Shown here piece after piece: positions 1-64,000 of a stretch of 64,000 nucleotides of DNA. The DNA is from Bifidobacteriaceae bacterium (GTDB lineage Bacteria; Actinomycetota; Actinomycetes; Actinomycetales; WQXJ01). The notes beneath the pieces are model-generated. The model saw nothing but the letters and a program-made list of their open reading frames with translations, was not told the origin of the DNA and made no database searches. Made by a program: the position numbers and the translations under genes. Each line of letters begins with the position of its first letter. The stretch's first letter is position 1. The stretch spans positions 4,310 to 68,309 of the forward strand of contig JAITJZ010000137.1 of the NCBI GenBank assembly GCA_031278655.1, read 5' to 3'.

Positions 1-621
1 GCCCAGGGACGAGCCCCCTCGACAAGGTTTGACGAACAGCGGCAACCCCAGGGCCTGAGCGGCTTCGAGGGCCGCTGGGCGGGGCGCGTCCCCCGCCCAG
101 TCGCGGGCGGTCATGACCGTGTACGGCTGGACGGGCAGGCCATTGGCCGCCAGCAGGCATTTCATGTAACCCTTGTCCATGCCGACGGCGCTGGCCAGGA
201 CGCCCGCGCCGACGTAACGCTGGTCGGTCAGCTCCAGCAGGCCCTGGATGGTCCCGTCCTCCCCGAACGGGCCGTGCAGCAGCGGGAAGACCACGTCGAT
301 GGGGCCGAGGTCGCCAATGGCGCCGTCTTTGGCGGCCAGGCGCCATTCGGCGGACCCGGCGCGGGTCGGCGCCAGCACTTCCGGCCCGTCGCCGGCCACC
401 TCCGGCAGCCGCCCGCCCACCAGTTTCAGCCGCGCCGGGTCGTCCGGCGCCAGCGTCCAGCGACCATCGCGGGTGATGCCGACAGGGATCGGCTCAAAGC
501 GGTCGCGGTCGATCGCCTCCAGGATCGATCCGGCCGTCAAGCAACTGATGGCGTGCTCACCGGAGCGACCGCCGAACAACAGCGCCACCCGGACCAGCCG
601 CGCGCGAGGGGTTTGATTCAT
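1..621 (-). CDS. ddl: D-alanine--D-alanine ligase, N-terminal part (3' end lies outside the window)
   Basis: Own translation of the minus strand from the ATG at 621-619: MNQTPRARLVRVALLFGGRSGEHAISC...IDVVFPLLHGPFGEDGTIQGLLEL...GMDKGYMK...LPLFVKPCRGGSS. These are typical Ddl N-terminal and central motifs. It is absent from the ORF track because it runs off the edge. Confidence 0.85.
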   Translation of the reverse strand, partial: MNQTPRARLVRVALLFGGRSGEHAISCLTAGSILEAIDRDRFEPIPVGITRDGRWTLAPDDPARLKLVGGRLPEVAGDGPEVLAPTRAGSAEWRLAAKDGAIGDLGPIDVVFPLLHGPFGEDGTIQGLLELTDQRYVGAGVLASAVGMDKGYMKCLLAANGLPVQPYTVMTARDWAGDAPRPAALEAAQALGLPLFVKPCRGGSSLG

Positions 622-771
622 CGCCCTCAAGGCTACCCGGCTGATGCTCCTATCCTCGTCAAGCCGCGAGTTGGGGGGCGTGTTGGCGGCGGTTGATCCA
701 AGAGTCGTCTCGAATCGACGCCACGACATCTCGTTGCCGGGCGCGGAAAGCGCGCGGGGTCGCGGTCTCGG

Positions 772-1461
772 TCAGGACTTGTCGGTCACCTTGCGCGACT
801 TCAAGACCTGGTCGATCATGCCGTATTCGAGGGCCTGCTCGGCGGTCAGGATCTTGTCCCGCTCAATGTCGTCGCGGACCTGCTCCGGGGTGCGCTTGGA
901 GTGCTTGGCGATGGTGTCCTCGAGCCACTGGCGAATGCGCAGGATTTCATTGGCCTGAATCTCGATGTCGCTGGCCTGGGCGTAGGCGCCACCCTCGAAG
1001 GCCGGCTGGTGGATCAGGACGCGGGCGTTGGGCAGGGCCAGGCGCAGGCCGGGCGTGCCGGCCGCCAGCACCACCGCCGCCGCCGAGGCGGCCTGCCCCA
1101 AGCAGACCGTCTGGATGCGCGGCGTGATGTACTGCATCGTGTCGTAGATGGCGGTCAGCGCCGTGATCGAGCCGCCCGGCGAGTTGATGTACATGGTGAT
1201 GTCGCGGTTCGGGTCCTGCGACTCCAGGACCAGCAATTGCGCCATGATGTCATCGGCCGAGGCGTCGTCGATCTGGACCCCAAGGAACACAATGCGGTCC
1301 TCGAACAGCTTGGCGTAGGGATCCTGGCGTTTGAAGCCGTAGGGCGTGCGCTCCTCGAAGGACGGCAGCACGTAGCGCGATCGCGGGGCCAGGCCTCCAC
1401 CGAGGGCCAGCGGCGCCAAAGAACCGTAAGTCGAGCGCGGGTCGATCGTCATATCCCTCAT
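772..1461 (-). CDS. clpP: ATP-dependent Clp protease proteolytic subunit (second of a clpP1-clpP2 pair)
   Basis: Translation has [36 protein letters not shown] and VLIHQP. The start ATG overlaps the upstream clpP stop (ATGA at 1458-1461). Confidence 0.95.
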
Positions 1462-2075
1462 GCCTTCCGCTTGGACGGGCGGACCACCGATTCATGGGTG
1501 ACCACCTTGTCGATGAAGCCGTACTCCAGCGCCTCGGCGGCGGTGAACCAGCGGTCGCGGTCGGAGTCGCGGTTGATCTGCTCGACGGTCTTGCCGGTCT
1601 GCTCCGCGATCAGCTCCGCCAGTTGGCGTTTCATGTGCAGGATCAACTCGGCGTTGATCCGGATGTCGGTGGCCGTCCCGCCTATCCCCCCGGACGGCTG
1701 GTGCATCATGACGCGCGCGTGCGGCGTGGCGAAGCGCTTGCCCTTGGCGCCCGATGACAGCAGGAACTGCCCCATCGACGCGGCCATGCCCATGGCCACC
1801 GTCGAGACGTCCGGTTTGACGTATTGCATGGTGTCGTAGATGGCCATGCCGGCGGTGATCGAGCCGCCGGGCGAATTGATGTAAAGATAAATGTCGCGCT
1901 CCGGGTCCTCCGCCGCCAGCAGCATCATCTGGGCGCAGATGGCGTTGGCGTTCTCGTCGCGGACCTCGCTGCCGAGCCAGATGATGCGTTCGCGGAGCAG
2001 GCGGTTGAAAATCGAATCGTTCAACCCCATGCCCGGTCCGTCGGGCGCGGCCAGCGCGGGTGATTCCAGGCTCAT
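1458..2075 (-). CDS. clpP: ATP-dependent Clp protease proteolytic subunit (first of the pair)
   Basis: Translation has [34 protein letters not shown] and [10 protein letters not shown] prefer the ATG at 2075, preceded by GGAGAG, over the track TTG at 2090. Confidence 0.95.
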
Positions 2076-2162
2076 GTCCGAACTCTCCAAATCTTGATCG
2101 GTCTTTTCCAGAACACGACCCTAACGTTGATCGACCCGGCCCGCTGACCGCCCGCGCCGGGT

Positions 2163-2175
2163 TTCGCTACAGGCG
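2163..2175 (-). promoter_or_regulatory. Candidate ClgR-type operator (CGC-N5-GCG core) upstream of clpP1
   Basis: TTCGCTACAGGCG lies about 90 bp upstream of the clpP1 start. It resembles the actinobacterial ClgR box (GTTCGC-N5-GCG) known from clpP promoters, but is only a partial match to the wider consensus. Confidence 0.3.
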
Positions 2176-2270
2176 TGGCGATTTGGGGTGTGATCGCCAG
2201 CGCCGATGCCGCCTGGCCAAGTTTGGCGGGCCCCTCGCCCGATGCCGTCCGGCCGGTTTGGGCCGCCCGG

Positions 2271-2963
2271 TCAGGACCCCAGGGGCCAGCCGAGCGCCCA
2301 GCGCGCCTCCCGTTCGAGCAGGCGCAACCGATCAGCGCCATAAGACTCGACGCCATGCCCCAGGGCGTTGTAAACCATCCGGCTGACGGCCCCGCCTGGC
2401 TGCGCGACCTCGTCCGCCCAGGCGAGCGGATGGGACCTGCCCTCATGGTGATGAGTCAGGTAAGGCCGTGGCTGCCGGTGGATGACGAGGGCCGTGTAAC
2501 GCTCGTCGTAGGTGTCGAAATCGGCCAGGCCGGCCGCGATCGGGTGGGCGGCCGGGACCGCCTGGATCCTGGCCTTGCTGATCGGCGGATGGTACGAGGC
2601 GCCGTCCACCCATTGCGCGCCGACGAACCGCGCCCAGGCGGGATTGTCGCGGAAGGTCAGCGCGGCCGAATGGAGCGCCAGGACCGGCCCTCCCCGCGCG
2701 ATGTGCGCGGCCAGGCCCCGCCGCGCGGGTTCCCAGACGGCATCGTCCCCATCGAAGTCCGCGTCCACGCGACCTCCGCCCGAATTGACCACCAGCAGGT
2801 CAACCGCGTCCAGACCGGTCAACACGTCCCTGGCCAACCCGTGGACGGCGACCTCCAAACCCAAAGCGGCCAGCGCCTTCGCCACCACGTGCGAGGTGCC
2901 CGCGTAATCGTGCCACTGATCTTCATAGCGTCCTTGCCCGCTCAGGACCACGGCCTTCGCCAT
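2271..2963 (-). CDS. ThuA-like domain protein (trehalose-utilisation family, class I glutamine amidotransferase-like fold)
   Basis: About 230 aa, beginning MAKAVVLSGQGRYEDQWHDY, and including DLLVVNSGGG and VLALHSAALTF. Start ATG at 2963 follows AAGGAG. The family call is from memory of ThuA-like proteins only. Confidence 0.5.
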   Translation of the reverse strand: MAKAVVLSGQGRYEDQWHDYAGTSHVVAKALAALGLEVAVHGLARDVLTGLDAVDLLVVNSGGGRVDADFDGDDAVWEPARRGLAAHIARGGPVLALHSAALTFRDNPAWARFVGAQWVDGASYHPPISKARIQAVPAAHPIAAGLADFDTYDERYTALVIHRQPRPYLTHHHEGRSHPLAWADEVAQPGGAVSRMVYNALGHGVESYGADRLRLLEREARWALGWPLGS

Positions 2964-2977
2964 GCCGACTCCTTTCG

Positions 2978-4210
2978 TCAAAACTCAGCGCCCGGGCGCG
3001 TCGCCCAGGCCCGCCGCAGCGCCGGCGCCGTCAGCAAAGAGGCTAACGCCAGCAGCCCGCCAGCAGCCGCCTCGGCGGCGATGCCCGCCCGGTAACCGCC
3101 AAGATCGACCAGGTGACCCGCGATCGGGGCGCCCACGGCCGCGCCGACGCCGATCGCCGCCGCCACGAAGGAGAGCCCTTGGGTCAGGCGCTCGCGCGGC
3201 ACCAAGCCGCCGACCAGCGCGTTCGCGGAGATCATAGTCGGAGCGAAGGTCGATCCGACGAAGAATCCCCAGGCGGCGCGTTGCCAAGGCGCCGCCGGGA
3301 ACCAGAGACTGGCCACCGCCAAGCCCATCACCAGCGATGACACTGTGAAAAGCGAGCGCGCGTCGCGCCGCCAAGTGCGTGTTCCCCAGACCAGGCCGCC
3401 GATCCCCGAGCCCAGGGAGATCACCCCGGCGACCACCCCGGTCAGCGCCTTGGCGCCCCAGGCCTCCGATGACGCGATGGTCGAGACGTTGATCGCGCCG
3501 AAGGCCAATCCGACCACGAAGCAGACCACCACCAGTAGCGCGACACCGGGGCGGGCCAGCGCCGCCGGTCCCCGCCCGCGCTGGTCGCCAGGCGGGCTGA
3601 GGTCCCGGCGACGCTCCGCCACCGGCGGTTCGGAGCGTTTCAGGGAGTAGAACCAGGCCGATCCGACCGCGATCAACGCCACTGGCGCCGCCAGCCCCGC
3701 TGTCGGGCTGACCGCTGTGGCCAACGCTGTCGCCACCGCCGGTCCAAACACAAAGGTGATCTCCTCCAGGGTGGCCTCCCAGGACAAGGCCGTTCCCACG
3801 CGGCTGTCGCCGCCGGTGACGTACACCCAGCGGGCGCGCGCCAGCGCGCCAGGGGACCCGGCTGTCAGCCCGGCCAAGGCGGTGGCGACGAACAGCCATC
3901 CGACCGGGGCTCGCATTTGCGTCAGCACCGCCAAACTCGCCAGGCTGGCGACTGAGACGGCGGCGCACGGCGCCATCACGCGGCGCTGCCCAAAGCGATC
4001 AACCGGCCCGGCCAGCAAGGCTGTCCCCACGGCCACCGCGACGCCGTTGACCGCGCTGAGCGCCCCGCCCAAGCCGTATGAGCCGTAAACGGCGCGGATC
4101 GCCAAGACGATGGCGAAGCTGACCATTCCCAGACCGAACCGCGCCACCAAACAGGACAGCGACAGCGCGGCGCCGCCGGGGACGGCCATCAATGCGCGGT
4201 AACGCCGCAT
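2978..4210 (-). CDS. MFS transporter
   Basis: 410 aa, very hydrophobic, with about 12 predicted helices and a DRFGQRRV-type loop motif after TM2. ATG at 4210 is preceded by GGGAGA. Confidence 0.75.
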   Translation of the reverse strand: MRRYRALMAVPGGAALSLSCLVARFGLGMVSFAIVLAIRAVYGSYGLGGALSAVNGVAVAVGTALLAGPVDRFGQRRVMAPCAAVSVASLASLAVLTQMRAPVGWLFVATALAGLTAGSPGALARARWVYVTGGDSRVGTALSWEATLEEITFVFGPAVATALATAVSPTAGLAAPVALIAVGSAWFYSLKRSEPPVAERRRDLSPPGDQRGRGPAALARPGVALLVVVCFVVGLAFGAINVSTIASSEAWGAKALTGVVAGVISLGSGIGGLVWGTRTWRRDARSLFTVSSLVMGLAVASLWFPAAPWQRAAWGFFVGSTFAPTMISANALVGGLVPRERLTQGLSFVAAAIGVGAAVGAPIAGHLVDLGGYRAGIAAEAAAGGLLALASLLTAPALRRAWATRPGAEF

Positions 4211-4256
4211 ATCGTCTCCCTAGCGCGGCCGGGGGCGGGCGTGGAAGGGCACGGGC

Positions 4257-4886
4257 TCAACGCTCCGAGTAACCGCTGTGGTTCGGGTTGGGGACCAGTT
4301 GGTAGCCGCCGGGTTGGCCGTCGGCCACCACGACCAACTGCGACATGCCGCCGGCTCGCTCGATCACGGCGTAGTCTTGGCCGGCGTCTTGGTCGTAGCA
4401 AAAGACTGTCACCAGGGGTTCCGGGCCAGTGTTGACCGAACGGTGAATCCAATAGCCGGGCACGTGGACCGCCACCCCCGGGGACATCTCCAGCGCCTGC
4501 GAGCGCCCGTCGACCGTGTCCATCAGCATGACGCCGCGCCCGGCGACGCAATGGTAAATCTCAGCGCGCGAGGCGTTGCGGTGGATGTGCCCCCGGGTCA
4601 GGGCGAACTCGCGGCCGATCCGTCCCGGCGCCACCGTCGATGTGCCCAGGACCAGCGCCCCGGGGCCGGAGCCGACCCGGTTCTCCTCGACGCGGTAGAC
4701 CAAGGTGTCGCCGCCCACAGCCGCGACCTCGGCCCGGTAGGCCGCCTCGTCCTGATAGACGCCCGCCAGGTCGCCCAGAGTCTTGTCGTATTCGCCGTTG
4801 CGTCCCGTCATGGCGCCGGTGGCCGCGATGACCACCGCCGTTGGCGTCGCCACCTGGTCCGGGTCGGCGGGCAAGTAGAGACTCAT
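4257..4886 (-). CDS. Cupin-type glucose-6-phosphate isomerase family protein (cPGI-like)
   Basis: LTRGHIHRNASRAEIYHCVAGRGVMLM...PGVAVHVPGYWIHRSVNTGPEPLV...DAGQDY parallels the archaeal cupin PGI signature (TxGHxH...AEvY...VP..waHRtvN.G.ep...DAGhDY). Start trimmed to the ATG at 4886, preceded by GGAGGA. Confidence 0.7.
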   Translation of the reverse strand: MSLYLPADPDQVATPTAVVIAATGAMTGRNGEYDKTLGDLAGVYQDEAAYRAEVAAVGGDTLVYRVEENRVGSGPGALVLGTSTVAPGRIGREFALTRGHIHRNASRAEIYHCVAGRGVMLMDTVDGRSQALEMSPGVAVHVPGYWIHRSVNTGPEPLVTVFCYDQDAGQDYAVIERAGGMSQLVVVADGQPGGYQLVPNPNHSGYSER

Positions 4887-4960
4887 GATTCGTCCTCCAG
4901 GCGATTCGGTGTCGGTTGTGGGGTGAGGTCCAGCCGGTGATCGGCCACGCCGCTGCGCAC

Positions 4961-5893
4961 TCATCCCTTGACAGCGCCGTGCATGATGCCGGAGACCAAT
5001 TGCTTGCCAGCCGCAACGAAGACAAAAACTAGCGGCGCGGTCGCCATCAACACTCCGGCCATGATCAAGGAATAGTCTTTGAAGTACTGGGCCTGCAGCA
5101 GTTGCGTGGCCACCGGCAGAGTCGGGTTGGTCGAGCCCAGCACGATGAACGGCCAGAAGAAGTTGGTCCAGGTGCCAACAAAGGTGAACAGCCCCAACAT
5201 GGCGGCGGCCGGCCGCGAAGCCGGCATGGCCACGTGCCAGAACGTCCTGATCATTGAGCAGCCGTCGACTCGGGCCGCCTCGATCAACTCGTAAGGCAGC
5301 GCCGCTTGCAAGTACTGGGTCATCCAGAACACCCCGAACGCCGTCACCATGCCCGGGACGATCACCGCCTGGAGCTGGCCTTGCCAGCCCAGTTTGCTCA
5401 TGACCATGAACAGGGGCACGATCCCGAGTTGGGTTGGGATCGCCATGGTGGCGATGACGAACACCAGAAGTTGGTTGCGACCCCGGAAGCGCAGTTTGGC
5501 GAAGGAATAGCCCGCCAATGTCGAGAAGAAGATGACCGAGACGGCGGTCAGCGCCGAGACGATGACCGAGTTGAGCAACGCCTGCCAGAACTTGATGTCC
5601 GCGGCCAGCACCCGGCCCATGTTGGTGATGAACTTCCCCTGCGGAATCATCGACGGGATGGCGTGCTGGGAGATGTAGGCGGCATCGGCGGATCCAAGGA
5701 GGAACGTGTACCAGAGCGGGAAAGCCGATGCCGCCAAAACGACTGCCAGCACCGCGTAGGTCAGCCAGCCCGGGCGCCGGCCGGCGCCCGTGGTGGTCAA
5801 CCGTTGGCGGCGCCGCCGGGCGGCGTTGGCTATTGACTTGCCGTAGGCCTGCTCAATGGCGGGGATGGACTCCAGCGTTTTCGGGGGTTTCAT
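4961..5893 (-). CDS. Carbohydrate ABC transporter permease (MalG/CUT1-type)
   Basis: C-terminal 310 aa of the 4961..6826 track ORF: MKPPKTLES...WYTFLLGS...FAKLRFRGRN...EAARVDGCSMIRTFWHVAMP (EAA loop). Start ATG at 5893 overlaps the upstream stop (ATGA). Confidence 0.9.
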   Translation of the reverse strand: MKPPKTLESIPAIEQAYGKSIANAARRRRQRLTTTGAGRRPGWLTYAVLAVVLAASAFPLWYTFLLGSADAAYISQHAIPSMIPQGKFITNMGRVLAADIKFWQALLNSVIVSALTAVSVIFFSTLAGYSFAKLRFRGRNQLLVFVIATMAIPTQLGIVPLFMVMSKLGWQGQLQAVIVPGMVTAFGVFWMTQYLQAALPYELIEAARVDGCSMIRTFWHVAMPASRPAAAMLGLFTFVGTWTNFFWPFIVLGSTNPTLPVATQLLQAQYFKDYSLIMAGVLMATAPLVFVFVAAGKQLVSGIMHGAVKG

Positions 5894-6903
5894 CGTTTGA
5901 CCGCCCCTCTGGTCTTGGCGGTTTTTCGAACCTTCGCGGAATGGTCCGGCGAGTCGGAGGCGATGCGCCGGGTCAGCGCGAAGTTGAAGACCGCGATCAC
6001 CCCGATGACCATGAACAACAGCCAGGCCACGGAGGCCGCCCGGCCGAAGTTCATCTCCTGGTTCCAGCCCAGTTGGTAGAGGTACAAGGTCGCGGTCATC
6101 CATTGGTGATCGGAACCGCCTTGACCGAATTGATCGTACATTCGGGGTTCGTCGAAGATCTGCAGGCAACCGATGGTGGCGGTGATGATCACAAAGATGA
6201 TGGTCGGGCGAATCTGCGGGATCGTCACCGAGAAGAACTGCTTGGCCTTGGAGGCGCCGTCGATCACCGCCGCCTCGTAAAGATCGCGCGGCACCGCCTG
6301 CATGGCCGCCAAACAGATCAAGGTGTTGTAGCCGGTCCAGCGGTACCAGACCATCACCGAGATGACGAAATGCGACGCCAGCGGATCGGCGTGCCAGCGG
6401 ATGGGATCGATCCCGATCCCCCCGAGAACCGAGTTGACCAGCCCGAACTGGTCCGCGAACATGCGTGAGAAGATGACCGACACCGCCACCGGCGCGACCA
6501 CATAGGGAAGCAGCACCCCCATCCGCCAGAAGGTCTTGGCTCGAATGTTGGCGTCCAGCACCCAGGCTATGCCGATGGCGGCGGTCACTTGCGGCACCGA
6601 CGAGATGACGAAGATCGACAATGTGTTCCGCATCGCCACCCAGAAGTTGTGCTGGCCGAGGATGAACTCGTAGTTGCCGAGTCCAACGAACTCGCCTTTG
6701 CCTCCCAGCAAATGCCAGTCGAACATGGACACGTAGGCGGTGTAGAGCAGCGGGAACATGCCCACCACCGCGAACACGATGAAGAACGGCGAGACGTAGA
6801 GGTACGGCGAGAGCTTGACGTCCCACCGTCCGAGTCTCTGGCGGAAACCGATCTTGCGGACGGGTCGCCCGGCCTCGGGTCTTGTCGCCTTGGTCTTGGC
6901 CAT
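5890..6903 (-). CDS. Carbohydrate ABC transporter permease (MalF/CUT1-type)
   Basis: The translation has six hydrophobic segments and the EAA loop YEAAVIDGASKAKQFFSVTIPQIRP. Start trimmed to the ATG at 6903 (MAKTKATRPE). Confidence 0.9.
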   Translation of the reverse strand: MAKTKATRPEAGRPVRKIGFRQRLGRWDVKLSPYLYVSPFFIVFAVVGMFPLLYTAYVSMFDWHLLGGKGEFVGLGNYEFILGQHNFWVAMRNTLSIFVISSVPQVTAAIGIAWVLDANIRAKTFWRMGVLLPYVVAPVAVSVIFSRMFADQFGLVNSVLGGIGIDPIRWHADPLASHFVISVMVWYRWTGYNTLICLAAMQAVPRDLYEAAVIDGASKAKQFFSVTIPQIRPTIIFVIITATIGCLQIFDEPRMYDQFGQGGSDHQWMTATLYLYQLGWNQEMNFGRAASVAWLLFMVIGVIAVFNFALTRRIASDSPDHSAKVRKTAKTRGAVKR

Positions 6904-7036
6904 TGGCTGCCTTCCTGGCGCGAACCGGTTCAGCTTGCGATCCGTGGGAGCGGCGGGGCCGACGGCGTTCAACGCCGCCGGTCCCGCCCCTCGGACGCCG
7001 CTGGGCGACCGGTTCTAGTTGTGCTGACCGGGTGTC

Positions 7037-8344
7037 CTACTTGTACTGCTGGATTTCGTCGACGAACTTGTCCCAGGACGCCTGCGCGGTGTCCGTCTTG
7101 TCCACATCCACCCGACGCAGCGCCGGGATCATGGCCGTGTTTTGGACGGCGAAGTAGTTCGGGCCCTTGTGGGGCAGGACAGTGACGGCCTCAGCGCGTT
7201 CGGCGTAGATCTCACCGGTCGGCGCGTTGTTGAAGAACGTGTGCGAGTAACCGGTGACTGCCGGATCGGTGGTGGCGTCCGGAGTCGACGGGAACAGCCC
7301 CGCGTTCTCGAAGGTCTTGACCTGCTGTTCCGGTGCGGTCAGCCAGAGCGCGAAAGCCTTGGCCTCATCGAAATGCTTGGTCTGAGTCGGGACTGTGGCG
7401 TAGGAGCCTCCCCAGTTGCCGCCCCCGCCGGGGAAGACGTTGGCGACGTCCCAACCGGTCACACCCGCGGCGTAGTCCTGGATTGGGCCGAGGATCCACG
7501 ACGGGCACAAGATGGTGGCGAAGGCGCCGTTCTGGAAGGCCTGGCCCCAGTCGTCGTTCCATTGGGCCAGCCCGGCCGACAGGCCGTCGTCCAGGGCCGC
7601 GGCTGTGACCTGGTCGTAGAGGGCTTTGACGTCCGGATTGGTGTCGGCGATGACGTTGTCGTCCTGGTCCTCGTAGGGGTATTCGAGCTGGTTGACCATG
7701 CCCTGGTAGATCGACGCGGCCTCGTCGAACCACTTGGAGCCGTCGGGCGCGGCTTGGAGATACTGCCGCCCGACCTCGAAGTACTTCTCCCAGCTGGCGT
7801 TGTCGCCGCCGAACAGCTCCGCCACTTCGGCGCGGTCGGTCGGCAACCCGGCCTGCTCGAACAGGTCGGCCCGGTAACAGATCGCCTCAGGACCCACGTC
7901 GAGTCCGTAGCCGATCAAGCGTCCCTCGGCGTCCATCCCGCCCTTCAGCTTCCAGTCGAGCCAGCGGCCTTCGACCGCCGGATCGCTCAGGTCGTTGAGA
8001 TACTCGGAATATTTCAGCAGTTCCGGCATCCAGTCGACTTCGACGTATTCGATGTCGGAGAGACCAGATCCAGCCGCGATCTTCGAATACATGTTCTCGC
8101 GCGCCTCATCAGAGGTGGCGGCCCGCTTGTGTTCGATCTTGATCTCGGGGTGGAGTTGCTGGTACTCCTCGATCAACGGATCCATGCCGAATTCATTGAA
8201 GGTGGCGATGGTCAACGTGATCTGCTCGTCCCCGCCCGCTTCCTTGCCGTCCCCGTCGGAGCCGCCGCAGCCGACCAGCGCCAGGGCGGCGACAACGGAC
8301 ACCGCGACAACAGCGCCCGCCCGGCCGTGAGTCTTGTTCATCAT
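7037..8344 (-). CDS. Sugar ABC transporter substrate-binding lipoprotein (family 1), paralog A
   Basis: Begins MMNKTHGRAGAVVAVSVVAALALVGCGGSDG, a signal peptide plus lipobox. Start at 8344 follows AAGGAG. It sits immediately upstream of the two permease genes. Confidence 0.9.
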   Translation of the reverse strand: MMNKTHGRAGAVVAVSVVAALALVGCGGSDGDGKEAGGDEQITLTIATFNEFGMDPLIEEYQQLHPEIKIEHKRAATSDEARENMYSKIAAGSGLSDIEYVEVDWMPELLKYSEYLNDLSDPAVEGRWLDWKLKGGMDAEGRLIGYGLDVGPEAICYRADLFEQAGLPTDRAEVAELFGGDNASWEKYFEVGRQYLQAAPDGSKWFDEAASIYQGMVNQLEYPYEDQDDNVIADTNPDVKALYDQVTAAALDDGLSAGLAQWNDDWGQAFQNGAFATILCPSWILGPIQDYAAGVTGWDVANVFPGGGGNWGGSYATVPTQTKHFDEAKAFALWLTAPEQQVKTFENAGLFPSTPDATTDPAVTGYSHTFFNNAPTGEIYAERAEAVTVLPHKGPNYFAVQNTAMIPALRRVDVDKTDTAQASWDKFVDEIQQYK

Positions 8345-8411
8345 ATTGATCTCCTTGTCTTCGCTCGGTTCACGTGCTCGCGGATTTGTCGATCGGCCGC
8401 CGCCTCGGCGG

Positions 8412-9722
8412 TCATTTGTACTGTTCAATCTCAGCGACGAACTTGTCCCAAGAACTCTGCGCGGTGTCCGTCTTGTCCACGTCCACCCGACGCAGCGCCG
8501 GGATCATGGCCGTGTTTTGGACGGCGAAGTAGTGCGGGCCCTTGTACGGCATGACCTTGACCGCCTCGGCCCGCTCAGCGAAGATCTGGCCGGTCGGGGC
8601 GTTGTTGAAGTAGGTGTGCGAGTACTCGGTGACGGCCGGATCGGTGGTGGCGTCCGGGGTGGCGGGGAACAGGCCCGCGTTCTCGAAGGTCTTGACCTGC
8701 TGTTCCGGAGCGGTCAGCCACAGCGCCAAAGCCTTGGCCTCATCGAAGTGCTCGGTCTGAGTCGGGATCGACAGGAACGACCCGCCCCAGTTGCCGCCGC
8801 CGCCGGGGAAGACGTTGGCGACGTCCCAACCGGTCACGCCCGCGGCGTAGTCCTGGATTGGGCCCAGGATCCACGACGGGCACAAGATGGTGGCGAAGGC
8901 GCCGTTCTGGAAGGCCTGGCCCCAGTCGTCGTTCCATTGCTGCAACCCGGCCGACAGGCCGTCGTCCAGAGCGGCCGTGGTGACCTGGTCGAATATCGCC
9001 TTGACGTCCGGATTGGTGTCGGCGATGACGTTGTCGTCCTGGTCCTCGTAGGGATATTCAAGCTGGTTGACCATGCCCTGGTAGATCGACGCGGCCTCGT
9101 CGAACCACTTGGCGCCGCCTGGAGAGTTGGCCACGAACTGCTCGCCGACCTCGAAGTACTTCGCCCAAGTGGCGTTCGCGCCGCCGAACAGCTCCGCCAC
9201 TTCGGCGCGGTCGGTCGGCAACCCGGCCTGCTCGAACAGGTCGGCCCGGTAACAGATTCCCTCAGGGGCTATGTTGACCGGATAGGCGATCTGTCGGCCT
9301 TCGGCGTCTTTGCCGCCTTCCTCGGCCCAGCCGATGAACCGGCCTTCGATGGCGGGATCGGCCAGGTCATTGAGGTACTGGCTGTAGCCGCGCAATTCCG
9401 GCATCCAGTCAATCTCGACATATTCGATGTCCGCCAGCCCCGACCCGGCGGCGATCTTCGAGTACATGTTCTCCCGCGCCTCATCCGAAGTCGCGGCCCG
9501 CTTGTGCTCAATTGTGATGTTGGGGTGGAGTTCCTGGTATTCCTCCAGCAGCGGCTCAATGCCGAAGTCGTTGAAAGTGGCCACCGTCAGGGTCACTTTC
9601 TCGTCGCCGGCATCACCGCCGGCGTCCTTTTGGTCGCCGCCCCCGGCGCAACCAACCAATAGGACCGCAGCGGCGGCGCCGAATGCTGTGAGAGCCAATA
9701 ACGGCCTCGATCGGGGTTTCAT
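8412..9722 (-). CDS. Sugar ABC transporter substrate-binding lipoprotein (family 1), paralog B
   Basis: Begins MKPRSRPLLALTAFGAAAAVLLVGCAGGGDQ (lipobox). Start at 9722 follows AAAGGAG. Long stretches are identical to paralog A at the protein and DNA level. Confidence 0.9.
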   Translation of the reverse strand: MKPRSRPLLALTAFGAAAAVLLVGCAGGGDQKDAGGDAGDEKVTLTVATFNDFGIEPLLEEYQELHPNITIEHKRAATSDEARENMYSKIAAGSGLADIEYVEIDWMPELRGYSQYLNDLADPAIEGRFIGWAEEGGKDAEGRQIAYPVNIAPEGICYRADLFEQAGLPTDRAEVAELFGGANATWAKYFEVGEQFVANSPGGAKWFDEAASIYQGMVNQLEYPYEDQDDNVIADTNPDVKAIFDQVTTAALDDGLSAGLQQWNDDWGQAFQNGAFATILCPSWILGPIQDYAAGVTGWDVANVFPGGGGNWGGSFLSIPTQTEHFDEAKALALWLTAPEQQVKTFENAGLFPATPDATTDPAVTEYSHTYFNNAPTGQIFAERAEAVKVMPYKGPHYFAVQNTAMIPALRRVDVDKTDTAQSSWDKFVAEIEQYK

Positions 9723-9896
9723 CGTGTTTGACTCCTTTGTCACTGGTACGGCGCGAGGTCCACGCCTCAACATATCCTAACGTCCTGACACGTAAAGTCG
9801 TCAACATCTCGGCGAACGCGCTGGTAAAACGTGCCCAGATCGTTACAAAGCCTGCAAAGCCACGCCACGAGCGGCCTGTTTTCAGTCACTCATCAG

Positions 9897-9912
9897 GACA
9901 TGTCTGCTAGAC
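9897..9912. promoter_or_regulatory. Candidate HutC/GntR-type operator in a divergent promoter region
   Basis: GACATGTC (a perfect 8-bp palindrome) overlaps GTCTgctAGAC, 42-57 bp upstream of the dehydrogenase start. A GTCT..AGAC core is typical of HutC-subfamily operators, and a HutC-type GntR gene is in the same cluster. Confidence 0.3.
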
Positions 9913-9953
9913 TCGTCGCGTAATCGAGCCCAACATGAGGGAGAGCAAGGCCG

Positions 9954-11009
9954 ATGAAAGCCCTTGTCGCCCACGGACCCGGCCAGTTGGCCGTGGAGCA
10001 CCTGCCAACGCCCAAGCCCAATCAGTTCCAAGCCCTGACCAGAACCGTCAGTTGCGGCATCTGCGCGGGCACCGACCAAAAGCTGATCGACCACCACTTC
10101 AAAGGCTTCGAAAACTATCCCGCCGCCATCGGACATGAGGCCATCGGCGAGGTGGTCGAAGTCGGCGCCAAGGTCACCAGCTTCCGCCCCGGCGACCTGG
10201 TGACACTGCCGTTCCTGTATGAACCGGTCGACGGCGTCACGCCGGCCTGGGGCGCCTTCGCCGAATACGGGTTGGTCGGCGACGCGGCGGCCTGCGCCGC
10301 GGCCGGGCTCACGCCCGGCGACCCCGAATTCGACACCACCTACCTGGCCCAGAAGAAGATCGCCGTCACCCCGAAGCTGTCGGCCGTGGAGGCGGCCCAA
10401 ATCGTCACGCTGCGCGAGGTCTATTCCGCGGTCAGGTTCTTTGGCCTGCGGCCCGGGCAGACGGCCGTGATCTTCGGCGCCGGACCAGTCGGCCTCAGCT
10501 TCACCCGTTTCGCGGCACTGACCGGCCTGGCGGAGATCCTGGTCGTGGACGTCAACCCGGCCAAGACAGCCGCCGCGCTGGCCGCCGGGGCGACTGACGC
10601 CTTGGACTCGACCGCCGCGGACCCGGTGGCCTGGGCGGCGGAGCGCGTCCCGGGCGGCGTGGACGTCGTCATCGACGCCGTCGGCGTCACCGCCTTGGCC
10701 AGTCAGGGCCTGGCCATGATCAAGGACCGCGGCAAAGTCTGCGTCTACGGCATCGCCCCCACCAGCCAAATGAACCTGGACTGGTCGCGCGCGCCGTACA
10801 ACTGGTCGTTGCAGTTCCAGCAGTTCCCCCGCAAAGCCGAAGAAGGCCAGGCGCACGCGCAGATCATCGACTGGATCGAGGCCGGCGAACTGGTGCTGGC
10901 CGACTACATCTCACACGTCATCGCCTTCCAAGACGTGCTCGACGCCTTCGCCCTGGTGGCCGAGCGGCGACCGGAGACCAAAAAGATCGTCATCGCCTAC
11001 CCGACCTGA
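9954..11009 (+). CDS. Zinc-binding medium-chain alcohol/polyol dehydrogenase family protein
   Basis: CGICAGTD and GHEAIGEVVEVG are Zn-ligand motifs, and VIFGAGPVGL is a Rossmann motif. ATG at 9954 is preceded by GAGGGAGAG. Confidence 0.8.
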   Translation: MKALVAHGPGQLAVEHLPTPKPNQFQALTRTVSCGICAGTDQKLIDHHFKGFENYPAAIGHEAIGEVVEVGAKVTSFRPGDLVTLPFLYEPVDGVTPAWGAFAEYGLVGDAAACAAAGLTPGDPEFDTTYLAQKKIAVTPKLSAVEAAQIVTLREVYSAVRFFGLRPGQTAVIFGAGPVGLSFTRFAALTGLAEILVVDVNPAKTAAALAAGATDALDSTAADPVAWAAERVPGGVDVVIDAVGVTALASQGLAMIKDRGKVCVYGIAPTSQMNLDWSRAPYNWSLQFQQFPRKAEEGQAHAQIIDWIEAGELVLADYISHVIAFQDVLDAFALVAERRPETKKIVIAYPT

Positions 11010-11019
11010 GGAGCCAGCC

Positions 11020-12033
11020 GTGTTGACCCCAAGCCTGTTCTCGATCCTGCCGGACTACGTCGTCACCCCCGACGGCATGCAGCCGCACCCGGACGGCGAC
11101 CTGGTGCTGTCCTGCCCCAATTTCGCCGATGAAGCGATCTCGGGGGTCGTGGTCCGGATCACCCGCACCGGCGAGGTGACAAAGTGGTTCGACGTGCCCC
11201 GGCATCCTGAGACAGGAGTCGCCCGCAACATGGGCCTGGCCCTGGGCCCGGACGGCACTTGTTATCTCTGCGACAACCAGGGCTGGTCGGGCGAAGACGC
11301 GCTGGCCTTCAAAGGGCGGCTGCTGGCCGTGCGCGCGGGCCGCGACGGCGTCATCGAGAGCCGCACCGTCGCCTGGGGCATGGAACACCCGAACGGCGTT
11401 CGGATCAAGGGCCGCCACCTTTACGTCACCCAGTCGTTGCTGACCCGCGAACAAGACCCGTCCGGCCAGGTCGTCTCAGGCGTCTACCGCTTCGACCTTG
11501 AGGACGATGACGTGTTCGTCACCAACACGCGCGAGGACCCGCAGTTGATCGCCACCTTCACCACCCGCGACCCCGAAGTCCAATACGGCGCCGACGGGAT
11601 CGTCTTCGGACCGGACGCAAGCCTTTACGTGGGCAACTTCGGCGACGGCGAGGTCTACCGAATCACCTTCGACGCGCGCGGCGAGGTGCGAGCCAACCAG
11701 CCGTTCGCGCGCGACCCGGAGCAACTCCGGTCAACCGACGGCATGATCTTCGACGAACTGGGCAACCTCTACGTGGCGGACTTCTCCGCCAACGCGCTGG
11801 CTCGCGTCCGCCCAGAGGGCCAGGTCACCCGGATCGCCGAAAGCCCCGACTCCGACGGGCTGGGCGGAGAGTTGAACCAACCCGGGGAGCCGGTGATCTT
11901 CGACGGCCGGATCATCGCGTCCTGTTTTGACCTGGTGACCGGGCCTGACAAAGTCAACACCGGGCACTCGCTCCCGGCCACGCTCTGCCAGGTGCCGCTG
12001 GCCGCCGCCCAGGCTTGGGAGAGGCCCACGTGA
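11020..12033 (+). CDS. SMP-30/gluconolactonase/LRE-like beta-propeller protein
   Basis: 337 aa with repeated propeller-like segments (PNGVRIKGRHLYVTQS, ADGIVFGPDASLYVGNFG, TDGMIFDELGNLYVADF). No signal peptide. The family call is from pattern only. Confidence 0.55.
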   Translation: MLTPSLFSILPDYVVTPDGMQPHPDGDLVLSCPNFADEAISGVVVRITRTGEVTKWFDVPRHPETGVARNMGLALGPDGTCYLCDNQGWSGEDALAFKGRLLAVRAGRDGVIESRTVAWGMEHPNGVRIKGRHLYVTQSLLTREQDPSGQVVSGVYRFDLEDDDVFVTNTREDPQLIATFTTRDPEVQYGADGIVFGPDASLYVGNFGDGEVYRITFDARGEVRANQPFARDPEQLRSTDGMIFDELGNLYVADFSANALARVRPEGQVTRIAESPDSDGLGGELNQPGEPVIFDGRIIASCFDLVTGPDKVNTGHSLPATLCQVPLAAAQAWERPT

Positions 12034-13556
12034 CCCATATCCTCGCTCACGACCTCGGCACCAGCCAGAACAAGGCCGCGCTGTACCGGATCGATGATTG
12101 CTCGCTGGAATCAGCGGTCACCGCCTCGTACACGACGCACCATCCGGCGCCGGGTTGGGTCGAGCAGGACCCCGCTGACTGGTGGGACGCAGTGGCCGCG
12201 TCCACCCGGCAGTTGTTGTCCCAGGCGGGCGTCTCCCCCACCGATGTCGCCGTGGTCACCTTCTCGGGGCAAATGATGGGGTGCCTGCTGGTGGACGGCG
12301 CCGGCGAGCCTCTGGGGCGCTCCCTGATCTGGGCAGACACACGCTCGACCGAGCCGGAGGCCTGGATGAACCAGCAGGTCGGGGAGGACCTCGGGTACAG
12401 GATCACCGGCCACCGGCTGTCGGCCAGCTATTCGGCGGCCAAGGCATTGTGGCTGAAATGGAACCGGCCCGAGTTGTTCGCCCGGGCGGCCAGGATGCTG
12501 AACGCGAAGGACTACATGGTCTATCGCCTGACCGGCGAGTTCTTCACCGACTATTCGGACGCCTCCTCGACCAACCTGTTGGACATCCGGCGGCGCGCCT
12601 GGTCAACCGATTTGACCGAGGCCTTCGGGTTGCCGGCGGCGCTGCTGCCGGAGTTGCGGGCCTCGGCCGAAGTCGTCGGCTCGGTCTCGGCCGAGGCCGC
12701 CGCCGCCACGGGACTCGCCCAAGGCACGCCGGTGGCGATGGGCGGCGGCGACGGATCTTGCGCCTGCGTCGGCGCCGGCGTGGTCGAACCCGGTCGAGCC
12801 TACAACGTCATCGGAACCTCGTCGTGGATCTCGCTGGCCGCCCGCGAACCTCACTTCGACCCGGCTCGGCGCACCTTCAACTGGGTCCACCTGGACCCGG
12901 CCTTGGTGACGCCCTGCGGCACGATGCAGGCGGCGGGGTTCTCGTACGGGTGGTATCACGACACGTTTTTCCCCGGCGTTGACGATGCCGTCTTGGCGGC
13001 TCACATCGACGCCGCGCGGCCGGGCGCGGGCGGCGTCGTCTTCTTGCCATATTTGCTGGGCGAGCGTTCGCCGCTGTGGGATTTGAACGCTCGCGGGGCC
13101 TTCATCGGCATGGGCGCCGCCACCAGCGCGGCCGACATGACCAGGGCCGTCTTCGAGGGAATCGGCTACAACCTGCGGCTGATCCTTGAGATCCTCGACC
13201 AAGCCAGCCCCATCGCCGCTGTTCGCATGATCGGCGGCGCCGCCCGCAACCGTTCTTGGACGCAGATGCTGGCCGACATCTGGGACCGGCCGCTCGAGCT
13301 TCTGGCCGATGTCGAGACCGCGACTTCGCGCGGGGCGGCCGTGGCCGGCGGGATCAGCGTTGGCGCTTACCCGGATTATTCGGTGGCCGCCGAATTCGCC
13401 CAAGTCAGCCGACGGGTGGCGCCCATTGCCGGGCGGCACGGCCATTATGAGGTCCCGTTCGCCCGTTTCCGCGAAAGCTATTCCCTCTTGGCCCCGATCT
13501 TCGGCAAACTAGCTGTTGACGCCGCGGCGCGGAAGGAAGGTGGCAAGCTGACATGA
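12030..13556 (+). CDS. FGGY-family carbohydrate kinase (xylulokinase-like)
   Basis: N-terminus is ILAHDLGTSQNKAAL, followed by WVEQDPADWW, GGGDGSCACVGAG and MIGGAARNRSWTQMLADI. I prefer the GTG at 12030 (after GGGAGAGG, overlapping the upstream stop). The track start is the TTG at 12015. Confidence 0.85.
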   Translation: MTHILAHDLGTSQNKAALYRIDDCSLESAVTASYTTHHPAPGWVEQDPADWWDAVAASTRQLLSQAGVSPTDVAVVTFSGQMMGCLLVDGAGEPLGRSLIWADTRSTEPEAWMNQQVGEDLGYRITGHRLSASYSAAKALWLKWNRPELFARAARMLNAKDYMVYRLTGEFFTDYSDASSTNLLDIRRRAWSTDLTEAFGLPAALLPELRASAEVVGSVSAEAAAATGLAQGTPVAMGGGDGSCACVGAGVVEPGRAYNVIGTSSWISLAAREPHFDPARRTFNWVHLDPALVTPCGTMQAAGFSYGWYHDTFFPGVDDAVLAAHIDAARPGAGGVVFLPYLLGERSPLWDLNARGAFIGMGAATSAADMTRAVFEGIGYNLRLILEILDQASPIAAVRMIGGAARNRSWTQMLADIWDRPLELLADVETATSRGAAVAGGISVGAYPDYSVAAEFAQVSRRVAPIAGRHGHYEVPFARFRESYSLLAPIFGKLAVDAAARKEGGKLT

Positions 13557-14308
13557 CGAGCGCGATCGTGACCCGGTTCGAGATCGACAAGGCCCTGCCC
13601 ATACCGCTCTACCGGCAGCTCAAGGATCGGATTCTGAGCCACATCCGCGATGGCACGTTGGAGCCCGGCGACCTGCTGCCCTCCGAGTCCGAGCTGGGGC
13701 AGGCGCTGGGCCTGTCGCGCCCGACCATCCGGCAGGCCCTGTCGGAGTTGGCGTTGGAGGGATTCATCACCAAGGAGCAGGGCCGGGGGTCGTTCGTGGC
13801 GAAACCCAAGACTGAAGGCCACTTTCTGTCAAAACTGCAATCGTTCAGCGACGAGATGCGGCAACTGGGGTTGGAGCCGTCGACCGAGTTGCTGTCCTTG
13901 CGGGTGGTGGCGTCCATACCGAAGGTCAACGACCGCCTCGGTTTGCCGCTCGGGCACCCGTTGGTCGAGTTGGCCCGTTTGCGGTCCGCCGATGCCGTGC
14001 CCATCGTCTACGTGGAGACCTACTTGCCGGGGGTCGAGTTCGCCGATCTGGTGAACTTCGATTTGGCGGGAGCCTCCCTTTACGCCACCCTCGAGAAAGA
14101 CTTCGGCGCCGCGGTCACGCGCGTGACCCGCACCATCGAAGCTTGCTTGGTCCGCCCGCGCGAGGCGAAGCTGCTGAAGGTCGAGCCGCCCAGCGCCATC
14201 TGCTTGGTGCGCACCGTCGCTTACGCGGACGGCCGCGGGCCGGTCGAGTACTCGATCGCCCGTTACCGGGGCGACCAGACCCAGTTCAGCCTGGAGCTGT
14301 ATCGATGA
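13553..14308 (+). CDS. GntR-family transcriptional regulator, HutC subfamily (winged HTH plus UTRA domain)
   Basis: PIPLYRQLKDRILSHIRDGTLEPGDLLPSESELGQALGLSRPTIRQALSELALEGFI followed by a UTRA-like C-terminal half. ATGA overlap with the kinase stop. Confidence 0.9.
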   Translation: MTSAIVTRFEIDKALPIPLYRQLKDRILSHIRDGTLEPGDLLPSESELGQALGLSRPTIRQALSELALEGFITKEQGRGSFVAKPKTEGHFLSKLQSFSDEMRQLGLEPSTELLSLRVVASIPKVNDRLGLPLGHPLVELARLRSADAVPIVYVETYLPGVEFADLVNFDLAGASLYATLEKDFGAAVTRVTRTIEACLVRPREAKLLKVEPPSAICLVRTVAYADGRGPVEYSIARYRGDQTQFSLELYR

Positions 14309-15339
14309 GCCCGCCAGACACGGATCGGTCCTTGGACCTGGTGGTCGCGGCGATGCTGGCCACCCAGCGCCATTCCTGGGAACAGGGTGTGGCGATGCAG
14401 GCGCTGGCGGCCATCGGCCGTTGGGAGACGCTGGCGGCCCTGGCGCATGAGTCGATCGCTGTCAGCGTGGCCGAGGACGGCCGGGTCGGCGTCTTGGCCG
14501 GGCCCGACGCGGGCTCGGCCACGGACGCCTGCGCCTGCGGCGCCGGTTTGGCGAAGGCGGCCGCGCTGACGGGTGACCCGGCCTTCGGCCGGGCGTTGGC
14601 GGCCTTGGAGGACTGGGCCTTGCGCGGGGCGCCCAGGCGGGCGGACGGCATCGTGTACCACGAGATCGCCCATCCTCGCGTCTGGGTCGACTCTGTCTTC
14701 ATGCTGCCGCCGTTCCTGGCCGCGACCGGGCACTTCGACGAAGCCGTGGCCCAGATCGACGGCTACTGGCGGACCCTGCGCGACCCTGCCTCCGGCCTGC
14801 TTTTCCACATGTGGGACGAGGACAGCGGCCGGATTGAGTGGGCCAATCTGTGGGCCACCGGGAACGGCTGGGCGGCGGCCGGGATCGCCCAGGTGGCGGC
14901 TGCGGCGCCACCTGGCCGCGAGGCGGAGCGAGCCGAGCTGTCCGCCAAGCTGGCGGCGTTGGCGGCGGGCATGGCCCGCTATCAGACGCCGGCCGGCCTC
15001 TTTCACAATTTCGTGGACCGTCCCGAGACCTTCCTCGACGCCGCCGGAGGCTGCCTGCTGGCCTACGCGATCTTCCTTGGCCTCAGCGGCGGCTGGCTGG
15101 ACCGTTCGCACGCCATCACCGCCCGGCGCAGCCTGACGGCCGCCGCGAGCGCGATCAACCGCTACGGGTTCTTGAACCCAGTGGTCGGGGCGCCGGATTT
15201 CACCCGACCCGGAGTCTCGGCCGAGGCTCAGGCCGCCTTCATTTTGATGTGGACGGCGGCCGCCGACTGCGGCGAGGCGTTGCCAGCGATCATCCCGGGC
15301 GGCGCGCCGCCACCGCAAGCTCAGTCCAGCCGCAGGTAG
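14305..15339 (+). CDS. Glycoside hydrolase family 88/105-like protein (unsaturated glucuronyl/rhamnogalacturonyl hydrolase type)
   Basis: HSWEQGVAMQAL and WATGNGWAAAGIA resemble the WxRGNGW motif of GH88/GH105. No signal peptide. The ATG at 14305 overlaps the gntR stop, and the track ORF start at 14143 is run-through. Confidence 0.6.
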   Translation: MSPPDTDRSLDLVVAAMLATQRHSWEQGVAMQALAAIGRWETLAALAHESIAVSVAEDGRVGVLAGPDAGSATDACACGAGLAKAAALTGDPAFGRALAALEDWALRGAPRRADGIVYHEIAHPRVWVDSVFMLPPFLAATGHFDEAVAQIDGYWRTLRDPASGLLFHMWDEDSGRIEWANLWATGNGWAAAGIAQVAAAAPPGREAERAELSAKLAALAAGMARYQTPAGLFHNFVDRPETFLDAAGGCLLAYAIFLGLSGGWLDRSHAITARRSLTAAASAINRYGFLNPVVGAPDFTRPGVSAEAQAAFILMWTAAADCGEALPAIIPGGAPPPQAQSSRR

Positions 15340-16328
15340 TCGGCGTGATTGGGGAGTCCCGCGTCCAGCCCTGAGGCGTCTAGAACCGCCCGCCAGACGG
15401 CGTCTTCGATCGGCCAGGAGGCCCAGGCCAGCGCCTGTTCCACGCGCTCGGGGCGGGCCATGCCGACAATGGTCGATCCGATGCGCGGGTCGCGCAAGGA
15501 GAACTGGAGGGCGGCCGCGCCGAGGGGCACGCCGGCCGCCGCGCAAATCGCCTCGACCCGGCGGACCGCCTGGAGGGTCGGCCCCGGCATGGGCGCGTAG
15601 CAATAGGTCGGGTTGGTGGCCGTGCCGCGCGCCAGCGAGCCGCCGCCGAAGGGCGCGGCGTTGACAATGCCGACCCCTGCGGCGGCCGCCTTGTCGAACA
15701 ACGCGTCGGCCGTGCGGTCGGCCAGGGTCCAGCGGTTGTGGCTGATCAGAACGTCGAACAGGCCAGTGTCCAGGTAACGGGACAGTAGGTCGGCCGGGCC
15801 GCCAGCCACGCCCAGGTGGTCGGCCAGCCCTTCAGCCTTGATCTTGGCCAGCTCTTGGACCGGGCCGCCCCGAGCCAGCGCCTGAGCGTGGGGAATCCTC
15901 TCCGGGTCGTGGAAATGCAAGACGGGCACACGGTCCATCCCGAGGCGGCCCAGCGAGCCTTCGAAGGAACGCCGCACGGCCGCGCCGTCGAAGCGTCCAG
16001 TGACGGGATCAGGGTCGACTTTGGTCTGAACCACGAAGCCGGCGGGCACGCCCCCGGCTTCGCGGATCGCCAGTCCGATCCGCCGTTCCGCCTCGCCGGC
16101 GGAGTAATCCGCCGACGTGTCCAGGTAGTTGAACGGCCCCGCCAGGACGGCCCGCAAGGTCGCCAAGGCGACTTCGACGGATGTGTCGTGACCGTAGTGA
16201 TGGGCCCAGGACCCAAGCGGGCTGGTGCCCGCGCAAATCGGCGTCACCGCCAGGCCGGTCTGGCCAAGTGGGCGCCGCGCGGCGGGATCGGGCGGCCGAG
16301 GGCCGCCGGAGGCAATCGCGGGGAACAT
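15321..16328 (-). CDS. Aldo/keto reductase
   Basis: LGQTGLAVTPICAGTSPLG, YLDTSADYSAGEAERRIG and ISHNRWTL form a typical AKR pattern. The 3' end overlaps the convergent GH gene by 19 nt. Confidence 0.85.
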   Translation of the reverse strand: MFPAIASGGPRPPDPAARRPLGQTGLAVTPICAGTSPLGSWAHHYGHDTSVEVALATLRAVLAGPFNYLDTSADYSAGEAERRIGLAIREAGGVPAGFVVQTKVDPDPVTGRFDGAAVRRSFEGSLGRLGMDRVPVLHFHDPERIPHAQALARGGPVQELAKIKAEGLADHLGVAGGPADLLSRYLDTGLFDVLISHNRWTLADRTADALFDKAAAAGVGIVNAAPFGGGSLARGTATNPTYCYAPMPGPTLQAVRRVEAICAAAGVPLGAAALQFSLRDPRIGSTIVGMARPERVEQALAWASWPIEDAVWRAVLDASGLDAGLPNHADYLRLD

Positions 16329-16383
16329 ATCGGCCAGCCTACGCGCCCGGCCGGGCGCGCCCGCGACGGCGCCGATCCGGCGT

Positions 16384-17391
16384 TCAGCGGACTGATCGCG
16401 CCGGGCGGGGCGGGGCGGTGGTGGCGCGGACGCGCAGGACCGGCGTCAGCACGCTTGAGCGCGCCGGCGCGGCCAGGCCGCCGATCCGGTCCTCCAGGAA
16501 CTCCAGGGATCGCGCCGCCAGGGCGGCGGCGTCCTGGTGGACCGTCGTCAAGGAGATGGCGCCGAACTGGCCCATGTCGATGTCGTCGAAGCCGGCCACC
16601 GACATTTCGCCGGGCACCGCCACGCCGGCCCGGCCAAGGCCGTGGAGCAGGCCGACCGCGCAGCGGTCGTTGGCGGCCAGGACGGCTGTGGGCGCGAGGG
16701 CGCGGCCGGCCAGCGCTTCGGCGGCGGCGCGGCCGCCGGCCTCGGTGTCCGATCCGGCTATGACATCCGCCTCCTCGCCCGCCGCCCGCCGCGCCATCCA
16801 CTCGCGGTAGGCCGCCTCGCGCGCGCGCATGGCGCTGCCGGTCCCGCTGACGTGCGCGATCCGCCGGTGCCCCAAGGCGCCCAGGTGGTCCATGGCCGCC
16901 CGCACGCCGGCCGCGTCGTCGGAGTGGACCACGTCCACCACGCCGGTCAGGGCCGGCTCGCCCACCACCACCACCGGGCTGGCGGCGTTCAAGGCGACGA
17001 TGCCGTCCACGCCGCCGGTCGGCCCCAGCAGCACGTACCCGGCGCAGGGCTGCCCGGCCAGGGCCGCCAACGCCGCCGCCTCGGCGCGGCTCGGCCCCAC
17101 GGTGGCGAGGATGACCTCCCGCCCCCGGGCTGCGGCGCCTTGTTCGACGGATTCGACCAGGCTGGCGTGGAAGGGGTTGCGCAGCGTCATCAGCACGCCG
17201 ATGGCGCGGCCCGGCCCGCGCGCGAGATGCCGGGCCGCCAGATTGGGTTGGTAGCCGATGCGCGCGGCCGCGGCGCGGACGCGCGCCCGGGTCGCCTCCG
17301 AGGCGCCGGCGGCGTCCCGGAAGACAATCGAGACCAACGCCCGGGAGACCCCGGCCTCGCGCGCCACATCCGCCATTGTTGGGCGTCGCAT
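16384..17391 (-). CDS. LacI-family transcriptional regulator
   Basis: MRRPTMADVAREAGVSRALVSIVFRD is the HTH_LacI motif, followed by a periplasmic-binding-protein-like sugar-binding domain. Start trimmed to the ATG at 17391. Confidence 0.9.
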   Translation of the reverse strand: MRRPTMADVAREAGVSRALVSIVFRDAAGASEATRARVRAAAARIGYQPNLAARHLARGPGRAIGVLMTLRNPFHASLVESVEQGAAARGREVILATVGPSRAEAAALAALAGQPCAGYVLLGPTGGVDGIVALNAASPVVVVGEPALTGVVDVVHSDDAAGVRAAMDHLGALGHRRIAHVSGTGSAMRAREAAYREWMARRAAGEEADVIAGSDTEAGGRAAAEALAGRALAPTAVLAANDRCAVGLLHGLGRAGVAVPGEMSVAGFDDIDMGQFGAISLTTVHQDAAALAARSLEFLEDRIGGLAAPARSSVLTPVLRVRATTAPPRPARSVR

Positions 17392-17459
17392 AGAACCTCG
17401 CTGCCGGTCGGGATCGGTGGCCTGTGGGGCTGGGCGCCCCACCCGGACACTAGCACGCT

Positions 17460-18332
17460 CTACCGGGCGGCGGGGAACTCCTGGCGCAGGCGTTCCAGGA
17501 TGGCGGCGTTGGCTTGGTCGGCGGTCTCGTGCCAACCGAAGACACAGACAGAGAGCACGCCGTCGAAGCCGACCGCGCGCAGGGCGGCGAAGACCTCCTC
17601 CCAGGGGACCTCCCCTTGCCCAATGCGGTTGTGCTGGTGGACGCGCGCGTCCACGCCCGGCGGGTTGAGGATATAGCGGTTGCCGTCGTTAGCCCGGTGG
17701 TTGTACGAATCCGCGACGTGGACCTCGCGCAGCAAGGGGGCGGCGTCGCGGATCATCCGCCCGGCGTCGCCGGCGCCGTCCGAGAGATGGAATGTGTGCG
17801 GGCAGCAGTACTCGTATCCGATCCACGGCCGGTCCGCCCCGCGGACAACCGCGTAAGCGTCATCGTGACGTTCCACGAAGTCATAGGGGTGGGCCTCCAG
17901 GTTCAGCCGGATTCCATAGCGTTCGAAGACCGGGGCCAGCTCCTCGATGGAGCGGTACCACTGCTGCTCGCAGCGGCGCGGGGTGTTCGGGTCGCCGGAG
18001 AACTCGGAGGTGACCTCGCGGCAGTCGAGCTGGTCGGCCAGCTCGAGCAGGCGGCGCCAATTGCGGACCTGCGCCTGGCGTTCCGCCTCGTCGGCGCTGG
18101 ACCAGTCGAAAACCGGGTTCAAAGTGCGCACCCGCACGCCGGTTTCCTTTTGGGCGCGGTTCAACTCCGCCACAAAGGCGGCGTCGGCTTTCGGGTAACG
18201 GTGCCAGAAGTGGAACTCGGCGTTGGGTGACAACTCCACAAAACCGAACCCCAGCTGACGGGCCTTGTGCAGGGTCTGGGCGGTCGGCATCGTGCGGAAA
18301 TACATATTCGGGTCGAGCGCTATGTCCACCAT
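17460..18332 (-). CDS. Sugar phosphate isomerase/epimerase (xylose-isomerase-like TIM barrel), IolH-like
   Basis: MVDIALDPNMYF...FVELSPN...NLEAHPYDFVE...NPPGVDARVHQHNRIGQGEVPWEEVF resembles Bacillus IolH as I recall it. The track ORF 17460..19079 is run-through, and the true ATG is at 18332. Confidence 0.7.
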   Translation of the reverse strand: MVDIALDPNMYFRTMPTAQTLHKARQLGFGFVELSPNAEFHFWHRYPKADAAFVAELNRAQKETGVRVRTLNPVFDWSSADEAERQAQVRNWRRLLELADQLDCREVTSEFSGDPNTPRRCEQQWYRSIEELAPVFERYGIRLNLEAHPYDFVERHDDAYAVVRGADRPWIGYEYCCPHTFHLSDGAGDAGRMIRDAAPLLREVHVADSYNHRANDGNRYILNPPGVDARVHQHNRIGQGEVPWEEVFAALRAVGFDGVLSVCVFGWHETADQANAAILERLRQEFPAAR

Positions 18333-18349
18333 TGGTCTGCCCCGTCCGT

Positions 18350-19354
18350 TCAGGCGTACAACGCCGGTTTGGCGATCAGCTCGACCGGCTCCAGGCCGCC
18401 CGAGGCCAGCGCCCGCAGACCGGCGTCGCAAACCGCCGCGGCGGCGTAACCGTCCCAGGCGGTCGGGCCGGTCTGGCGGCCGGCCGCGACGGCGTTGATC
18501 CAGGCTTGCAGCTCGGCCGCGAAGGCCTGGCCGAAACGCTGGTTGTGGTCCGCCGTCAGCCGATGCCGCGCGCCGGCCGCGTCCCGCCGGACGGTCGCGC
18601 TCTGGTCCGCCAGGGCGACGGTCCCGGCCTCGAGGACGACCTCGCAGCGGATGTCGTAGGCGTACTGGATGTTGACGAAGACCTCGTCGTATGCGATCAC
18701 CCCCGACTCGGTGACCAGCGCCAACACCAGCGGATCGGCCAGGTGCGGGAACCGGCGGGAAGTCGGGCGCGGCTGGTCGACGCGGACGGCGGCGATCTCC
18801 TCGCCGAGCAGCCAGCGCATGGTGTCGATCTCGTGGATGGCGGTGTCGTTGATGGCCATGTCGGCGGTGTAGGACTGGGGCACGGTGGGGTTGCGGTGCC
18901 GGTTGTGGACTATCAGCGGGCGGCCGAGTTCGCCCGCCGCGATGGCCTCTTTGATCTCGTTGTAGCCGCGGTCGAAGCGCCGCATGAAGCCGACTGTGAC
19001 GACCTTGGCGCCGGCGCGGGCCTCGGCCTCCATGATCCGGACGCAGCCCGCCGCCGTCGGCGCCAACGGCTTTTCGCACAGAACCGGTTTGCCGGCGGCG
19101 ATGGCGGCGGTGACGGTGGCCTCGTGGGCGGGGCCGAAGCTGGCCACCAAGACCGCGTCGACCTCCGGCGCGGCCACCAGTTGCGCGTCGTCGGCGTAGA
19201 CCGCCGCGCCCAGCGGCGCCGCCACCCGTTCGGCCCTGGCTTGGTCGATGTCGTTGACGGCGGCGATCCGCCCGCCGGCGAGTTCCGTCCGGATGCGGGC
19301 GACGTGGGCCTGGCCCATCCCGCCGACTCCCACAATTCCAATGTTCACGGTCAT
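18350..19354 (-). CDS. iolG: Gfo/Idh/MocA-family oxidoreductase, inositol 2-dehydrogenase-like
   Basis: [18 protein letters not shown] is a Rossmann motif. Also [15 protein letters not shown] and [16 protein letters not shown] at 19354 follows AAGGAGA. Confidence 0.8.
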
Positions 19355-19434
19355 AGTTGTCTCCTTGTCGCAGTTGTCAGGGTTGTCGCGGTTGTCGCGG
19401 TTGTCGCGGTTGTCAGGGTTGTCGCGGTTGTCAT
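19351..19434 (-). other. Possible 27-codon Thr/Ala-rich upstream mini-ORF generated by the 9-bp repeat (hypothetical)
   Basis: Minus-strand ATG at 19434-19432, then (ACA ACC GCG/CTG)n, giving [27 protein letters not shown]. Its TGA (19353-19351) overlaps the iolG ATG (19354-19352) as ATGA. No convincing Shine-Dalgarno lies ahead of its ATG. Confidence 0.2.
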
Positions 19435-19458
19435 GATCGCGGTTGCCGCGGCCGTCAG
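19355..19458. repeat. Intergenic tandem 9-bp repeat (about 11 units of GTTGTCRSG) between iolE and iolG
   Basis: Read directly: agttgtctc cttgtcgca gttgtcagg gttgtcgcg x3 gttgtcagg gttgtcgcg gttgtcatg ... gttgccgcg gccgtcagg. Confidence 0.9.
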
Positions 19459-19481
19459 GCCGGCGGCGGCGGGCGGCGGCG

Positions 19482-20408
19482 TCACAGCTGGCCGAGCCCG
19501 CAGGTGGCCAGGAACTCGCGGGTGGCGATGGCGTTGGGCAGCGGGAAGGCCGGGTCGGCCGGGTAGAGGTCCTGCTCGCAGATGACGTAGAGCGGCTTGT
19601 TCAGACCCGCCAGGGCGTCGATCAGGAGTTTCATGTCCGGCTCGCCGGCCGGCGGGGTGACCGAGGCGCCGCGCGCGACCGCCTCCCCGAAGGGCCAGTC
19701 CTCGTCATGGGCCTGCTTGACCAGGGCCGGGTCGAAGGCCTTGATGTGGACGTAGGCGATCCGCTCGGGGTATTGGCGGACCATGGCGACCGGGTCGCCG
19801 CCGCCGTAGACGATGTGCCCGGTGTCGAGGCACAGATTGACGTAGTCCGGGTCGGTGGCGGCGAAAACACGGGCGATGTCGTCCGGGGTCTCGATGTGCG
19901 AGTCGCCGTGCGGGTGGAGCACCATTTTGAGACCGTAATCGTCCTTCAGCATGCGGCCGAGCCGGTTGGCGTTGTCGACGTAGAGACGCCAAGCCTCAGG
20001 CGTCAGCACGCGGTCGTCGGTGAACTCCCAGGTCTTGTCCGAGCGGAAAAGCGGCGGCAGGTGGACTATGTACTCCGCGCCGACCTCGGCGTGGACCTCG
20101 GCGATGGCGCGGAAGGTCTTCTCCGTCTCCGGCCAGGCCTCGGCCCGGTGCAAGATTCCCCAGCCCGTGCCCGCGACAACTCTGAAGCCGTGGGCGTCCA
20201 TGGCCCGCCGCAGAGCCTTCGGGTCTTTGGGGAAGTAGCCGAAGGGACCGGTCTCCATGACCGAGAAGCCCGCCTCGGCCATTTCCGCGAGCGCCTGTTG
20301 CCAAGGGATCTGTTTGTCGTCATCGGGAAACCAGACCCCCCACTGGTCGGGGCAGACGCCGATCGTCAAGTTGTTGTACGGGGCAATTGGGTTGAGTGCT
20401 TTGGTCAT
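19482..20408 (-). CDS. iolE: Inosose dehydratase-like TIM-barrel protein
   Basis: [45 protein letters not shown] parallels the IolE N-terminus (W..DD.P ... AGF.g.E.g.f.P). ATG at 20408 follows GAGGAA. The longer track ORF is run-through. Confidence 0.75.
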
Positions 20409-20509
20409 GGTTGTTCCTCTCGGTTGGTGAAACCGCCGCCCCGGGCGGGCGGCGCTGGCGGAGGCGGTCCCCCGGCCCGGCCGGGCGGCATCGGGCAGGG
20501 GGAAGGCGG

Positions 20510-22099
20510 TCAATCCCCGATGGCGCGGGAGTATTTTTGGCGGAACGCCAGCTCGAGCCGCTCCAAGCTGGCGCCTTTGGTCTCGGGGACGGCTTTGATG
20601 TAGAACACCAGCGCCACGATGTTGATCAGGCCGAAGGCCGCGTAGGTCGTGACCGGGCCAAGCCGGGAGATCATCACCGGGAAGGCGAAGGTGATGATGG
20701 CGTTGGTGACCCAGACGGCGGCCACGCCGACGCCCATGGCCGAGCCCCGGATCGAGGCCGGGTACAGCTCGGCCTGGAGCACCCACATGACGGTGCCGGA
20801 TTGTTTGACGAACACGAACACCGACACCAAGATCAGCACCAGCCAGGGCGCGTAGGCCGGGGCGCCGGCCAGGGCGCCGTCGCCGTCCAAGAACGGCGCG
20901 ATCCCGATGGCGAAGGTGGCGGCCAGCGCCAGGAGGCAGACCGAGACCCCGGCCTCTTGGTAGATGCCGACGTGGCGGCGGGCGAACTTGGCGATCAGGA
21001 TGAAGCCGATGGCGGACCCGACGAAGGACGCGGCGCCGGTGACAACATTGAGGCTGATCGAGTCCATGGATGAGAACCCGGCCGCCCGCAGGATTGTGGG
21101 GAGGTAGTACATGGCGGTGTTGATGCCGGTCAGCTGGTCGAAGACGCCAAGGCCCACGCCGATGAACAGGATGCGGCGAGTCCACCTGACGGCCAGCACC
21201 TGTCTCAGCGTCAAGCTGCGGCGGGCCTCTTGGCGGTGCAGGTCGACCATCTGGTCGATTTCCCCGGCGACGTCGTCTTTGGCGTCATCGCGCACCCGTT
21301 TGAGGCATCCGATCGCATCGACGAAGCGGAGGTTGGCGGCGTGCCAACGCGACGATTCCGGCATCATGCGCATCAGAATCCACAGCGCGACGGCCGGGAT
21401 GGTGGCCATCACCAGCATCCAGCGCCAGGTGGCGCCGTTGCCGCCGGCGACCACCAGGCCGTCGATGGACCCAAGGACGTCCCAGGAGACTTCCTCGCCG
21501 GGCTGGTAAACGCCGCTCGGGTCGTGTTCGACGACCGCCGCCGGGCCGCCCGTCCCGCGGGCGATGGCCGCGTTCACGCTGTAGGCCAGCAACTGCCCGC
21601 CAACGATCATGAACTGGTCGATCGCCACCAGCGGCCCGCGAATGCGGGCCGGGGCGGTCTCCGAGAGGTAGGCCGGAACCGTCGCCGCGGCCCCGCCGAC
21701 AGCGAATCCGAGCACCAGCCGCGCCGGGTAGAGAACCCATAAGCTCGGCGCCAGCGAGCAGCCCAGCGCTCCCACCAGGAACACGATCGCCAGCAGCAAG
21801 ACATTGTGGCGCCGCCCGTAGCGGTCCGAGAGCCGCCCGCCGAAGAACGCGCCGAAGGCGGCGCCGACCGCGATCAGGCCGCCCACCAAGCCGGTCTCGA
21901 CATCGTTCAGCCCCAGGCCGCCGCCCGCTTGGGGCAGGTTCAGATACGGCAACGCGCCGGCGATGACGCCGGTGTCGTAGCCGAACAGCAGCGATCCCAG
22001 CGTCACGGCCGCCGCGATGAATCCCAGCGATCGCCGTTTGCCAGAGGCGGGGGTGGCGGCCACAAGCGCTCGAACTTCTTCCTGAGTCGGCGTCGACAT
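20510..22099 (-). CDS. MFS sugar-porter family transporter (inositol/sugar:H+ symporter-like)
   Basis: LLFGYDTGVIAGAL, GGRLSDRYGRR and PAYLSETAPARIRG are sugar-porter signatures, plus PESSRW and a second 6-TM half. Confidence 0.85.
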   Translation of the reverse strand: MSTPTQEEVRALVAATPASGKRRSLGFIAAAVTLGSLLFGYDTGVIAGALPYLNLPQAGGGLGLNDVETGLVGGLIAVGAAFGAFFGGRLSDRYGRRHNVLLLAIVFLVGALGCSLAPSLWVLYPARLVLGFAVGGAAATVPAYLSETAPARIRGPLVAIDQFMIVGGQLLAYSVNAAIARGTGGPAAVVEHDPSGVYQPGEEVSWDVLGSIDGLVVAGGNGATWRWMLVMATIPAVALWILMRMMPESSRWHAANLRFVDAIGCLKRVRDDAKDDVAGEIDQMVDLHRQEARRSLTLRQVLAVRWTRRILFIGVGLGVFDQLTGINTAMYYLPTILRAAGFSSMDSISLNVVTGAASFVGSAIGFILIAKFARRHVGIYQEAGVSVCLLALAATFAIGIAPFLDGDGALAGAPAYAPWLVLILVSVFVFVKQSGTVMWVLQAELYPASIRGSAMGVGVAAVWVTNAIITFAFPVMISRLGPVTTYAAFGLINIVALVFYIKAVPETKGASLERLELAFRQKYSRAIGD

Positions 22100-22171
22100 C
22101 GTGAATCCATTCCCCGGCGGTCATCGCCGGTCCGGTCAGGCGGGCGCCAGCGCCCGCTTCAGCTATTTGAC

Positions 22172-22200
22172 TAGAGCGCTCTACTAGAGCGCGCTACTAG
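22172..22200. promoter_or_regulatory. Candidate operator: perfect 12-bp palindrome TAGAGCGCTCTA plus an adjacent near-copy, just downstream of a TTGACA -35-like hexamer, upstream of the MFS gene
   Basis: The sequence is ctagagcgctcta ctagagcgcgcta ctag. On the gene strand a TTGACA (22229-22224) and a TAACCT/TGTAAC -10-like element sit immediately upstream. The central A-N-CG-N-T is LacI-operator-like, and a LacI gene ends the same gene string. Confidence 0.4.
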
Positions 22201-22321
22201 GTTACAGCCAACGTCACCGGCTTTGTCAAGACAAATTCACCAGGAATTTCCGAAGCCCGCCCATCCCGGGTCCGCCCCCCAAACCCTCGCCCCCCAACGG
22301 CATCGGCGGGCGTCACCGCGC

Positions 22322-23221
22322 TCACCGCGCGTCGCGGCCCTCGAAGGGGCACGGGGGCAAGGTCCACGAGCGCTCGTCAGTGATTGAGAACAGCTCGCGG
22401 CGGCGCTTGATGCGGGCACGCTCTCCCGCCGGATCGGGGCTCGGCACGCAGGCCAGAAGCTCCTGGGTGTAAGGGTGGCTGGGAGATTCGACCACCGCCG
22501 CAGTCGGTCCGGCCTCCACGATCTGACCGCCGTACATGACGATCACGGAATGGCAAGTCTGGGCGACTACCGCCAAGTCGTGGGAGATCAGGATGTAGGC
22601 GGTCTGAGTCTCACGCTGGATTCTGGCCAACAGCTCAAGGATCTCCGCCTGAATGGTGACGTCGAGCGAAGACACCGGCTCGTCGAGGGCGATGAACTCC
22701 GGCTTGAGCATCAGCGCGCGAGCGATCGCTATGCGCTGGCGCTGGCCGCCGGAGAACTCGTGCGGGAAGCGCCCCAAGACGCTTTGCGGCAGGTAGACCT
22801 CGTCCAGGACCTCTCGCACGCGCTCGCGGGCGTCCATCTTGGCGCCGGTCACGATCAGGGGTTCGCGCAGCAGGTCGCTGACCGTCATGCGGGGGTCGAG
22901 CGACGAGTACGGGTCCTGGAAAACCACGCCGATGCGCCGCCAGAACGCCCGCCTGGCCGCGCGGTCGCGGTAATCGAGGGCCGACCCCTCAAAGTAGACC
23001 GCGCCGCCAGTCGGCTCATACAGCCCGAGCACGGTGCGCAGCAACGTCGTCTTGCCGGAGCCGGATTCGCCGACGATGCCCAGGGTCTCGCCGCCCGTCA
23101 ACTCGAAGGAGGCGCAGCAGACGGCGTGAATGGTGTGACGGCGCTGGAACAGCCGATGGGTCTGGAAGTGTTTGGTCAGCCGGTCGACCCGAAGGAGGCT
23201 GCCTCCACCCGGAACGGTCAC
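22322..23221 (-). CDS. Oligopeptide/dipeptide-type ABC transporter ATP-binding protein (OppF/DppF-like)
   Basis: GIVGESGSGKTT is Walker A, FSGGQRQRIAIARAL is the signature motif and FIALDEPVSSLD is Walker B. An Opp-type C-terminal extension is present. The GTG start overlaps the upstream stop. Confidence 0.9.
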   Translation of the reverse strand: MTVPGGGSLLRVDRLTKHFQTHRLFQRRHTIHAVCCASFELTGGETLGIVGESGSGKTTLLRTVLGLYEPTGGAVYFEGSALDYRDRAARRAFWRRIGVVFQDPYSSLDPRMTVSDLLREPLIVTGAKMDARERVREVLDEVYLPQSVLGRFPHEFSGGQRQRIAIARALMLKPEFIALDEPVSSLDVTIQAEILELLARIQRETQTAYILISHDLAVVAQTCHSVIVMYGGQIVEAGPTAAVVESPSHPYTQELLACVPSPDPAGERARIKRRRELFSITDERSWTLPPCPFEGRDAR

Positions 23222-25104
23222 GGTCCGCCCCGCCTCTCCAGCCGGGGGATCTTCGCCAACAGGGAGCGGGTGTAGGGGTGGCTCGGGTGGGCGAACAGAG
23301 AGTCGGCGTCCGCCGACTCAACAACCAAGCCATCTTTCATCACCACAACCCGGTCGACCAATCCGGCCACCAGCGCCAGATCGTGCGTGATGAACACCAT
23401 CGCGGCGCCGACCGACGCGCGGGCCTCTTCGAGGGTGTCAAGGACGCGGGCTTGGACGGTCACGTCAAGGGCGGTGGTCGGCTCGTCCGCGATGATCAGC
23501 TTGGGCTGGGCCACAATTGCCAGGCCGATGACGACCCGTTGCCGCATGCCGCCGGACAGCTCGTGCGGGTACTGGTACAGCCGTTGGCCGGGGTTGTTGA
23601 TGCCGACGCGCTCCAGTATTTCCGCCGCCCTTCGCTTCAACTCCTGATCAGCCAGCTTCTCCGAGCTGAGGGCCTGCATGGTCTCTTTGAAGTGGTGGAA
23701 GACAGTCAGCACTGGGTTCAGGCTGGTCATCGGGTCTTGCAGGATGATGCTCACTTTGCGGCCGCGCACCGTCCGCCACCCGGCGTAGTCCAAGCCCGTC
23801 AACGCCTGGCCGTCAAAGGTGATGGAGCCGCTGACTTGGGCTCCGGCCGGGAGCAGGCCGACGACCGAAGACACCGTCATCGTCTTGCCGGAGCCGGATT
23901 CGCCCACCAAAGCCACAATCTCGCCGGGGGCGAGCCGCAGCGACAGATCGTCAACGGCCACAACTCCCTCTCGGGGGAACTCAACCCGAAGGTGCTCGAT
24001 CTCGAGCACCGGCCCGGCCGCGGCCAAAGCGCCCGCGCCTGGCGGGTCCGCCCCGGCCGGCCCGTCCGCGGGCTCCGCCGCGAGCGCGACCCGCGCCGGG
24101 TCCGGATCGACCGCCGCCGCTGGCGCCTTCGACCGCCCGCCACCCGCCGCAGACCTGCGCCGGGCGCGTTTGCCCAGGTAATTGTTGGTGGCGCGGTGAG
24201 GATTGAGGGCTTGGCGGAGCGACTCGCCCAAGAAGTTGATCGCCAGCACGAAGACGATGATCGCCAGGCCGGGGAAGTAGAACGTCCAAGGCCGAGTCAT
24301 GGCCGAGTCCTTTGCGTTCGACACCAGCAGACCCAGGGACGTGTCGGGCGCGCGGATGCCAAAACCGAGGAACGACAATCCGGACTCAGCCAGCACCGCC
24401 GTGCCGACCAGCAGTGTCACCGAAACGATGACCTGGTCCAGAACGTTCGGCAGGACGTGGCGGACCATGATTCTCAGGTTCGAAGACCCCATCAAGACGG
24501 CCGCGTCAACATACAACTCGCCCCGGATCGCCGTTGACACCCCTCTGACCAGCCGGGCCATCGAGGTCCACAAGAGCGCCGCCAGCACCAGCGACAGCGT
24601 CAGCGTGGAGACACCGACGCCCGACAGCCGAGAACCGAGGAAGCTGGCCAACGCCATCGACGGAATGGTCAGGATCAGGTCGACGACGCGCATGATGACG
24701 CTGTCGACGCCGCCCCCTTTGAAACCCGCCAGCATGCCGCCGATGACGCCCAGCAAGGTCGCCGGGACCGCCACCATGAAGGCGATCGACAGCGACTGCC
24801 GCAAGCCGCGCAGAACCAGGGCCAGCATGTCGTGGCCGAGCACGTCTGTGCCGAACGGGTGCGTCGGGGACGGCGGCTGCGTCGGATCAGGGGTGATGTC
24901 GGTGTAGCTGTAGGTCCAGACTGGACCGAGGATGGCCGCCAACACCATCATCAGGACGACTGCCAGCGAGACGATGGCGACCGGGTTGCGCCAGAAGCGG
25001 CGCCTGGCCACAGCCCATGACGACATCGACCGCCCCTGGGCGCGGCGCCCCGGCCGGCCGGGGACGGGCTGGGCGTCAGCGACGCGGGCCTCGAAGTCAG
25101 ACAT
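23218..25104 (-). CDS. Fused ABC transporter permease (DppC/OppC-like) and ATP-binding protein (DppD/OppD-like)
   Basis: The N-terminal roughly 300 aa has an OppC_N-like start (FWRNPVAIVSLAVV) and permease helices. An Ala/Pro/Gly-rich linker follows. Then LVGESGSGKT, LSGGMRQRVVIGLAI and IIADEPTTALD. Confidence 0.85.
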   Translation of the reverse strand: MSDFEARVADAQPVPGRPGRRAQGRSMSSWAVARRRFWRNPVAIVSLAVVLMMVLAAILGPVWTYSYTDITPDPTQPPSPTHPFGTDVLGHDMLALVLRGLRQSLSIAFMVAVPATLLGVIGGMLAGFKGGGVDSVIMRVVDLILTIPSMALASFLGSRLSGVGVSTLTLSLVLAALLWTSMARLVRGVSTAIRGELYVDAAVLMGSSNLRIMVRHVLPNVLDQVIVSVTLLVGTAVLAESGLSFLGFGIRAPDTSLGLLVSNAKDSAMTRPWTFYFPGLAIIVFVLAINFLGESLRQALNPHRATNNYLGKRARRRSAAGGGRSKAPAAAVDPDPARVALAAEPADGPAGADPPGAGALAAAGPVLEIEHLRVEFPREGVVAVDDLSLRLAPGEIVALVGESGSGKTMTVSSVVGLLPAGAQVSGSITFDGQALTGLDYAGWRTVRGRKVSIILQDPMTSLNPVLTVFHHFKETMQALSSEKLADQELKRRAAEILERVGINNPGQRLYQYPHELSGGMRQRVVIGLAIVAQPKLIIADEPTTALDVTVQARVLDTLEEARASVGAAMVFITHDLALVAGLVDRVVVMKDGLVVESADADSLFAHPSHPYTRSLLAKIPRLERRGGP

Positions 25105-26086
25105 GGCCGCTCCGACGCATCCTGGGGTCGACGAACCGGTAGAGGATGTCGGTCAAGAGGTTGAAGATCACCACCGCCGAGGCGGACACCAGCAGCCAGC
25201 CGAGGACGGTGTTGACATCCGAGCGCCGCAAGGCGTCTAACAGCAGCGCGCCCATGCCGTTCCACTGGAAGACCGTCTCGGTGATGATCGCCCCCGAGAA
25301 CAGGCCCGGCAGCTCCAACCCGATGATGGTGATCAGCGGCACCAGGCTGGGCCGGATCACGTGGGAACGCATGACCACCCCGCGGGGAAGGCCGCGCAGA
25401 ATGGCGTACTTGACGTGGTCGGCGTCGAGTTGGTTGATTGTGGCGGTGCGTTGGTACCTGGTCCAAGACGCCAGGTGCACCAGGATCAAGACGATCGTCG
25501 GCAGGATCAGGTGGCCGGCCAGGTCCCCCAGATGGCCCCAGAATCCCTTGATCGGGGGCACTGACTGATAGCCGACGGTGTAGAAGATGCGGTAGCCGCT
25601 GGTCTGGTTGATCCAAATGCCGGCCTGTTTGAGCAGCACGGCCATCCAGAAGCTCGGCAGCGACAGCAGCACGAAGGCGCCGAAGGTCAGCGTCAGGTCG
25701 GGGAATCTGCCTTGTTTGAGGCCTGAGACCAGTCCCGCCAGGACGGCCAGGACGATGGCGACGATCATCGCCACTATCACCAGGCGCAGTGTCACGATGA
25801 CGCGTTCGCCGAGTTCTGAGGCGATGTTCAGAGTTGGAGAGACAGAGGGGCCGAAGTCGCCGGTCAGGACGCCGGTGATCCAGTTGACGTAGCGTTTGGG
25901 CAGAGGCAGGTCAAGCCCCAGCCGGTGTTCCTCGGCGGCGATGACCGACTCGCTGACGGGCGGGTCCTGCTGCCTCATCTCCGCCAACGGGTCCCCGGCC
26001 AGCGACACCAGCAAGAAGATCAACACCGACGACGCGAACAGGACAGCCAGGCTGTTGAGCGCCCTGACGGCGATGCCGCGAACCAC
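25097..26086 (-). CDS. ABC transporter permease (DppB/OppB-like)
   Basis: 329 aa beginning (V)VRGIAVRALNSLAVLFASSVLIFLLVSLAGDP, a typical DppB N-terminus. GTG at 26086 is preceded by AGGAGGAGG. Confidence 0.9.
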   Translation of the reverse strand: MVRGIAVRALNSLAVLFASSVLIFLLVSLAGDPLAEMRQQDPPVSESVIAAEEHRLGLDLPLPKRYVNWITGVLTGDFGPSVSPTLNIASELGERVIVTLRLVIVAMIVAIVLAVLAGLVSGLKQGRFPDLTLTFGAFVLLSLPSFWMAVLLKQAGIWINQTSGYRIFYTVGYQSVPPIKGFWGHLGDLAGHLILPTIVLILVHLASWTRYQRTATINQLDADHVKYAILRGLPRGVVMRSHVIRPSLVPLITIIGLELPGLFSGAIITETVFQWNGMGALLLDALRRSDVNTVLGWLLVSASAVVIFNLLTDILYRFVDPRMRRSGHV

Positions 26087-26168
26087 GCTTGCCTCCTCCT
26101 AGCGATCTCGTCTGGTTGTCGCTTTGCCAACATGAGCCGGGGCGGCGCCCATCTTCGGCCAAAAGAAC

Positions 26169-27683
26169 CTAGTCATAGAAACTGGGCTCGACGGGTCGAA
26201 CGCGACCCCAATGCCACCACGGCACCGAGTGGTCGAGTTGGTCGGACCAGCCGAAGAAGCGTTTCGAGTAGGGGTAGTAAGTGCCGTACCAAAACAACGG
26301 CACCCATTCGACATCGTGCGCCCAGACGTCTTGGAGCCGGCGATAGATCTCCCCGCGCTCGGCCTTCGACAAGGTGGTGCGGCCGGCCTGGTAGAGCTGG
26401 TCGACAACGCGATTGCGGTGGCGGCCAAGGTTGGCGGGGCCGCCGCCACTGGTGTACTTGTTAGCGGTGACCTCCGGGTCCGGCGACATCCCGCCGCCGA
26501 CGATGAACAGGTCGAAGTCCGCGTCGGCCCCGCCGATGACGCTCTTCCATTCGACCGAACTCAGCCCGACCGCTTGAGCGGCGATGCCGACCCGCGCCAA
26601 GGCGGCGCAGACCTCTCGGGCCAAGACCCGATGTGAGTAGAACATTTGCATGAAGAACACAGTTGTGGTCATGCGTGTGCCGTCGGGGCTGCGGGCGAGT
26701 CCAGCTTCGTCGAGCAGCCGGTTCGCCAAGACCGGATCGTGCCCGGGCGCCTTCGCCTCGGCGTTGAAGGCCCACGGCACCGACTTGATCCAGTAATGGT
26801 CCCAAGGCTCGGCCACCCCCGGGTCGGCCAACGGCCCGAACTTCGAGCGGTCCACCGCCGCCGCCACGGCCCGGCGCACCCGCTGGTCGTCCCAGGGCGC
26901 CTTGGCGTGGTTGAAGTCGAGCAGGGCCATCCCCGGGCCGGGCTTGCGGTCCAATCTGACCACCGCCTCAGAGCCCCGGACCAGGTCCAACCGGTCGTAA
27001 GTGAGCGTGTCCTGCGGCACGCAGTCGGCTTCGCCGCGGCAGACCATGGCGACGCATTCGTCGCGGTCGGGCACAACCCTGATGGTGATCCTGTCAATCT
27101 CCGGGCGCGCGCCCCAATGGTCCTTGACGGCCTCCAGCTCGATGCGCTCGCCCGGCGCCCACTCCACGAACCGGAACGGCCCCGACCCGATCGGTTTCAG
27201 ATTGTGCGGGTTGGTCGCCCAATCGGTGCCCTCGTAAAGATGCGCCGGCAGGACATGGGTGAAGATGAAGTTCCCGAGCTGCGTCAGGAAACCGGCGTTG
27301 GGCTCGCTCAGCCAGTAGTCGACGGTGTGGCGATTGACCTCGGCCACCCGCGCCACAGAACTGAGAAAACGGCCCGCCTCGTAGCCCTTGGCTATCGCCT
27401 CGCCATGAGTGTAGGCGACGTCGTGGCTGGTGACTGGCGTGCCGTCATGCCACCGCGCGGCCTGGTTGAGATGGAAGCGGTATCTGGCGGCCCCGTCAAG
27501 GATCTCCCAATGTGTGGCCAGGTCAGGGAACGCCACCGGGTTGTACCATTCGTTGAGCACCACCCGGTTGTAGATGTTGTTGCACACCAGATAGCCGGCC
27601 GAGCCGGTGTAGTTGCGGTAACAGTCGTTGAACTCGACCGCGTCGATTGGTGTGGCGACGACGAAATGCCGTGAATCGCGCAC
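26169..27683 (-). CDS. Family-5 (OppA/DppA/NikA-type) solute-binding-protein homolog WITHOUT signal peptide, paralog 2
   Basis: Aligns along its length with the neighbouring paralog (EFNDCYRNYTGSAGY..NIYNRVVLNEW..PDLATHWE..ARWHDGTPVTSHDV..PIGSGPFRF..). The best start is the GTG at 27683, 10 nt after the upstream stop. The in-frame upstream extension of the track ORF (to 28043) overlaps the previous gene and is Arg/Ser/Pro-rich, not a signal peptide. Confidence 0.8.
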   Translation of the reverse strand: MRDSRHFVVATPIDAVEFNDCYRNYTGSAGYLVCNNIYNRVVLNEWYNPVAFPDLATHWEILDGAARYRFHLNQAARWHDGTPVTSHDVAYTHGEAIAKGYEAGRFLSSVARVAEVNRHTVDYWLSEPNAGFLTQLGNFIFTHVLPAHLYEGTDWATNPHNLKPIGSGPFRFVEWAPGERIELEAVKDHWGARPEIDRITIRVVPDRDECVAMVCRGEADCVPQDTLTYDRLDLVRGSEAVVRLDRKPGPGMALLDFNHAKAPWDDQRVRRAVAAAVDRSKFGPLADPGVAEPWDHYWIKSVPWAFNAEAKAPGHDPVLANRLLDEAGLARSPDGTRMTTTVFFMQMFYSHRVLAREVCAALARVGIAAQAVGLSSVEWKSVIGGADADFDLFIVGGGMSPDPEVTANKYTSGGGPANLGRHRNRVVDQLYQAGRTTLSKAERGEIYRRLQDVWAHDVEWVPLFWYGTYYPYSKRFFGWSDQLDHSVPWWHWGRVRPVEPSFYD

Positions 27684-27693
27684 GCGCGGCCCC

Positions 27694-29190
27694 TCACGCC
27701 TCGACCGGCCGGATGCGGCCCCAATGCCAGAACGGCACCGAGTACTGCAACTGGTCGGCCCAGCCGAAGAACCGCGGGCTGCGCGCGAAGTAGTGGCCGT
27801 ACCAATAGCACGGCACGAAGGCGACATCGTCAGCCCACAACCGTTGCAGGCGTCTGAACAACTCACCGCGCCTGGCCTGGTCGACCGTGACCTGGGCGGC
27901 CTCGAAGACGGCGTCAACCTCCGGATTGGAGTAGCCGGTCCAGTTGCCGACGCTGGTCGACGCGTAGCGAGCCGCCAGCACACCCGGGTCGGGCGCCATG
28001 CCGCCGCCGGACACCACGAAGTCGAAGCGCCCGGCGCCGTCAACGACGGCCTTCCACTCCGGCGACCGCAACGCCACCACTTCAGCCTCGATGCCGACGG
28101 CGCGCAGCTGGCGGGCCAAAGGACCGGCGATGTCGCCGTGCCAGCCGAAAGTGTGCATGTAATAGAGCTTCATCCGGTGGCGAACGCCGTCCGCGCCCCG
28201 GGGCAGTCCCGCCTCGTCCAGCAGCCGCTCGGCGGCGGCCACGTCCAGGCCGGGGGCGCTCACAGACTCATCGAAGGCCCAGGCCACGTTGGGGATGAGG
28301 TAGTGGTCCCAGGACCGCGACACGCCTTCGTCGAACAGTTTCGCGTCGAAAGCCCGCCGATCCATGACCTGAGCGATGGCCTGGCGCGCCACCAACTGGC
28401 CCCAAACAGGATGCCGGTGGTTGAACTCGATCCGAGCCATGCCGGCGCCGCGCTGCGCCGTCACGCGGAACTTGGCCGGGTCGAAGCCGTCCAGCAGATG
28501 CAATCGGTCGAAGGTGAGCACATCTTGCACCATGTAGTCGGCGTCGCCGCGGGCGACCATGCGCACGCCCTCGTCGAGGTCTTCCACGACTATGAGTTCG
28601 ACGCGGTCCACCAACGGGCCGGGGCCCCAGTGGCCTTTGACCGCCTCCATGACGACGTTGCCCCCCGGTGTCCACTCGGCCACCCGGAAAGGCCCGGAGC
28701 CGACCGGGTCTTGGTTGTGCGGATTGGTCGCCCAATCGGTGCCCTCATAAAGATGGGCGGGCAGGACGTGCGCGGTGATGAAATTGCCGAGCTTGGTCAA
28801 GAAGGCGGCGTCGGGACGTCTCAGCACGTAGTCGACAGTGTGCTGGTCGACCTCGACGATCTCTTCGACATCGGCGAAGGACGCCGCCGCCTGGTAGCCC
28901 TTCGCCACCTGCTCGCTGTGCGTGAAGGCGACGTCGTGCGCCGTCACCGGGACGCCATCGTGCCACCTGGCGGCGTGGTTGAGGTAACACCGGTAGACGC
29001 GGGCGGCGTCTATGACTTCCCAATGGGTGGCCAGGTCGGGGTAGACAACCGGGGAATCCCATTCGTGCAGGACCACGCGGTTGTAGATGTTGGCCGAAAC
29101 GATGTATCCGGCCGAGCCGGTGACATTGCGATAGGCGTCGTTGAATTCAGTGGTGCCTTGGTCGGTCACCACTCGAAAGGTGCTGGTCAC
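27694..29190 (-). CDS. Family-5 solute-binding-protein homolog WITHOUT signal peptide, paralog 1
   Basis: Begins (V)TSTFRVVTDQGTTEFNDAYRNVTGSAGY, entering the conserved SBP_bac_5-type core at once. GTG at 29190 follows AGGAGAG. Only 78 nt separate it from the upstream stop, so there is no room for a leader peptide. Confidence 0.85.
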   Translation of the reverse strand: MTSTFRVVTDQGTTEFNDAYRNVTGSAGYIVSANIYNRVVLHEWDSPVVYPDLATHWEVIDAARVYRCYLNHAARWHDGVPVTAHDVAFTHSEQVAKGYQAAASFADVEEIVEVDQHTVDYVLRRPDAAFLTKLGNFITAHVLPAHLYEGTDWATNPHNQDPVGSGPFRVAEWTPGGNVVMEAVKGHWGPGPLVDRVELIVVEDLDEGVRMVARGDADYMVQDVLTFDRLHLLDGFDPAKFRVTAQRGAGMARIEFNHRHPVWGQLVARQAIAQVMDRRAFDAKLFDEGVSRSWDHYLIPNVAWAFDESVSAPGLDVAAAERLLDEAGLPRGADGVRHRMKLYYMHTFGWHGDIAGPLARQLRAVGIEAEVVALRSPEWKAVVDGAGRFDFVVSGGGMAPDPGVLAARYASTSVGNWTGYSNPEVDAVFEAAQVTVDQARRGELFRRLQRLWADDVAFVPCYWYGHYFARSPRFFGWADQLQYSVPFWHWGRIRPVEA

Positions 29191-29222
29191 AGAGTGTCTC
29201 TCCTATTGGTGCGCCCCAGAGC

Positions 29223-29253
29223 GCCGCCGCGACCCACGAGGGGCCGCGGCGGC
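29223..29253 (-). terminator. Intercistronic GC hairpin (possible partial terminator or mRNA-stabilising element) after the lipoprotein SBP gene
   Basis: GCCGCCGCG-N13-CGCGGCGGC is a perfect 9-bp stem, 15 nt after the SBP stop at 29268. There is no clear U-tract. Confidence 0.35.
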
Positions 29254-29267
29254 GGCAACAGGGATTG

Positions 29268-30986
29268 TCATCTGAGGTAGCCCCAGTTGTTGATGTTCCA
29301 CGTCAAGCCGTACTTGCTCATCGACGGTTGCAGGCCGGCGAAGTCCTGCGAATGGATGAGCACGTTGCCGATCGAGTAGAGCGGCAAGGCGATCGCCTCG
29401 CTCAGCAGCATATTGTCCATCTCTTGAAGGATCCGGATCTGCTCGGCCGGGTCCAGGGCCACGTTGCCCTCCGCCACTAGCGCGTCGAACGCCGCGGACG
29501 AGTAGCCGGAGCCGTTACGGGCCTTGCCGGTGCCGTACCACTGGTCGAGAGCCTGCACGCCCAGGTCAGAAGCGGTCGCAGTGATCAGGATGTCAAACTT
29601 GCCGGCAAAGCCGTCGGTGCCGTAGCGGGTGTTGTCGGCCGCGTCGATCGTCGTCTCAATGCCAATGGCCTTGAGCTGGCTGTTGAGGATTTCAGCCATC
29701 TGCATGCGCTCAGTGTCGGCCGAGTAGGTCAGGATCGTCAACGGGCGCAGCGCCTCGCCGCTGGGCAGGTGCAGCTTCTCGTCCGTGATGGTGTAGCCCG
29801 CGTCGGCCAGAGACTTCTTGGCGCCCTCGACATCGCCCTGGCCCACGTTCAACGCCTTGGCGGCGTCGACGTACGGGTCGCCATCGTAACCGCTGTAAGC
29901 CTGGCCGGGGGCGAACGCCAGCGAGCCGAGCACCGGCGCCTCCGGGTCGTACTGCCTTGGGATCCGGGTGACGAAGTCAGAGGCGTCGATCGCCTGCGCC
30001 ACGGCCTTGCGCAGCGCCGCGTCAGCGAGCCCGTCGCCAACCGCCTTGAAGATGAGATGGTAATAGGTCAGGCTGCTGGCGATCTCGACCGAAGACCCCT
30101 CGATGGCGTTGGCCTTCTCGACCGTCTCCAGCGACGGATTCTGGTAGACGATGGTGACCTCGCCGTTCTGGTAGGCCGTGATGACCTCGCTCGGCGACGT
30201 GATGTAGCGGTAGTGGATAGTGTCGAGATGCGCCGGGCTGCCGTACCATTTCTCGTTCTTGACCATGGTCAGAGAGACATCGGCCTCGAACTCCGAGATG
30301 ACGTAGGGGCCGCCGGAGACCACCGGCTGATTGTTGACGAACCCATCATTGAAGGAGGTCGCCAGGTCGCCGTAGTCGCTGGCGACATGCGACGGCAGGA
30401 GGGTGATGAACAGCGTCTTCCACATTGAGAATGGCGTGTCGAAGACCGCCGTGACGGTGAGCTTGTCATCCGAGGCGGTCAATGTCATCGAGTCGTAACC
30501 GGCCGTCCAGGCGGCGGTGCAATCCGCGCATTGGCGCGGGTCCTGAACCGACCAGGTGTAAAAGAAGTCGTCGGCGTCGATCGCCTCGCCGTCTGACCAG
30601 ACCGCGCCGGATTTGATCTTGTAGACCACTGTCATCGGGTCCTCGCTGGTGACCTCTGCGGATTCCATCAAGTCCGTGTTGAGTTGGAGGGCCCCGGCGT
30701 AGTCGCCGTAGAAGACATGGGGGTAGAACGGCCACTGCGCCTGCCGGTTGCCGGTGGTGTCGCCTTGCGCCGTCAACGGGTTCCAACTCTTCGGGGTGGA
30801 GATGAACCCGGCGAAGACGGCCTCGCCGCCGTCCTTGACTCCCGTCGACTCGTCGCCCGAAGACGTCGGAGCGCCGGTTTGGTCGCCGGAGTCTTCATCG
30901 AGGGGTGCGCAGGCGATCATGGCCACCGATAACGACAGGGCCAACGCTCCGACCGCCAAGGTCTTGCCACTGAAATAACGCTTCAT
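29268..30986 (-). CDS. Family-5 peptide/oligosaccharide ABC transporter substrate-binding lipoprotein
   Basis: MKRYFSGKTLAVGALALSLSVAMIACAPLDEDSG is a signal peptide plus lipobox Cys. The SBP_bac_5-like body is about 570 aa. I prefer the ATG at 30986. The track start is the TTG at 31004. Confidence 0.9.
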   Translation of the reverse strand: MKRYFSGKTLAVGALALSLSVAMIACAPLDEDSGDQTGAPTSSGDESTGVKDGGEAVFAGFISTPKSWNPLTAQGDTTGNRQAQWPFYPHVFYGDYAGALQLNTDLMESAEVTSEDPMTVVYKIKSGAVWSDGEAIDADDFFYTWSVQDPRQCADCTAAWTAGYDSMTLTASDDKLTVTAVFDTPFSMWKTLFITLLPSHVASDYGDLATSFNDGFVNNQPVVSGGPYVISEFEADVSLTMVKNEKWYGSPAHLDTIHYRYITSPSEVITAYQNGEVTIVYQNPSLETVEKANAIEGSSVEIASSLTYYHLIFKAVGDGLADAALRKAVAQAIDASDFVTRIPRQYDPEAPVLGSLAFAPGQAYSGYDGDPYVDAAKALNVGQGDVEGAKKSLADAGYTITDEKLHLPSGEALRPLTILTYSADTERMQMAEILNSQLKAIGIETTIDAADNTRYGTDGFAGKFDILITATASDLGVQALDQWYGTGKARNGSGYSSAAFDALVAEGNVALDPAEQIRILQEMDNMLLSEAIALPLYSIGNVLIHSQDFAGLQPSMSKYGLTWNINNWGYLR

Positions 30987-31122
30987 CACATTCTTTCTGC
31001 TCAAGGGGTTACGAGGTTGCTAGGTGCCAAATCACGAAGGGCTGCTTTGCCGCATCGGTCGGCCCCAGTCCGTTGTGCCAGCGCAAGCCGGACACAAGCC
31101 ATTGTGGCGTGGAGCCTTGGTC

Positions 31123-31152
31123 AGTATTCTGCACGGCCCGCGGGCCTGTCAA
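31123..31152 (-). promoter_or_regulatory. Candidate sigma-70-type promoter for the Opp-like operon (TTGACA-N18-AATACT) with palindrome GGCCCGCGGGCC in the spacer
   Basis: Minus strand reads TTGACAGGCCCGCGGGCCGTGCAGAATACT, about 135 nt upstream of the SBP start. Confidence 0.3.
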
Positions 31153-31268
31153 ACGCCCGGGGGCGGGCGGCATCGTCCCCGGACGCGCTCTGCGCCGCTC
31201 AGCGGATCAGTCGGCGCTGGTGGCGCGAGCTGGCCTGCTGGCTGGCGGCTGGCGGACGTCGCCGGGCT

Positions 31269-32075
31269 TCACACGTGAGCGTTGAGCCAGGCCAGCGTGT
31301 CGCCGATGACCTCGTCCTTGCGGATCTCGTTGAAGATCTCGTGCATCAGCCCGGCGTAGACGCGCAGCGACTTGTCCTCCGAGCCGATCTCGCCGAAGAA
31401 CTCGCGCGAGTCGAGGTTCGAGACCAGCGCGTCCAGGCCGCCGTGGAGGATCAGCGTGGGCGCGACGAACGCCGCCGCGTTCGCCTTCAGGTACTCCAGG
31501 CCGCCCGCGAACGAGTTGCACAGGCCGAGCGAGATCTGCTTCTCCACGTACGGGTCGTTGACGTAGGCCTCGATCACGGCCGGGTCGGAGCACACCCCGG
31601 CGCCCAACTCATTCGGGACGTACGTGTGCGGGTCGCCGGGCAGCGGGATGGGGCCCATGACTTGGTTGTTGTACCTGGTCAGCGCCCCGGAAAAGACAAT
31701 TCCCGCAGCCTTGTCCGGGTACTTGGTTCCGAACAGCGCCGACGCGTAGCCACCCATCGAGTGCCCGATCAGGTAAACCGGCAACCCGGGCAGCTCGCCC
31801 GTGGCCACCTCGAAGGCGGCGTTGACGTCATCCACGATCTCGGTGAAGTCCGAGTAGTAGACCCGCTCGCCCTTGGACCGTCCGTGGCCCCGATGGTCGA
31901 ACCGGAACACCGCGTAGGCCTGCGCCGCCAGCCGCGCCGCCAGGTAGTCGTAACGGCCCTGATGCTCGGCCAACCCGTGGACTATGACGGTCAGCGCTTT
32001 GGGGTTGGTGGGGACCTCCAGTTTGGCGTACAGCTCAGTGCCGTCGAAGGAGGGGAAAGTGAGTTCTCTGGACAT
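31269..32075 (-). CDS. Alpha/beta hydrolase (lysophospholipase/monoacylglycerol-lipase-like)
   Basis: HGLAEHQGRYDYLA, the nucleophile elbow GHSMGG, and a C-terminal LMHEIFNE (His region). Confidence 0.8.
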   Translation of the reverse strand: MSRELTFPSFDGTELYAKLEVPTNPKALTVIVHGLAEHQGRYDYLAARLAAQAYAVFRFDHRGHGRSKGERVYYSDFTEIVDDVNAAFEVATGELPGLPVYLIGHSMGGYASALFGTKYPDKAAGIVFSGALTRYNNQVMGPIPLPGDPHTYVPNELGAGVCSDPAVIEAYVNDPYVEKQISLGLCNSFAGGLEYLKANAAAFVAPTLILHGGLDALVSNLDSREFFGEIGSEDKSLRVYAGLMHEIFNEIRKDEVIGDTLAWLNAHV

Positions 32076-32139
32076 CCTTGTCTCTCTCTCGGTGTTGGGG
32101 CGCCGCCCACGCGCCGGGGCGCCGGATCGTGGGGCCAGG

Positions 32140-33552
32140 CTACTCCTCTTCCTCGAGCGCCAACTCGGCCAGGTCGAAGTCGACCTCCTCGATGAGCGCG
32201 TCGGCCGCCAGGTCCTCGTCCGTCAGGGCGTCGCCGTCCAAGTCCGCCAAGTCGTCGCCCAAATCGGCCCGGGCGGGCGCGGTCAGGCGCGCGGCCACGT
32301 CCACGACCTGACCGTCCGGGTCCTCGACGGTGATTGTCTTGAGCGCCTCGACGGCCGCCTTGTTGCGCAGCAACTCGGCCTGGAAGTGGACCAGTTCGCC
32401 GGAGGCGATGGCGGTCTGGAGGAACTGAGTCGGGTCGATCCCGTAGCGCAGGGCCATCGGCAGCACGAAGTCGACCAGCTCGCGCTGGTCGGCCGTCACC
32501 TTGAACCGCTGCACCAGGGCGTCCAGCAGCAACTCGGTGCGGATGGCCTTGGTCGAGTCGGCCTTGTACTCGGCCAAGGCGTCCTCGTCGTCTTTGGACT
32601 TGCCGTCGCGCTCAAGGCGCGTCTCGGCGTCCTGTTGGACCACGCCCGGCGGGGCCGGGAAGTCAAGGGTGTCCAAGAGCTGATCGATCAGCTTCTCCTG
32701 CGCCTGAATCACCTGGGCGCGCTCGGCCAGCTTGTCGCCCTGGCGGGCGAGGTCCTCCCGCAGCTCCTCGATGGTGTCGAACTCGCTGGCCAGCTCCGCG
32801 AAGTCGTCGTCCGCGGGCGGCAGCTCCGACTCCTTGACGGCCTCCAATTTGACCGTCACCAAGGCGTCCTCGCCGGCGCGCGCGCCGCCCGCCAGGGGCG
32901 AGGTGAAGGTGGTGACCTCACCGGCCGAGAGCCCGTCCAGGGCCTCGTCCAGGCCATCCAACATGTTGGCGGCGCCGACCCGGTAGGAGATCCCTGCGAC
33001 GGAGTCGACCTCCTCGCCGTCGATCTCGGCCCTCAGGTCAATGGTCACGAAGTCGCCGTCCCGGGCGGGCCGGTCGACGGTCTTGAGCGAGGCGAAGCGC
33101 TCGCGCAGGTTGTCAAGCGCCTGGTCAACCTCCTCGGCGGTGGCCGTGGCCGGGCCGACCTGGACCTTGACGGCCGCCAAATCCGGCAGCACAACCTCGG
33201 GCCGGATCTCAAAGGTGGCCGTGAACTCGAGGTCCGGCTCGGGGGCGGCCGGGTCGGGCCGCTTGGAGATGTCGACCTCGGCCCGAGCCATGGGCCTGAG
33301 CTGGTGCTCTTTGAGGACATCGCCGAACCAGTCGTTCATGGAGTCGCTGATGGCCTGCTCGATCACGGCGCCGCGCCCGACCCGCTGGTCGATGATCCGC
33401 TGCGGCACCCGGCCGGGCCGGAACCCCGGCACCGAAATCTGCCCGGCGATCTCCTTGTAGGCCCGGTCCATCGCCGGTTTCAGCTCGCCCGGCTCGACTT
33501 CGACGGTCACCTTGACCTTGGTCGGCTCAAGGACTTCGACGGCGCTTTTCAC
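32140..33552 (-). CDS. tig: Trigger factor
   Basis: (V)KSAVEVLEPTKVKVTVEV...ISVPGFRPGRVPQRIIDQRVG is the trigger-factor N-domain signature GFRxGxxP. An FKBP-like middle and an acidic C-terminal tail follow. Confidence 0.95.
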   Translation of the reverse strand: MKSAVEVLEPTKVKVTVEVEPGELKPAMDRAYKEIAGQISVPGFRPGRVPQRIIDQRVGRGAVIEQAISDSMNDWFGDVLKEHQLRPMARAEVDISKRPDPAAPEPDLEFTATFEIRPEVVLPDLAAVKVQVGPATATAEEVDQALDNLRERFASLKTVDRPARDGDFVTIDLRAEIDGEEVDSVAGISYRVGAANMLDGLDEALDGLSAGEVTTFTSPLAGGARAGEDALVTVKLEAVKESELPPADDDFAELASEFDTIEELREDLARQGDKLAERAQVIQAQEKLIDQLLDTLDFPAPPGVVQQDAETRLERDGKSKDDEDALAEYKADSTKAIRTELLLDALVQRFKVTADQRELVDFVLPMALRYGIDPTQFLQTAIASGELVHFQAELLRNKAAVEALKTITVEDPDGQVVDVAARLTAPARADLGDDLADLDGDALTDEDLAADALIEEVDFDLAELALEEEE

Positions 33553-33791
33553 TTCACTTATCTCCTGGAACGGCTGCTGGATCGGCTGATCGGCCCGCCC
33601 GGGGCAGCCCCGGTGGGCGCGTAAAGCCCGCTTAGTCTATCCGCCCAGCCGCGGGCCGGGACGCAACCGCCGGGCGGTCCGGAACGTGGGGGCGCCTCGG
33701 ACCGCCGCCGGACGGGCTGGCGGCCGCGGCCGCTTGGGCCAACGTCCCGCCGCGGCCAGCTATTCCAGCGCCCGATGCCGTCTGGCCCGGT

Positions 33792-34427
33792 TCAGCGTCT
33801 TCCGCGGGGTTTGCCGTCGTGGTTGGGCATCAGGAGTTGGCGCTTCTCGGCCACGAAGTCCATGGCCGCGAAAAGCGCCCCGGAGACCACAAAGGTCAGG
33901 TGCAGCACCACGCGCCAGAGGTGGTAGGTCGGGTCGACGTCATGGGTCTCGGCCAAGGAGATGAAGTCCTGGAGCAGTTCGACCAGGGAGATGGCGACGA
34001 CCGAGCCGACGATCTTGATCTTGAGGCCGGAGAAGTCCAGCGTCCCCATCCATTCGGGCCGGTCTTCATGGGCCTCGGCCGGGTTGATCTTGGAGACGAA
34101 GTTCTCATAGCCGGAGAAGATGACGATCAGCAGCAGGTTGCCGAGCAGCGCCAAGTCGATCAGACCCAGGATGCTGGCCGCCAGCTCATCGACGGTCATG
34201 GTCGGGAATTCGGGTATGTCATGCGCCAGGTGGTAGACGAAGTTGACCATGACCGCCACCAGCCCGACCGCCAACCCTAGGAACACCGGCGCCAGCACCC
34301 AGCGGCTGGCGAAGATGATGCTCTCGGTGGAGTCCTCGAGGAAGCCCCGGAACTTTCGCAGCCAGCCGCGAGCCTCGTCCTCGGCGGCGGGGTTCAGGTC
34401 AGGTGGGCTGTCGGTCTGCGCTGCCAT
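33792..34427 (-). CDS. YqhA/UPF0114-family membrane protein
   Basis: SRWVLAPVFLGL, LIDLALLGNLLLIVIFSGYENFVSK and LKIKIVGSVVAIS match the YqhA-type pattern as I recall it. Start trimmed to the ATG at 34427, after GAGGAGGAAA. Confidence 0.65.
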   Translation of the reverse strand: MAAQTDSPPDLNPAAEDEARGWLRKFRGFLEDSTESIIFASRWVLAPVFLGLAVGLVAVMVNFVYHLAHDIPEFPTMTVDELAASILGLIDLALLGNLLLIVIFSGYENFVSKINPAEAHEDRPEWMGTLDFSGLKIKIVGSVVAISLVELLQDFISLAETHDVDPTYHLWRVVLHLTFVVSGALFAAMDFVAEKRQLLMPNHDGKPRGRR

Positions 34428-34665
34428 TGATTTCCTCCTCGGGGTGGGGAGCGCCGGCGGGCGGCGCGCGAACACAATGGTCAATATCAACCCATGCCGG
34501 CGCCCTCCGCGTCAATGGGCAAATCACCATTCGGCCACCTCGCCAATCGGTCGGCTAGACTGAGTGCCTGCGCTGGCCGGGCGCCGCCTGGCCAGGCGCG
34601 CGACCGGTGCTGTCGACCGGCCGAGCTGAGACTGCCCAGCAGGGGAAGGAAACTGAGTCGCAACG

Positions 34666-37353
34666 ATGGCGCCACATGGGCTTAGCCGCGTCCAGGTAGC
34701 GGAATCGCTGAGGGAGCATGGCTCCAACAGTCTGACCGAACGGGACAAGCCCGGCTTCTGGAGCAAATTCTTGGGCAACCTCAGCGATCCGATGATCAGG
34801 ATCCTGTGCGTGGCCCTGGCCATCAATGTTGTCTTCGCCTTCCTCGGCAAGACCGAGTGGTACGAGCCGGTGGGCATAGCCGTCGCCGTCTTGCTGGCCA
34901 CGTTCGTCTCGACCACATCGGAATACCGCAACGAGCAGGCCTTTCAGAAGCTCCAGGAGGAGGCTTCGAAGATTGTCTGCAAGGTCTACCGGGACGGTTC
35001 CGCCGCCGAGGTGCCCTTGAACGACATCGTGGTCGGGGACTTGGTGTTGTTGCAGTCCGGGGACCTGGTGCCGGCCGACGGGTTCTTGGTCGAGGGCTCG
35101 TTGGGGGTCGACCAGTCGGCCCTCAACGGCGAGACCAGCGAGGCGCCGAAGACCGTGGCGGCGCCGGGACAGGCCGATGCCGCCGCCCCGGTCGACTTCC
35201 TCGATCCGCACCGTCTCTTCCGCGGTTCGATCGTCTACTCCGGCAACGCGGTCATGGAGGTCTCGACGGTCGGTGATCGGTCGGTTTACGGCCAGATCGC
35301 GGGCGAGTTGCAGCAGGACGACAACCGTGAGACGCCGCTTCAGGTCAAACTCCGCGCGCTGGCCAAGTCGATCAGCCTGTTCGGCTATCTGGGCGGAACC
35401 CTGATCGCTGTGGCGCTGCTGTTCCAGCGCATCGTGGTTCAGAACGGCTTCGACCCCGCCCAGATCGCCGCCTACTGCTCGGACTGGATGGTGATCGCCA
35501 ACGACATCATCCAAGCCCTCATGCTGGCGGTGATAATCGTGGTCATGGCCGTGCCCGAGGGCCTGCCGCTGATGATCGCCATCGTCTCGGCCCTGAACAT
35601 GGGCAAGATGCTGCGCGACAACGTGCTGGTGCGGAAGATCTCCGGGATTGAGACCGCCGGCAGCCTCAACATCCTCTTCTCCGACAAAACCGGCACCATC
35701 ACCAAGGGCGAACTCGAAACGGTGGTCTTCGTCGACGGCCGGGCCAGACGGCATCGGACAATTGGCGACGTGCCCGGCGAGCTGGAAAACCTGCTGGCGC
35801 TCTCCGTGCGGGCCAACACCAGCGGGATCGTCTCCGACGGCGCCGACGGCCAGGCGGACATGATCGGCGGCAACGCGACCGAGCGCGCGATCTGGCGTTT
35901 CGTCATCGGCGCGGCGGACTCGCCCGCGGTCACGGCCGTCGAAACCATCCCCTTCAACAGCGCGAACAAGTACTCGGCCACCCAAATCGCGGGCGCCTGG
36001 AACCTGACCCTGATCAAAGGCGCGCCCGAGCGCATCCTCGACAACTGCCGCCACTACTACGACGAGCAGGGCCGGCGCGTCCCGCTGACGGATCGCGCCG
36101 CCCTCGACGGCGAGATCAACGCCCTGGCCGAGCGGGCCATCCGGGTGCTGGCCCTGGCCACCAGCGAGGGCGCCATCGCGGGCGACCAACTGCCGCAGGA
36201 CGACTGGACGCTGGTCGGGATTGTCGGCATCCGCGACGAGATCCGCGCCGAATCGGTCCCCGCCATCCGCGAAGTGCGCAACGCCGGCGTGCAAGTGGTG
36301 ATGATCACCGGCGACCGCCGGGACACCGCCGTGGCTGTCGCCAAGGAGGTCGGGCTGATCGCCAGCGACCGCGACCGGGTCCTGACCTCTGGCGAGCTAG
36401 CGCGCCTGGACGACGCCGAACTGGGCCGGGCGCTCGGCGACGTGCGCGTCATCGCCCGGGCGCTGCCCAGCGACAAGACGCGCCTGGTGCGAATCGCCCA
36501 AGCGGGCAACCGGGTGGTCGGCATGACCGGCGACGGGGTCAACGATTCGCCGGCCCTGAAGATGGCGGACGTCGGCTTCGCCATGGGCGGCGGCACCGAG
36601 ATCGCCAAAGAGGCCAGCGAGATCATCATCATGGATGACAATTTCAGCTCGATCGACAAAGCCATCCTCTACGGGCGCACCATCTTCAACACCATCCGCA
36701 AGTTCATCATCTTCCAGTTGACGGTCAACGTCTCGGCCGTGCTGATCAGCTTCGCCGCGCCGCTGCTGGGCATGAAGACGCCCCTGACCATCACCCAGAT
36801 CCTTTGGGTCAACCTGGTCATGGACACCCTGGCCGCGCTCGCCTTCGGCGGCGAGCCGGCGTTGGGGCGCTTCATGCGGGAGAAACCGAAACGCCGCGAC
36901 GAGTCCGTCCTCAGCCGCAACATGTGGAGCGCCATCCTGACGGGCAGCCTGTTCTGCTTCGCCATCAGCCTGTTGTTCCTGCTCACACCGCTGGTCACGG
37001 ACCTGTTCCGGGAAGGCCCCGCCGGGGACCCGGGCCGCTACCTGCTGACGGGTTACTTCGCGCTGTTCGTCTTCACGGCCGTCTTCAACGCTTTCAACGC
37101 CCGCACCGAGCAGCTGAACCTGTTCGACAACATCAGCCGGAACTTGGGCTTCATCAACGTCATCGCGCTGATCGCCGGGGTTCAGGTGCTGCTGACCTAC
37201 ATTGGCGGGCCGGTCCTTGGCGGCTACGGGTTGACGCCGCTCGAATGGGGCGTGGTGCTGGGCCTGGCCGTGCTGATCATCCCGGTCGACCTGGCCCGCA
37301 AGGCCGCCGTCCGCCTCTACCGCCAGGCCAGGCGCCGAAGCGCGCGCGTTTGA
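34666..37353 (+). CDS. Calcium-translocating P-type ATPase (type II, PMCA/SERCA-like)
   Basis: PEGLP is in TM4, DKTGTITKG is the phosphorylation site, and TGDRRDTA and GDGVNDSPALK are also present. The N-terminus GLSRVQVAESLREHGSNSL is typical of type II pumps. Confidence 0.9.
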   Translation: MAPHGLSRVQVAESLREHGSNSLTERDKPGFWSKFLGNLSDPMIRILCVALAINVVFAFLGKTEWYEPVGIAVAVLLATFVSTTSEYRNEQAFQKLQEEASKIVCKVYRDGSAAEVPLNDIVVGDLVLLQSGDLVPADGFLVEGSLGVDQSALNGETSEAPKTVAAPGQADAAAPVDFLDPHRLFRGSIVYSGNAVMEVSTVGDRSVYGQIAGELQQDDNRETPLQVKLRALAKSISLFGYLGGTLIAVALLFQRIVVQNGFDPAQIAAYCSDWMVIANDIIQALMLAVIIVVMAVPEGLPLMIAIVSALNMGKMLRDNVLVRKISGIETAGSLNILFSDKTGTITKGELETVVFVDGRARRHRTIGDVPGELENLLALSVRANTSGIVSDGADGQADMIGGNATERAIWRFVIGAADSPAVTAVETIPFNSANKYSATQIAGAWNLTLIKGAPERILDNCRHYYDEQGRRVPLTDRAALDGEINALAERAIRVLALATSEGAIAGDQLPQDDWTLVGIVGIRDEIRAESVPAIREVRNAGVQVVMITGDRRDTAVAVAKEVGLIASDRDRVLTSGELARLDDAELGRALGDVRVIARALPSDKTRLVRIAQAGNRVVGMTGDGVNDSPALKMADVGFAMGGGTEIAKEASEIIIMDDNFSSIDKAILYGRTIFNTIRKFIIFQLTVNVSAVLISFAAPLLGMKTPLTITQILWVNLVMDTLAALAFGGEPALGRFMREKPKRRDESVLSRNMWSAILTGSLFCFAISLLFLLTPLVTDLFREGPAGDPGRYLLTGYFALFVFTAVFNAFNARTEQLNLFDNISRNLGFINVIALIAGVQVLLTYIGGPVLGGYGLTPLEWGVVLGLAVLIIPVDLARKAAVRLYRQARRRSARV

Positions 37354-37400
37354 CGACCCGCGCGCTGGGGTTGGCCTGATGGGTGGCCCTGGCGGTGGCC

Positions 37401-37454
37401 GGGTTGGCGGGGTTGGCGGGCTTGGCGGGCTTGGCGGGTTGGCGGGCTTGGCGG
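37401..37454. repeat. Intergenic tandem 9-bp repeat (GG[G/C]TTGGCG, about 6 units) between the ATPase and ftsQ 3' ends
   Basis: Read directly: gggttggcg gggttggcg ggcttggcg ggcttggcg ggttggcg ggcttggcg. Confidence 0.85.
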
Positions 37455-38426
37455 TCAGCGGACCACCGGGAACTCGGGGGCGGTGACGTCGATGGCGTTC
37501 ACATTCGGCTCTTTCAGCAGCACTTCGACCGCCGCCGCCTTCAGCGCCCCGTTGGACGAGTCGCCCCAGGCCACGACCACGCCTCCGGCCAGGGTCAGGG
37601 TGACGGTGTCCTCGGTCTCCGCGCCCAGGCTGGCCACCTGCGCGGTCAACCATTCGGGCAGGGACGCCGCCACGCGCAGCACCGATTCGACGGTGCGGCG
37701 ATTGCCGTCCGTCAGCGGCACCGCGATGATCGGCAGCCCCTGCGGCGGCTGGTCGACCCGGATGACCACGGCGGCCTCCGCGTCCAGCAGGACATATTCG
37801 GCGCCGTCCTGGACCGCCGCCGCCGCGCGACGCGGCTCCAGGCGCACCGTCAGGCCGGTCGGCCAGGCCCGCTCAACGCTGGCGGCCTTGATCGGGGTGA
37901 GTTCCAACAGGCGCGCCTCGATCTGGGACGGGCTGACACGCACCAGCGGCACGCCCACCTCCTTGGCCAGCACCCGTGAGACCTCGGCCCGGTCGATCCA
38001 ACCGCCGAGCCCATTGATCTCGATGTCGCCGGCGCGGACGGCGAACACCGGTGACAACCACAGCAGCGCCGCCGCGCCCGCCAGGACCACAGCCGGCGCC
38101 GCCCAGCGCGCCGCCCGCTGGAACGCGCCCCAGCGTGCCGCCCGCCGGCGCGCCTTGAAGGCGGCCTGGGTGCGGCTGGCGGCCAATTCGGCCGGGCTCG
38201 GGCCGCTGGCGGCCCGGCCCGCGGCCAGTTCCGCGCCGCCCCGGCCGGCGGCCACGAGGCGCCCCGCCAAGCCGCCGCCGGGTCCCGCCCGCCTGATGCC
38301 AGCGATCCCCCCTGCGACCCGGGTGACCTCTGCGACCCCTGCGACCTCTGCGACCCCGGCGCCGCCGCCCGGCGCCGCGGCCGCGTTGGCCGGCGGGCCG
38401 AAGCCCAGCCACGCGCCCATCCCCAT
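37455..38426 (-). CDS. ftsQ: Cell division protein FtsQ (POTRA domain)
   Basis: Low-complexity N-terminus, one TM segment (PAVVLAGAAALLWLSPVF), then a POTRA-like stretch VRAGDIEINGLGGWIDRAEV. Position after murC fits. The ATG at 38426 overlaps the murC stop. Confidence 0.8.
   Translation of the reverse strand: MGMGAWLGFGPPANAAAAPGGGAGVAEVAGVAEVTRVAGGIAGIRRAGPGGGLAGRLVAAGRGGAELAAGRAASGPSPAELAASRTQAAFKARRRAARWGAFQRAARWAAPAVVLAGAAALLWLSPVFAVRAGDIEINGLGGWIDRAEVSRVLAKEVGVPLVRVSPSQIEARLLELTPIKAASVERAWPTGLTVRLEPRRAAAAVQDGAEYVLLDAEAAVVIRVDQPPQGLPIIAVPLTDGNRRTVESVLRVAASLPEWLTAQVASLGAETEDTVTLTLAGGVVVAWGDSSNGALKAAAVEVLLKEPNVNAIDVTAPEFPVVR
38312..38356. repeat. In-frame 9-bp repeat inside ftsQ (encodes VAE/VAG triplets)
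   Basis: CTGCGACC recurs at 38312, 38330, 38339 and 38348. The protein reads GVAEVAGVAEVTRVAGG. Confidence 0.8.
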
Positions 38427-39877
38427 CAGCCGCGTGCCTCCAACTTGGACACGATTCGCGGTCCCAATTCGGTGACGTCGCCCGCGCCCATGGTCAAGAC
38501 CATGTCCCCAGGTTGGGCCGCCGCCGCCACCGCGGCGGCGACCAAGCCAGGGTCGCCGTCCCGCGCCCACTGGAACACGGCGCCTGGCGCCGTGTTCGGC
38601 CCGTCCTGACCTGCCGAGGGCGGCCTTGATGGGGCGGCGGCCAGGATCAGTCCGGAATCGACGCCGGGCACGGGCGCCTCGCGGGCGCCGTAGACGTCGA
38701 GCAGCCAGACCTTGTCCGCCGCCGCCAGTTCCCTGGCGAAGGCGGCGGCGTAGCGCTGGGTGCGGGAGAACAGATGCGGCTGGAAGACCACCAGCAACCG
38801 GCCCCGGCCCACCCGGGCGCGAGCCGCCGCCAAGGTGGCGCGGATTTCGGTCGGATGATGGGCGTAGTCGTCAAAGACCGCGACCCCTCCGGCGCCGCCC
38901 TTGGGCTCGAAGCGCCGGGCCGTCCCGGCGAAGGCGGCCAGTCCGGCCCGGGCGCGGGCCGGATCGGCCCCCAGCCTGGCCGCCGTCAAGGCGGCCGCCT
39001 CCGCGTTCAGGGCCACATGCCGCCCGCCCAGGCCCGCTCCGTCCAGGCCCGCTCCGTCCAGGCCCGCTCGGTCCAGGCCACCGTCCAAGCCATAACCGAT
39101 CAGTTCCGGAGCCCCGGCGCCCCCGGCCCGGCCACCCGGGCTTTCCGGGCCCTTCATGCTCTCCAGGCTCGCCATGCTCTCCAGGCTCGCCATGCTCTCC
39201 AGCAGCCGGGCCGCGCCCCAGTCGGCGGCGCAGGCGATCAGCGCCCCGCCGGGGCGCACGCGCCCGGCGAAGGCCGCGAAGGCGTCGAAATAGGCCTCGA
39301 AGGCGCCGTAATGATCGGCGTGGTCGAAGTCCGTGTCGATGTTCGTGACCACGGCCACCAGCGGCCGAAAGTTCAAGAACGACCCGTCCGACTCGTCGGC
39401 CTCGATCACCATCAGGTCGCCAGGCGCGGCCCGCGCGCCCGAGCCGCGCCCAATCAATTCCGAACCGATCGCGTAAGAGGGCTCCAGCCCGGCCGCCTCC
39501 AGCGCCGCCACCACCATGGCGGCGGTGGTGGTCTTGCCGTGGGTGCCCGCCACCGCCACCAGGCGGCGGCGGTTGGCTATGGCCGCCAACGCCACCGCGC
39601 GGTGTTGCACCACCAGCCCGGGCCGCGCCCGCGCGGCCGCCAACTCGGGCGTGTCCGCCGGCACCGCGCCGGTGTGGACCAGCCGGCCGACGCCCTCCAG
39701 GTGGGCCGGGTCGTGGCCGACGCAGGTCTTCACGCCCAAGGCGGCCAGGCGCGCCAGCGTGGCCGAGTCCCGCCCGTCGCAACCCGAAACGGCGTTGCCG
39801 GCGCCAACTTCCAGTTCGGCCAGCGCCGACATGCCGACGCCTCCCACCCCCATCAGGTGAACCGACTCGCCGCTCAC
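38426..39877 (-). CDS. murC: UDP-N-acetylmuramate--L-alanine ligase
   Basis: VHLMGVGGVGMSALAEL, VAVAGTHGKTTTAAM and a Mur ligase C-terminal domain. The position in the dcw cluster fits. The GTG start overlaps the murG stop. Confidence 0.9.
   Translation of the reverse strand: MSGESVHLMGVGGVGMSALAELEVGAGNAVSGCDGRDSATLARLAALGVKTCVGHDPAHLEGVGRLVHTGAVPADTPELAAARARPGLVVQHRAVALAAIANRRRLVAVAGTHGKTTTAAMVVAALEAAGLEPSYAIGSELIGRGSGARAAPGDLMVIEADESDGSFLNFRPLVAVVTNIDTDFDHADHYGAFEAYFDAFAAFAGRVRPGGALIACAADWGAARLLESMASLESMASLESMKGPESPGGRAGGAGAPELIGYGLDGGLDRAGLDGAGLDGAGLGGRHVALNAEAAALTAARLGADPARARAGLAAFAGTARRFEPKGGAGGVAVFDDYAHHPTEIRATLAAARARVGRGRLLVVFQPHLFSRTQRYAAAFARELAAADKVWLLDVYGAREAPVPGVDSGLILAAAPSRPPSAGQDGPNTAPGAVFQWARDGDPGLVAAAVAAAAQPGDMVLTMGAGDVTELGPRIVSKLEARG
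39029..39088. repeat. In-frame 15-bp tandem repeat inside murC (about 3.5 units, encodes GAGLD)
   Basis: caggcccgctccgtc x2, then caggcccgctcggtc and a partial unit. The protein reads GLDRAGLDGAGLDGAGLGG. Confidence 0.9.
39155..39203. repeat. In-frame 18-bp tandem repeat inside murC (about 2.7 units, encodes ASLESM)
   Basis: catgctctccaggctcgc x2 plus a partial unit. The protein reads ESMASLESMASLESM. Confidence 0.9.
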
Positions 39878-40959
39878 CGCGCCACCGCCTCGATCATGTC
39901 CGCCAGGCGCTCAGCCCCGTCCCGGATCGCCACGGCCGCCGCCCCGGCGGCCATGGTCTCCAGGCGGGCGGCATCGGTCAGCAAATCGGTCAGCCGCTCG
40001 CCCGCCCAGGCGGCGAAGTCGGCATCCTCGACCAGGATGGCGCCGCCAGCGGCCACCAGGCCGGCGGCGTTCAGGCGCTGCTCGCCGTTGCCGATCGCCA
40101 ACGGCACCAGCACGCTCGGCAACGCGGCACAGGCCAATTCGCTGACGCTGCCTGCGCCCGCCCGCTCGACCGCCAGATCGGCCGCCGCCAGGGCCAACTC
40201 CATCTCGGCCAGGTACTCGCGGACGTGATAATGCCCGCCGCCGCCGTCCCGGCCCAGAGCCTCGATCACCGCCGCCGCTTTGCCGCGCCCGGTCAGGTGC
40301 AGCACCTGGGCGCCGGCCCGCGACAACTGGCCGGCCACCGCCACAGCCCCCCGGTTGAGGTTGACCGCCCCCAGCGATCCGCCCGCCACCAGCAGAGTCG
40401 GCCTGTCGGGCGCCAGCCCCAGCAGGGCGCGGGCCTGCGGGCGGGCGCCCGCCCGGTCGAGCCGGGCCAGTTCGGCCCGCAGCGGCATGCCGACCACCTT
40501 GGCGCCCGGCAGATCGGTCCCCGGGAAGGTCACGCCCACGGCGGCGGCCCGCGGCGCGCCCCAGCGGTTTGCCAGGCCCGGCCGGGCGTTGGCCTCATGC
40601 ACCACGATCGGCACGCCGACCTTGGCCGCCACCCGGTAGACCGGGCTGGCGACATAACCGCCGAAGCCGACCACGGCATCGGGCTCGAAGTCCGTCATCA
40701 GCTCCCGCAAACGGCCCACCGCCTGACGCCACAGCCCCGGAAAGCGCAGCGCGTAGGCGCCGGGGCGGCGCGGCAGCGGCGCCTTGGGGATGATGGCCAG
40801 CTCGAGCCCGGCGGCCGGCACCAACTCCGCCTCCAGGCCCTCGGCTGTGCCGACCACGCGCAGGGACAGCTCGGTGTGGCGGCGGCGCAGTTCGGCGGCC
40901 GTCGCCAGCAGCGGCCCGACGTGGCCGAAGGTGCCGCCCCCGGCCAGCAACAGCCTCAC
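39874..40959 (-). CDS. murG: Undecaprenyldiphospho-muramoylpentapeptide beta-N-acetylglucosaminyltransferase
   Basis: LLLAGGGTFGHVGP is the G-loop, HEANARPGLANR is present, and the GT28 C-terminal half has GAGSVSELA. The GTG start overlaps the ftsW stop. Confidence 0.9.
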   Translation of the reverse strand: MRLLLAGGGTFGHVGPLLATAAELRRRHTELSLRVVGTAEGLEAELVPAAGLELAIIPKAPLPRRPGAYALRFPGLWRQAVGRLRELMTDFEPDAVVGFGGYVASPVYRVAAKVGVPIVVHEANARPGLANRWGAPRAAAVGVTFPGTDLPGAKVVGMPLRAELARLDRAGARPQARALLGLAPDRPTLLVAGGSLGAVNLNRGAVAVAGQLSRAGAQVLHLTGRGKAAAVIEALGRDGGGGHYHVREYLAEMELALAAADLAVERAGAGSVSELACAALPSVLVPLAIGNGEQRLNAAGLVAAGGAILVEDADFAAWAGERLTDLLTDAARLETMAAGAAAVAIRDGAERLADMIEAVAR

Positions 40960-42323
40960 GGCGCCCGCCTGGCGCCCGGCCGCGCCGCCCGTTCCGATGA
41001 CGCCGCCCGTTCCGATGACGCCGCCCGTTCCGATGACGCCGCCCGCGCCGGCCGCTCAAGAGGAACTGACCGCACCGGAGACGCCGCCCGTTCCGATGAC
41101 GCCGCCCGCGCCGGCCGCGCAGCCCGCGCCGGGCGCGCCGGCCGCTCGGCGGTGACCGCCGCCACCCGGCTGGCCCGCCGCGAGCGGACCTTGAGCGCTT
41201 CCTTGACCTGCGGATCGGTTCGCATCAGCCCGAACACCACGCCGATCGCCGCCAGACAACTGATCAGCGCCGAGCCGCCGGCCGAGACGAAAGGCAGCGG
41301 CACGCCGATGACCGGCAGCAGTTTGATGACCATGCCAATGTTGACAAGGGCCTGGCCCTCGATCCAGCAGCCGATGGTGCCCACGGCCACCTGCACCGAG
41401 CGGCTCGGGTGCAGCCGCACCACCTGGAACAGGCCCAAGCCCAACGCCCCGAACAGGGCCAGCACCGTCAGCGTGCCCAGCAAGCCCATCTCCTCGCCAA
41501 TGATGGCGAAGATGAAATCGGATTCGGCCTGCGACAGATAGGACCACTTGCCGCGCGATGCGCCCAGGCCGGCGCCGAACCAGCCGCCCGAGGCCAGCGA
41601 GTATTCGGCCTGGCGGATCTGCCAGCACTGGTCGGCCAGTTCTTCGCAAGCCTCCGGGTTGTAGGCCACCATCAGGCGGTTCAACCGGTGGGAGGCCCCG
41701 GCCACCACGGCGAAACCGACCGCCCCCAGCGAAGCGGCCAGGATCGCCAGCTTTGACCACGGCACCCCCGCCAACACCAGGGCGCCGAAGGCCATCAGCC
41801 CTATCACCAGCGCGGTTCCGGCGTCATCGCCCTTCAACACCAGGCCCATCCCCAAGGCGATCCCGATCAGGCCGGGCACGATCAACTCGCCCCACCTGGT
41901 CAGCAGGTCCTTCTTGTTGGCCAGCACCGACCCCAACCACAACGCCAGGCCGAACTTGATGAACTCGGACGGCTGGATGGTGGTGAAGCCCAGGTCGAGC
42001 CAGTTGCGGTTGCCGTACTCGCCGCGCCCCAGCCCGGTGAACACCACCAGCGCCTGCAGCGCCAGGGTGGCGATCAGCGCCGACCAGGCGACCGCCCGGC
42101 CGAGCAGCCGGTGGGTGTGCGCCAGCACCAGGCCGGCGGCCGCGCCGATGAGCGCGAAGGCCGCCTGGCTGAGCCCGGCCCGGTACGGGTTCTCGCCCTC
42201 GGACAGGGCCGAGATGGTGTGCGCGGACATGGTCATGAACAGCCCGAGGACCGTCAGCAGCGCCACCGAGATGAGGATCATCAGGTGCGCCACGCGCAGC
42301 GAGTGCAAGCGGTCAGCCGGCAT
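40956..42323 (-). CDS. ftsW: Lipid II flippase/peptidoglycan glycosyltransferase FtsW (SEDS family)
   Basis: Ten hydrophobic segments, with IQPSEFIKF, SDFIFAIIGEEMGL and PFVSAGGSAL. A repeat-rich C-terminal tail follows. Confidence 0.9.
   Translation of the reverse strand: MPADRLHSLRVAHLMILISVALLTVLGLFMTMSAHTISALSEGENPYRAGLSQAAFALIGAAAGLVLAHTHRLLGRAVAWSALIATLALQALVVFTGLGRGEYGNRNWLDLGFTTIQPSEFIKFGLALWLGSVLANKKDLLTRWGELIVPGLIGIALGMGLVLKGDDAGTALVIGLMAFGALVLAGVPWSKLAILAASLGAVGFAVVAGASHRLNRLMVAYNPEACEELADQCWQIRQAEYSLASGGWFGAGLGASRGKWSYLSQAESDFIFAIIGEEMGLLGTLTVLALFGALGLGLFQVVRLHPSRSVQVAVGTIGCWIEGQALVNIGMVIKLLPVIGVPLPFVSAGGSALISCLAAIGVVFGLMRTDPQVKEALKVRSRRASRVAAVTAERPARPARAARPARAASSERAASPVRSVPLERPARAASSERAASSERAASSERAARPGARRAP
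40983..41120. repeat. In-frame 18-bp tandem repeat in the ftsW 3' tail (encodes ERAASS), with a second dispersed copy
   Basis: cgccgcccgttccgatga x3 (40983-41036) and again at 41082-41099. The three-unit run (40983-41036) and the separate 41082-41099 copy are both followed by cgccgcccgcgccggccg. Confidence 0.9.
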
Positions 42324-43797
42324 CGGCGCTCACCAGCTTGGCGACGGCGGCGGCGAATTGGCGCCCGCGGTCGGCGTAGGTCTCGAATTGGTCCATCGAG
42401 GCGCTGGCCGGGGCCAGCAGGACGGTGTCGCCGGGCGCGGCCAGTCCGGCGGCCGCCGCCACCGCCCGCCCCATCACGTCCGGCCCGGGCGCGACCGCGA
42501 CCACGGGCACCTCCGGCGCGCCCGCCGCCAGGGCCGCCCGCAGTTGGCTTTGGTCCAGCCCGATCAGCACCGCCGCTTTGAGGCGGTCGCCGCAGGCGGC
42601 CACCAGCGACTCGAAGCGCGCCCCCTTGGCCAGCCCGCCGGCGATCCAGACCACGCCGCCGGGCGCGAAAGAGGCCAGCGCCGCCGCCGCCGCGTGGGCG
42701 TTGGTGGCCTTGGAATCGTCCACGAAGCGCACGCCGCCCGCCCGGCCCACTTCGGCCAGGCGGTGCGGTCCCAGCCCAAAGCCGCGCAGGGCCGGTCCGA
42801 TGCCGTCTGGCGGGGTTCCGTAGGCCAGCGCCAGCGCCGCCGCCGCCAGGGCATCCGCCACCAGGTGCGGGGCCAGGCGCCCGCCCGGCCCGGCCAGGTG
42901 CGCCAGGTCGTCGAGGGAGGCCAGAGTTTCGGCGTGGCGCCGGCGGCGGTCGGTGAAGGCGCGGTCCGCCAGTTGCCCGTCGATCAGTCCGAGTTCGCCC
43001 AACCGGGGCGCCCGCAAGGCGAACCCGACCGCCCGGGGCGACCCGGCGGCATCGGCGGCCACCGCCGTCCCGGGCCCGCCGCCAGGCTGCCCGGCGCCGG
43101 GCGACCCGCCGCCCGCCGACCCGCCGCCAGCCGACACGGCATCGGCGGCCAGGGCGGCCACCGCCGGATCGTCGGCCGGGAAGATCGCGGCCGAACGGAC
43201 GCCCGCGAAGATCCGCGCCTTGGCGGCGGCGTAGGCCTCGAACGAGCCGTGCCAGTCGAGATGATCCGGCGCCACATTCAAGACGGCCGCGGCCAAGGGC
43301 CGGACCGAGCGCGTGTGATGCAACTGGAATGACGACAGCTCGACCGCGAAAACCTCGGTCTGCGGCGCCAACACGGCGCTGACCAACGGCGTGCCGACAT
43401 TCCCGGCCGTGGCCGCGCGCGCGCCCCCGGCCGTCAGCATGGCCCCGAGCATCTCGACCGTGGTGGTCTTGCCGTTGGTGCCGGTGACCACCAGCCAGGG
43501 CGCGTCCGGGTTGGCCCTGAGGCGCCAGGCCAACTCGACCTCTGACCAGATCGGCAGCCCGGCCGCGCGCGCGCCCGCCAGCAGCGGCCCGTGCGGCGGC
43601 CAACCGGGCGAGACCACCAGCAGTTCGAGCCGCCCCAGATCGACCTCGCCCGGCGCCAGAGCGCCCGGGGCCGCGTCATCGATCAAGGTCAGCTCCGCGC
43701 CCAAGGGCGCCAGCGCCGCGACCACCGCCCGCCCGGAGACCCCCAGCCCGGCCACGCCGACGCGCCGCCCGGCCCAATTCACCGCGCCACCACCCAT
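42313..43797 (-). CDS. murD: UDP-N-acetylmuramoylalanine--D-glutamate ligase
   Basis: RRVGVAGLGVSGRAV, LVVTGTNGKTTT and a Mur ligase C-terminus. Start is the ATG at 43797 or the GTG at 43782 (which overlaps the mraY stop). The track ORF to 44451 is run-through. Confidence 0.9.
   Translation of the reverse strand: MGGGAVNWAGRRVGVAGLGVSGRAVVAALAPLGAELTLIDDAAPGALAPGEVDLGRLELLVVSPGWPPHGPLLAGARAAGLPIWSEVELAWRLRANPDAPWLVVTGTNGKTTTVEMLGAMLTAGGARAATAGNVGTPLVSAVLAPQTEVFAVELSSFQLHHTRSVRPLAAAVLNVAPDHLDWHGSFEAYAAAKARIFAGVRSAAIFPADDPAVAALAADAVSAGGGSAGGGSPGAGQPGGGPGTAVAADAAGSPRAVGFALRAPRLGELGLIDGQLADRAFTDRRRRHAETLASLDDLAHLAGPGGRLAPHLVADALAAAALALAYGTPPDGIGPALRGFGLGPHRLAEVGRAGGVRFVDDSKATNAHAAAAALASFAPGGVVWIAGGLAKGARFESLVAACGDRLKAAVLIGLDQSQLRAALAAGAPEVPVVAVAPGPDVMGRAVAAAAGLAAPGDTVLLAPASASMDQFETYADRGRQFAAAVAKLVSADAG
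43102..43137. repeat. In-frame 15-bp repeat inside murD (about 2.4 units, encodes SAGGG)
   Basis: cgacccgccgcccgc, cgacccgccgccagc, then cgacac. The protein reads VSAGGGSAGGGSPG. Confidence 0.75.
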
Positions 43798-44864
43798 TCG
43801 GCGTAGAACAACCCCAGGCCGACGGCCACGAACAGGGCTGAGATCAGCCAGAAGCGGATGACGATGGTGACCTCGCCCCAGCCGGACAGCTCGAAATGGT
43901 GGTGCAGCGGCGCCATCTTGAAGACCCGTTTGCCGCCGGAGATCTTGAACCAGCCGATCTGGATGATGTCGCTGGCCGCGACTATCACAAAGAGCCCGCC
44001 GATGATCGCCGCCAGGAACTCCGTCCGCGTCACGATCGACAGCCCGGCGAAGGCGCCGCCAAGCGCCAAGGCGCCGGTGTCGCCCATGAAGATGGCCGCC
44101 GGGTGGACGTTCCACCACAGGAAGCCGAGGCAGGCGCCGGTGATGGCGGCCGCCACCATGGCCACGTCCAGCGGATCGCGCATGACGTAGCAGTGCGTCG
44201 CCGAGCCGGGCTCGCCGCAGAGGTTCGAAATCCCCCACAGCGTCACAATGATGTAGGCGGCGAAGACCATGGCCGAGGCCCCGGTCGCCAGCCCGTCCAG
44301 CCCGTCGGTCAGGTTGACGGCGTTGGTCCAGGCCGTGATCAGGAAGTTGGCCCAGAGGACAAACAGGACGATGCCGAGTGTTCGGCCCGCGAAGCTCAGG
44401 TCCAGCGGGGTGTCGCGCAAGAAGGAGATCTTGAAGGAGGCGGGCGTCCAACCCTGTTGGTTCGGGAAGCTGATGGCCAGCAGGGCGAAGCTGACGCCAA
44501 CAGCCCCTTGGCCGACGAACTTCCAGACGGGCCTGAGCCCAAGGGAGCGCTGGCGTGAGATCTTGATGAAGTCGTCGGTGAAACCGACCGCGCCCATGCC
44601 CACGAACAGGAACAGCACCAGCAGCCCGGCCGGCCTGGGCGCGCGCCCCAGGATCAGGTCGGCCAGGAAATAGGCCGCCACCGCCGCCAAGATGATGACC
44701 ACCCCGCCCATGGTGGGGGTGCCGCGCTTGGTGTGATGGGCGGTCGGCCCGTCCTGGCGGATGAACTGGCCGTAGGAGCGGTTGACCAGGAAGCGGGCCA
44801 GCAACGGCGTCCCGAACAACGCCACCACCAGGGCAACCGCGAACGAATAAAGAATGTTGAGCAT
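43779..44864 (-). CDS. mraY: Phospho-N-acetylmuramoyl-pentapeptide transferase
   Basis: KRGTPTMGG, NAVNLTDGLDGLA, FMGDTGALALGG and APLHHHFEL. Start trimmed to the ATG at 44864, overlapping the murF stop. Confidence 0.95.
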   Translation of the reverse strand: MLNILYSFAVALVVALFGTPLLARFLVNRSYGQFIRQDGPTAHHTKRGTPTMGGVVIILAAVAAYFLADLILGRAPRPAGLLVLFLFVGMGAVGFTDDFIKISRQRSLGLRPVWKFVGQGAVGVSFALLAISFPNQQGWTPASFKISFLRDTPLDLSFAGRTLGIVLFVLWANFLITAWTNAVNLTDGLDGLATGASAMVFAAYIIVTLWGISNLCGEPGSATHCYVMRDPLDVAMVAAAITGACLGFLWWNVHPAAIFMGDTGALALGGAFAGLSIVTRTEFLAAIIGGLFVIVAASDIIQIGWFKISGGKRVFKMAPLHHHFELSGWGEVTIVIRFWLISALFVAVGLGLFYAEWVVAR

Positions 44865-46267
44865 CAATCGTCTTCCGCGCCGAGGGCTTGCGCCACCCTC
44901 CACAGGTCGGTCCCGTGCGAACCTTTAATCAAGATCAACTCCTGGCCAGCGATTGACTTCAGATGGGCCGCGAGGCCGTTCGTGTCTGGCCAAAACTCTA
45001 TGTCCTCGTCGGCCATTCCGTTGGTTGCCGCGCCCACACCGATCCCGCGGGCGGCGTGGCCAACGGCGATCAGCCGCGCGAAGCCGTGCCGGGAGGCCAG
45101 GCGGCCGACCCGCACGTGTTCGGCCGCGCCCGCGCGGCCCAGTTCGCGCATCTCGCCCAGGACGCCTATGACCCGCTTGCCGGCCTGGCCGGCCAGGTCT
45201 GCGGCCGTGGTGATGGCCGCCGCCATCGATTCGGGGCTGGCGTTGTACGAGTCGTCCACCAATGTGGCCCCGCAGGGCAGGTTGACCACTTGCATGCGGT
45301 GGGGGCTGGCGGCCCCGATCTGGTCCAGGACGGCCGCCGCCCGCGTCAGGGGGATCCCGGCCGCCACCGCCCCGGCCACGGCCGCCACCACGTTGATCGC
45401 CAGATGGCGCCCAACCAGCGCGGTGGCGATGCGGGCCGATTGGCCGGTGTCTTGGTCGGTCACGGTCAGGCGCAGGCGGGCGTCGGGCCCGAGGCGCCGC
45501 TTCGTCCCCCGGATGCGCGCCATGTCCTCGAATCCGAAGGTGATCAGGTTCTCCGGCGCGCCGAAGGCCATGGCCCGGACCAGCGGGTCGTCCATGTTCA
45601 GCACCGCCGTGCCCTCGGGCGTCAGGCCGGCCACGACCTCGGCCTTGGCGCGGGCTATGGCCTCGCGCGAGCCGAACTCCCCGAGGTGGGCTTGGCCCAC
45701 GCCCAGGACGATGGCCACGTCCGGCGGCGCCACGCGCGTCAGCGCGGCGATCTCGCCCTCATGGCTGGCGCCCATCTCGACCACGACGAAGGCGGTCTCC
45801 CGATCCGCCTCGATGACGGTCAGGGGCACGCCCAGGTGGTTGTTGAACGAGCCGCGGGCCGCCACCGTTGGCCCGTTAGCGGCGGTGATCGTTGCCAGCA
45901 GGTCTTTGGTGGTGGTCTTGCCGACCGAGCCGGTGATGGCGATGACTTTCATGCCCGCCGCCGCCACCCGGGCGCGCCTGAGCGCGACCTCTGCCAGGTG
46001 GCCGAGCGCCGCCGCCGGGTCCTTGACCAGGGCGATCGGTCCGGGCACGGGGCGCGCCACAACGGCCAAGGGCGAACCTTGGGCGAACGCCTGCGGCGCG
46101 AAGTCGATGCCGTCGACCCGCGAGCCGGGCAGGGCCACAAAGACTTGGCCGGGGCCGGCTTGCCGCGAATCGATGACCACACCGGTCAAGCGGGCGTCCG
46201 GGTCGACCGCCGGACTGAGTTCCGCCCCGATCGCTGTCGCCAGTCCAACGGGGTTCCACGGGATCAT
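44864..46267 (-). CDS. murF: UDP-N-acetylmuramoyl-tripeptide--D-alanyl-D-alanine ligase
   Basis: VIDSRQAGPGQVFVAL, IAITGSVGKTTTKD and DDSYNASPESM. The ATG at 46267 overlaps the murE stop (ATGA). Confidence 0.9.
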   Translation of the reverse strand: MIPWNPVGLATAIGAELSPAVDPDARLTGVVIDSRQAGPGQVFVALPGSRVDGIDFAPQAFAQGSPLAVVARPVPGPIALVKDPAAALGHLAEVALRRARVAAAGMKVIAITGSVGKTTTKDLLATITAANGPTVAARGSFNNHLGVPLTVIEADRETAFVVVEMGASHEGEIAALTRVAPPDVAIVLGVGQAHLGEFGSREAIARAKAEVVAGLTPEGTAVLNMDDPLVRAMAFGAPENLITFGFEDMARIRGTKRRLGPDARLRLTVTDQDTGQSARIATALVGRHLAINVVAAVAGAVAAGIPLTRAAAVLDQIGAASPHRMQVVNLPCGATLVDDSYNASPESMAAAITTAADLAGQAGKRVIGVLGEMRELGRAGAAEHVRVGRLASRHGFARLIAVGHAARGIGVGAATNGMADEDIEFWPDTNGLAAHLKSIAGQELILIKGSHGTDLWRVAQALGAEDD

Positions 46268-47778
46268 TGACTGCCTTCCATTTTCTCCGCCAGGACCTGC
46301 GCGGCCACGGCCGCGTCCAGGTGGGGCCGCAAGTCGCCACCGTAGTCGATGGTCCGCTCGTGGCCTTTGCCTAGGATGACCACAGTATCGGCTGGACGGG
46401 CGGCGCCGACCGCCTGTCCGATGGCGTTGGCCCTCTCGGGGGCCTCGCTCGCCTTGGCGCCCGCCCCGGCCAGGAGCGCCGCCCGGATGGCGGCCGGATC
46501 TTCGCCGCGCGGGTTGTCGTCGGTGATGAAGACCAGGTCGGCCCCGGCGCCGGCCGTCCGGCCCATCAGTTCCCGTTTGCCGTGGTCGCGGTCGCCGCCG
46601 GCCCCGATCACGGCGATGAGGCGCCCGGCGGTGACGGGACGCAGCGCCGCCAGCACCTTGGCGATGGCGTCCGGGGCGTGGGCGTAGTCGACCACCACCA
46701 GCGGGCCGCCGCTTGGGCCGGGGACCACTTCCATACGGCCGGGCACCGCCCGCACGCGCGCCACGGCGGCGGCCGCCGCCGCCCCGTCGACTCCCGCAGC
46801 CATGGCGATGACCAGCGCCAACGCCGCGTTGGCAACGTTGTAGGCGCCGGGCAGGGCGACTTCGGCGGCGATCTCCCGGCCATCCGGCCCAATCAGCGTG
46901 AAGGGGTTGGCGCCGCCCTTGGCGCCGCCGACGCGCACCCGCCAATCGGGCGGTTCGGAACCATCCGCTTCATCCAAGGCCAGAGTTTCTACTGGAATCT
47001 GGGCTTGGGCGGCCAGCCGCCGCCCCCAATCGTCTTCAAGGTTGACCACTCCGCGCCGGGCGCGGCCCGGCGCGAACAGGGCCGCCTTGGCGGCGAAGTA
47101 ATCCTCCATCGAACCGTGATAGTCGAGATGGTCCCGGGTCAGATTGGTGAAGGCGGCCACGTCGAAGCTGAAGCCGTCAACCCGCCGCTGCGCCAACGCG
47201 TGCGAGGAAACCTCCATGACGCAGGCCCTGACTCCCCGCTCGACCATCGCGGCGAAGGCCGCCTGCAACTCGGGCGCCTCCAAGGTGGTGCGCGCGGACG
47301 GGATCTCCTGGCCGTCGATCCGGGCGCTGATGGTGCCCAGCAACGCCACTCGGCCGAAGCCCGCCGCCAGCGCCGCCTCCGCCAGATGCGCGGTCGAAGT
47401 CTTGCCGTTGGTGCCGGTGATCCCGACCACTGTCAACTGGCGGGCCGGATGGCCGTGGAACCAGGCCGCCAACTCCCCCAGCTTGGCGCGGACGTCCTCG
47501 GTCACAATCCGGGGCAGGTCCACGTCTAGCAAGGCCTCGCCGGCGCGGTCCGTCAGCACCGCCCGCGCCCCGGCCGCGGCCGCGGCGGCGGCGTGGCGGG
47601 CGCCATGGGTCTTGGCGCCCGGCAGGGCCACGAACAGGTCCCCCGGCCGGACCTGGCCGCTGGCCAGGGCCAACCCGCTGACGGCCGCCGCCAGCCCGTC
47701 CCCGACTAGGCGGGCGGCTGGGACTTGGGCGGCGACATCGGACAACGAATGCCGGTGCTCCCGGTTTGGACGCAACAC
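46264..47778 (-). CDS. murE: UDP-N-acetylmuramoyl-L-alanyl-D-glutamate--2,6-diaminopimelate (or L-Lys) ligase
   Basis: VRPGDLFVALPG, VGITGTNGKTST, VVDYAHAPDA and GAGGDRDHGKR. The GTG at 47778 lies 5 nt after the ftsI stop. The amino-acid specificity was not resolved. Confidence 0.9.
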   Translation of the reverse strand: MLRPNREHRHSLSDVAAQVPAARLVGDGLAAAVSGLALASGQVRPGDLFVALPGAKTHGARHAAAAAAAGARAVLTDRAGEALLDVDLPRIVTEDVRAKLGELAAWFHGHPARQLTVVGITGTNGKTSTAHLAEAALAAGFGRVALLGTISARIDGQEIPSARTTLEAPELQAAFAAMVERGVRACVMEVSSHALAQRRVDGFSFDVAAFTNLTRDHLDYHGSMEDYFAAKAALFAPGRARRGVVNLEDDWGRRLAAQAQIPVETLALDEADGSEPPDWRVRVGGAKGGANPFTLIGPDGREIAAEVALPGAYNVANAALALVIAMAAGVDGAAAAAAVARVRAVPGRMEVVPGPSGGPLVVVDYAHAPDAIAKVLAALRPVTAGRLIAVIGAGGDRDHGKRELMGRTAGAGADLVFITDDNPRGEDPAAIRAALLAGAGAKASEAPERANAIGQAVGAARPADTVVILGKGHERTIDYGGDLRPHLDAAVAAQVLAEKMEGSQ

Positions 47779-47782
47779 GGCC

Positions 47783-49678
47783 TCACCACTCCAAAGCCAT
47801 CTCGGCCGGATCGGTGGTCGAGGGCGGCACGCCCAACCGGTCCACCGCCGAGGCGGCGATCTGCTCGAAGACCGGGGCGGCGACGGTGCCGCCGTAATAG
47901 CCCTCAGCCTTCGGGTCGATGATGTAAACGCCGATGGCGACGCGCGGGTTCTCGGCCGGCAGCAGGCCGACGAACGACCCGACATAGAACTGGCCGCCGG
48001 CGTCGAACATCTGTGAGGTGCCGGTCTTGCCGGCCGTCCGGTAGCCGGGGACCTGCGCGCTCTTGCCGGTGCCGGAGTCGACCGCCGCCTCTAGCATGGC
48101 CACCAATTGGGTGGCGGTGGCCTCGGAGACCACCGGCTCGGCCGGTTCGATCGCCGCCGGCGTGAAACCGCCCTCGGCGCAGGTCCAGCCCTTCAGCAGA
48201 TGCGGGCGCAGGCGCTGGCCGCCGTTGCCGAGGATGGCGAACACGCTGGTGGCCTGGAGCGCGTTGACGCTGACGCCTTGGCCGAACAGGACGGTGTTGC
48301 GGGTGCGCCCGTCCCAGTACGGGTCGCCGTCGCGGGCGGGCAAGACTCCGGGTTCGTGGACCACGCCGGTGGCCTCCGGCAGTTCGACGCCGGTTTCCTC
48401 GCCGAAGCCGAAGCGCTTGAGATAGTCGTAACGGGTCGCGTCCGGCACGTCCTGGGCCGCCATGACCGTGCCCACGTTCGAGGACTTGGCCAGCACGCCG
48501 GCCAGGGTCAGGCGGTAGGTCTCGTGGCCGGAGGAATCAACGAAGCTTTGGCCGCCCACGGTGGCGTGGTCCGGCACGGTGTATTGGCTGGCGGGCGTGG
48601 CGTAGCCGCCTTCGAGCAGCATCGCCATGGTGACGACCTTGCCGGTCGAGCCGGGCTCGAAGATGTTCTCGAGGGCGCGCGAGTTGGTCCCGCCGGTCGG
48701 GTTGGAGGGGTCGGGGGTCTCTGAGTCCGCCAGGGCCAGGATTTCGCCGCTCGGGATGTCGATCGCCACCACCATGCCGAATTGGGCATTGGTCTTCTCC
48801 ACCTGGGCCTGGATCAGGCGTTGGGCCTCGAATTGGAGGGTCGAGTCGATCGTCAAGGTGGCGTCGCAGCCCGGCTCGGCCGGGTCCAAGACCACCTTGC
48901 CGCCGGGTATCGGTTGTTGGTTGCCGCCAACCTCGGTCGAGGTCTGCCCGGCCTTCCCGGCTAGCTGGTGGCCGAGTTCGTCTTCCAGGCCGGTGTACTT
49001 CTTGGCGCCCTTGGATTCCTCGGTCTCGTATTGGTAGCCGATCAGGTTGCCGGCCAGGGTTCCGGCGGGGTAGGCGCGCACGTAGTGCTTCGAGGCGTAG
49101 ACGCCCGGGTCGACGCCCTGCTGGATGTAGCCCTCGACCAGTCGGCTGACCTGGTCCCATTGCTCTTGGGTGGCGTGAGCCACCAGCCGCACGTAGGTCT
49201 TGTCGGCTTGGGCCAGGTCTTGTTCGAGGGTGGCCGCGTCGGCGCCGATCAAGGGCGCCAGTTCGGCCGCCAGTTTGGCCGGGCCCGGGCCGATCAGTTC
49301 GCCGATGGCGTCTTTGTCGCCTATCACTTTGGGGTTGGCTTGGATCTCGTAGCGGGCCACGTCGGTGGCCAGCACGGTGCCGTCCGATGTCGTGATTTGG
49401 CCGCGCTCAGCCGGCTGGACCGTTGTCACCATTCGGTTGGCCTGGCCCTCGGCGGCCTTGGCGGCGCCGTCGATGACCTGCAGCTCCACCAGCCGGGCGG
49501 CGAAGACCACCAGCACCGCCATCACCGCCAGGCGCATCAGGCCCTGGCGCCGCCTCGGGTCGCCGACCCCTGTCAGCGCCAACCACCAGCGGCTCTGCTG
49601 GCGCCGGCGCGGCCCAGGGGCGGTCGGCGCCTTGGCGGGGCCGCGTCGGCGCGGCCCCGCGCCCGGTTGCGTCATCAT
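47783..49678 (-). CDS. ftsI: Penicillin-binding protein 2/3-type transpeptidase (FtsI)
   Basis: An N-terminal TM segment (LMRLAVMAVLVVFAA) and a dimerisation domain. STGK is at FEPGSTGKVVT, SSN at KSSNVG and KTGT at GKTGTSQ. Confidence 0.9.
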   Translation of the reverse strand: MMTQPGAGPRRRGPAKAPTAPGPRRRQQSRWWLALTGVGDPRRRQGLMRLAVMAVLVVFAARLVELQVIDGAAKAAEGQANRMVTTVQPAERGQITTSDGTVLATDVARYEIQANPKVIGDKDAIGELIGPGPAKLAAELAPLIGADAATLEQDLAQADKTYVRLVAHATQEQWDQVSRLVEGYIQQGVDPGVYASKHYVRAYPAGTLAGNLIGYQYETEESKGAKKYTGLEDELGHQLAGKAGQTSTEVGGNQQPIPGGKVVLDPAEPGCDATLTIDSTLQFEAQRLIQAQVEKTNAQFGMVVAIDIPSGEILALADSETPDPSNPTGGTNSRALENIFEPGSTGKVVTMAMLLEGGYATPASQYTVPDHATVGGQSFVDSSGHETYRLTLAGVLAKSSNVGTVMAAQDVPDATRYDYLKRFGFGEETGVELPEATGVVHEPGVLPARDGDPYWDGRTRNTVLFGQGVSVNALQATSVFAILGNGGQRLRPHLLKGWTCAEGGFTPAAIEPAEPVVSEATATQLVAMLEAAVDSGTGKSAQVPGYRTAGKTGTSQMFDAGGQFYVGSFVGLLPAENPRVAIGVYIIDPKAEGYYGGTVAAPVFEQIAASAVDRLGVPPSTTDPAEMALEW

Positions 49679-50196
49679 TCGCCTCCCGCCGAATCGCCTT
49701 CGCCGCCGGCGCCGCCCGCGTCCTGCGAGCCCGCCTGGTCTGTCTGGTCTGTCTGGTCTGTCTGGCCCGTCTGGTCTGGGTCGTCTTCGGCGCCCGCGGC
49801 CAGGGCCGCGCCCACGATCCGGCCGTCGCGCAGCAGGATGTAACCGGTGGCCGGGGAATCGATCATGCCCAGTTCGGTCGCCTTGGCGGCCAGGGCCTGC
49901 GGCTCGGCCAGGGCCACCAGTTCCTCATCCATGACGTCGCGCTCGACTTCCAGGCGGGCCAGTTCGACCTCCAGCTCATGAATCTTGAAGGCGCCCGCCG
50001 CCAGGGCGGTGTTCAGCCACAAGACCGCCGCCAGCGCGCCGACCAGCAACGTCAGACAGGCGCTGGCGTAGAGCACGAACCCCCGGCGCCGGGGCGGCGC
50101 CGTCACCAGTCGCAGCCCAGGCGCCGGCGCGGCGCGGCCGGCGGCCGGGCGCGGCAAGCCGCGCCGGATCGGCGCCTGGGCCGGGGCCGCGCTCAT
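49675..50196 (-). CDS. FtsL-like cell division membrane protein (assigned by position, single TM plus coiled-coil)
   Basis: 173 aa with the TM segment FVLYASACLTLLVGALAAVLWL followed by FKIHELEVELARLEVERD. It lies between rsmH and ftsI with overlapping stops and starts. Confidence 0.55.
   Translation of the reverse strand: MSAAPAQAPIRRGLPRPAAGRAAPAPGLRLVTAPPRRRGFVLYASACLTLLVGALAAVLWLNTALAAGAFKIHELEVELARLEVERDVMDEELVALAEPQALAAKATELGMIDSPATGYILLRDGRIVGAALAAGAEDDPDQTGQTDQTDQTDQAGSQDAGGAGGEGDSAGGE
49735..49779. repeat. In-frame 9-bp tandem repeat at the 3' end of the ftsL-like gene (5 units, encodes TDQ/TGQ)
   Basis: ctggtctgt x3, then ctggcccgt and ctggtctgg. The protein reads DPDQTGQTDQTDQTDQAG. 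Confidence 0.9.
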
Positions 50197-51158
50197 GGCG
50201 TCAACCTGATTCTCTCGGCCGCCCGCAGCCGCAGGGAGCTGGAGCGGGGATTGGCGGCCACCTCGGCGGCCGAGGCCGCCTCCGCGCCCCTGGTCAGGAG
50301 TTTCAAGAATGGCTTGGTCGCCTCCGGCTCGATCGGCAGGCCGGGCGGGGCCGAGGAGCTGGCCCCGCCCGTGAGGATACGTTTGACCAATCGGTCCTCC
50401 AACGACTGATAGCTCATGACAATGATTCGGCCGCCCAGTCTGAGGGCGTCGATGGCGGCGGGCAAGCCCGCCTCGATCTGGTCCAACTCGCCGTTGACCG
50501 CCACCCTGAGGGCCTGAAAGGTGCGCTTGGCGGGGTGGCCGCCCTCGCGGCGGGCCGGGGCCGGGATGGCCGCGCGGATCAACTCGACCAGTTGGCCGGA
50601 ACGTTCGATCGGGGCGGCCGCCCTGGCCGCGACAATGCCGCGGGCGATGCGCCGCGCGAAGCGTTCCTCCCCGAAATCAGTCAGCGCCCTGGTCAACTCG
50701 TCTTCTGAAAGGCTGGCCAACAGTTCGGCGGCTGTCGGGCCGCCGGACGGGTCCATGCGCATGTCCAGCGGCGTGTCCCGGGAGTAGGCGAAACCCCGCT
50801 CGTCGAGGTCGAGCTGAACCGAGGAGACCCCGAGGTCGAACAAGACGGCATCGGCGGCCGGGACATCCGCCTCCCGCAAAACCCGGGCCAGCTCCGCGAA
50901 CGGGGCCTGGACAACCTCGGCCCCGGCCCCCAAACGCTGGCTGGCTTCGGCGACCGCCCACGGGTCGCGGTCGAGCCCGATTATGCGCGCGTCGGGCGCG
51001 CGCTCCGCCACCAGGGCGGCGTGGCCGCCGGCGCCAATGGTGGCGTCCACGTAAACGGCCCCCGGCCGCGCCAAGGCGGGACCGGCCAACTGCCAGAAGC
51101 GCTCCGGGGACACCGGCGTGTGCCGTGGCCGTAGCCGCCCCCCGAGTTCTTGCGCCAT
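50193..51158 (-). CDS. rsmH: 16S rRNA (cytosine1402-N4)-methyltransferase
   Basis: HTPV, YVDATIGAGGHA, GLDRDP, LFDLGVSSVQLD and SYQSLEDRLVK. I prefer the ATG at 51158, after AAAGGA. Confidence 0.9.
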   Translation of the reverse strand: MAQELGGRLRPRHTPVSPERFWQLAGPALARPGAVYVDATIGAGGHAALVAERAPDARIIGLDRDPWAVAEASQRLGAGAEVVQAPFAELARVLREADVPAADAVLFDLGVSSVQLDLDERGFAYSRDTPLDMRMDPSGGPTAAELLASLSEDELTRALTDFGEERFARRIARGIVAARAAAPIERSGQLVELIRAAIPAPARREGGHPAKRTFQALRVAVNGELDQIEAGLPAAIDALRLGGRIIVMSYQSLEDRLVKRILTGGASSSAPPGLPIEPEATKPFLKLLTRGAEAASAAEVAANPRSSSLRLRAAERIRLTP

Positions 51159-51360
51159 CGGCGGTCCTTTCTGTAACACTTTCGGGCCGAAGCCTGACTG
51201 ACCGGCCGTCCGGGACGGCCGAAGGGTTTGGTCGGGGGCCCTCCTCCGCCCGACCAGGTCCCCAACCCGCCGGGCGAGTCTGGCGCCGGGGAAGTGGCGT
51301 CAGATTCGGATGGCGGGGCGGAGACCAAGCCGTGCGGACCGGCCAGCCCATGTGGGAGCG
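51159..51360 (-). ncRNA. Structured mraZ-rsmH intergenic leader (candidate cis-regulatory RNA, possibly the actinobacterial mraW motif)
   Basis: An untranslated gap of about 200 nt holds several perfect GC hairpins on the gene strand: GGTCGGG-N12-CCCGACC (51230-51255), GGCCGTC-CCG-GACGGCC (51204-51220) and a GGC-UUCG-GCC stem-loop. I cannot align it to the published motif from memory. Confidence 0.3.
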
Positions 51361-51786
51361 TTATCTCACCCCCTCGCTCAGCTCGGAGTACTGCGGCGTG
51401 TAGTCGTTCAGGTAGGCGCGCCAGCGGGCGGCGTCCCAAAGCTCCAACCGCTGCTTGAGGCCGATCACGGCCACGTCGCGGCTCAGGCCGGCGTATTCGC
51501 GCAGATTCGGCGGCACCAGGACGCGCCCTTGCTTGTCCATGTCCTGAACCACCACGCCCGAATAGAAGACCCGGTCGAAGGCGATCGCGGGCATGCCGGG
51601 CGGCGCGGCGGCGCGGTTTTGCTCGGTGTAGAGGTCGAATTGGGCTTCGGAGAACAGGAAGACGCACTCGCCTTGGCCGCGTGTCAGGTAGACGCCGTCG
51701 GTCAGGGCGCCGCGGGCCTTGGCGGGCAGGATGATGCGGCCCTTGTCGTCGAGTTTGATGAGCGATTCGCCCAGTGCCCCCCTCAC
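51361..51786 (-). CDS. mraZ: Transcriptional regulator MraZ
   Basis: KLDDKGRIILPAKAR and a second DKQGRVLVPPNLRE are duplicated SpoVT/AbrB-like MraZ motifs. I prefer the GTG at 51786 (after AAGGAGG) over the GTG at 51792. Confidence 0.9.
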   Translation of the reverse strand: MRGALGESLIKLDDKGRIILPAKARGALTDGVYLTRGQGECVFLFSEAQFDLYTEQNRAAAPPGMPAIAFDRVFYSGVVVQDMDKQGRVLVPPNLREYAGLSRDVAVIGLKQRLELWDAARWRAYLNDYTPQYSELSEGVR

Positions 51787-51831
51787 GGCCACCTCCTTCC
51801 AGTCCGGCTCGCGCGGCTGCGGTCAAGGTGG

Positions 51832-51858
51832 CTCCACTTTACTCCACCAATGGCCACA
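51832..51858 (-). promoter_or_regulatory. Candidate MraZ operator: three direct GTGG(A/C) repeats with exact 10-bp phasing upstream of mraZ
   Basis: Gene strand reads GTGGCCATTG GTGGAGTAAA GTGGAGC (CCAC ends at 51837, 51847 and 51857 on the plus strand), 46-72 nt upstream of mraZ. In E. coli MraZ binds phased TGGGN direct repeats. Confidence 0.4.
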
Positions 51859-52094
51859 AACCGACCGTTTTGGGGGCGTTTTTCACAAAATGGACATGTG
51901 CTCCCAGGTCAAATAGTGGAGGAAAGTGGATGGCCCGGCCCGTCGCCTGGGCGGCCTGTGGCTGGAGTGGGAAAAGTGGGTGAAGTGATTGAAAATGTTG
52001 GCGCCGCGGCCACCAAGAACAGCCGCGCGGCGGACGCGGATCGATGGATCGAAGCTAAGTGGAGCGAACTGGAGCGAGGGGCCGGAGGCCCGGA

Positions 52095-52460
52095 TCAGAG
52101 CCCGTCGCGGTCCTCGAAGCGTTTCTGAAAACGATCAGACAGCCCCGGCTTGGGCGCCGCCTTGCCCTTGGGGGGCTTCGCCGCCGCCGGCGCGGCGCCG
52201 GCCTTGCGCGGCTTGGACAACGCGAAGTAAGCGCCCGCGAACATCAGCAAGAACCCGCCCAGCGAAACCCACTCCTGTTGAACGGCCACGCCCAGCACCA
52301 GCAAGGCCAAGCCCATGACGGCCCCGGCCGCCCCCAAGGCCACCCGGCTGCGGCGCGGAGCGGCGGCCGCCGCCATGCGCGAGCCGAGCTTTGGATCCTC
52401 CGAAGCGAGCTGCGCCTCGAGTTGGTCCAAAACGCGTTGCTCGTACTCAGACAATGGCAT
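52095..52460 (-). CDS. DUF3040-family small membrane protein
   Basis: MPLSEYEQRVLDQLEAQLASEDPKL followed by two hydrophobic segments, the typical actinobacterial gene upstream of mraZ. ATG at 52460 follows GGAGG. Confidence 0.7.
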   Translation of the reverse strand: MPLSEYEQRVLDQLEAQLASEDPKLGSRMAAAAAPRRSRVALGAAGAVMGLALLVLGVAVQQEWVSLGGFLLMFAGAYFALSKPRKAGAAPAAAKPPKGKAAPKPGLSDRFQKRFEDRDGL

Positions 52461-52489
52461 GGCGGTCACCTCCCCCAGTCGCTAGTTGG

Positions 52490-53692
52490 TTAAAGCATAC
52501 TTTCACCGGCGGGGCCCCGCAGCCGTGTTCGCCACGAAATTAACGTGCCCGCCGTCAGGGACCCGTCGCCGAAGCGGCGGCGCACCTGATCTGCCACCCG
52601 ATCGACGCCCGCGTCCTCGCCCGGCGCCTGGTCGAAGGTCGGCTGCAGCGGCTGGCCAGACCGCTTGACCAAGCCCTCCAAACGCACCCCGACCAAGCGC
52701 GCCCGCCGCCCCGCCAGCTGCAGCTCGCCCGCAAGCTCCTGGGCCACGGCGTTGATGGCCTTGGTCTGATCGGTCGGCCCCGCCAGGCGGCGCGTCCGGG
52801 TGAAAGTCTTGAAATCGGCGGTCCGCAATTTGAGCGACACGGTCCAGCACAGCATTTCGGCCCGGCGCAGGCGGTGGGCGGCCTTGTCCGCCATGCGCAG
52901 AATCTCGCGGCGCAGGTCCTCGCCCCAGGGCAGATCGGCGGCGAAGGTCTCCTCGGCGCCAATCGATTTCTCGGCCCGGTCCGGGACCACCGGCGCCTCG
53001 TCCTGACCGCGCGCCAGCGCCAACAGATGCTCGCCCGCGGCCTGGCCGATCGCCCGAATGATGGCCGCGTCCGGCGAATCGGCCAGGTCGCCGATGCTGA
53101 CCACGCCCAGCTCGGCCAATGTGGCGGCGGTCTTGGGGCCGAGCCCCGAGAGCGCGGACACCGCCAAGGGCCGCAAGAAAGCCACCGTGTCCTGGTCCGG
53201 GACTTCCACCAAGCCGTTGGGTTTGGCCTGCTCAGAGGCGATCTTGGCGACGGACTTGGAGCGGCCGAGCCCAACCGAGCAAGTGATCGAGAAGCGTTCG
53301 CGGACGCTCTGGCGAATCGCCTCGCCGATCTGGCGGGCCGGCCCGAGCCGCGCCAGCGCCCCGGTCAGGTCGAGGAAAGCCTCATCGATCGAGACCTGTT
53401 CGATCACCGGCGTCACATCCGCCAACATGGCCATGACCCCGGCCGAAACCCGCGCGTAGGCTTCGCGGTGCGGCTCGATCACCACCGCCGAGGGACACAG
53501 CCGCCGCGCCTGGGCGGTCGGCATGGCGGCGTGGACGCCGAAGGCGCGGGCCTCGTAGGTGGCCGCCACCACCACCCCGCGCCCATGGGTCGGCGCCACG
53601 ATCACCGGGCGGCCGCGCAACCGCGGGCGGGAGACCAATTCGACCGAGGCGTAGAAGGCGTCCATGTCGACATGCATGATGCTGCGCCCCAC
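52490..53692 (-). CDS. dinB: DNA polymerase IV (Y-family)
   Basis: IMHVDMDAFYASVE, ISIDEAFLD-like SIDEAFLDLTG, and a little-finger domain. Start is the GTG at 53692 or the ATG at 53677. Confidence 0.9.
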   Translation of the reverse strand: MGRSIMHVDMDAFYASVELVSRPRLRGRPVIVAPTHGRGVVVAATYEARAFGVHAAMPTAQARRLCPSAVVIEPHREAYARVSAGVMAMLADVTPVIEQVSIDEAFLDLTGALARLGPARQIGEAIRQSVRERFSITCSVGLGRSKSVAKIASEQAKPNGLVEVPDQDTVAFLRPLAVSALSGLGPKTAATLAELGVVSIGDLADSPDAAIIRAIGQAAGEHLLALARGQDEAPVVPDRAEKSIGAEETFAADLPWGEDLRREILRMADKAAHRLRRAEMLCWTVSLKLRTADFKTFTRTRRLAGPTDQTKAINAVAQELAGELQLAGRRARLVGVRLEGLVKRSGQPLQPTFDQAPGEDAGVDRVADQVRRRFGDGSLTAGTLISWRTRLRGPAGESML

Positions 53693-53701
53693 ACCGCCAT
53701 T

Positions 53702-54481
53702 ATGGACGATGTGATCTCAACTGAGCCCTTCCCGATCGACACCGGCCACGCCCGCTTCGCCGTCGACGGCGATTCGGTCACCCTCCACGTCAACGGCCTG
53801 CCCTCGTCGCAGTGGTTCTGGTCCCGCCCGGACCTGCTCGAATTCGAGTACATGAACTGGATGATGACCGCCGTGGCGGTGGTCTTCCCGGCCTCGGCGC
53901 GGCTGCGCTGCCTCCACCTGGGGGCCGGCGCCTGCTCCCTGGCGCGCGCCATCGTCCACGGTTGGCCGCGCTCGCGCCATCTGGCCGTCGAGGTGGACGC
54001 CAAGTTGGCGGCCGCCGTCCGGGCCCAGGTCCCGTTGCCACGGTCGCCGGTTTTGCGGATCAGGGTGGCCGATGCCGTCGAGGTGCTTCAGGCCCGCCCG
54101 CCGGGTGGGCACGATCTGGCGATCAGGGACGTGTTCGACGCCGCCGGGCGCACACCTGACGGTTTGACCGGGCCCCAGGCCGCCGCCTGGGCCGCCTCCG
54201 CCCTCGGCGAGCGCGGCCTCTACCTGGCCAACTGCGGCGATCAGCCCCGCCTGCCCGCCGCCAGGCGGGAGGTCAGGGACTTGGCTGAGGCGTTCCCCTA
54301 TGTCGCGGTCATAGCCGAGGCCGGCCAATGGCGTGGACGGCGGCGCGGCAACGCCGTGCTGGTGGCCGCGGGCTCGCAGCTGTCCGCCGGCCAGGAACGC
54401 GAACTGGCGCGGCGCCTGGCCGGCGCCGGGTTCCCGGCGCGCCTGCTGCCCAACGCCGAAGCGCGGGCCTGGGCCGCCTGA
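53702..54481 (+). CDS. Spermidine-synthase-like class I methyltransferase-fold protein
   Basis: HVNGLPSSQ...LEFEYMNWM...CLHLGAGACSLARA...AVEVDAKL...DLAIRDVFD matches the actinobacterial spermine/spermidine synthase-like pattern. The track ORF from 52874 is antisense run-through of dinB. Confidence 0.6.
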   Translation: MDDVISTEPFPIDTGHARFAVDGDSVTLHVNGLPSSQWFWSRPDLLEFEYMNWMMTAVAVVFPASARLRCLHLGAGACSLARAIVHGWPRSRHLAVEVDAKLAAAVRAQVPLPRSPVLRIRVADAVEVLQARPPGGHDLAIRDVFDAAGRTPDGLTGPQAAAWAASALGERGLYLANCGDQPRLPAARREVRDLAEAFPYVAVIAEAGQWRGRRRGNAVLVAAGSQLSAGQERELARRLAGAGFPARLLPNAEARAWAA

Positions 54482-54504
54482 GAGCCTGCCGCCGGGCAGC
54501 ACTA

Positions 54505-54544
54505 AGCGCCGGTCCCAGAATCAATCATGAAACTGGGACCGGCG
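54505..54544. terminator. Bidirectional intrinsic-terminator-like hairpin between convergent genes
   Basis: GCGCCGGTCCCAG-N14-CTGGGACCGGCGC is a perfect 13-bp stem, located between the stop at 54481 and the csp stop at 54565. Confidence 0.7.
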
Positions 54545-54564
54545 CCCGACGTTAGCCGGTGAGG

Positions 54565-54768
54565 CTAAAGAGGCCTGACGTTGGCCGCTTGCGGACCTTT
54601 GGGCGAGTCGACGATCTCGAACTCGACCTGCTGGTCCTTTTCCAAGGTCTTGAAGCCTTCGGTCTCGATCGCTGAATAATGAACAAACAGGTCTCGGCCA
54701 CCGCCGTCTGGGGCGATGAAACCGTAACCTTTTTCAGGAGTGAAAAACTTCACTACTCCTGTAGCCAT
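54565..54768 (-). CDS. cspA: Cold-shock protein (CspA family)
   Basis: 67 aa: [34 protein letters not shown], carrying the RNP1 and RNP2 motifs. The longer track ORF is 5' leader run-through. Confidence 0.95.
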
Positions 54769-54911
54769 AAATGCTGTTCCTTCCGGGGACAAGGGCCCAG
54801 CCGGTTGCTGGGCCACAAAATACTGCTGATCCATGAGGCCAGCGAAGTCTCCCAGAAGGCACTTGCTCGGTCTCGCAAACCGCCGCAGCCACGATTGTGA
54901 CACGAGAAGGC

Positions 54912-55835
54912 TCAATCGGTAAAGGGGCCAGCCCGATCATCGTCACCTTGAGAAGCCAAAAACTGCTCAAATTGGGCGGCCAATTCGTCCCCGGTGGGCA
55001 ACGCCTGGGCCGGCAACTCGCCGCCCACGGCGCCCGTCTGACGGTCCCACTCCTCCTCCAGCTTGTGAATCGCCTCGGCCAGTTCGGGCTGTTCGACCAG
55101 TTGCCGCTCAATCTGTTGCAACTGATTGCTCGCGCCCGCCTCCAACCGGCTGAGGTCGAAGTTCAGGCCGGTGGCGGCGCCGATCTCCTTCATCAGCTTG
55201 GCGGTGGCGATAGGCGAAGGCATCTGCGTCAAATAGTGCGGCACCTGGACCGTGAAGGTCTGCGCCTCGCGGCCGACCTCGCGCAGCTTGAACTCGGTCA
55301 GCGCCATGGCGCTGCCCGGCATTTGCAGTGTCGCGCCGGACCGGCCGGCCAATTGCTCAATCAGCTCAGAGGCGTTGCCCGGGCCGGTCACGCGCCAGTC
55401 GCGGGTGTGCGGCGCCCCTGACGGCATCCCGTGCAGGCCGATCGCCAAGCGCACGTCGAAGGTCTCCACGACCTCGATGACCGCGTCCGTGAAAGCCTCC
55501 CAGCGCGAGTCCGGCTCGGGGCCGTACATGAGCAGAAAAGGCGACCCGTCGGCATCGTGCACCAAATCGATGCCCAACTGCGGCTGGTGATAGCCGGCCC
55601 AACCTTCCGCCGAAAACGACATCGGCGGGCGGCGCGAGCGGTAGTCGATCAACTCGTCGGTCTTGAACGTGACCACACGCTCCGCGTCCGCCCGGCTGAC
55701 CAGGTCGCCGATCGCCAGACCGGCGGCGATGCCCGAATCGACAAACCCGTCGAAGGCGTACAGCAGCACCGGCGAAACGCCAGCCTGATCCAGCTTGGCG
55801 GCCGCGTCGGCGTTGATTGTGTAAAGTCGCTCCAT
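54912..55835 (-). CDS. PAC2-family (proteasome-assembly-chaperone-2-like) protein
   Basis: [38 protein letters not shown] and [15 protein letters not shown] match the actinobacterial PAC2 pattern from memory. Start is the ATG at 55835 (after GGGGGAGA) or at 55847. Confidence 0.6.
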
Positions 55836-55963
55836 AGTCTCCCCCATCTTTCCTGGTGTTCCGCCCTTGACAACACGTCAGCGGGCGGCTCTATTCCCGG
55901 CCGGCGGCGCGACCCGCGCAGTAAGATGGATGGCCTTGTTTTCTTGCTGGAGGGACCACAGCC

Positions 55964-58219
55964 TTGACCGGTGACCGTTCTCCGATCGCTTCTCCGATCG
56001 CTGGCGAGCAGCGCCACCTGGACCGCCTCTACCAACGCCTCGACGCCCTGCGCGCCCAGGCCAGCCAGCGGCTGGCGGCGGTCAAGACCTCGCGGGCGGG
56101 CGGCTCGCCGCAGAACCGCTCCGAGCGGGACGCCTTCGCCACCCTCCACGCCGATCGCCTGGCGCAATTGGAGTCGGTCGAGGACCGGCTTGTCTTCGGG
56201 GCGCTGACCATGGAAGACGCCGAGGTCAGGCACATTGGGCGGATCGGGCTGCAGGACGAGGACCTGCGGCCGCTGCTGACCGACTGGCGGGCGCCGGCGG
56301 CCGAGCCGTTCTACCAGGCCACGCCCAATCACCGGCTGGGGGTGGCGCGCCGGCGCCACATCACGACCGCCGGGCGGCGGGTGACGGCCGTCGAGGACGA
56401 GCTGTTGGACCTGGAGGCGGCCTCGGGCGTGTCTGACGCCCAAGCCGTCGAGCTGGCCGGGGAGGGCGCCCTGATGGCGGCGCTGGCGGCGGGGCGGACC
56501 GGCCGCATGAACGACATCGTCGCCACCATCCAGGCCGAGCAGGACCGCATCATCCGTTCCGAGTTGGCCGGCGCGCTGGTGGTCCAGGGCGGGCCCGGCA
56601 CCGGCAAGACCGCCGTCGCCCTGCACCGGGCCGCCTATCTGCTCTACACCCACCGCGAACGCCTGGAGGCCTCCGGGGTGTTGATCCTGGGGCCGTCGCG
56701 GATTTTCCTGCGCTACATAGACCGGGTGCTGCCGTCGCTCGGCGAGACGGGCGTTGTCGCCACCACGATGGCGGAGTTGGTGCCGGGATTCGTCGGGGCG
56801 GCGGCCGACCGGCCGGAGGTGGCCGCCATCAAGGGACGGCCAGCCATGGCCGATGCCGTCCGGCGGGCCGTCTTGGAACGCCAGCGCCTGCCGCGCCGCG
56901 ACATCGCCCTGCCGGTCCTGGGGCACGACCTGGTTCTGCGGCGGGCGGACGTGGCCGACGCCCGCAAGCTGGCGCGGGCCTCGTCCAAGCCCTACAACCT
57001 GGCCCGCAGGGTTTTCGCACGCGAGTTGCTGAGCCGCCTGGCCCGCCAGTTCGCCGAGCAATCCGGCGGCGACCTGCGCGGCGGGGACCTCGATGAGGTC
57101 GCCGCCGATCTGCGTTCCGCCCGCGACGTGCGCACAGCCATCAACCTTTGCTGGATGCCGATGACCCCGACCCGCCTGGTCGAAGACCTCTACGCCAAGC
57201 CGTACCTGCTGGAGTATTGCGCCCCGCAGTTGACCCCGGCCGAGCGGGAGGCGCTGTTCCGGCCCGCCGGGTCGCCCTGGACGGTGTCAGATGTGCCCCT
57301 GATCGATGAGGCCGCCGAGTTGCTGGGCGAAGACGACACCGCCGCCCAGGCCGAACGCCGTCACGCCGCCCTCCAGCAGCGCCAGGACGTCGAGTACGCC
57401 TCGATGGTCTTGGCCGGCCAGGGCGGCTCCGGCATGGTCTCCCCGGAGCAGCTGGCCGAGCGCTTCGCCGCCTCCGGGCCGTCGTTGACCGTGGCCGAGC
57501 GGGCCGGGGCGGATCGGTCCTGGACCTACGGTCACATCGTCATAGACGAGGCCCAGGAGTTGACGCCGATGGATTGGCGGACGCTGCTGCGGCGCTGCCC
57601 AACCCGGTCGCTGACGATTGTTGGCGACGCCGGCCAAACCCGCGCGCCCGGCGCCACCGGCGCTTGGGACACGTCGCTCGACCCGGCGCTGGGCGCCGGC
57701 AACTGGCGCCTGGAGGAACTGACAGTCAATTACCGCACGCCGGCCGCCGTCGTGGCCGCGGCGCAGACTCTGGCCCGCGCCGCCGGCCTGCCGGTGGGCA
57801 ACGACGTCGCCGCCCGCGATGTCCGGGGCGCGCTGATGGACTGCCCGGTCGCCGACCCGGTGGGCGAGGCTGTGGCCTTGGCCCGCGCCCGGCTGCCGCG
57901 CGGCCAGACCGGGCGCGTCGCCATCATCGCCAGCGGCGCCGACCTGGAGTCGGTGCGGGCGGCGGTCGCGGGCGGCGATCTGGCGTCCAAGGTGGCTGGC
58001 GATTCGGAGAACCCCTTGGATTTCCCGCTGGCCGTGCTCGACGCCGCCGGCGTCAAGGGCCTGGAGTTCGACGAGGTCATCATCGTCGACCCGGACGCGG
58101 TGGCCGCCAGCGCCGGGACCGCCACCGAGTTCGACCGCCGCACCGGCGCCGCCGACCTCTACGTCGCCATGACGCGCCCGACCCGCCGCCTTTGGCTGCT
58201 GCGGCCCGAGCAGGTGTGA
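55964..58219 (+). CDS. helD: HelD-like UvrD-family helicase (RNA-polymerase-associated ATPase)
   Basis: N-terminal coiled-coil, then VFGALTMEDAEVRHIGRIGL...DWRAPAAEPFY. Walker A is VVQGGPGTGKTAVALHRAAYL. IVIDEAQELT and GLEFDEVIIVD are also present. Confidence 0.8.
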   Translation: MTGDRSPIASPIAGEQRHLDRLYQRLDALRAQASQRLAAVKTSRAGGSPQNRSERDAFATLHADRLAQLESVEDRLVFGALTMEDAEVRHIGRIGLQDEDLRPLLTDWRAPAAEPFYQATPNHRLGVARRRHITTAGRRVTAVEDELLDLEAASGVSDAQAVELAGEGALMAALAAGRTGRMNDIVATIQAEQDRIIRSELAGALVVQGGPGTGKTAVALHRAAYLLYTHRERLEASGVLILGPSRIFLRYIDRVLPSLGETGVVATTMAELVPGFVGAAADRPEVAAIKGRPAMADAVRRAVLERQRLPRRDIALPVLGHDLVLRRADVADARKLARASSKPYNLARRVFARELLSRLARQFAEQSGGDLRGGDLDEVAADLRSARDVRTAINLCWMPMTPTRLVEDLYAKPYLLEYCAPQLTPAEREALFRPAGSPWTVSDVPLIDEAAELLGEDDTAAQAERRHAALQQRQDVEYASMVLAGQGGSGMVSPEQLAERFAASGPSLTVAERAGADRSWTYGHIVIDEAQELTPMDWRTLLRRCPTRSLTIVGDAGQTRAPGATGAWDTSLDPALGAGNWRLEELTVNYRTPAAVVAAAQTLARAAGLPVGNDVAARDVRGALMDCPVADPVGEAVALARARLPRGQTGRVAIIASGADLESVRAAVAGGDLASKVAGDSENPLDFPLAVLDAAGVKGLEFDEVIIVDPDAVAASAGTATEFDRRTGAADLYVAMTRPTRRLWLLRPEQV

Positions 58220-58232
58220 TCTACTGAAACCC

Positions 58233-59282
58233 ATGAGGGTGACGGTGGCGGTGGGGCAGTTGGCCCCTTCTCAGGACGCCGGCGCCAATTGGGCGGCGGC
58301 CTCGGGGCTGATCGAGCGGGCGGCGGGCGGCGGCGCCCGGCTCTTGATCCTGCCGGAGCAGACCATGTTGGCGCAGCGGGCCGGGGACCCGGCTCGGTTC
58401 GCCGCGTTGGCGGGTGACGCTTGGTCGTGGTGGCCGCAGGCCTTGTCCGATGCCGCGCGCGACTTTGGTCTGGCCGTGGTGGCCGGCGGTTTCGCCCCCT
58501 TTGGGCGCCTTGGGGCCTGTGCTCCGGCCGGGGCCTGTGTTCCGGCCAGGGCCAGTGTTCCGGCCGGGGCCGGTGTTCCGGCCGGGGCCGGCGTTCCGGC
58601 CGGGGCCGGTGTTCCGGCCGGGGCCAGTGTTCCGGCCGGGGCCTGTGTTCCGGCCGGGGCCGGTGACGCCGACTGCGCCGGCGTGGACGCCCTGGGGGAT
58701 GGCGCGGGCGCCCGGGGCGGCGATGGCCCAGGGGATGAAGGCGTGGGCGCCGGGGCTGAGACAGCTGACATCCGGCCTTGGAATGTGCTGGTGGCGGTGG
58801 ACGCGGACGGGCGGGTGGCGGCCTGCCAGCCGAAGGCGCGGCTTTATGACGCCTTCGCCTACCGCGAGTCGGCCATGGTCCGCCCCGGCCCGCTGACGGG
58901 CGCCCGGCCGGTCGAATTGGCCGGCCTGAGGCTGGGGCTGGTCAACTGTTACGAACTGCGTTTCCCGGAGTTGGCGCGCCGCCTGGTCGCGGCCGGCGCC
59001 GAGGTTTTGGCGCTGAGCGCCGCCTGGGCGCGCGGGCCGCACAAGGAGGAGCAGTGGACTGCCTTGGCCAAGGCCCGGGCGATCGAGAACTGCGTCTACC
59101 TGCTGGCGGCGGGCGCCCGCGCCAAGGACACCATCGGCCGCTCGATGATCCTTGACCCCGACGGCGTTGTCCGCGCCGGACTTGGCCAAGAGCCGCAGGG
59201 CCTGGCCCTGGCCGAGGTCGACACCGCGCTGATCGCCGCGACTCGTCAGCGGGTGGGCTCCGCCCCGGCCCAAGACGGCTGA
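58233..59282 (+). CDS. Carbon-nitrogen hydrolase (nitrilase superfamily) protein with a repeat insertion
   Basis: The candidate catalytic triad is Glu in LLILPEQ, Lys in QPKARLYD and Cys in LVNCYELRFPE. A VPAGAx repeat of about 50 aa is inserted between the Glu and Lys regions. Confidence 0.8.
   Translation: MRVTVAVGQLAPSQDAGANWAAASGLIERAAGGGARLLILPEQTMLAQRAGDPARFAALAGDAWSWWPQALSDAARDFGLAVVAGGFAPFGRLGACAPAGACVPARASVPAGAGVPAGAGVPAGAGVPAGASVPAGACVPAGAGDADCAGVDALGDGAGARGGDGPGDEGVGAGAETADIRPWNVLVAVDADGRVAACQPKARLYDAFAYRESAMVRPGPLTGARPVELAGLRLGLVNCYELRFPELARRLVAAGAEVLALSAAWARGPHKEEQWTALAKARAIENCVYLLAAGARAKDTIGRSMILDPDGVVRAGLGQEPQGLALAEVDTALIAATRQRVGSAPAQDG
58512..58664. repeat. In-frame 18-bp tandem repeat (about 8.5 units, GGGGCCNGTGTTCCGGCC) inside the C-N hydrolase gene
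   Basis: Read directly. The encoded hexapeptides are ACAPAG ACVPAR ASVPAG AGVPAG x3 ASVPAG ACVPAG, so the variant order is mirror-symmetric (C,C,S,G,G,G,S,C). Confidence 0.95.
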
Positions 59283-59345
59283 TCACAGCGCCGAAAGCGC
59301 GACTCCAAACCGCCCTGAACTCTAAGGGCCGTCGGTGCGGGAACT

Positions 59346-59813
59346 CTAAGAGCCCTCGGGACGGGACAGGGCCGACTCGCGCAGGGCGGAGATCTCTGCC
59401 AAGAAGTCATCGATCGACTCGAACGAGCGGTAGACCGAGGCGAATCGCAGATAGGCGACCTCGTCCAGTTGGCGCAGCGGCCCCAGGACCGCCAAGCCGA
59501 CTTGGTGCGAGTCGACCTCGGCCGCCCCGGTGGACCGGATCTGGTCCTCGACCTGGTGAGCCAGGAGGGTCAATTGATCGTCGCTGACCGGACGGCCCTG
59601 GCAGGCCCGCCGGACTCCGCTGACCACCTTCTCCCGGTTGAACGGCTCAGACGTGCCACACCGCTTGACCACGCTCAGGGCCACGGTCTCGACCGTGGTG
59701 AAGCGGCGCGAGCAAGCCTGGCACTGGCGGCGACGACGGGTCGAAGTGCCGTCCTCGGCGGTGCGCGAGTCGATCACGCGCGAGTCATCATGGCGGCAGA
59801 ATGGGCAATGCAC
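59346..59813 (-). CDS. nrdR: Transcriptional repressor NrdR
   Basis: (V)[16 protein letters not shown]...[15 protein letters not shown] is a zinc ribbon, followed by an ATP-cone. Start is the GTG at 59813, and the track ORF is longer. Confidence 0.95.
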
Positions 59814-59905
59814 GTTCACCACTCTAACAACATGTTGTGGCCCAGTGCCAGGGCTCCACAACATCTTGGGTAGCGCGCGTTCTGACCCACTGGCCACCCC
59901 ACGCC

Positions 59906-60268
59906 TCATTCGCGCGGCACCTCCAAGACGTCGCCGACTTGCAACCGCGAGTCAGGCAGCTGATTGAGGCGCTGCAACTGGACCACAACCCCTTGGACGT
60001 CCTCGCCCGGGCCGGCGACCGCCTCCGCGATCGACCAGAGCGTGTCGCCGCTCTTGACCACCACCGCCTCGGTCGGGATGTAGCGTCCCTCGGCCGTGGC
60101 CGCGCCGGCCCGGAAGGCCGCCACCGCCAGGCCCACCACCGCCATCACCACCACCGTCCAACCCCGCCGCGTCAAACCGCGGGCGGTGCCGGCGCCGCCC
60201 GCGAATGGCTTGGCGGCCCGCGATCGGGCCGCCGCGCCCGGCCGCGAGGCGATCACTGCGACTGTCAT
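59906..60268 (-). CDS. LysM-domain protein (small, membrane-anchored)
   Basis: TM segment [16 protein letters not shown], then the LysM domain [15 protein letters not shown]...[10 protein letters not shown]. It occupies the canonical lexA-adjacent position. ATG at 60268 follows AAGGAAG. Confidence 0.75.
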
Positions 60269-60288
60269 GATTAAACTTCCTTTCATCG

Positions 60289-60304
60289 TAGTACACTTGT
60301 TCCA
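60289..60304. promoter_or_regulatory. Candidate LexA (SOS) box in the lexA / lysM-nrdR divergent region
   Basis: TAGTACACTTGTTCCA compared with the actinobacterial TCGAAC-N4-GTTCGA consensus. The core GTAC-N4-GTTC has one mismatch to GAAC-N4-GTTC. Confidence 0.45.
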
Positions 60305-60385
60305 TTCGGGATCGATATGGACTATGCTGATAGCCAACACCCAACCTCTGACACTGTTCCCACCAGCGGAAACGTAGGAGAAGAC

Positions 60386-61054
60386 ATGAATAAAGGCCGG
60401 AAATACCCCAAGACCACCCAACGTGGGCTGACCCCTCGCCAGCGGGCCATCCTCGATGTTGTCAAGGAGTCGTTGGATCGGCGCGGTTACGCGCCCTCGA
60501 TGCGGGAGATCGGGGCGGCCGTCAATCTGACCAGCCCGTCCAGCGTCAAGCACCAGCTAGAAGTCATCGAGGCCAAAGGTTATCTGCGCCGCGACCGGCG
60601 CATCCCCCGGGCCATGGAAGTCATAGACCCGAACGCGGACATGCCGCAGCTACTGCGCCCCGAGAGCCAAGGAGAGCCCAAGCCTCGCTACGTGCCGCTG
60701 GTCAGCCGGATCGCCGCCGGCAGTCCGATTCTGGCGGAACAGCAGGTCGAGGGGCTGTATCCGCTCCCCCGCGAGCTGGTCGGCGATGGCGAGGTCTTCA
60801 TGCTCCGGGTCCACGGCGACTCAATGACCGGCGCCGCCATCAACGATGGCGACCTGGTGGTGGTGCGCCGCCAGCCGAGCGCCGAGAACGGGCAGATCGT
60901 CGCCGTCCAAATCGGCGACGAGGCCACCGTCAAGACCCTGGACACATCGTCCAACCGCGTTTGGCTGCGGGCGGACAACCCCGCCCACGAGCCGATCGAG
61001 GGGCACAAGGCCCGCATCCTCGGCCGCGTCACCTGCGTCATCCGCACACTTTAG
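60386..61054 (+). CDS. lexA: SOS repressor LexA
   Basis: LTPRQRAILDVVKESLDRRGYAPSMREIG is the wHTH. The cleavage and peptidase region has VSRIAAGSPI and MLRVHGDSMTGAAINDGDLVVV. I prefer the ATG at 60386, after AGGAGAAGAC. The track start is 60317. Confidence 0.95.
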   Translation: MNKGRKYPKTTQRGLTPRQRAILDVVKESLDRRGYAPSMREIGAAVNLTSPSSVKHQLEVIEAKGYLRRDRRIPRAMEVIDPNADMPQLLRPESQGEPKPRYVPLVSRIAAGSPILAEQQVEGLYPLPRELVGDGEVFMLRVHGDSMTGAAINDGDLVVVRRQPSAENGQIVAVQIGDEATVKTLDTSSNRVWLRADNPAHEPIEGHKARILGRVTCVIRTL

Positions 61055-61068
61055 ACGCGCCGGGGCCG

Positions 61069-62538
61069 CTATTCGGCGGCGCCTGAGGCGGCGCTGGCCG
61101 CCAGTTCCGCGGCCAGCGCCTCGCAGACCCTGGCGTGCAGGCGCGTGCCCCCGGCCTCATAGTCCTGGCTCAGAATCTCGCCCTGGCGATGCGCCCTGGC
61201 CACCAGATCGCCCCGGGTGAACGGCACCACCACATCGACCTCGATGGGCGGCCGGGGCAAAGCCCGCTCGATGGCGGAGCGCAGCTCGCCCAGGCCGGCC
61301 CGGGTGCGCGATGAAACTGCCAGCGAGCCGGGGTGAGCGGAAAGCAACAGCTGAAGCTCGGCCGGCCCGGCGGCATCGGACTTGGTGAAAACCACCAACT
61401 CCCGCCCCAGGGTGGGCGCGCTCCCCCCGCCCGGCCGGCCGGCCCCGGGCGGCGCGGCGTCACCCTCGCGGGCGGCGATCTCGGCCAAGGTGCGGCGCAC
61501 CGCCTGAAGCTGGCCCTCCGGGTCCGGCGCCGAGGCGTCCACCACGTGCAGCAGAACGTCCGCCATGACCGATTCCTCGAGCGTCGAGGCGAAGGCCTCG
61601 ACCAGTTCGTGCGGCAGGCGGCGGACGAACCCAACCGTGTCGGTGAGCGTGTAGACGCGGCCGTCGGCGGTGCGCATGGCCCGCACGGTCGGGTCGAGGG
61701 TGGCGAAAAGCTGGTCGTCGACCAGCACGCTCGCCCCTGTCAGCGCGTTGAGCAGGGATGACTTGCCGGCGTTGGTGTAGCCGACAATGCCGACCGATGG
61801 CGTGCCGGCGCGCTCGCGCTCGGCCCGGCGGACCGCCCGGGCGGGCGCCATGACGCGCAACTCGCGGCGCAGCCGGGCCATCCGCGTCCTGATCCGGCGC
61901 CGGTCCAGTTCGATCTTGGTCTCGCCGGGCCCGCGCGACCCGATCCCCGCGCCTCCGGCCACCCGGCCCCCGGCCTGGCGCGACATCGACTCGCCCCAGC
62001 CGCGCAGCCTCGGCAGCAGGTACTCCAACTGCGCCAGTTCGACCTGGGCGCGGCCCTCCTTGGACTTCGCGTGCGAGGCGAAAATGTCCAGGATGACGGC
62101 CGTGCGGTCCACCACTTTGACCTTGACCACGTCCTCGAGCGCGCGCCGCTGCGACGGCGCCAACTCGCCGTCCGCTATGACCGTGTCGGCGCCGACCTCA
62201 GCCACCAAGGCGGCCAATTCGGCCGCCTTGCCGGAGCCCAGATAGGTGGCCGGGTCGGGGCCGTCACGCCGCTGAAGCACCGCCTCGAGCACCTCTGAGC
62301 CGGCCGTCTCGGCCAAGGCCGCCAATTCCGCCAGCGAAGCCTCCGCCTCAGCCCGCGTCAAGCCCGGGCCATAGATCCCGGCCAGCACCACCCGCTCCAG
62401 ACGCAGTTGGCGGTATTCGACCTCGCTGACATCCTCCAACTCGGTGGCCAGGCCCGGGACTCGTTGCAGGGCGGCGCGTTCCTCGCGCTCCAATTCCAGG
62501 TCTGACCAGCGTTCACCTGGGTCGCGTGATTCCGTCAT
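61069..62538 (-). CDS. hflX: GTPase HflX
   Basis: HflX N-domain (IADGELAPSQRRALE), then VGYTNAGKSSLLNALTG as G1, DTVGF as G3 and TKSD as G4. Confidence 0.95.
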   Translation of the reverse strand: MTESRDPGERWSDLELEREERAALQRVPGLATELEDVSEVEYRQLRLERVVLAGIYGPGLTRAEAEASLAELAALAETAGSEVLEAVLQRRDGPDPATYLGSGKAAELAALVAEVGADTVIADGELAPSQRRALEDVVKVKVVDRTAVILDIFASHAKSKEGRAQVELAQLEYLLPRLRGWGESMSRQAGGRVAGGAGIGSRGPGETKIELDRRRIRTRMARLRRELRVMAPARAVRRAERERAGTPSVGIVGYTNAGKSSLLNALTGASVLVDDQLFATLDPTVRAMRTADGRVYTLTDTVGFVRRLPHELVEAFASTLEESVMADVLLHVVDASAPDPEGQLQAVRRTLAEIAAREGDAAPPGAGRPGGGSAPTLGRELVVFTKSDAAGPAELQLLLSAHPGSLAVSSRTRAGLGELRSAIERALPRPPIEVDVVVPFTRGDLVARAHRQGEILSQDYEAGGTRLHARVCEALAAELAASAASGAAE

Positions 62539-62562
62539 CCCGCCTCACATTACTCTTACCCT

Positions 62563-63183
62563 GTGCCGCATTATTTCGAGCCGGGCGCCCCCGTCCGCCC
62601 AGACGAGCTGCGCGAGTTCGAGGTCGACCTGGCCGGGACGCCGGCCCGGGTGGTGACCGCGCCGGGTGTTTTCTCGGCCACACGCCTCGATCCGGGCACG
62701 TCGGTGCTGCTCAGGACCGAACGCCGGGCCGGCGGCCCGGTCCCGCCCGCCGGCCACCTCCTCGACCTCGGCTGCGGCTGGGGTCCCATCGCCTTGACCT
62801 TGGCCCGGCTGGCCCCCGAGGCGACGGTTTGGGCGGTCGACGCCAACCCGCGCGCGCTCGAGTTGACAGCGCTCAACGCGCGCCGCCTCGGCCTTGACAA
62901 CATCCAGACCGCCTTGCCCGATGCCGTCCCCCCGGCCATCGCTTTGGCCTTGCTTTGGTCGAACCCTCCCATCCGCGTCGGCAAGCACCGGCTGCGCTCG
63001 TTGCTGCGCGAATGGTTGGAACGCCTGGCGCCGGGCGCGCACGCGGATTTGGTGGCGCAAAAGAACTTGGGGGCGGATTCCTTGGCGCGCTGGTTGGGGG
63101 ACCAGCCCGGTTGGGCGGCCGCCAAGCTGGCCAGCGCCAAGGGCTACCGGGTCATCAGGGTCGAGCGCGCCTCGGCCACTTGA
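62563..63183 (+). CDS. Class I SAM-dependent methyltransferase (RsmC/RlmG-like small-domain type)
   Basis: GVFSATRLDPGTSVLL, LLDLGCGWGPIALTLA and LWSNPPIRVG (an NPPxxxG catalytic-loop-like motif). GTG start. Confidence 0.7.
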   Translation: MPHYFEPGAPVRPDELREFEVDLAGTPARVVTAPGVFSATRLDPGTSVLLRTERRAGGPVPPAGHLLDLGCGWGPIALTLARLAPEATVWAVDANPRALELTALNARRLGLDNIQTALPDAVPPAIALALLWSNPPIRVGKHRLRSLLREWLERLAPGAHADLVAQKNLGADSLARWLGDQPGWAAAKLASAKGYRVIRVERASAT

Positions 63184-63247
63184 GCGCCTGGGTCCAAGGG
63201 CCCCAGGGCGGCGCGCGGGCGCCCGCCAAACGACCCGCGCGGGCGGC

Positions 63248-63309
63248 CGCCAAACGACCCGCCAAACGACCCGCCAGACGACTCGCCCGCGGACCTCGTC
63301 CGCGGACCC
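63248..63309. repeat. Intergenic tandem 12-bp repeat (GCCAAACGACCC-like, about 5 degenerate units) between convergent genes
   Basis: gccaaacgaccc x2, gccagacgactc, gcccgcggacct and cgtccgcggaccc. One more copy lies at 63224-63236. Confidence 0.75.
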
Positions 63310-63310
63310 G

Positions 63311-64000
63311 TCAGAGCACCCGCCCCTTGGCGACCAACTTGGCCGGTCCCGTCAACTCGACCACGTCATCGGCCATGCGCACTTTCAGGGCGCCGCCGGG
63401 CAATTCGACGGTCCAAGTGGTTGGACCGGCCGCCCCGGCCCAGGCCCAGGCGGCCAGGGCGGCCGCGGCCGCGCCCGTGCCGCAGGAAAGCGTCTCGCCG
63501 GCCCCGCGCTCGTGGACCCGCATGCGCAGAACGCCGGCGGCGGCATCGACCAAGGCGAACTCGACGTTGGCGCCGGCCGGCGCCTCGGGCGCCAACCTCG
63601 GCGCTGTCCTCAGGTCCAGGGCCGCCAGTTCCTCGGCCGTCACCGACGCGACCACATGCGGGTTGCCGACATCGACGGACAACCCTCCCAACGGCCGCGA
63701 CAGCCCCTCGGCGAAGACCTGGCGGTCGCAGCCTCGGCGGACCGCCGCCTGGCCCCCGCAGAACTTCCAAGCGCCCAGGTCAACCACGTAATCCTGGTCT
63801 TCCAGGCGGACGGTCACCACCCCCGCGCGGGTGCCGATGGCGATGGTTTGGCCGTCCGCCAGGTCGGCCAGCCCCTCGTCCAGGAGGAAGGCGACGAAGA
63901 CCCGGATGCCGTTGCCGCACATCTGAGCCAACGAGCCGTCGGCGTTGCGGTAGTCCATGAACCATTCGGCGCCTTGCGCCAAAGCCGCCGCGCCTTCTTC
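63311..64000 (-). CDS. dapF: Diaminopimelate epimerase, C-terminal part (5' end outside the window)
   Basis: [18 protein letters not shown] and [13 protein letters not shown] carry the two catalytic Cys motifs. The reading frame stays open to the window edge. Confidence 0.9.

Follow-up and report, generated by a model that had tools for sequence, protein, structure and literature searches.

EppA is the EDTA/aminopolycarboxylate receptor of EppABCD, an ABC importer of Chelativorans sp. BNC1, and its cationic pocket comprises R56, R74, K470, and R480 (PMC7312458). The Epp locus has unfused permeases and a fused double ATPase, carries the EmoA, EmoB, and IdaA-like catabolic enzymes, and lacks any solute-binding protein (SBP) without a leader. 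E. coli DppA and NikA, C. jejuni NikZ, and L. monocytogenes CtaP are exported proteins that share the Pfam family and the three-domain fold, at ~20% identity, with the two proteins described here, in which no export signal was recognised. SBP folds are also at work inside the cell, as in NasS, the THI5/NMT1 enzymes, and the SBP5 domain of SgrR; AmiC, NasS, and THI5 belong to other SBP clusters. About 1% of the proteins that match SBP Pfam models are cytosolic and have other functions, AmiC being the cited case (PMC9602780). FutA1 and FutA2 of Synechocystis, two iron-binding SBP paralogs that serve a single ABC system, are reported to be a periplasmic receptor in one case and mainly intracellular in the other, and for FutA1 a signal peptide is predicted and the localisation is debated (PMC6254336).

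We analysed a window of 64,000 nucleotides (the whole stretch of DNA under study) from a Bifidobacteriaceae bacterium, in which an earlier note had reported two tandem leaderless family-5 SBP (SBP5) paralogs within an Opp/Dpp-type importer operon. The minus-strand gene order that it gave (lipoprotein SBP5, homolog 1, homolog 2, DppB-like permease, DppC/DppD fusion, DppF-like ATPase) was reproduced together with the coordinates, and the PF00496 search that it proposed matched all three SBPs (Table 1). Homologs 1 and 2 are indeed paralogous, with 54% identity over 495 residues; homolog 1 shares only 24% with the lipoprotein SBP. PF00496 is the sole Pfam domain in each of the two, and both are stand-alone proteins.

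Table 1. Features of the importer operon in the window (gathering score of PF00496, 32.4 bits).
Feature	Coordinates	Strand	Evidence or remark
Sigma-70-like promoter candidate, TTGACA-18-AATACT	31123..31152	-	Upstream of lipoprotein SBP gene; consensus match only
Exported SBP5 lipoprotein, predicted receptor, EppA-family	29268..30986	-	PF00496 E 4e-55; leader and lipobox MIAC
13-bp G+C-rich hairpin, no U tail	29223..29253	-	In the gap between receptor gene and homolog 1
Homolog 1 RBS AGGAGAG (29198-29204), overlapping in-frame TAG (29203-29205)	29198..29205	-	Read from sequence
Leaderless SBP5 homolog 1, 498 aa, GTG start	27694..29190	-	PF00496 E 3e-57, 194.8 bits
Leaderless SBP5 homolog 2, 504 aa, GTG start	26169..27683	-	PF00496 E 2e-63, 215.5 bits
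DppB/NikB-like permease	25097..26086	-	BPD_transp_1 and BPD_transp_1_N
DppC-like permease/DppD-like ATPase fusion, 628 aa	23218..25104	-	OppC_N, BPD_transp_1, ABC_tran, and oligo_HPY
DppF-like ATPase	22322..23221	-	ABC_tran and oligo_HPY

Both homologs run in the same direction as the transporter genes and lie close to them, the fusion gene sharing 8 nt with the DppB gene and 4 nt with the DppF-like gene. The top NCBIfam models for the DppB/NikB-like permease were the nickel-type Opp2B, Opp1B, and NikB, each under its cut-off. The promoter candidate is the one promoter-like site between 21900 and 31400, against 0.6 expected in shuffles. The 91-nt region of the hairpin folds at -43.4 kcal/mol (z = -2.7); by analogy with hairpins of a kind frequent after SBP genes, it may act as an mRNA stabiliser or a partial attenuator. 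The same arrangement was seen again in the independent contigs L072 and L073 and in L033-L041, a recurrence that places the layout well beyond chance.

The absence of a leader, as the earlier note had described it, was borne out at both starts. A 77-nt intergenic gap separates the lipoprotein stop from homolog 1, whose GTG is at 29190, and the in-frame TAG five codons upstream (up=4 in the locus survey) makes an N-terminal extension in frame impossible. The GTG of homolog 2, with GAGGGG ahead of it, comes 10 nt after homolog 1 ends, and its orthologs P0008, P0009, and P0023 have the identical start point. Export signals (Sec, Tat, and lipoprotein) were assessed by hydropathy, lipobox, and RR pattern scans, and none was recognisable by these anywhere in the two homologs: the maximal KD19 was 2.14 in the lipoprotein (residues 9-27) as against 0.93 and 1.45 in the homologs, in which no apolar run within the first 40 residues is longer than VV and FVVA, respectively. 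Signal peptides are missing from all 98 of the nearest database homologs, which also share the N-terminus, and appear in the matches from P0099 onward. At least 20 related independent genes have an in-frame stop 0-7 codons before the aligned start. A mis-called start or hidden leader was rejected on the sequence evidence of these stops and N-termini. Lacking either a signal or a membrane anchor, homologs 1 and 2 depart from extracytoplasmic receptors, and they do so together with their whole clade; FutA1 differs in this respect, since the leader is wholly absent in the two homologs. The lack of any signal suggests that they are cytoplasmic. The view in the earlier note that family-5 SBPs are extracytoplasmic by definition was too strong, as the cytoplasmic SgrR has a family-5 domain and ~1% of SBP-Pfam proteins are cytosolic (PMC9602780).

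Wrong starts, a leader hidden by a frameshift, or drifting pseudogenes could in principle produce the same picture, and the sole ambiguity that such an artefact could use is a longer TTG ORF of homolog 2 (to 28043); this ORF reads through homolog 1 out of frame, has no hydrophobic stretch, and was rejected. Nothing else was found in favour of artefact or decay, which we regard as hardly conceivable. Besides the upstream stops and the common N-terminus, dN/dS was 0.09-0.13 for homolog 1 and 0.12-0.17 for homolog 2, in the same range as the transporter genes and against a pseudogene reading, the reading frames are intact in at least four phyla (Actinobacteria, Alphaproteobacteria, Chloroflexota, and Acidobacteria), and the AF2 model of homolog 1 is confident throughout (pLDDT 90.5, pTM 0.86, no segment below pLDDT 50). 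Neither the hidden leader nor the decay that the earlier note had set beforehand as grounds for dropping its claim was thus found.

The leaderless proteins also formed a clade in the phylogeny that the note had proposed, in which they grouped as monophyletic when set against the 64 closest SBP5 proteins that bear a leader. The family is rare, with 5 representatives among the 1.84 billion (1.84e9) searched and a score gap from 320 to 238 bits, and its copy number runs from 1 to 3. Across phyla the leaderless SBPs are 61-63% identical, the permeases and ATPases 51-58%, and the exported SBPs 46-49%, which makes the leaderless SBP the best-conserved of the module's components. Cultivable carriers include Microbacterium resistens, Micromonospora, Devosia, and Martelella. 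No annotated plasmid-borne member was found; canonical SBPs appeared there at ~31% identity only, and the partner was without any match. All members carry the labels "ABC transporter substrate-binding protein" or "peptide/nickel transport system substrate-binding protein", and no description of the family was found in the literature searched on cytoplasmic or leaderless SBPs and family-5 proteins, which covers few subscription journals. We put the probability at roughly 85% that the small monophyletic family which includes homologs 1 and 2 lost its export signal once and that its members are cytoplasmic, functional, and act on a small molecule.

In Actinobacteria and Alphaproteobacteria the leaderless SBP is encoded in importer operons, always with an adjacent leader-bearing SBP, and cognate PepT-type permeases and ATPases are encoded alongside in the window and ~40 loci; it is found by itself in Chloroflexota and in a single Acidobacteria MAG, and ABC genes are absent nearby in more than 20 loci of these two phyla. 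The DppC/DppD fusion recurs among the actinobacterial and alphaproteobacterial loci L001-L041 and L063 that have ABC genes beside the leaderless SBP, and unfused Dpp genes lie beside it in L007 and L043. These fused, unfused, and missing ABC genes indicate that the leaderless SBP is independent of ABC docking, and the unfused and missing ones argue against the tie to the fused permease-ATPase proposed in the earlier note. Downstream of the leaderless SBP in 7-8 Thermomicrobiales loci are genes for EamA, an unknown 318-aa protein, and CpXC; a functional link was rejected in favour of lineage synteny, the spacing ranging from 0.4 to 2 kb among closely related loci.

The constant presence of a leader-bearing SBP in transporter-linked loci is what one would expect if the leaderless proteins were ordinary extracytoplasmic receptors exported without a signal of their own, for instance by Tat hitchhiking as a folded complex with that SBP, and roughly every second actinobacterial partner carries RR in its n-region (e.g. 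TRRLSLV, SRRLVV). However, the partner in the window shows KR instead and its lipoprotein signal is of the Sec type, RR is absent in all alphaproteobacterial partners, and there are loci without a transporter and loci without a partner. The leaderless proteins have no recognisable signal, hydrophobic or other, and their composition is far from that of the exported partners (Arg/Lys 3.5 vs 0.9). We consider export by this route very improbable. Cysteine content was discarded as a location marker, at ~2.7 per protein in the leaderless and exported sets alike.

In ~30 loci the module is flanked by a divergent regulator of the MocR type, which would suit a cytoplasmic sensor of the AmiC/NasS type that detects the molecule after import and controls a regulator (MocR) or, by trans-inhibition, the transporter. 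Cytosolic precedents with an SBP fold are the SBP5 domain of SgrR and AmiC (PMC9602780), an amide sensor that has in common with the leaderless homologs this fold and the lack of a signal peptide. The regulator is nevertheless inconsistent (MocR, AsnC, HxlR, or none), and neither the window nor its nearest relatives (L008, L009, L072, and L073) contain MocR. The loci without a transporter speak against trans-inhibition. Furthermore, MocR proteins have an effector domain of their own. AmiC and NasS are marked by an adjacent ANTAR regulator and a cluster-B or NrtA-like fold, whereas the homologs have a cluster C fold and no ANTAR-domain protein occurs among the Pfam-annotated neighbourhoods. The NCBIfam SgrR model matches both homologs over residues 45-213 only, and SgrR carries its SBP5 part fused to an N-terminal DNA-binding domain, whereas the leaderless homologs begin at the first strand of the fold. 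In none of AmiC, NasS, SgrR, and THI5 does the gene lie between those for the receptor and the permease of a PepT-type importer, and FutA1 and FutA2 belong to a different SBP class. A sensor role appears improbable.

The exported partner in the window matches EppA over its full length (PDB 6WM6/6WM7, E=6e-81, residues 36-570 to 31-561), both systems are of the PepT-type transporter class, and a RidA gene adjoins the Epp locus and also the alphaproteobacterial leaderless-SBP modules. Judged from this match, the partner is EppA-like, that is of aminopolycarboxylate type, and not a peptide receptor. Of the four residues of the cationic pocket, the lipoprotein retains Arg74 alone. Where EppA has R56, N69, Y460, S462, and K470, the window protein has S, D, A, A, and A; the changes at N69 (to D) and S462 (to A) are invariant over 37 partner SBPs, and the columns of R56 (S/N/A/V/G), Y460 (G/A), and K470 (S/A, S in most) vary. 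R480 is replaced by A in the pairwise HMMER alignment, at a position that is uncertain because the multi-sequence mapping is shifted at 479-481 and an invariant Arg lies nearby. These replacements indicate that the cargo differs from that of EppA. LpqW of Mycobacterium smegmatis (PDB 2GRV) was also among the PDB matches of the partner; its family-5 SBP fold has been taken into service for a role other than transport, and in contrast to the leaderless homologs it is still an exported lipoprotein, encoded outside importer operons.

The homolog 1 model has the cluster-C SBP fold (Foldseek TM 0.8-0.86 to CtaP, NikZ, CcNikZ-II, and DppA); the PDB holds no solved structure of a family member, the top match being CtaP (E=1e-32). 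Conservation extends to the columns that align with the NikA and EppA pocket residues (T24, Y29, Y99, F137, G396, and N416), and a clade-specific 19-residue motif with invariant H141, H146, T151, W153, and N156 starts four residues past the NikA Arg137 column. Low-identity alignments (~20%) place these conserved residues in the cleft, where a ligand would probably bind. Two pocket columns hold Asp and Arg in the exported partner vs Thr and Tyr in the leaderless clade, so that the two may not recognise one molecule. The DppA anchors are gone, R383, which binds the peptide carboxylate, being deleted and the column of D436, which binds the alpha-ammonium group, an invariant Gly (in an alignment of ~22% identity), as are those of NikA, with R97 and W398 in gaps, R137 replaced by Phe, and H416 variable. 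We therefore rejected a peptide or nickel-chelate specificity for the leaderless homologs, which score 78-92 bits with the NCBIfam NikA model vs a cut-off of 393.

The Venus-flytrap fold is complete and its cleft conserved, the genes lie between those for the receptor and the permease, and there are multiple paralogs, as is typical for binding proteins. The leaderless SBPs could accordingly serve as a non-catalytic intracellular acceptor, buffer, or chaperone that binds the imported cargo (a chelator-like aminocarboxylate or a metal chelate, perhaps), keeps the free cargo low, and passes cargo or metal on. The EppA-like partner fits with this, as free aminopolycarboxylates would be expected to strip metals in the cytoplasm, and so do the high His (4.3%) and Trp (3.2%) contents, compared with 1.05% and 1.4% in the exported partner. 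On the other hand, the metal-chelate anchors of NikA are missing, no transporter is found nearby in over 20 loci of Chloroflexota and Acidobacteria, conservation above that of the ATPases is unusual for a mere binder, and we know of no established precedent for an intracellular acceptor in ABC importers. We hold the acceptor role to be less likely than not, though not far behind the enzyme reading below.

Our tentative preference, at somewhat less than even odds, is that the leaderless paralogs supply the module with the enzyme or enzymes that process its cargo. Outside the cell, the EppA-like lipoprotein would capture a cargo of zwitterionic or aminocarboxylate type, DppB, the DppC-DppD fusion, and DppF would carry it across the membrane, and the leaderless paralogs would accept it in the conserved inter-domain cleft and process it, possibly as a pair, a receptor paralog having turned catalyst. 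Neighbour-ORF clustering (all-against-all, noisy from high-GC shadow ORFs) found no conserved soluble cytoplasmic protein besides MocR and no conserved catabolic enzyme adjoining the module, and the EmoA, EmoB, and IdaA genes are absent in the window and related loci; the lack of another such protein, where Epp has EmoA and EmoB instead, was counted for an enzyme. By analogy, one may guess that the leaderless proteins fill the slot held by EmoA/EmoB in the epp operon. Comparable slots are those of DdpX in E. coli ddpXABCDF and of the D-aminopeptidase in the B. subtilis dpp operon. Against catalysis count the copy number of 1 to 3, which is usual for receptors, the high conservation, which also fits a protein with several binding partners, and the fact that no enzyme with a family-5 SBP fold is known to us. 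The candidate roles listed in the earlier note (SBP-fold enzyme, sink or chaperone, sensor) all still stand and can now be ranked. It is possible, if doubtful, that the leaderless proteins make up a new class of PepT-module component, a cytoplasmic receptor paralog that is either a first-step catalyst or an inner-face receiver of cargo and that is transporter-free in Chloroflexota.

Beyond the earlier note, the two proteins are members of a family conserved in multiple phyla, they are the most conserved part of the module, and their partner is EppA-like. SBPs are handled in genome annotation as extracellular receptors. If the proteins are cytoplasmic, the annotation labels are wrong for the family across four phyla, and operon-based transport models miscount receptors. 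If they are catalysts, they would be the first enzymes with a family-5 SBP fold; if they are inner-face receivers, the module would be a relay between an outside and an inside receptor. With a family of small size and clear limits that also occurs in cultivable strains, the question is directly testable. The family could hint at a cargo class akin to natural aminopolycarboxylates or opine-like chelators, and at the fate of that cargo after import. It would be a clean natural example of a receptor fold re-used in the cell beside its own transporter, useful for studying how a binding protein evolves into an enzyme or a sensor.

Homolog 1 and homolog 2, the two adjacent family-5 solute-binding proteins (SBP5) of the importer operon, are 54% identical to each other, in line with their description as paralogs, whereas the identity of either to the lipoprotein SBP of the same operon is just about 24%. 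The leaderless starts proposed in the earlier note were also found. AGGAGAG precedes the GTG of homolog 1, with an in-frame TAG five codons upstream, and the GTG of homolog 2 lies 10 nt past the homolog 1 stop. A longer ORF for homolog 2 was rejected, being an out-of-frame reading across homolog 1 that contains no hydrophobic segment. Peak hydropathy was 2.14 for the lipoprotein leader, and 0.93 and 1.45 for the two homologs at any position. Among the best 120 database homologs, the top 98 (38-88% identity, 489-526 aa except two fragments) share one N-terminus, MxxxF(V/I)VxxPxDAxEFN(D/E)xYRN, which lies in the first strand of the fold, while all those from P0099 onward carry a leader of Sec, lipoprotein or Tat-like type. 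At least 20 related genes have their closest in-frame stop 0-7 codons upstream of the aligned start. Judged from these sequences, the absence of a leader in homologs 1 and 2 is real, and it is extremely unlikely that we are dealing with an artefact.

Pfam bore out each gene identity previously given for the operon. In transcription order the genes are separated by 77, 10 and 82 nt and then overlap by 8 and 4 nt. On the coding strand nothing resembling a terminator separates the operon genes; the sole minus-strand match falls within homolog 2, and shuffled sequence gave more matches in total. One promoter-like site was located 5' of the lipoprotein gene. Between this receptor gene and homolog 1 there is a 13-bp G+C-rich hairpin with no U tail (29223-29253, minus strand), which could give the receptor and the downstream genes separate expression levels. 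The genes directly 3' of the operon (17460-22099, minus strand) encode an MFS sugar transporter (20510-22099) and two xylose-isomerase-like TIM-barrel proteins (19482-20402 and 17460-19079). They were not beside the module in the related loci inspected and are probably an unrelated sugar locus.

Features of the operon in the window and of related loci
Feature	Locus	Position	Strand	Basis
SBP5 lipoprotein	window	29268-30986	-	ORF + Pfam
Homolog 1	window	27694-29190	-	ORF + Pfam
Homolog 2	window	26169-27683	-	ORF + Pfam
Permease	window	25097-26086	-	ORF + Pfam
Permease-ATPase fusion	window	23218-25104	-	ORF + Pfam
ATPase	window	22322-23221	-	ORF + Pfam
RidA gene	L002	15135-15497		
RidA gene	L076	9371-9721		
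Triple fusion	L002/L003	12503-15130		
Triple fusion	L005	12490-15180		
Triple fusion	L023-L031			

The operon region has a G+C content of about 66%, and the window ranges from 62-64% (6001-10000) to 73-76% (38001-44000). The sole Rfam match in the window is an mraW RNA motif at 51236-51343 on the minus strand (52.7 bits, gathering score 50), which implies that the dcw (cell-division/cell-wall) cluster begins there. A search for tRNA genes across the 64 kb was negative. The taxonomy of the MAG is inconsistent: the window lipoprotein is 100% identical to a protein labelled Bifidobacteriaceae (P0268, NCBI MAG) and the closest genomes (L008/L009, 72-76% identity) are labelled Propionibacteriaceae.

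Only five members of the leaderless clade are present among 1.84 billion 50%-identity representatives, and after them the score falls from 320 bits to 238, where the proteins with leaders begin. The idea that the leaderless copies form a clade held in a neighbour-joining tree with the 64 nearest leader-bearing relatives, in which they were monophyletic. Against two independent contigs with the gene order of the window (L072 and L073), dN/dS was 0.09-0.13 for homolog 1, 0.12-0.17 for homolog 2 and 0.08-0.19 for the transporter genes. When orders and phyla are compared, no part of the module is better conserved than the leaderless protein: its identity is 61-63%, that of the permeases and ATPases 51-58% and that of the exported SBP 46-49%. 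By these comparisons the leaderless proteins are a small, separate and constrained family.

With each species represented by one genome, a scan gave 63 loci. Among the hosts are Actinobacteria (Micromonospora, Dactylosporangium, Stackebrandtia, Streptosporangium, Microbacterium, Leucobacter, Phytoactinopolyspora, Propionibacteriaceae) and Alphaproteobacteria (Devosia, Martelella, Pelagibacterium, Rhodobacteraceae), and in both the neighbourhood is conserved, as the earlier note had supposed it might be. A divergent MocR-type regulator usually comes first, and then the leader-bearing SBP, the leaderless SBP, DppB, a DppC-DppD fusion (sometimes DppC-DppD-DppF) and 0-2 more leaderless copies. In two more distant loci (L007 and L043) the Dpp genes are unfused and the regulator is AsnC or none. 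A role of the leaderless proteins as sensors would fit poorly with such variable or missing regulators and is improbable. The entire module including MocR is common to Alphaproteobacteria (L023-L031) and Actinobacteria (L010-L022), which, with the 61-63% identity of the leaderless SBP, points to horizontal movement between phyla. The single DppC-DppD-DppF protein (875-896 aa) occurs in Alphaproteobacteria and in one Microbacterium resistens assembly. In a second M. resistens assembly (L010) DppC-DppD and DppF are separate ORFs, which reflects either a frameshift or a genuine difference between the strains.

Chloroflexota and one Acidobacteria MAG have one or two leaderless copies and no ABC genes nearby. 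In Thermomicrobiales (L047, 7992-10734; L053, L057, L059-L062, L064), other genes lie 0.4-2 kb 3' of the stand-alone leaderless SBP. They encode an EamA-family transporter (no EamA match in L057), a protein of about 318 aa without a Pfam match, and a CpXC-domain protein.

The exported partners have a lipobox in all Actinobacteria and a type-I signal in all Alphaproteobacteria. An RR pair is present in about half of the actinobacterial partners, and absent from the window partner and all alphaproteobacterial ones. That the leaderless proteins are exported by hitchhiking on a Tat-dependent partner is quite unlikely, since so many partners have no RR motif. Together with the transporter-free loci and the absence of any export signal throughout the family, this makes it by far likeliest that the family acts in the cytoplasm (probability about 0.85).

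The partner gave a full-length match (E=6e-81) to PDB 6WM6/6WM7. The protein of these entries, EppA, binds EDTA/aminopolycarboxylates in the periplasm of Chelativorans sp. BNC1 (PMC7312458). Docking and mutagenesis placed R56, R74, K470 and R480, plus N69, Y460 and S462, in the EppA pocket (PMC7312458). Across the 37 SBPs that accompany leaderless proteins, R74 never varies, N69 is always replaced by Asp and S462 always by Ala, and K470 is Ser or Ala; another invariant Arg is nearby. The predicted partner pocket is less cationic than that of EppA and has one acidic residue in addition, which suggests a zwitterionic amino-carboxylate as cargo, not EDTA itself. In Pelagibacterium and Devosia loci the module is directly followed by a RidA (Ribonuc_L-PSP) gene, and in the EDTA locus such a gene directly precedes eppA, hinting that the cargo may be catabolized via an imine or enamine intermediate. 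The Epp locus lacks a leaderless SBP and has EmoA, EmoB and oxidases in its place. An EppA-like locus of Amycolatopsis is a plain SBP-DppBCDF operon.

No solved structure of any family member was found. The AF2 model of homolog 1 is confident (pLDDT 90.5) and superposes on CtaP, NikZ, CcNikZ-II, DppA and AppA with TM 0.8-0.86 at about 20% identity. Of the DppA peptide anchors, R383 is deleted in the leaderless clade and D436 is an invariant Gly; the NikA nickel-chelate residues are likewise missing. T24, Y29, Y99, F137, G396 and N416, in columns aligned to NikA/EppA pocket residues, are nevertheless strongly conserved inside this clade. A clade-specific motif, H(V/I)LPxHLYEGTDWxTNP(H/Y)N, with invariant H141, H146, T151, W153 and N156, begins four residues past the NikA Arg137 column. 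Compared with the exported partners the leaderless proteins have more His (4.3 vs 1.05%) and Trp (3.2 vs 1.4%), and a higher Arg/Lys ratio (3.5 vs 0.9).

The first supposition, that an extracytoplasmic location is part of what defines family-5 SBPs, was too strong, since cytoplasmic SBP-fold proteins are already known: AmiC and NasS, SgrR with its family-5 domain, and also enzymes, THI5 for one. About 1% of the proteins matching SBP Pfam models are cytosolic, according to a survey of these repertoires (PMC9602780). We found no description in the literature of a stand-alone leaderless family-5 clade within PepT-type importer operons.

Operons of this transporter class commonly encode cargo-processing enzymes, such as DdpX and the B. 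subtilis D-aminopeptidase; EmoA/EmoB of the Epp locus are a further example. We tentatively prefer to see the leaderless proteins as putative SBP-fold enzymes, given their match to this operon pattern, a conservation that exceeds even the ATPases, the invariant polar motif predicted near the cleft and, in certain lineages, their stand-alone occurrence. Nearly as plausible as an enzyme is a non-catalytic acceptor or buffer, which would be attractive if the cargo is chelator-like. With the family acting in the cytoplasm, the module would consist of a regulator, a receptor, a translocator and one conserved soluble cytoplasmic protein, the leaderless SBP, which as an enzyme would take the slot of cargo processing.
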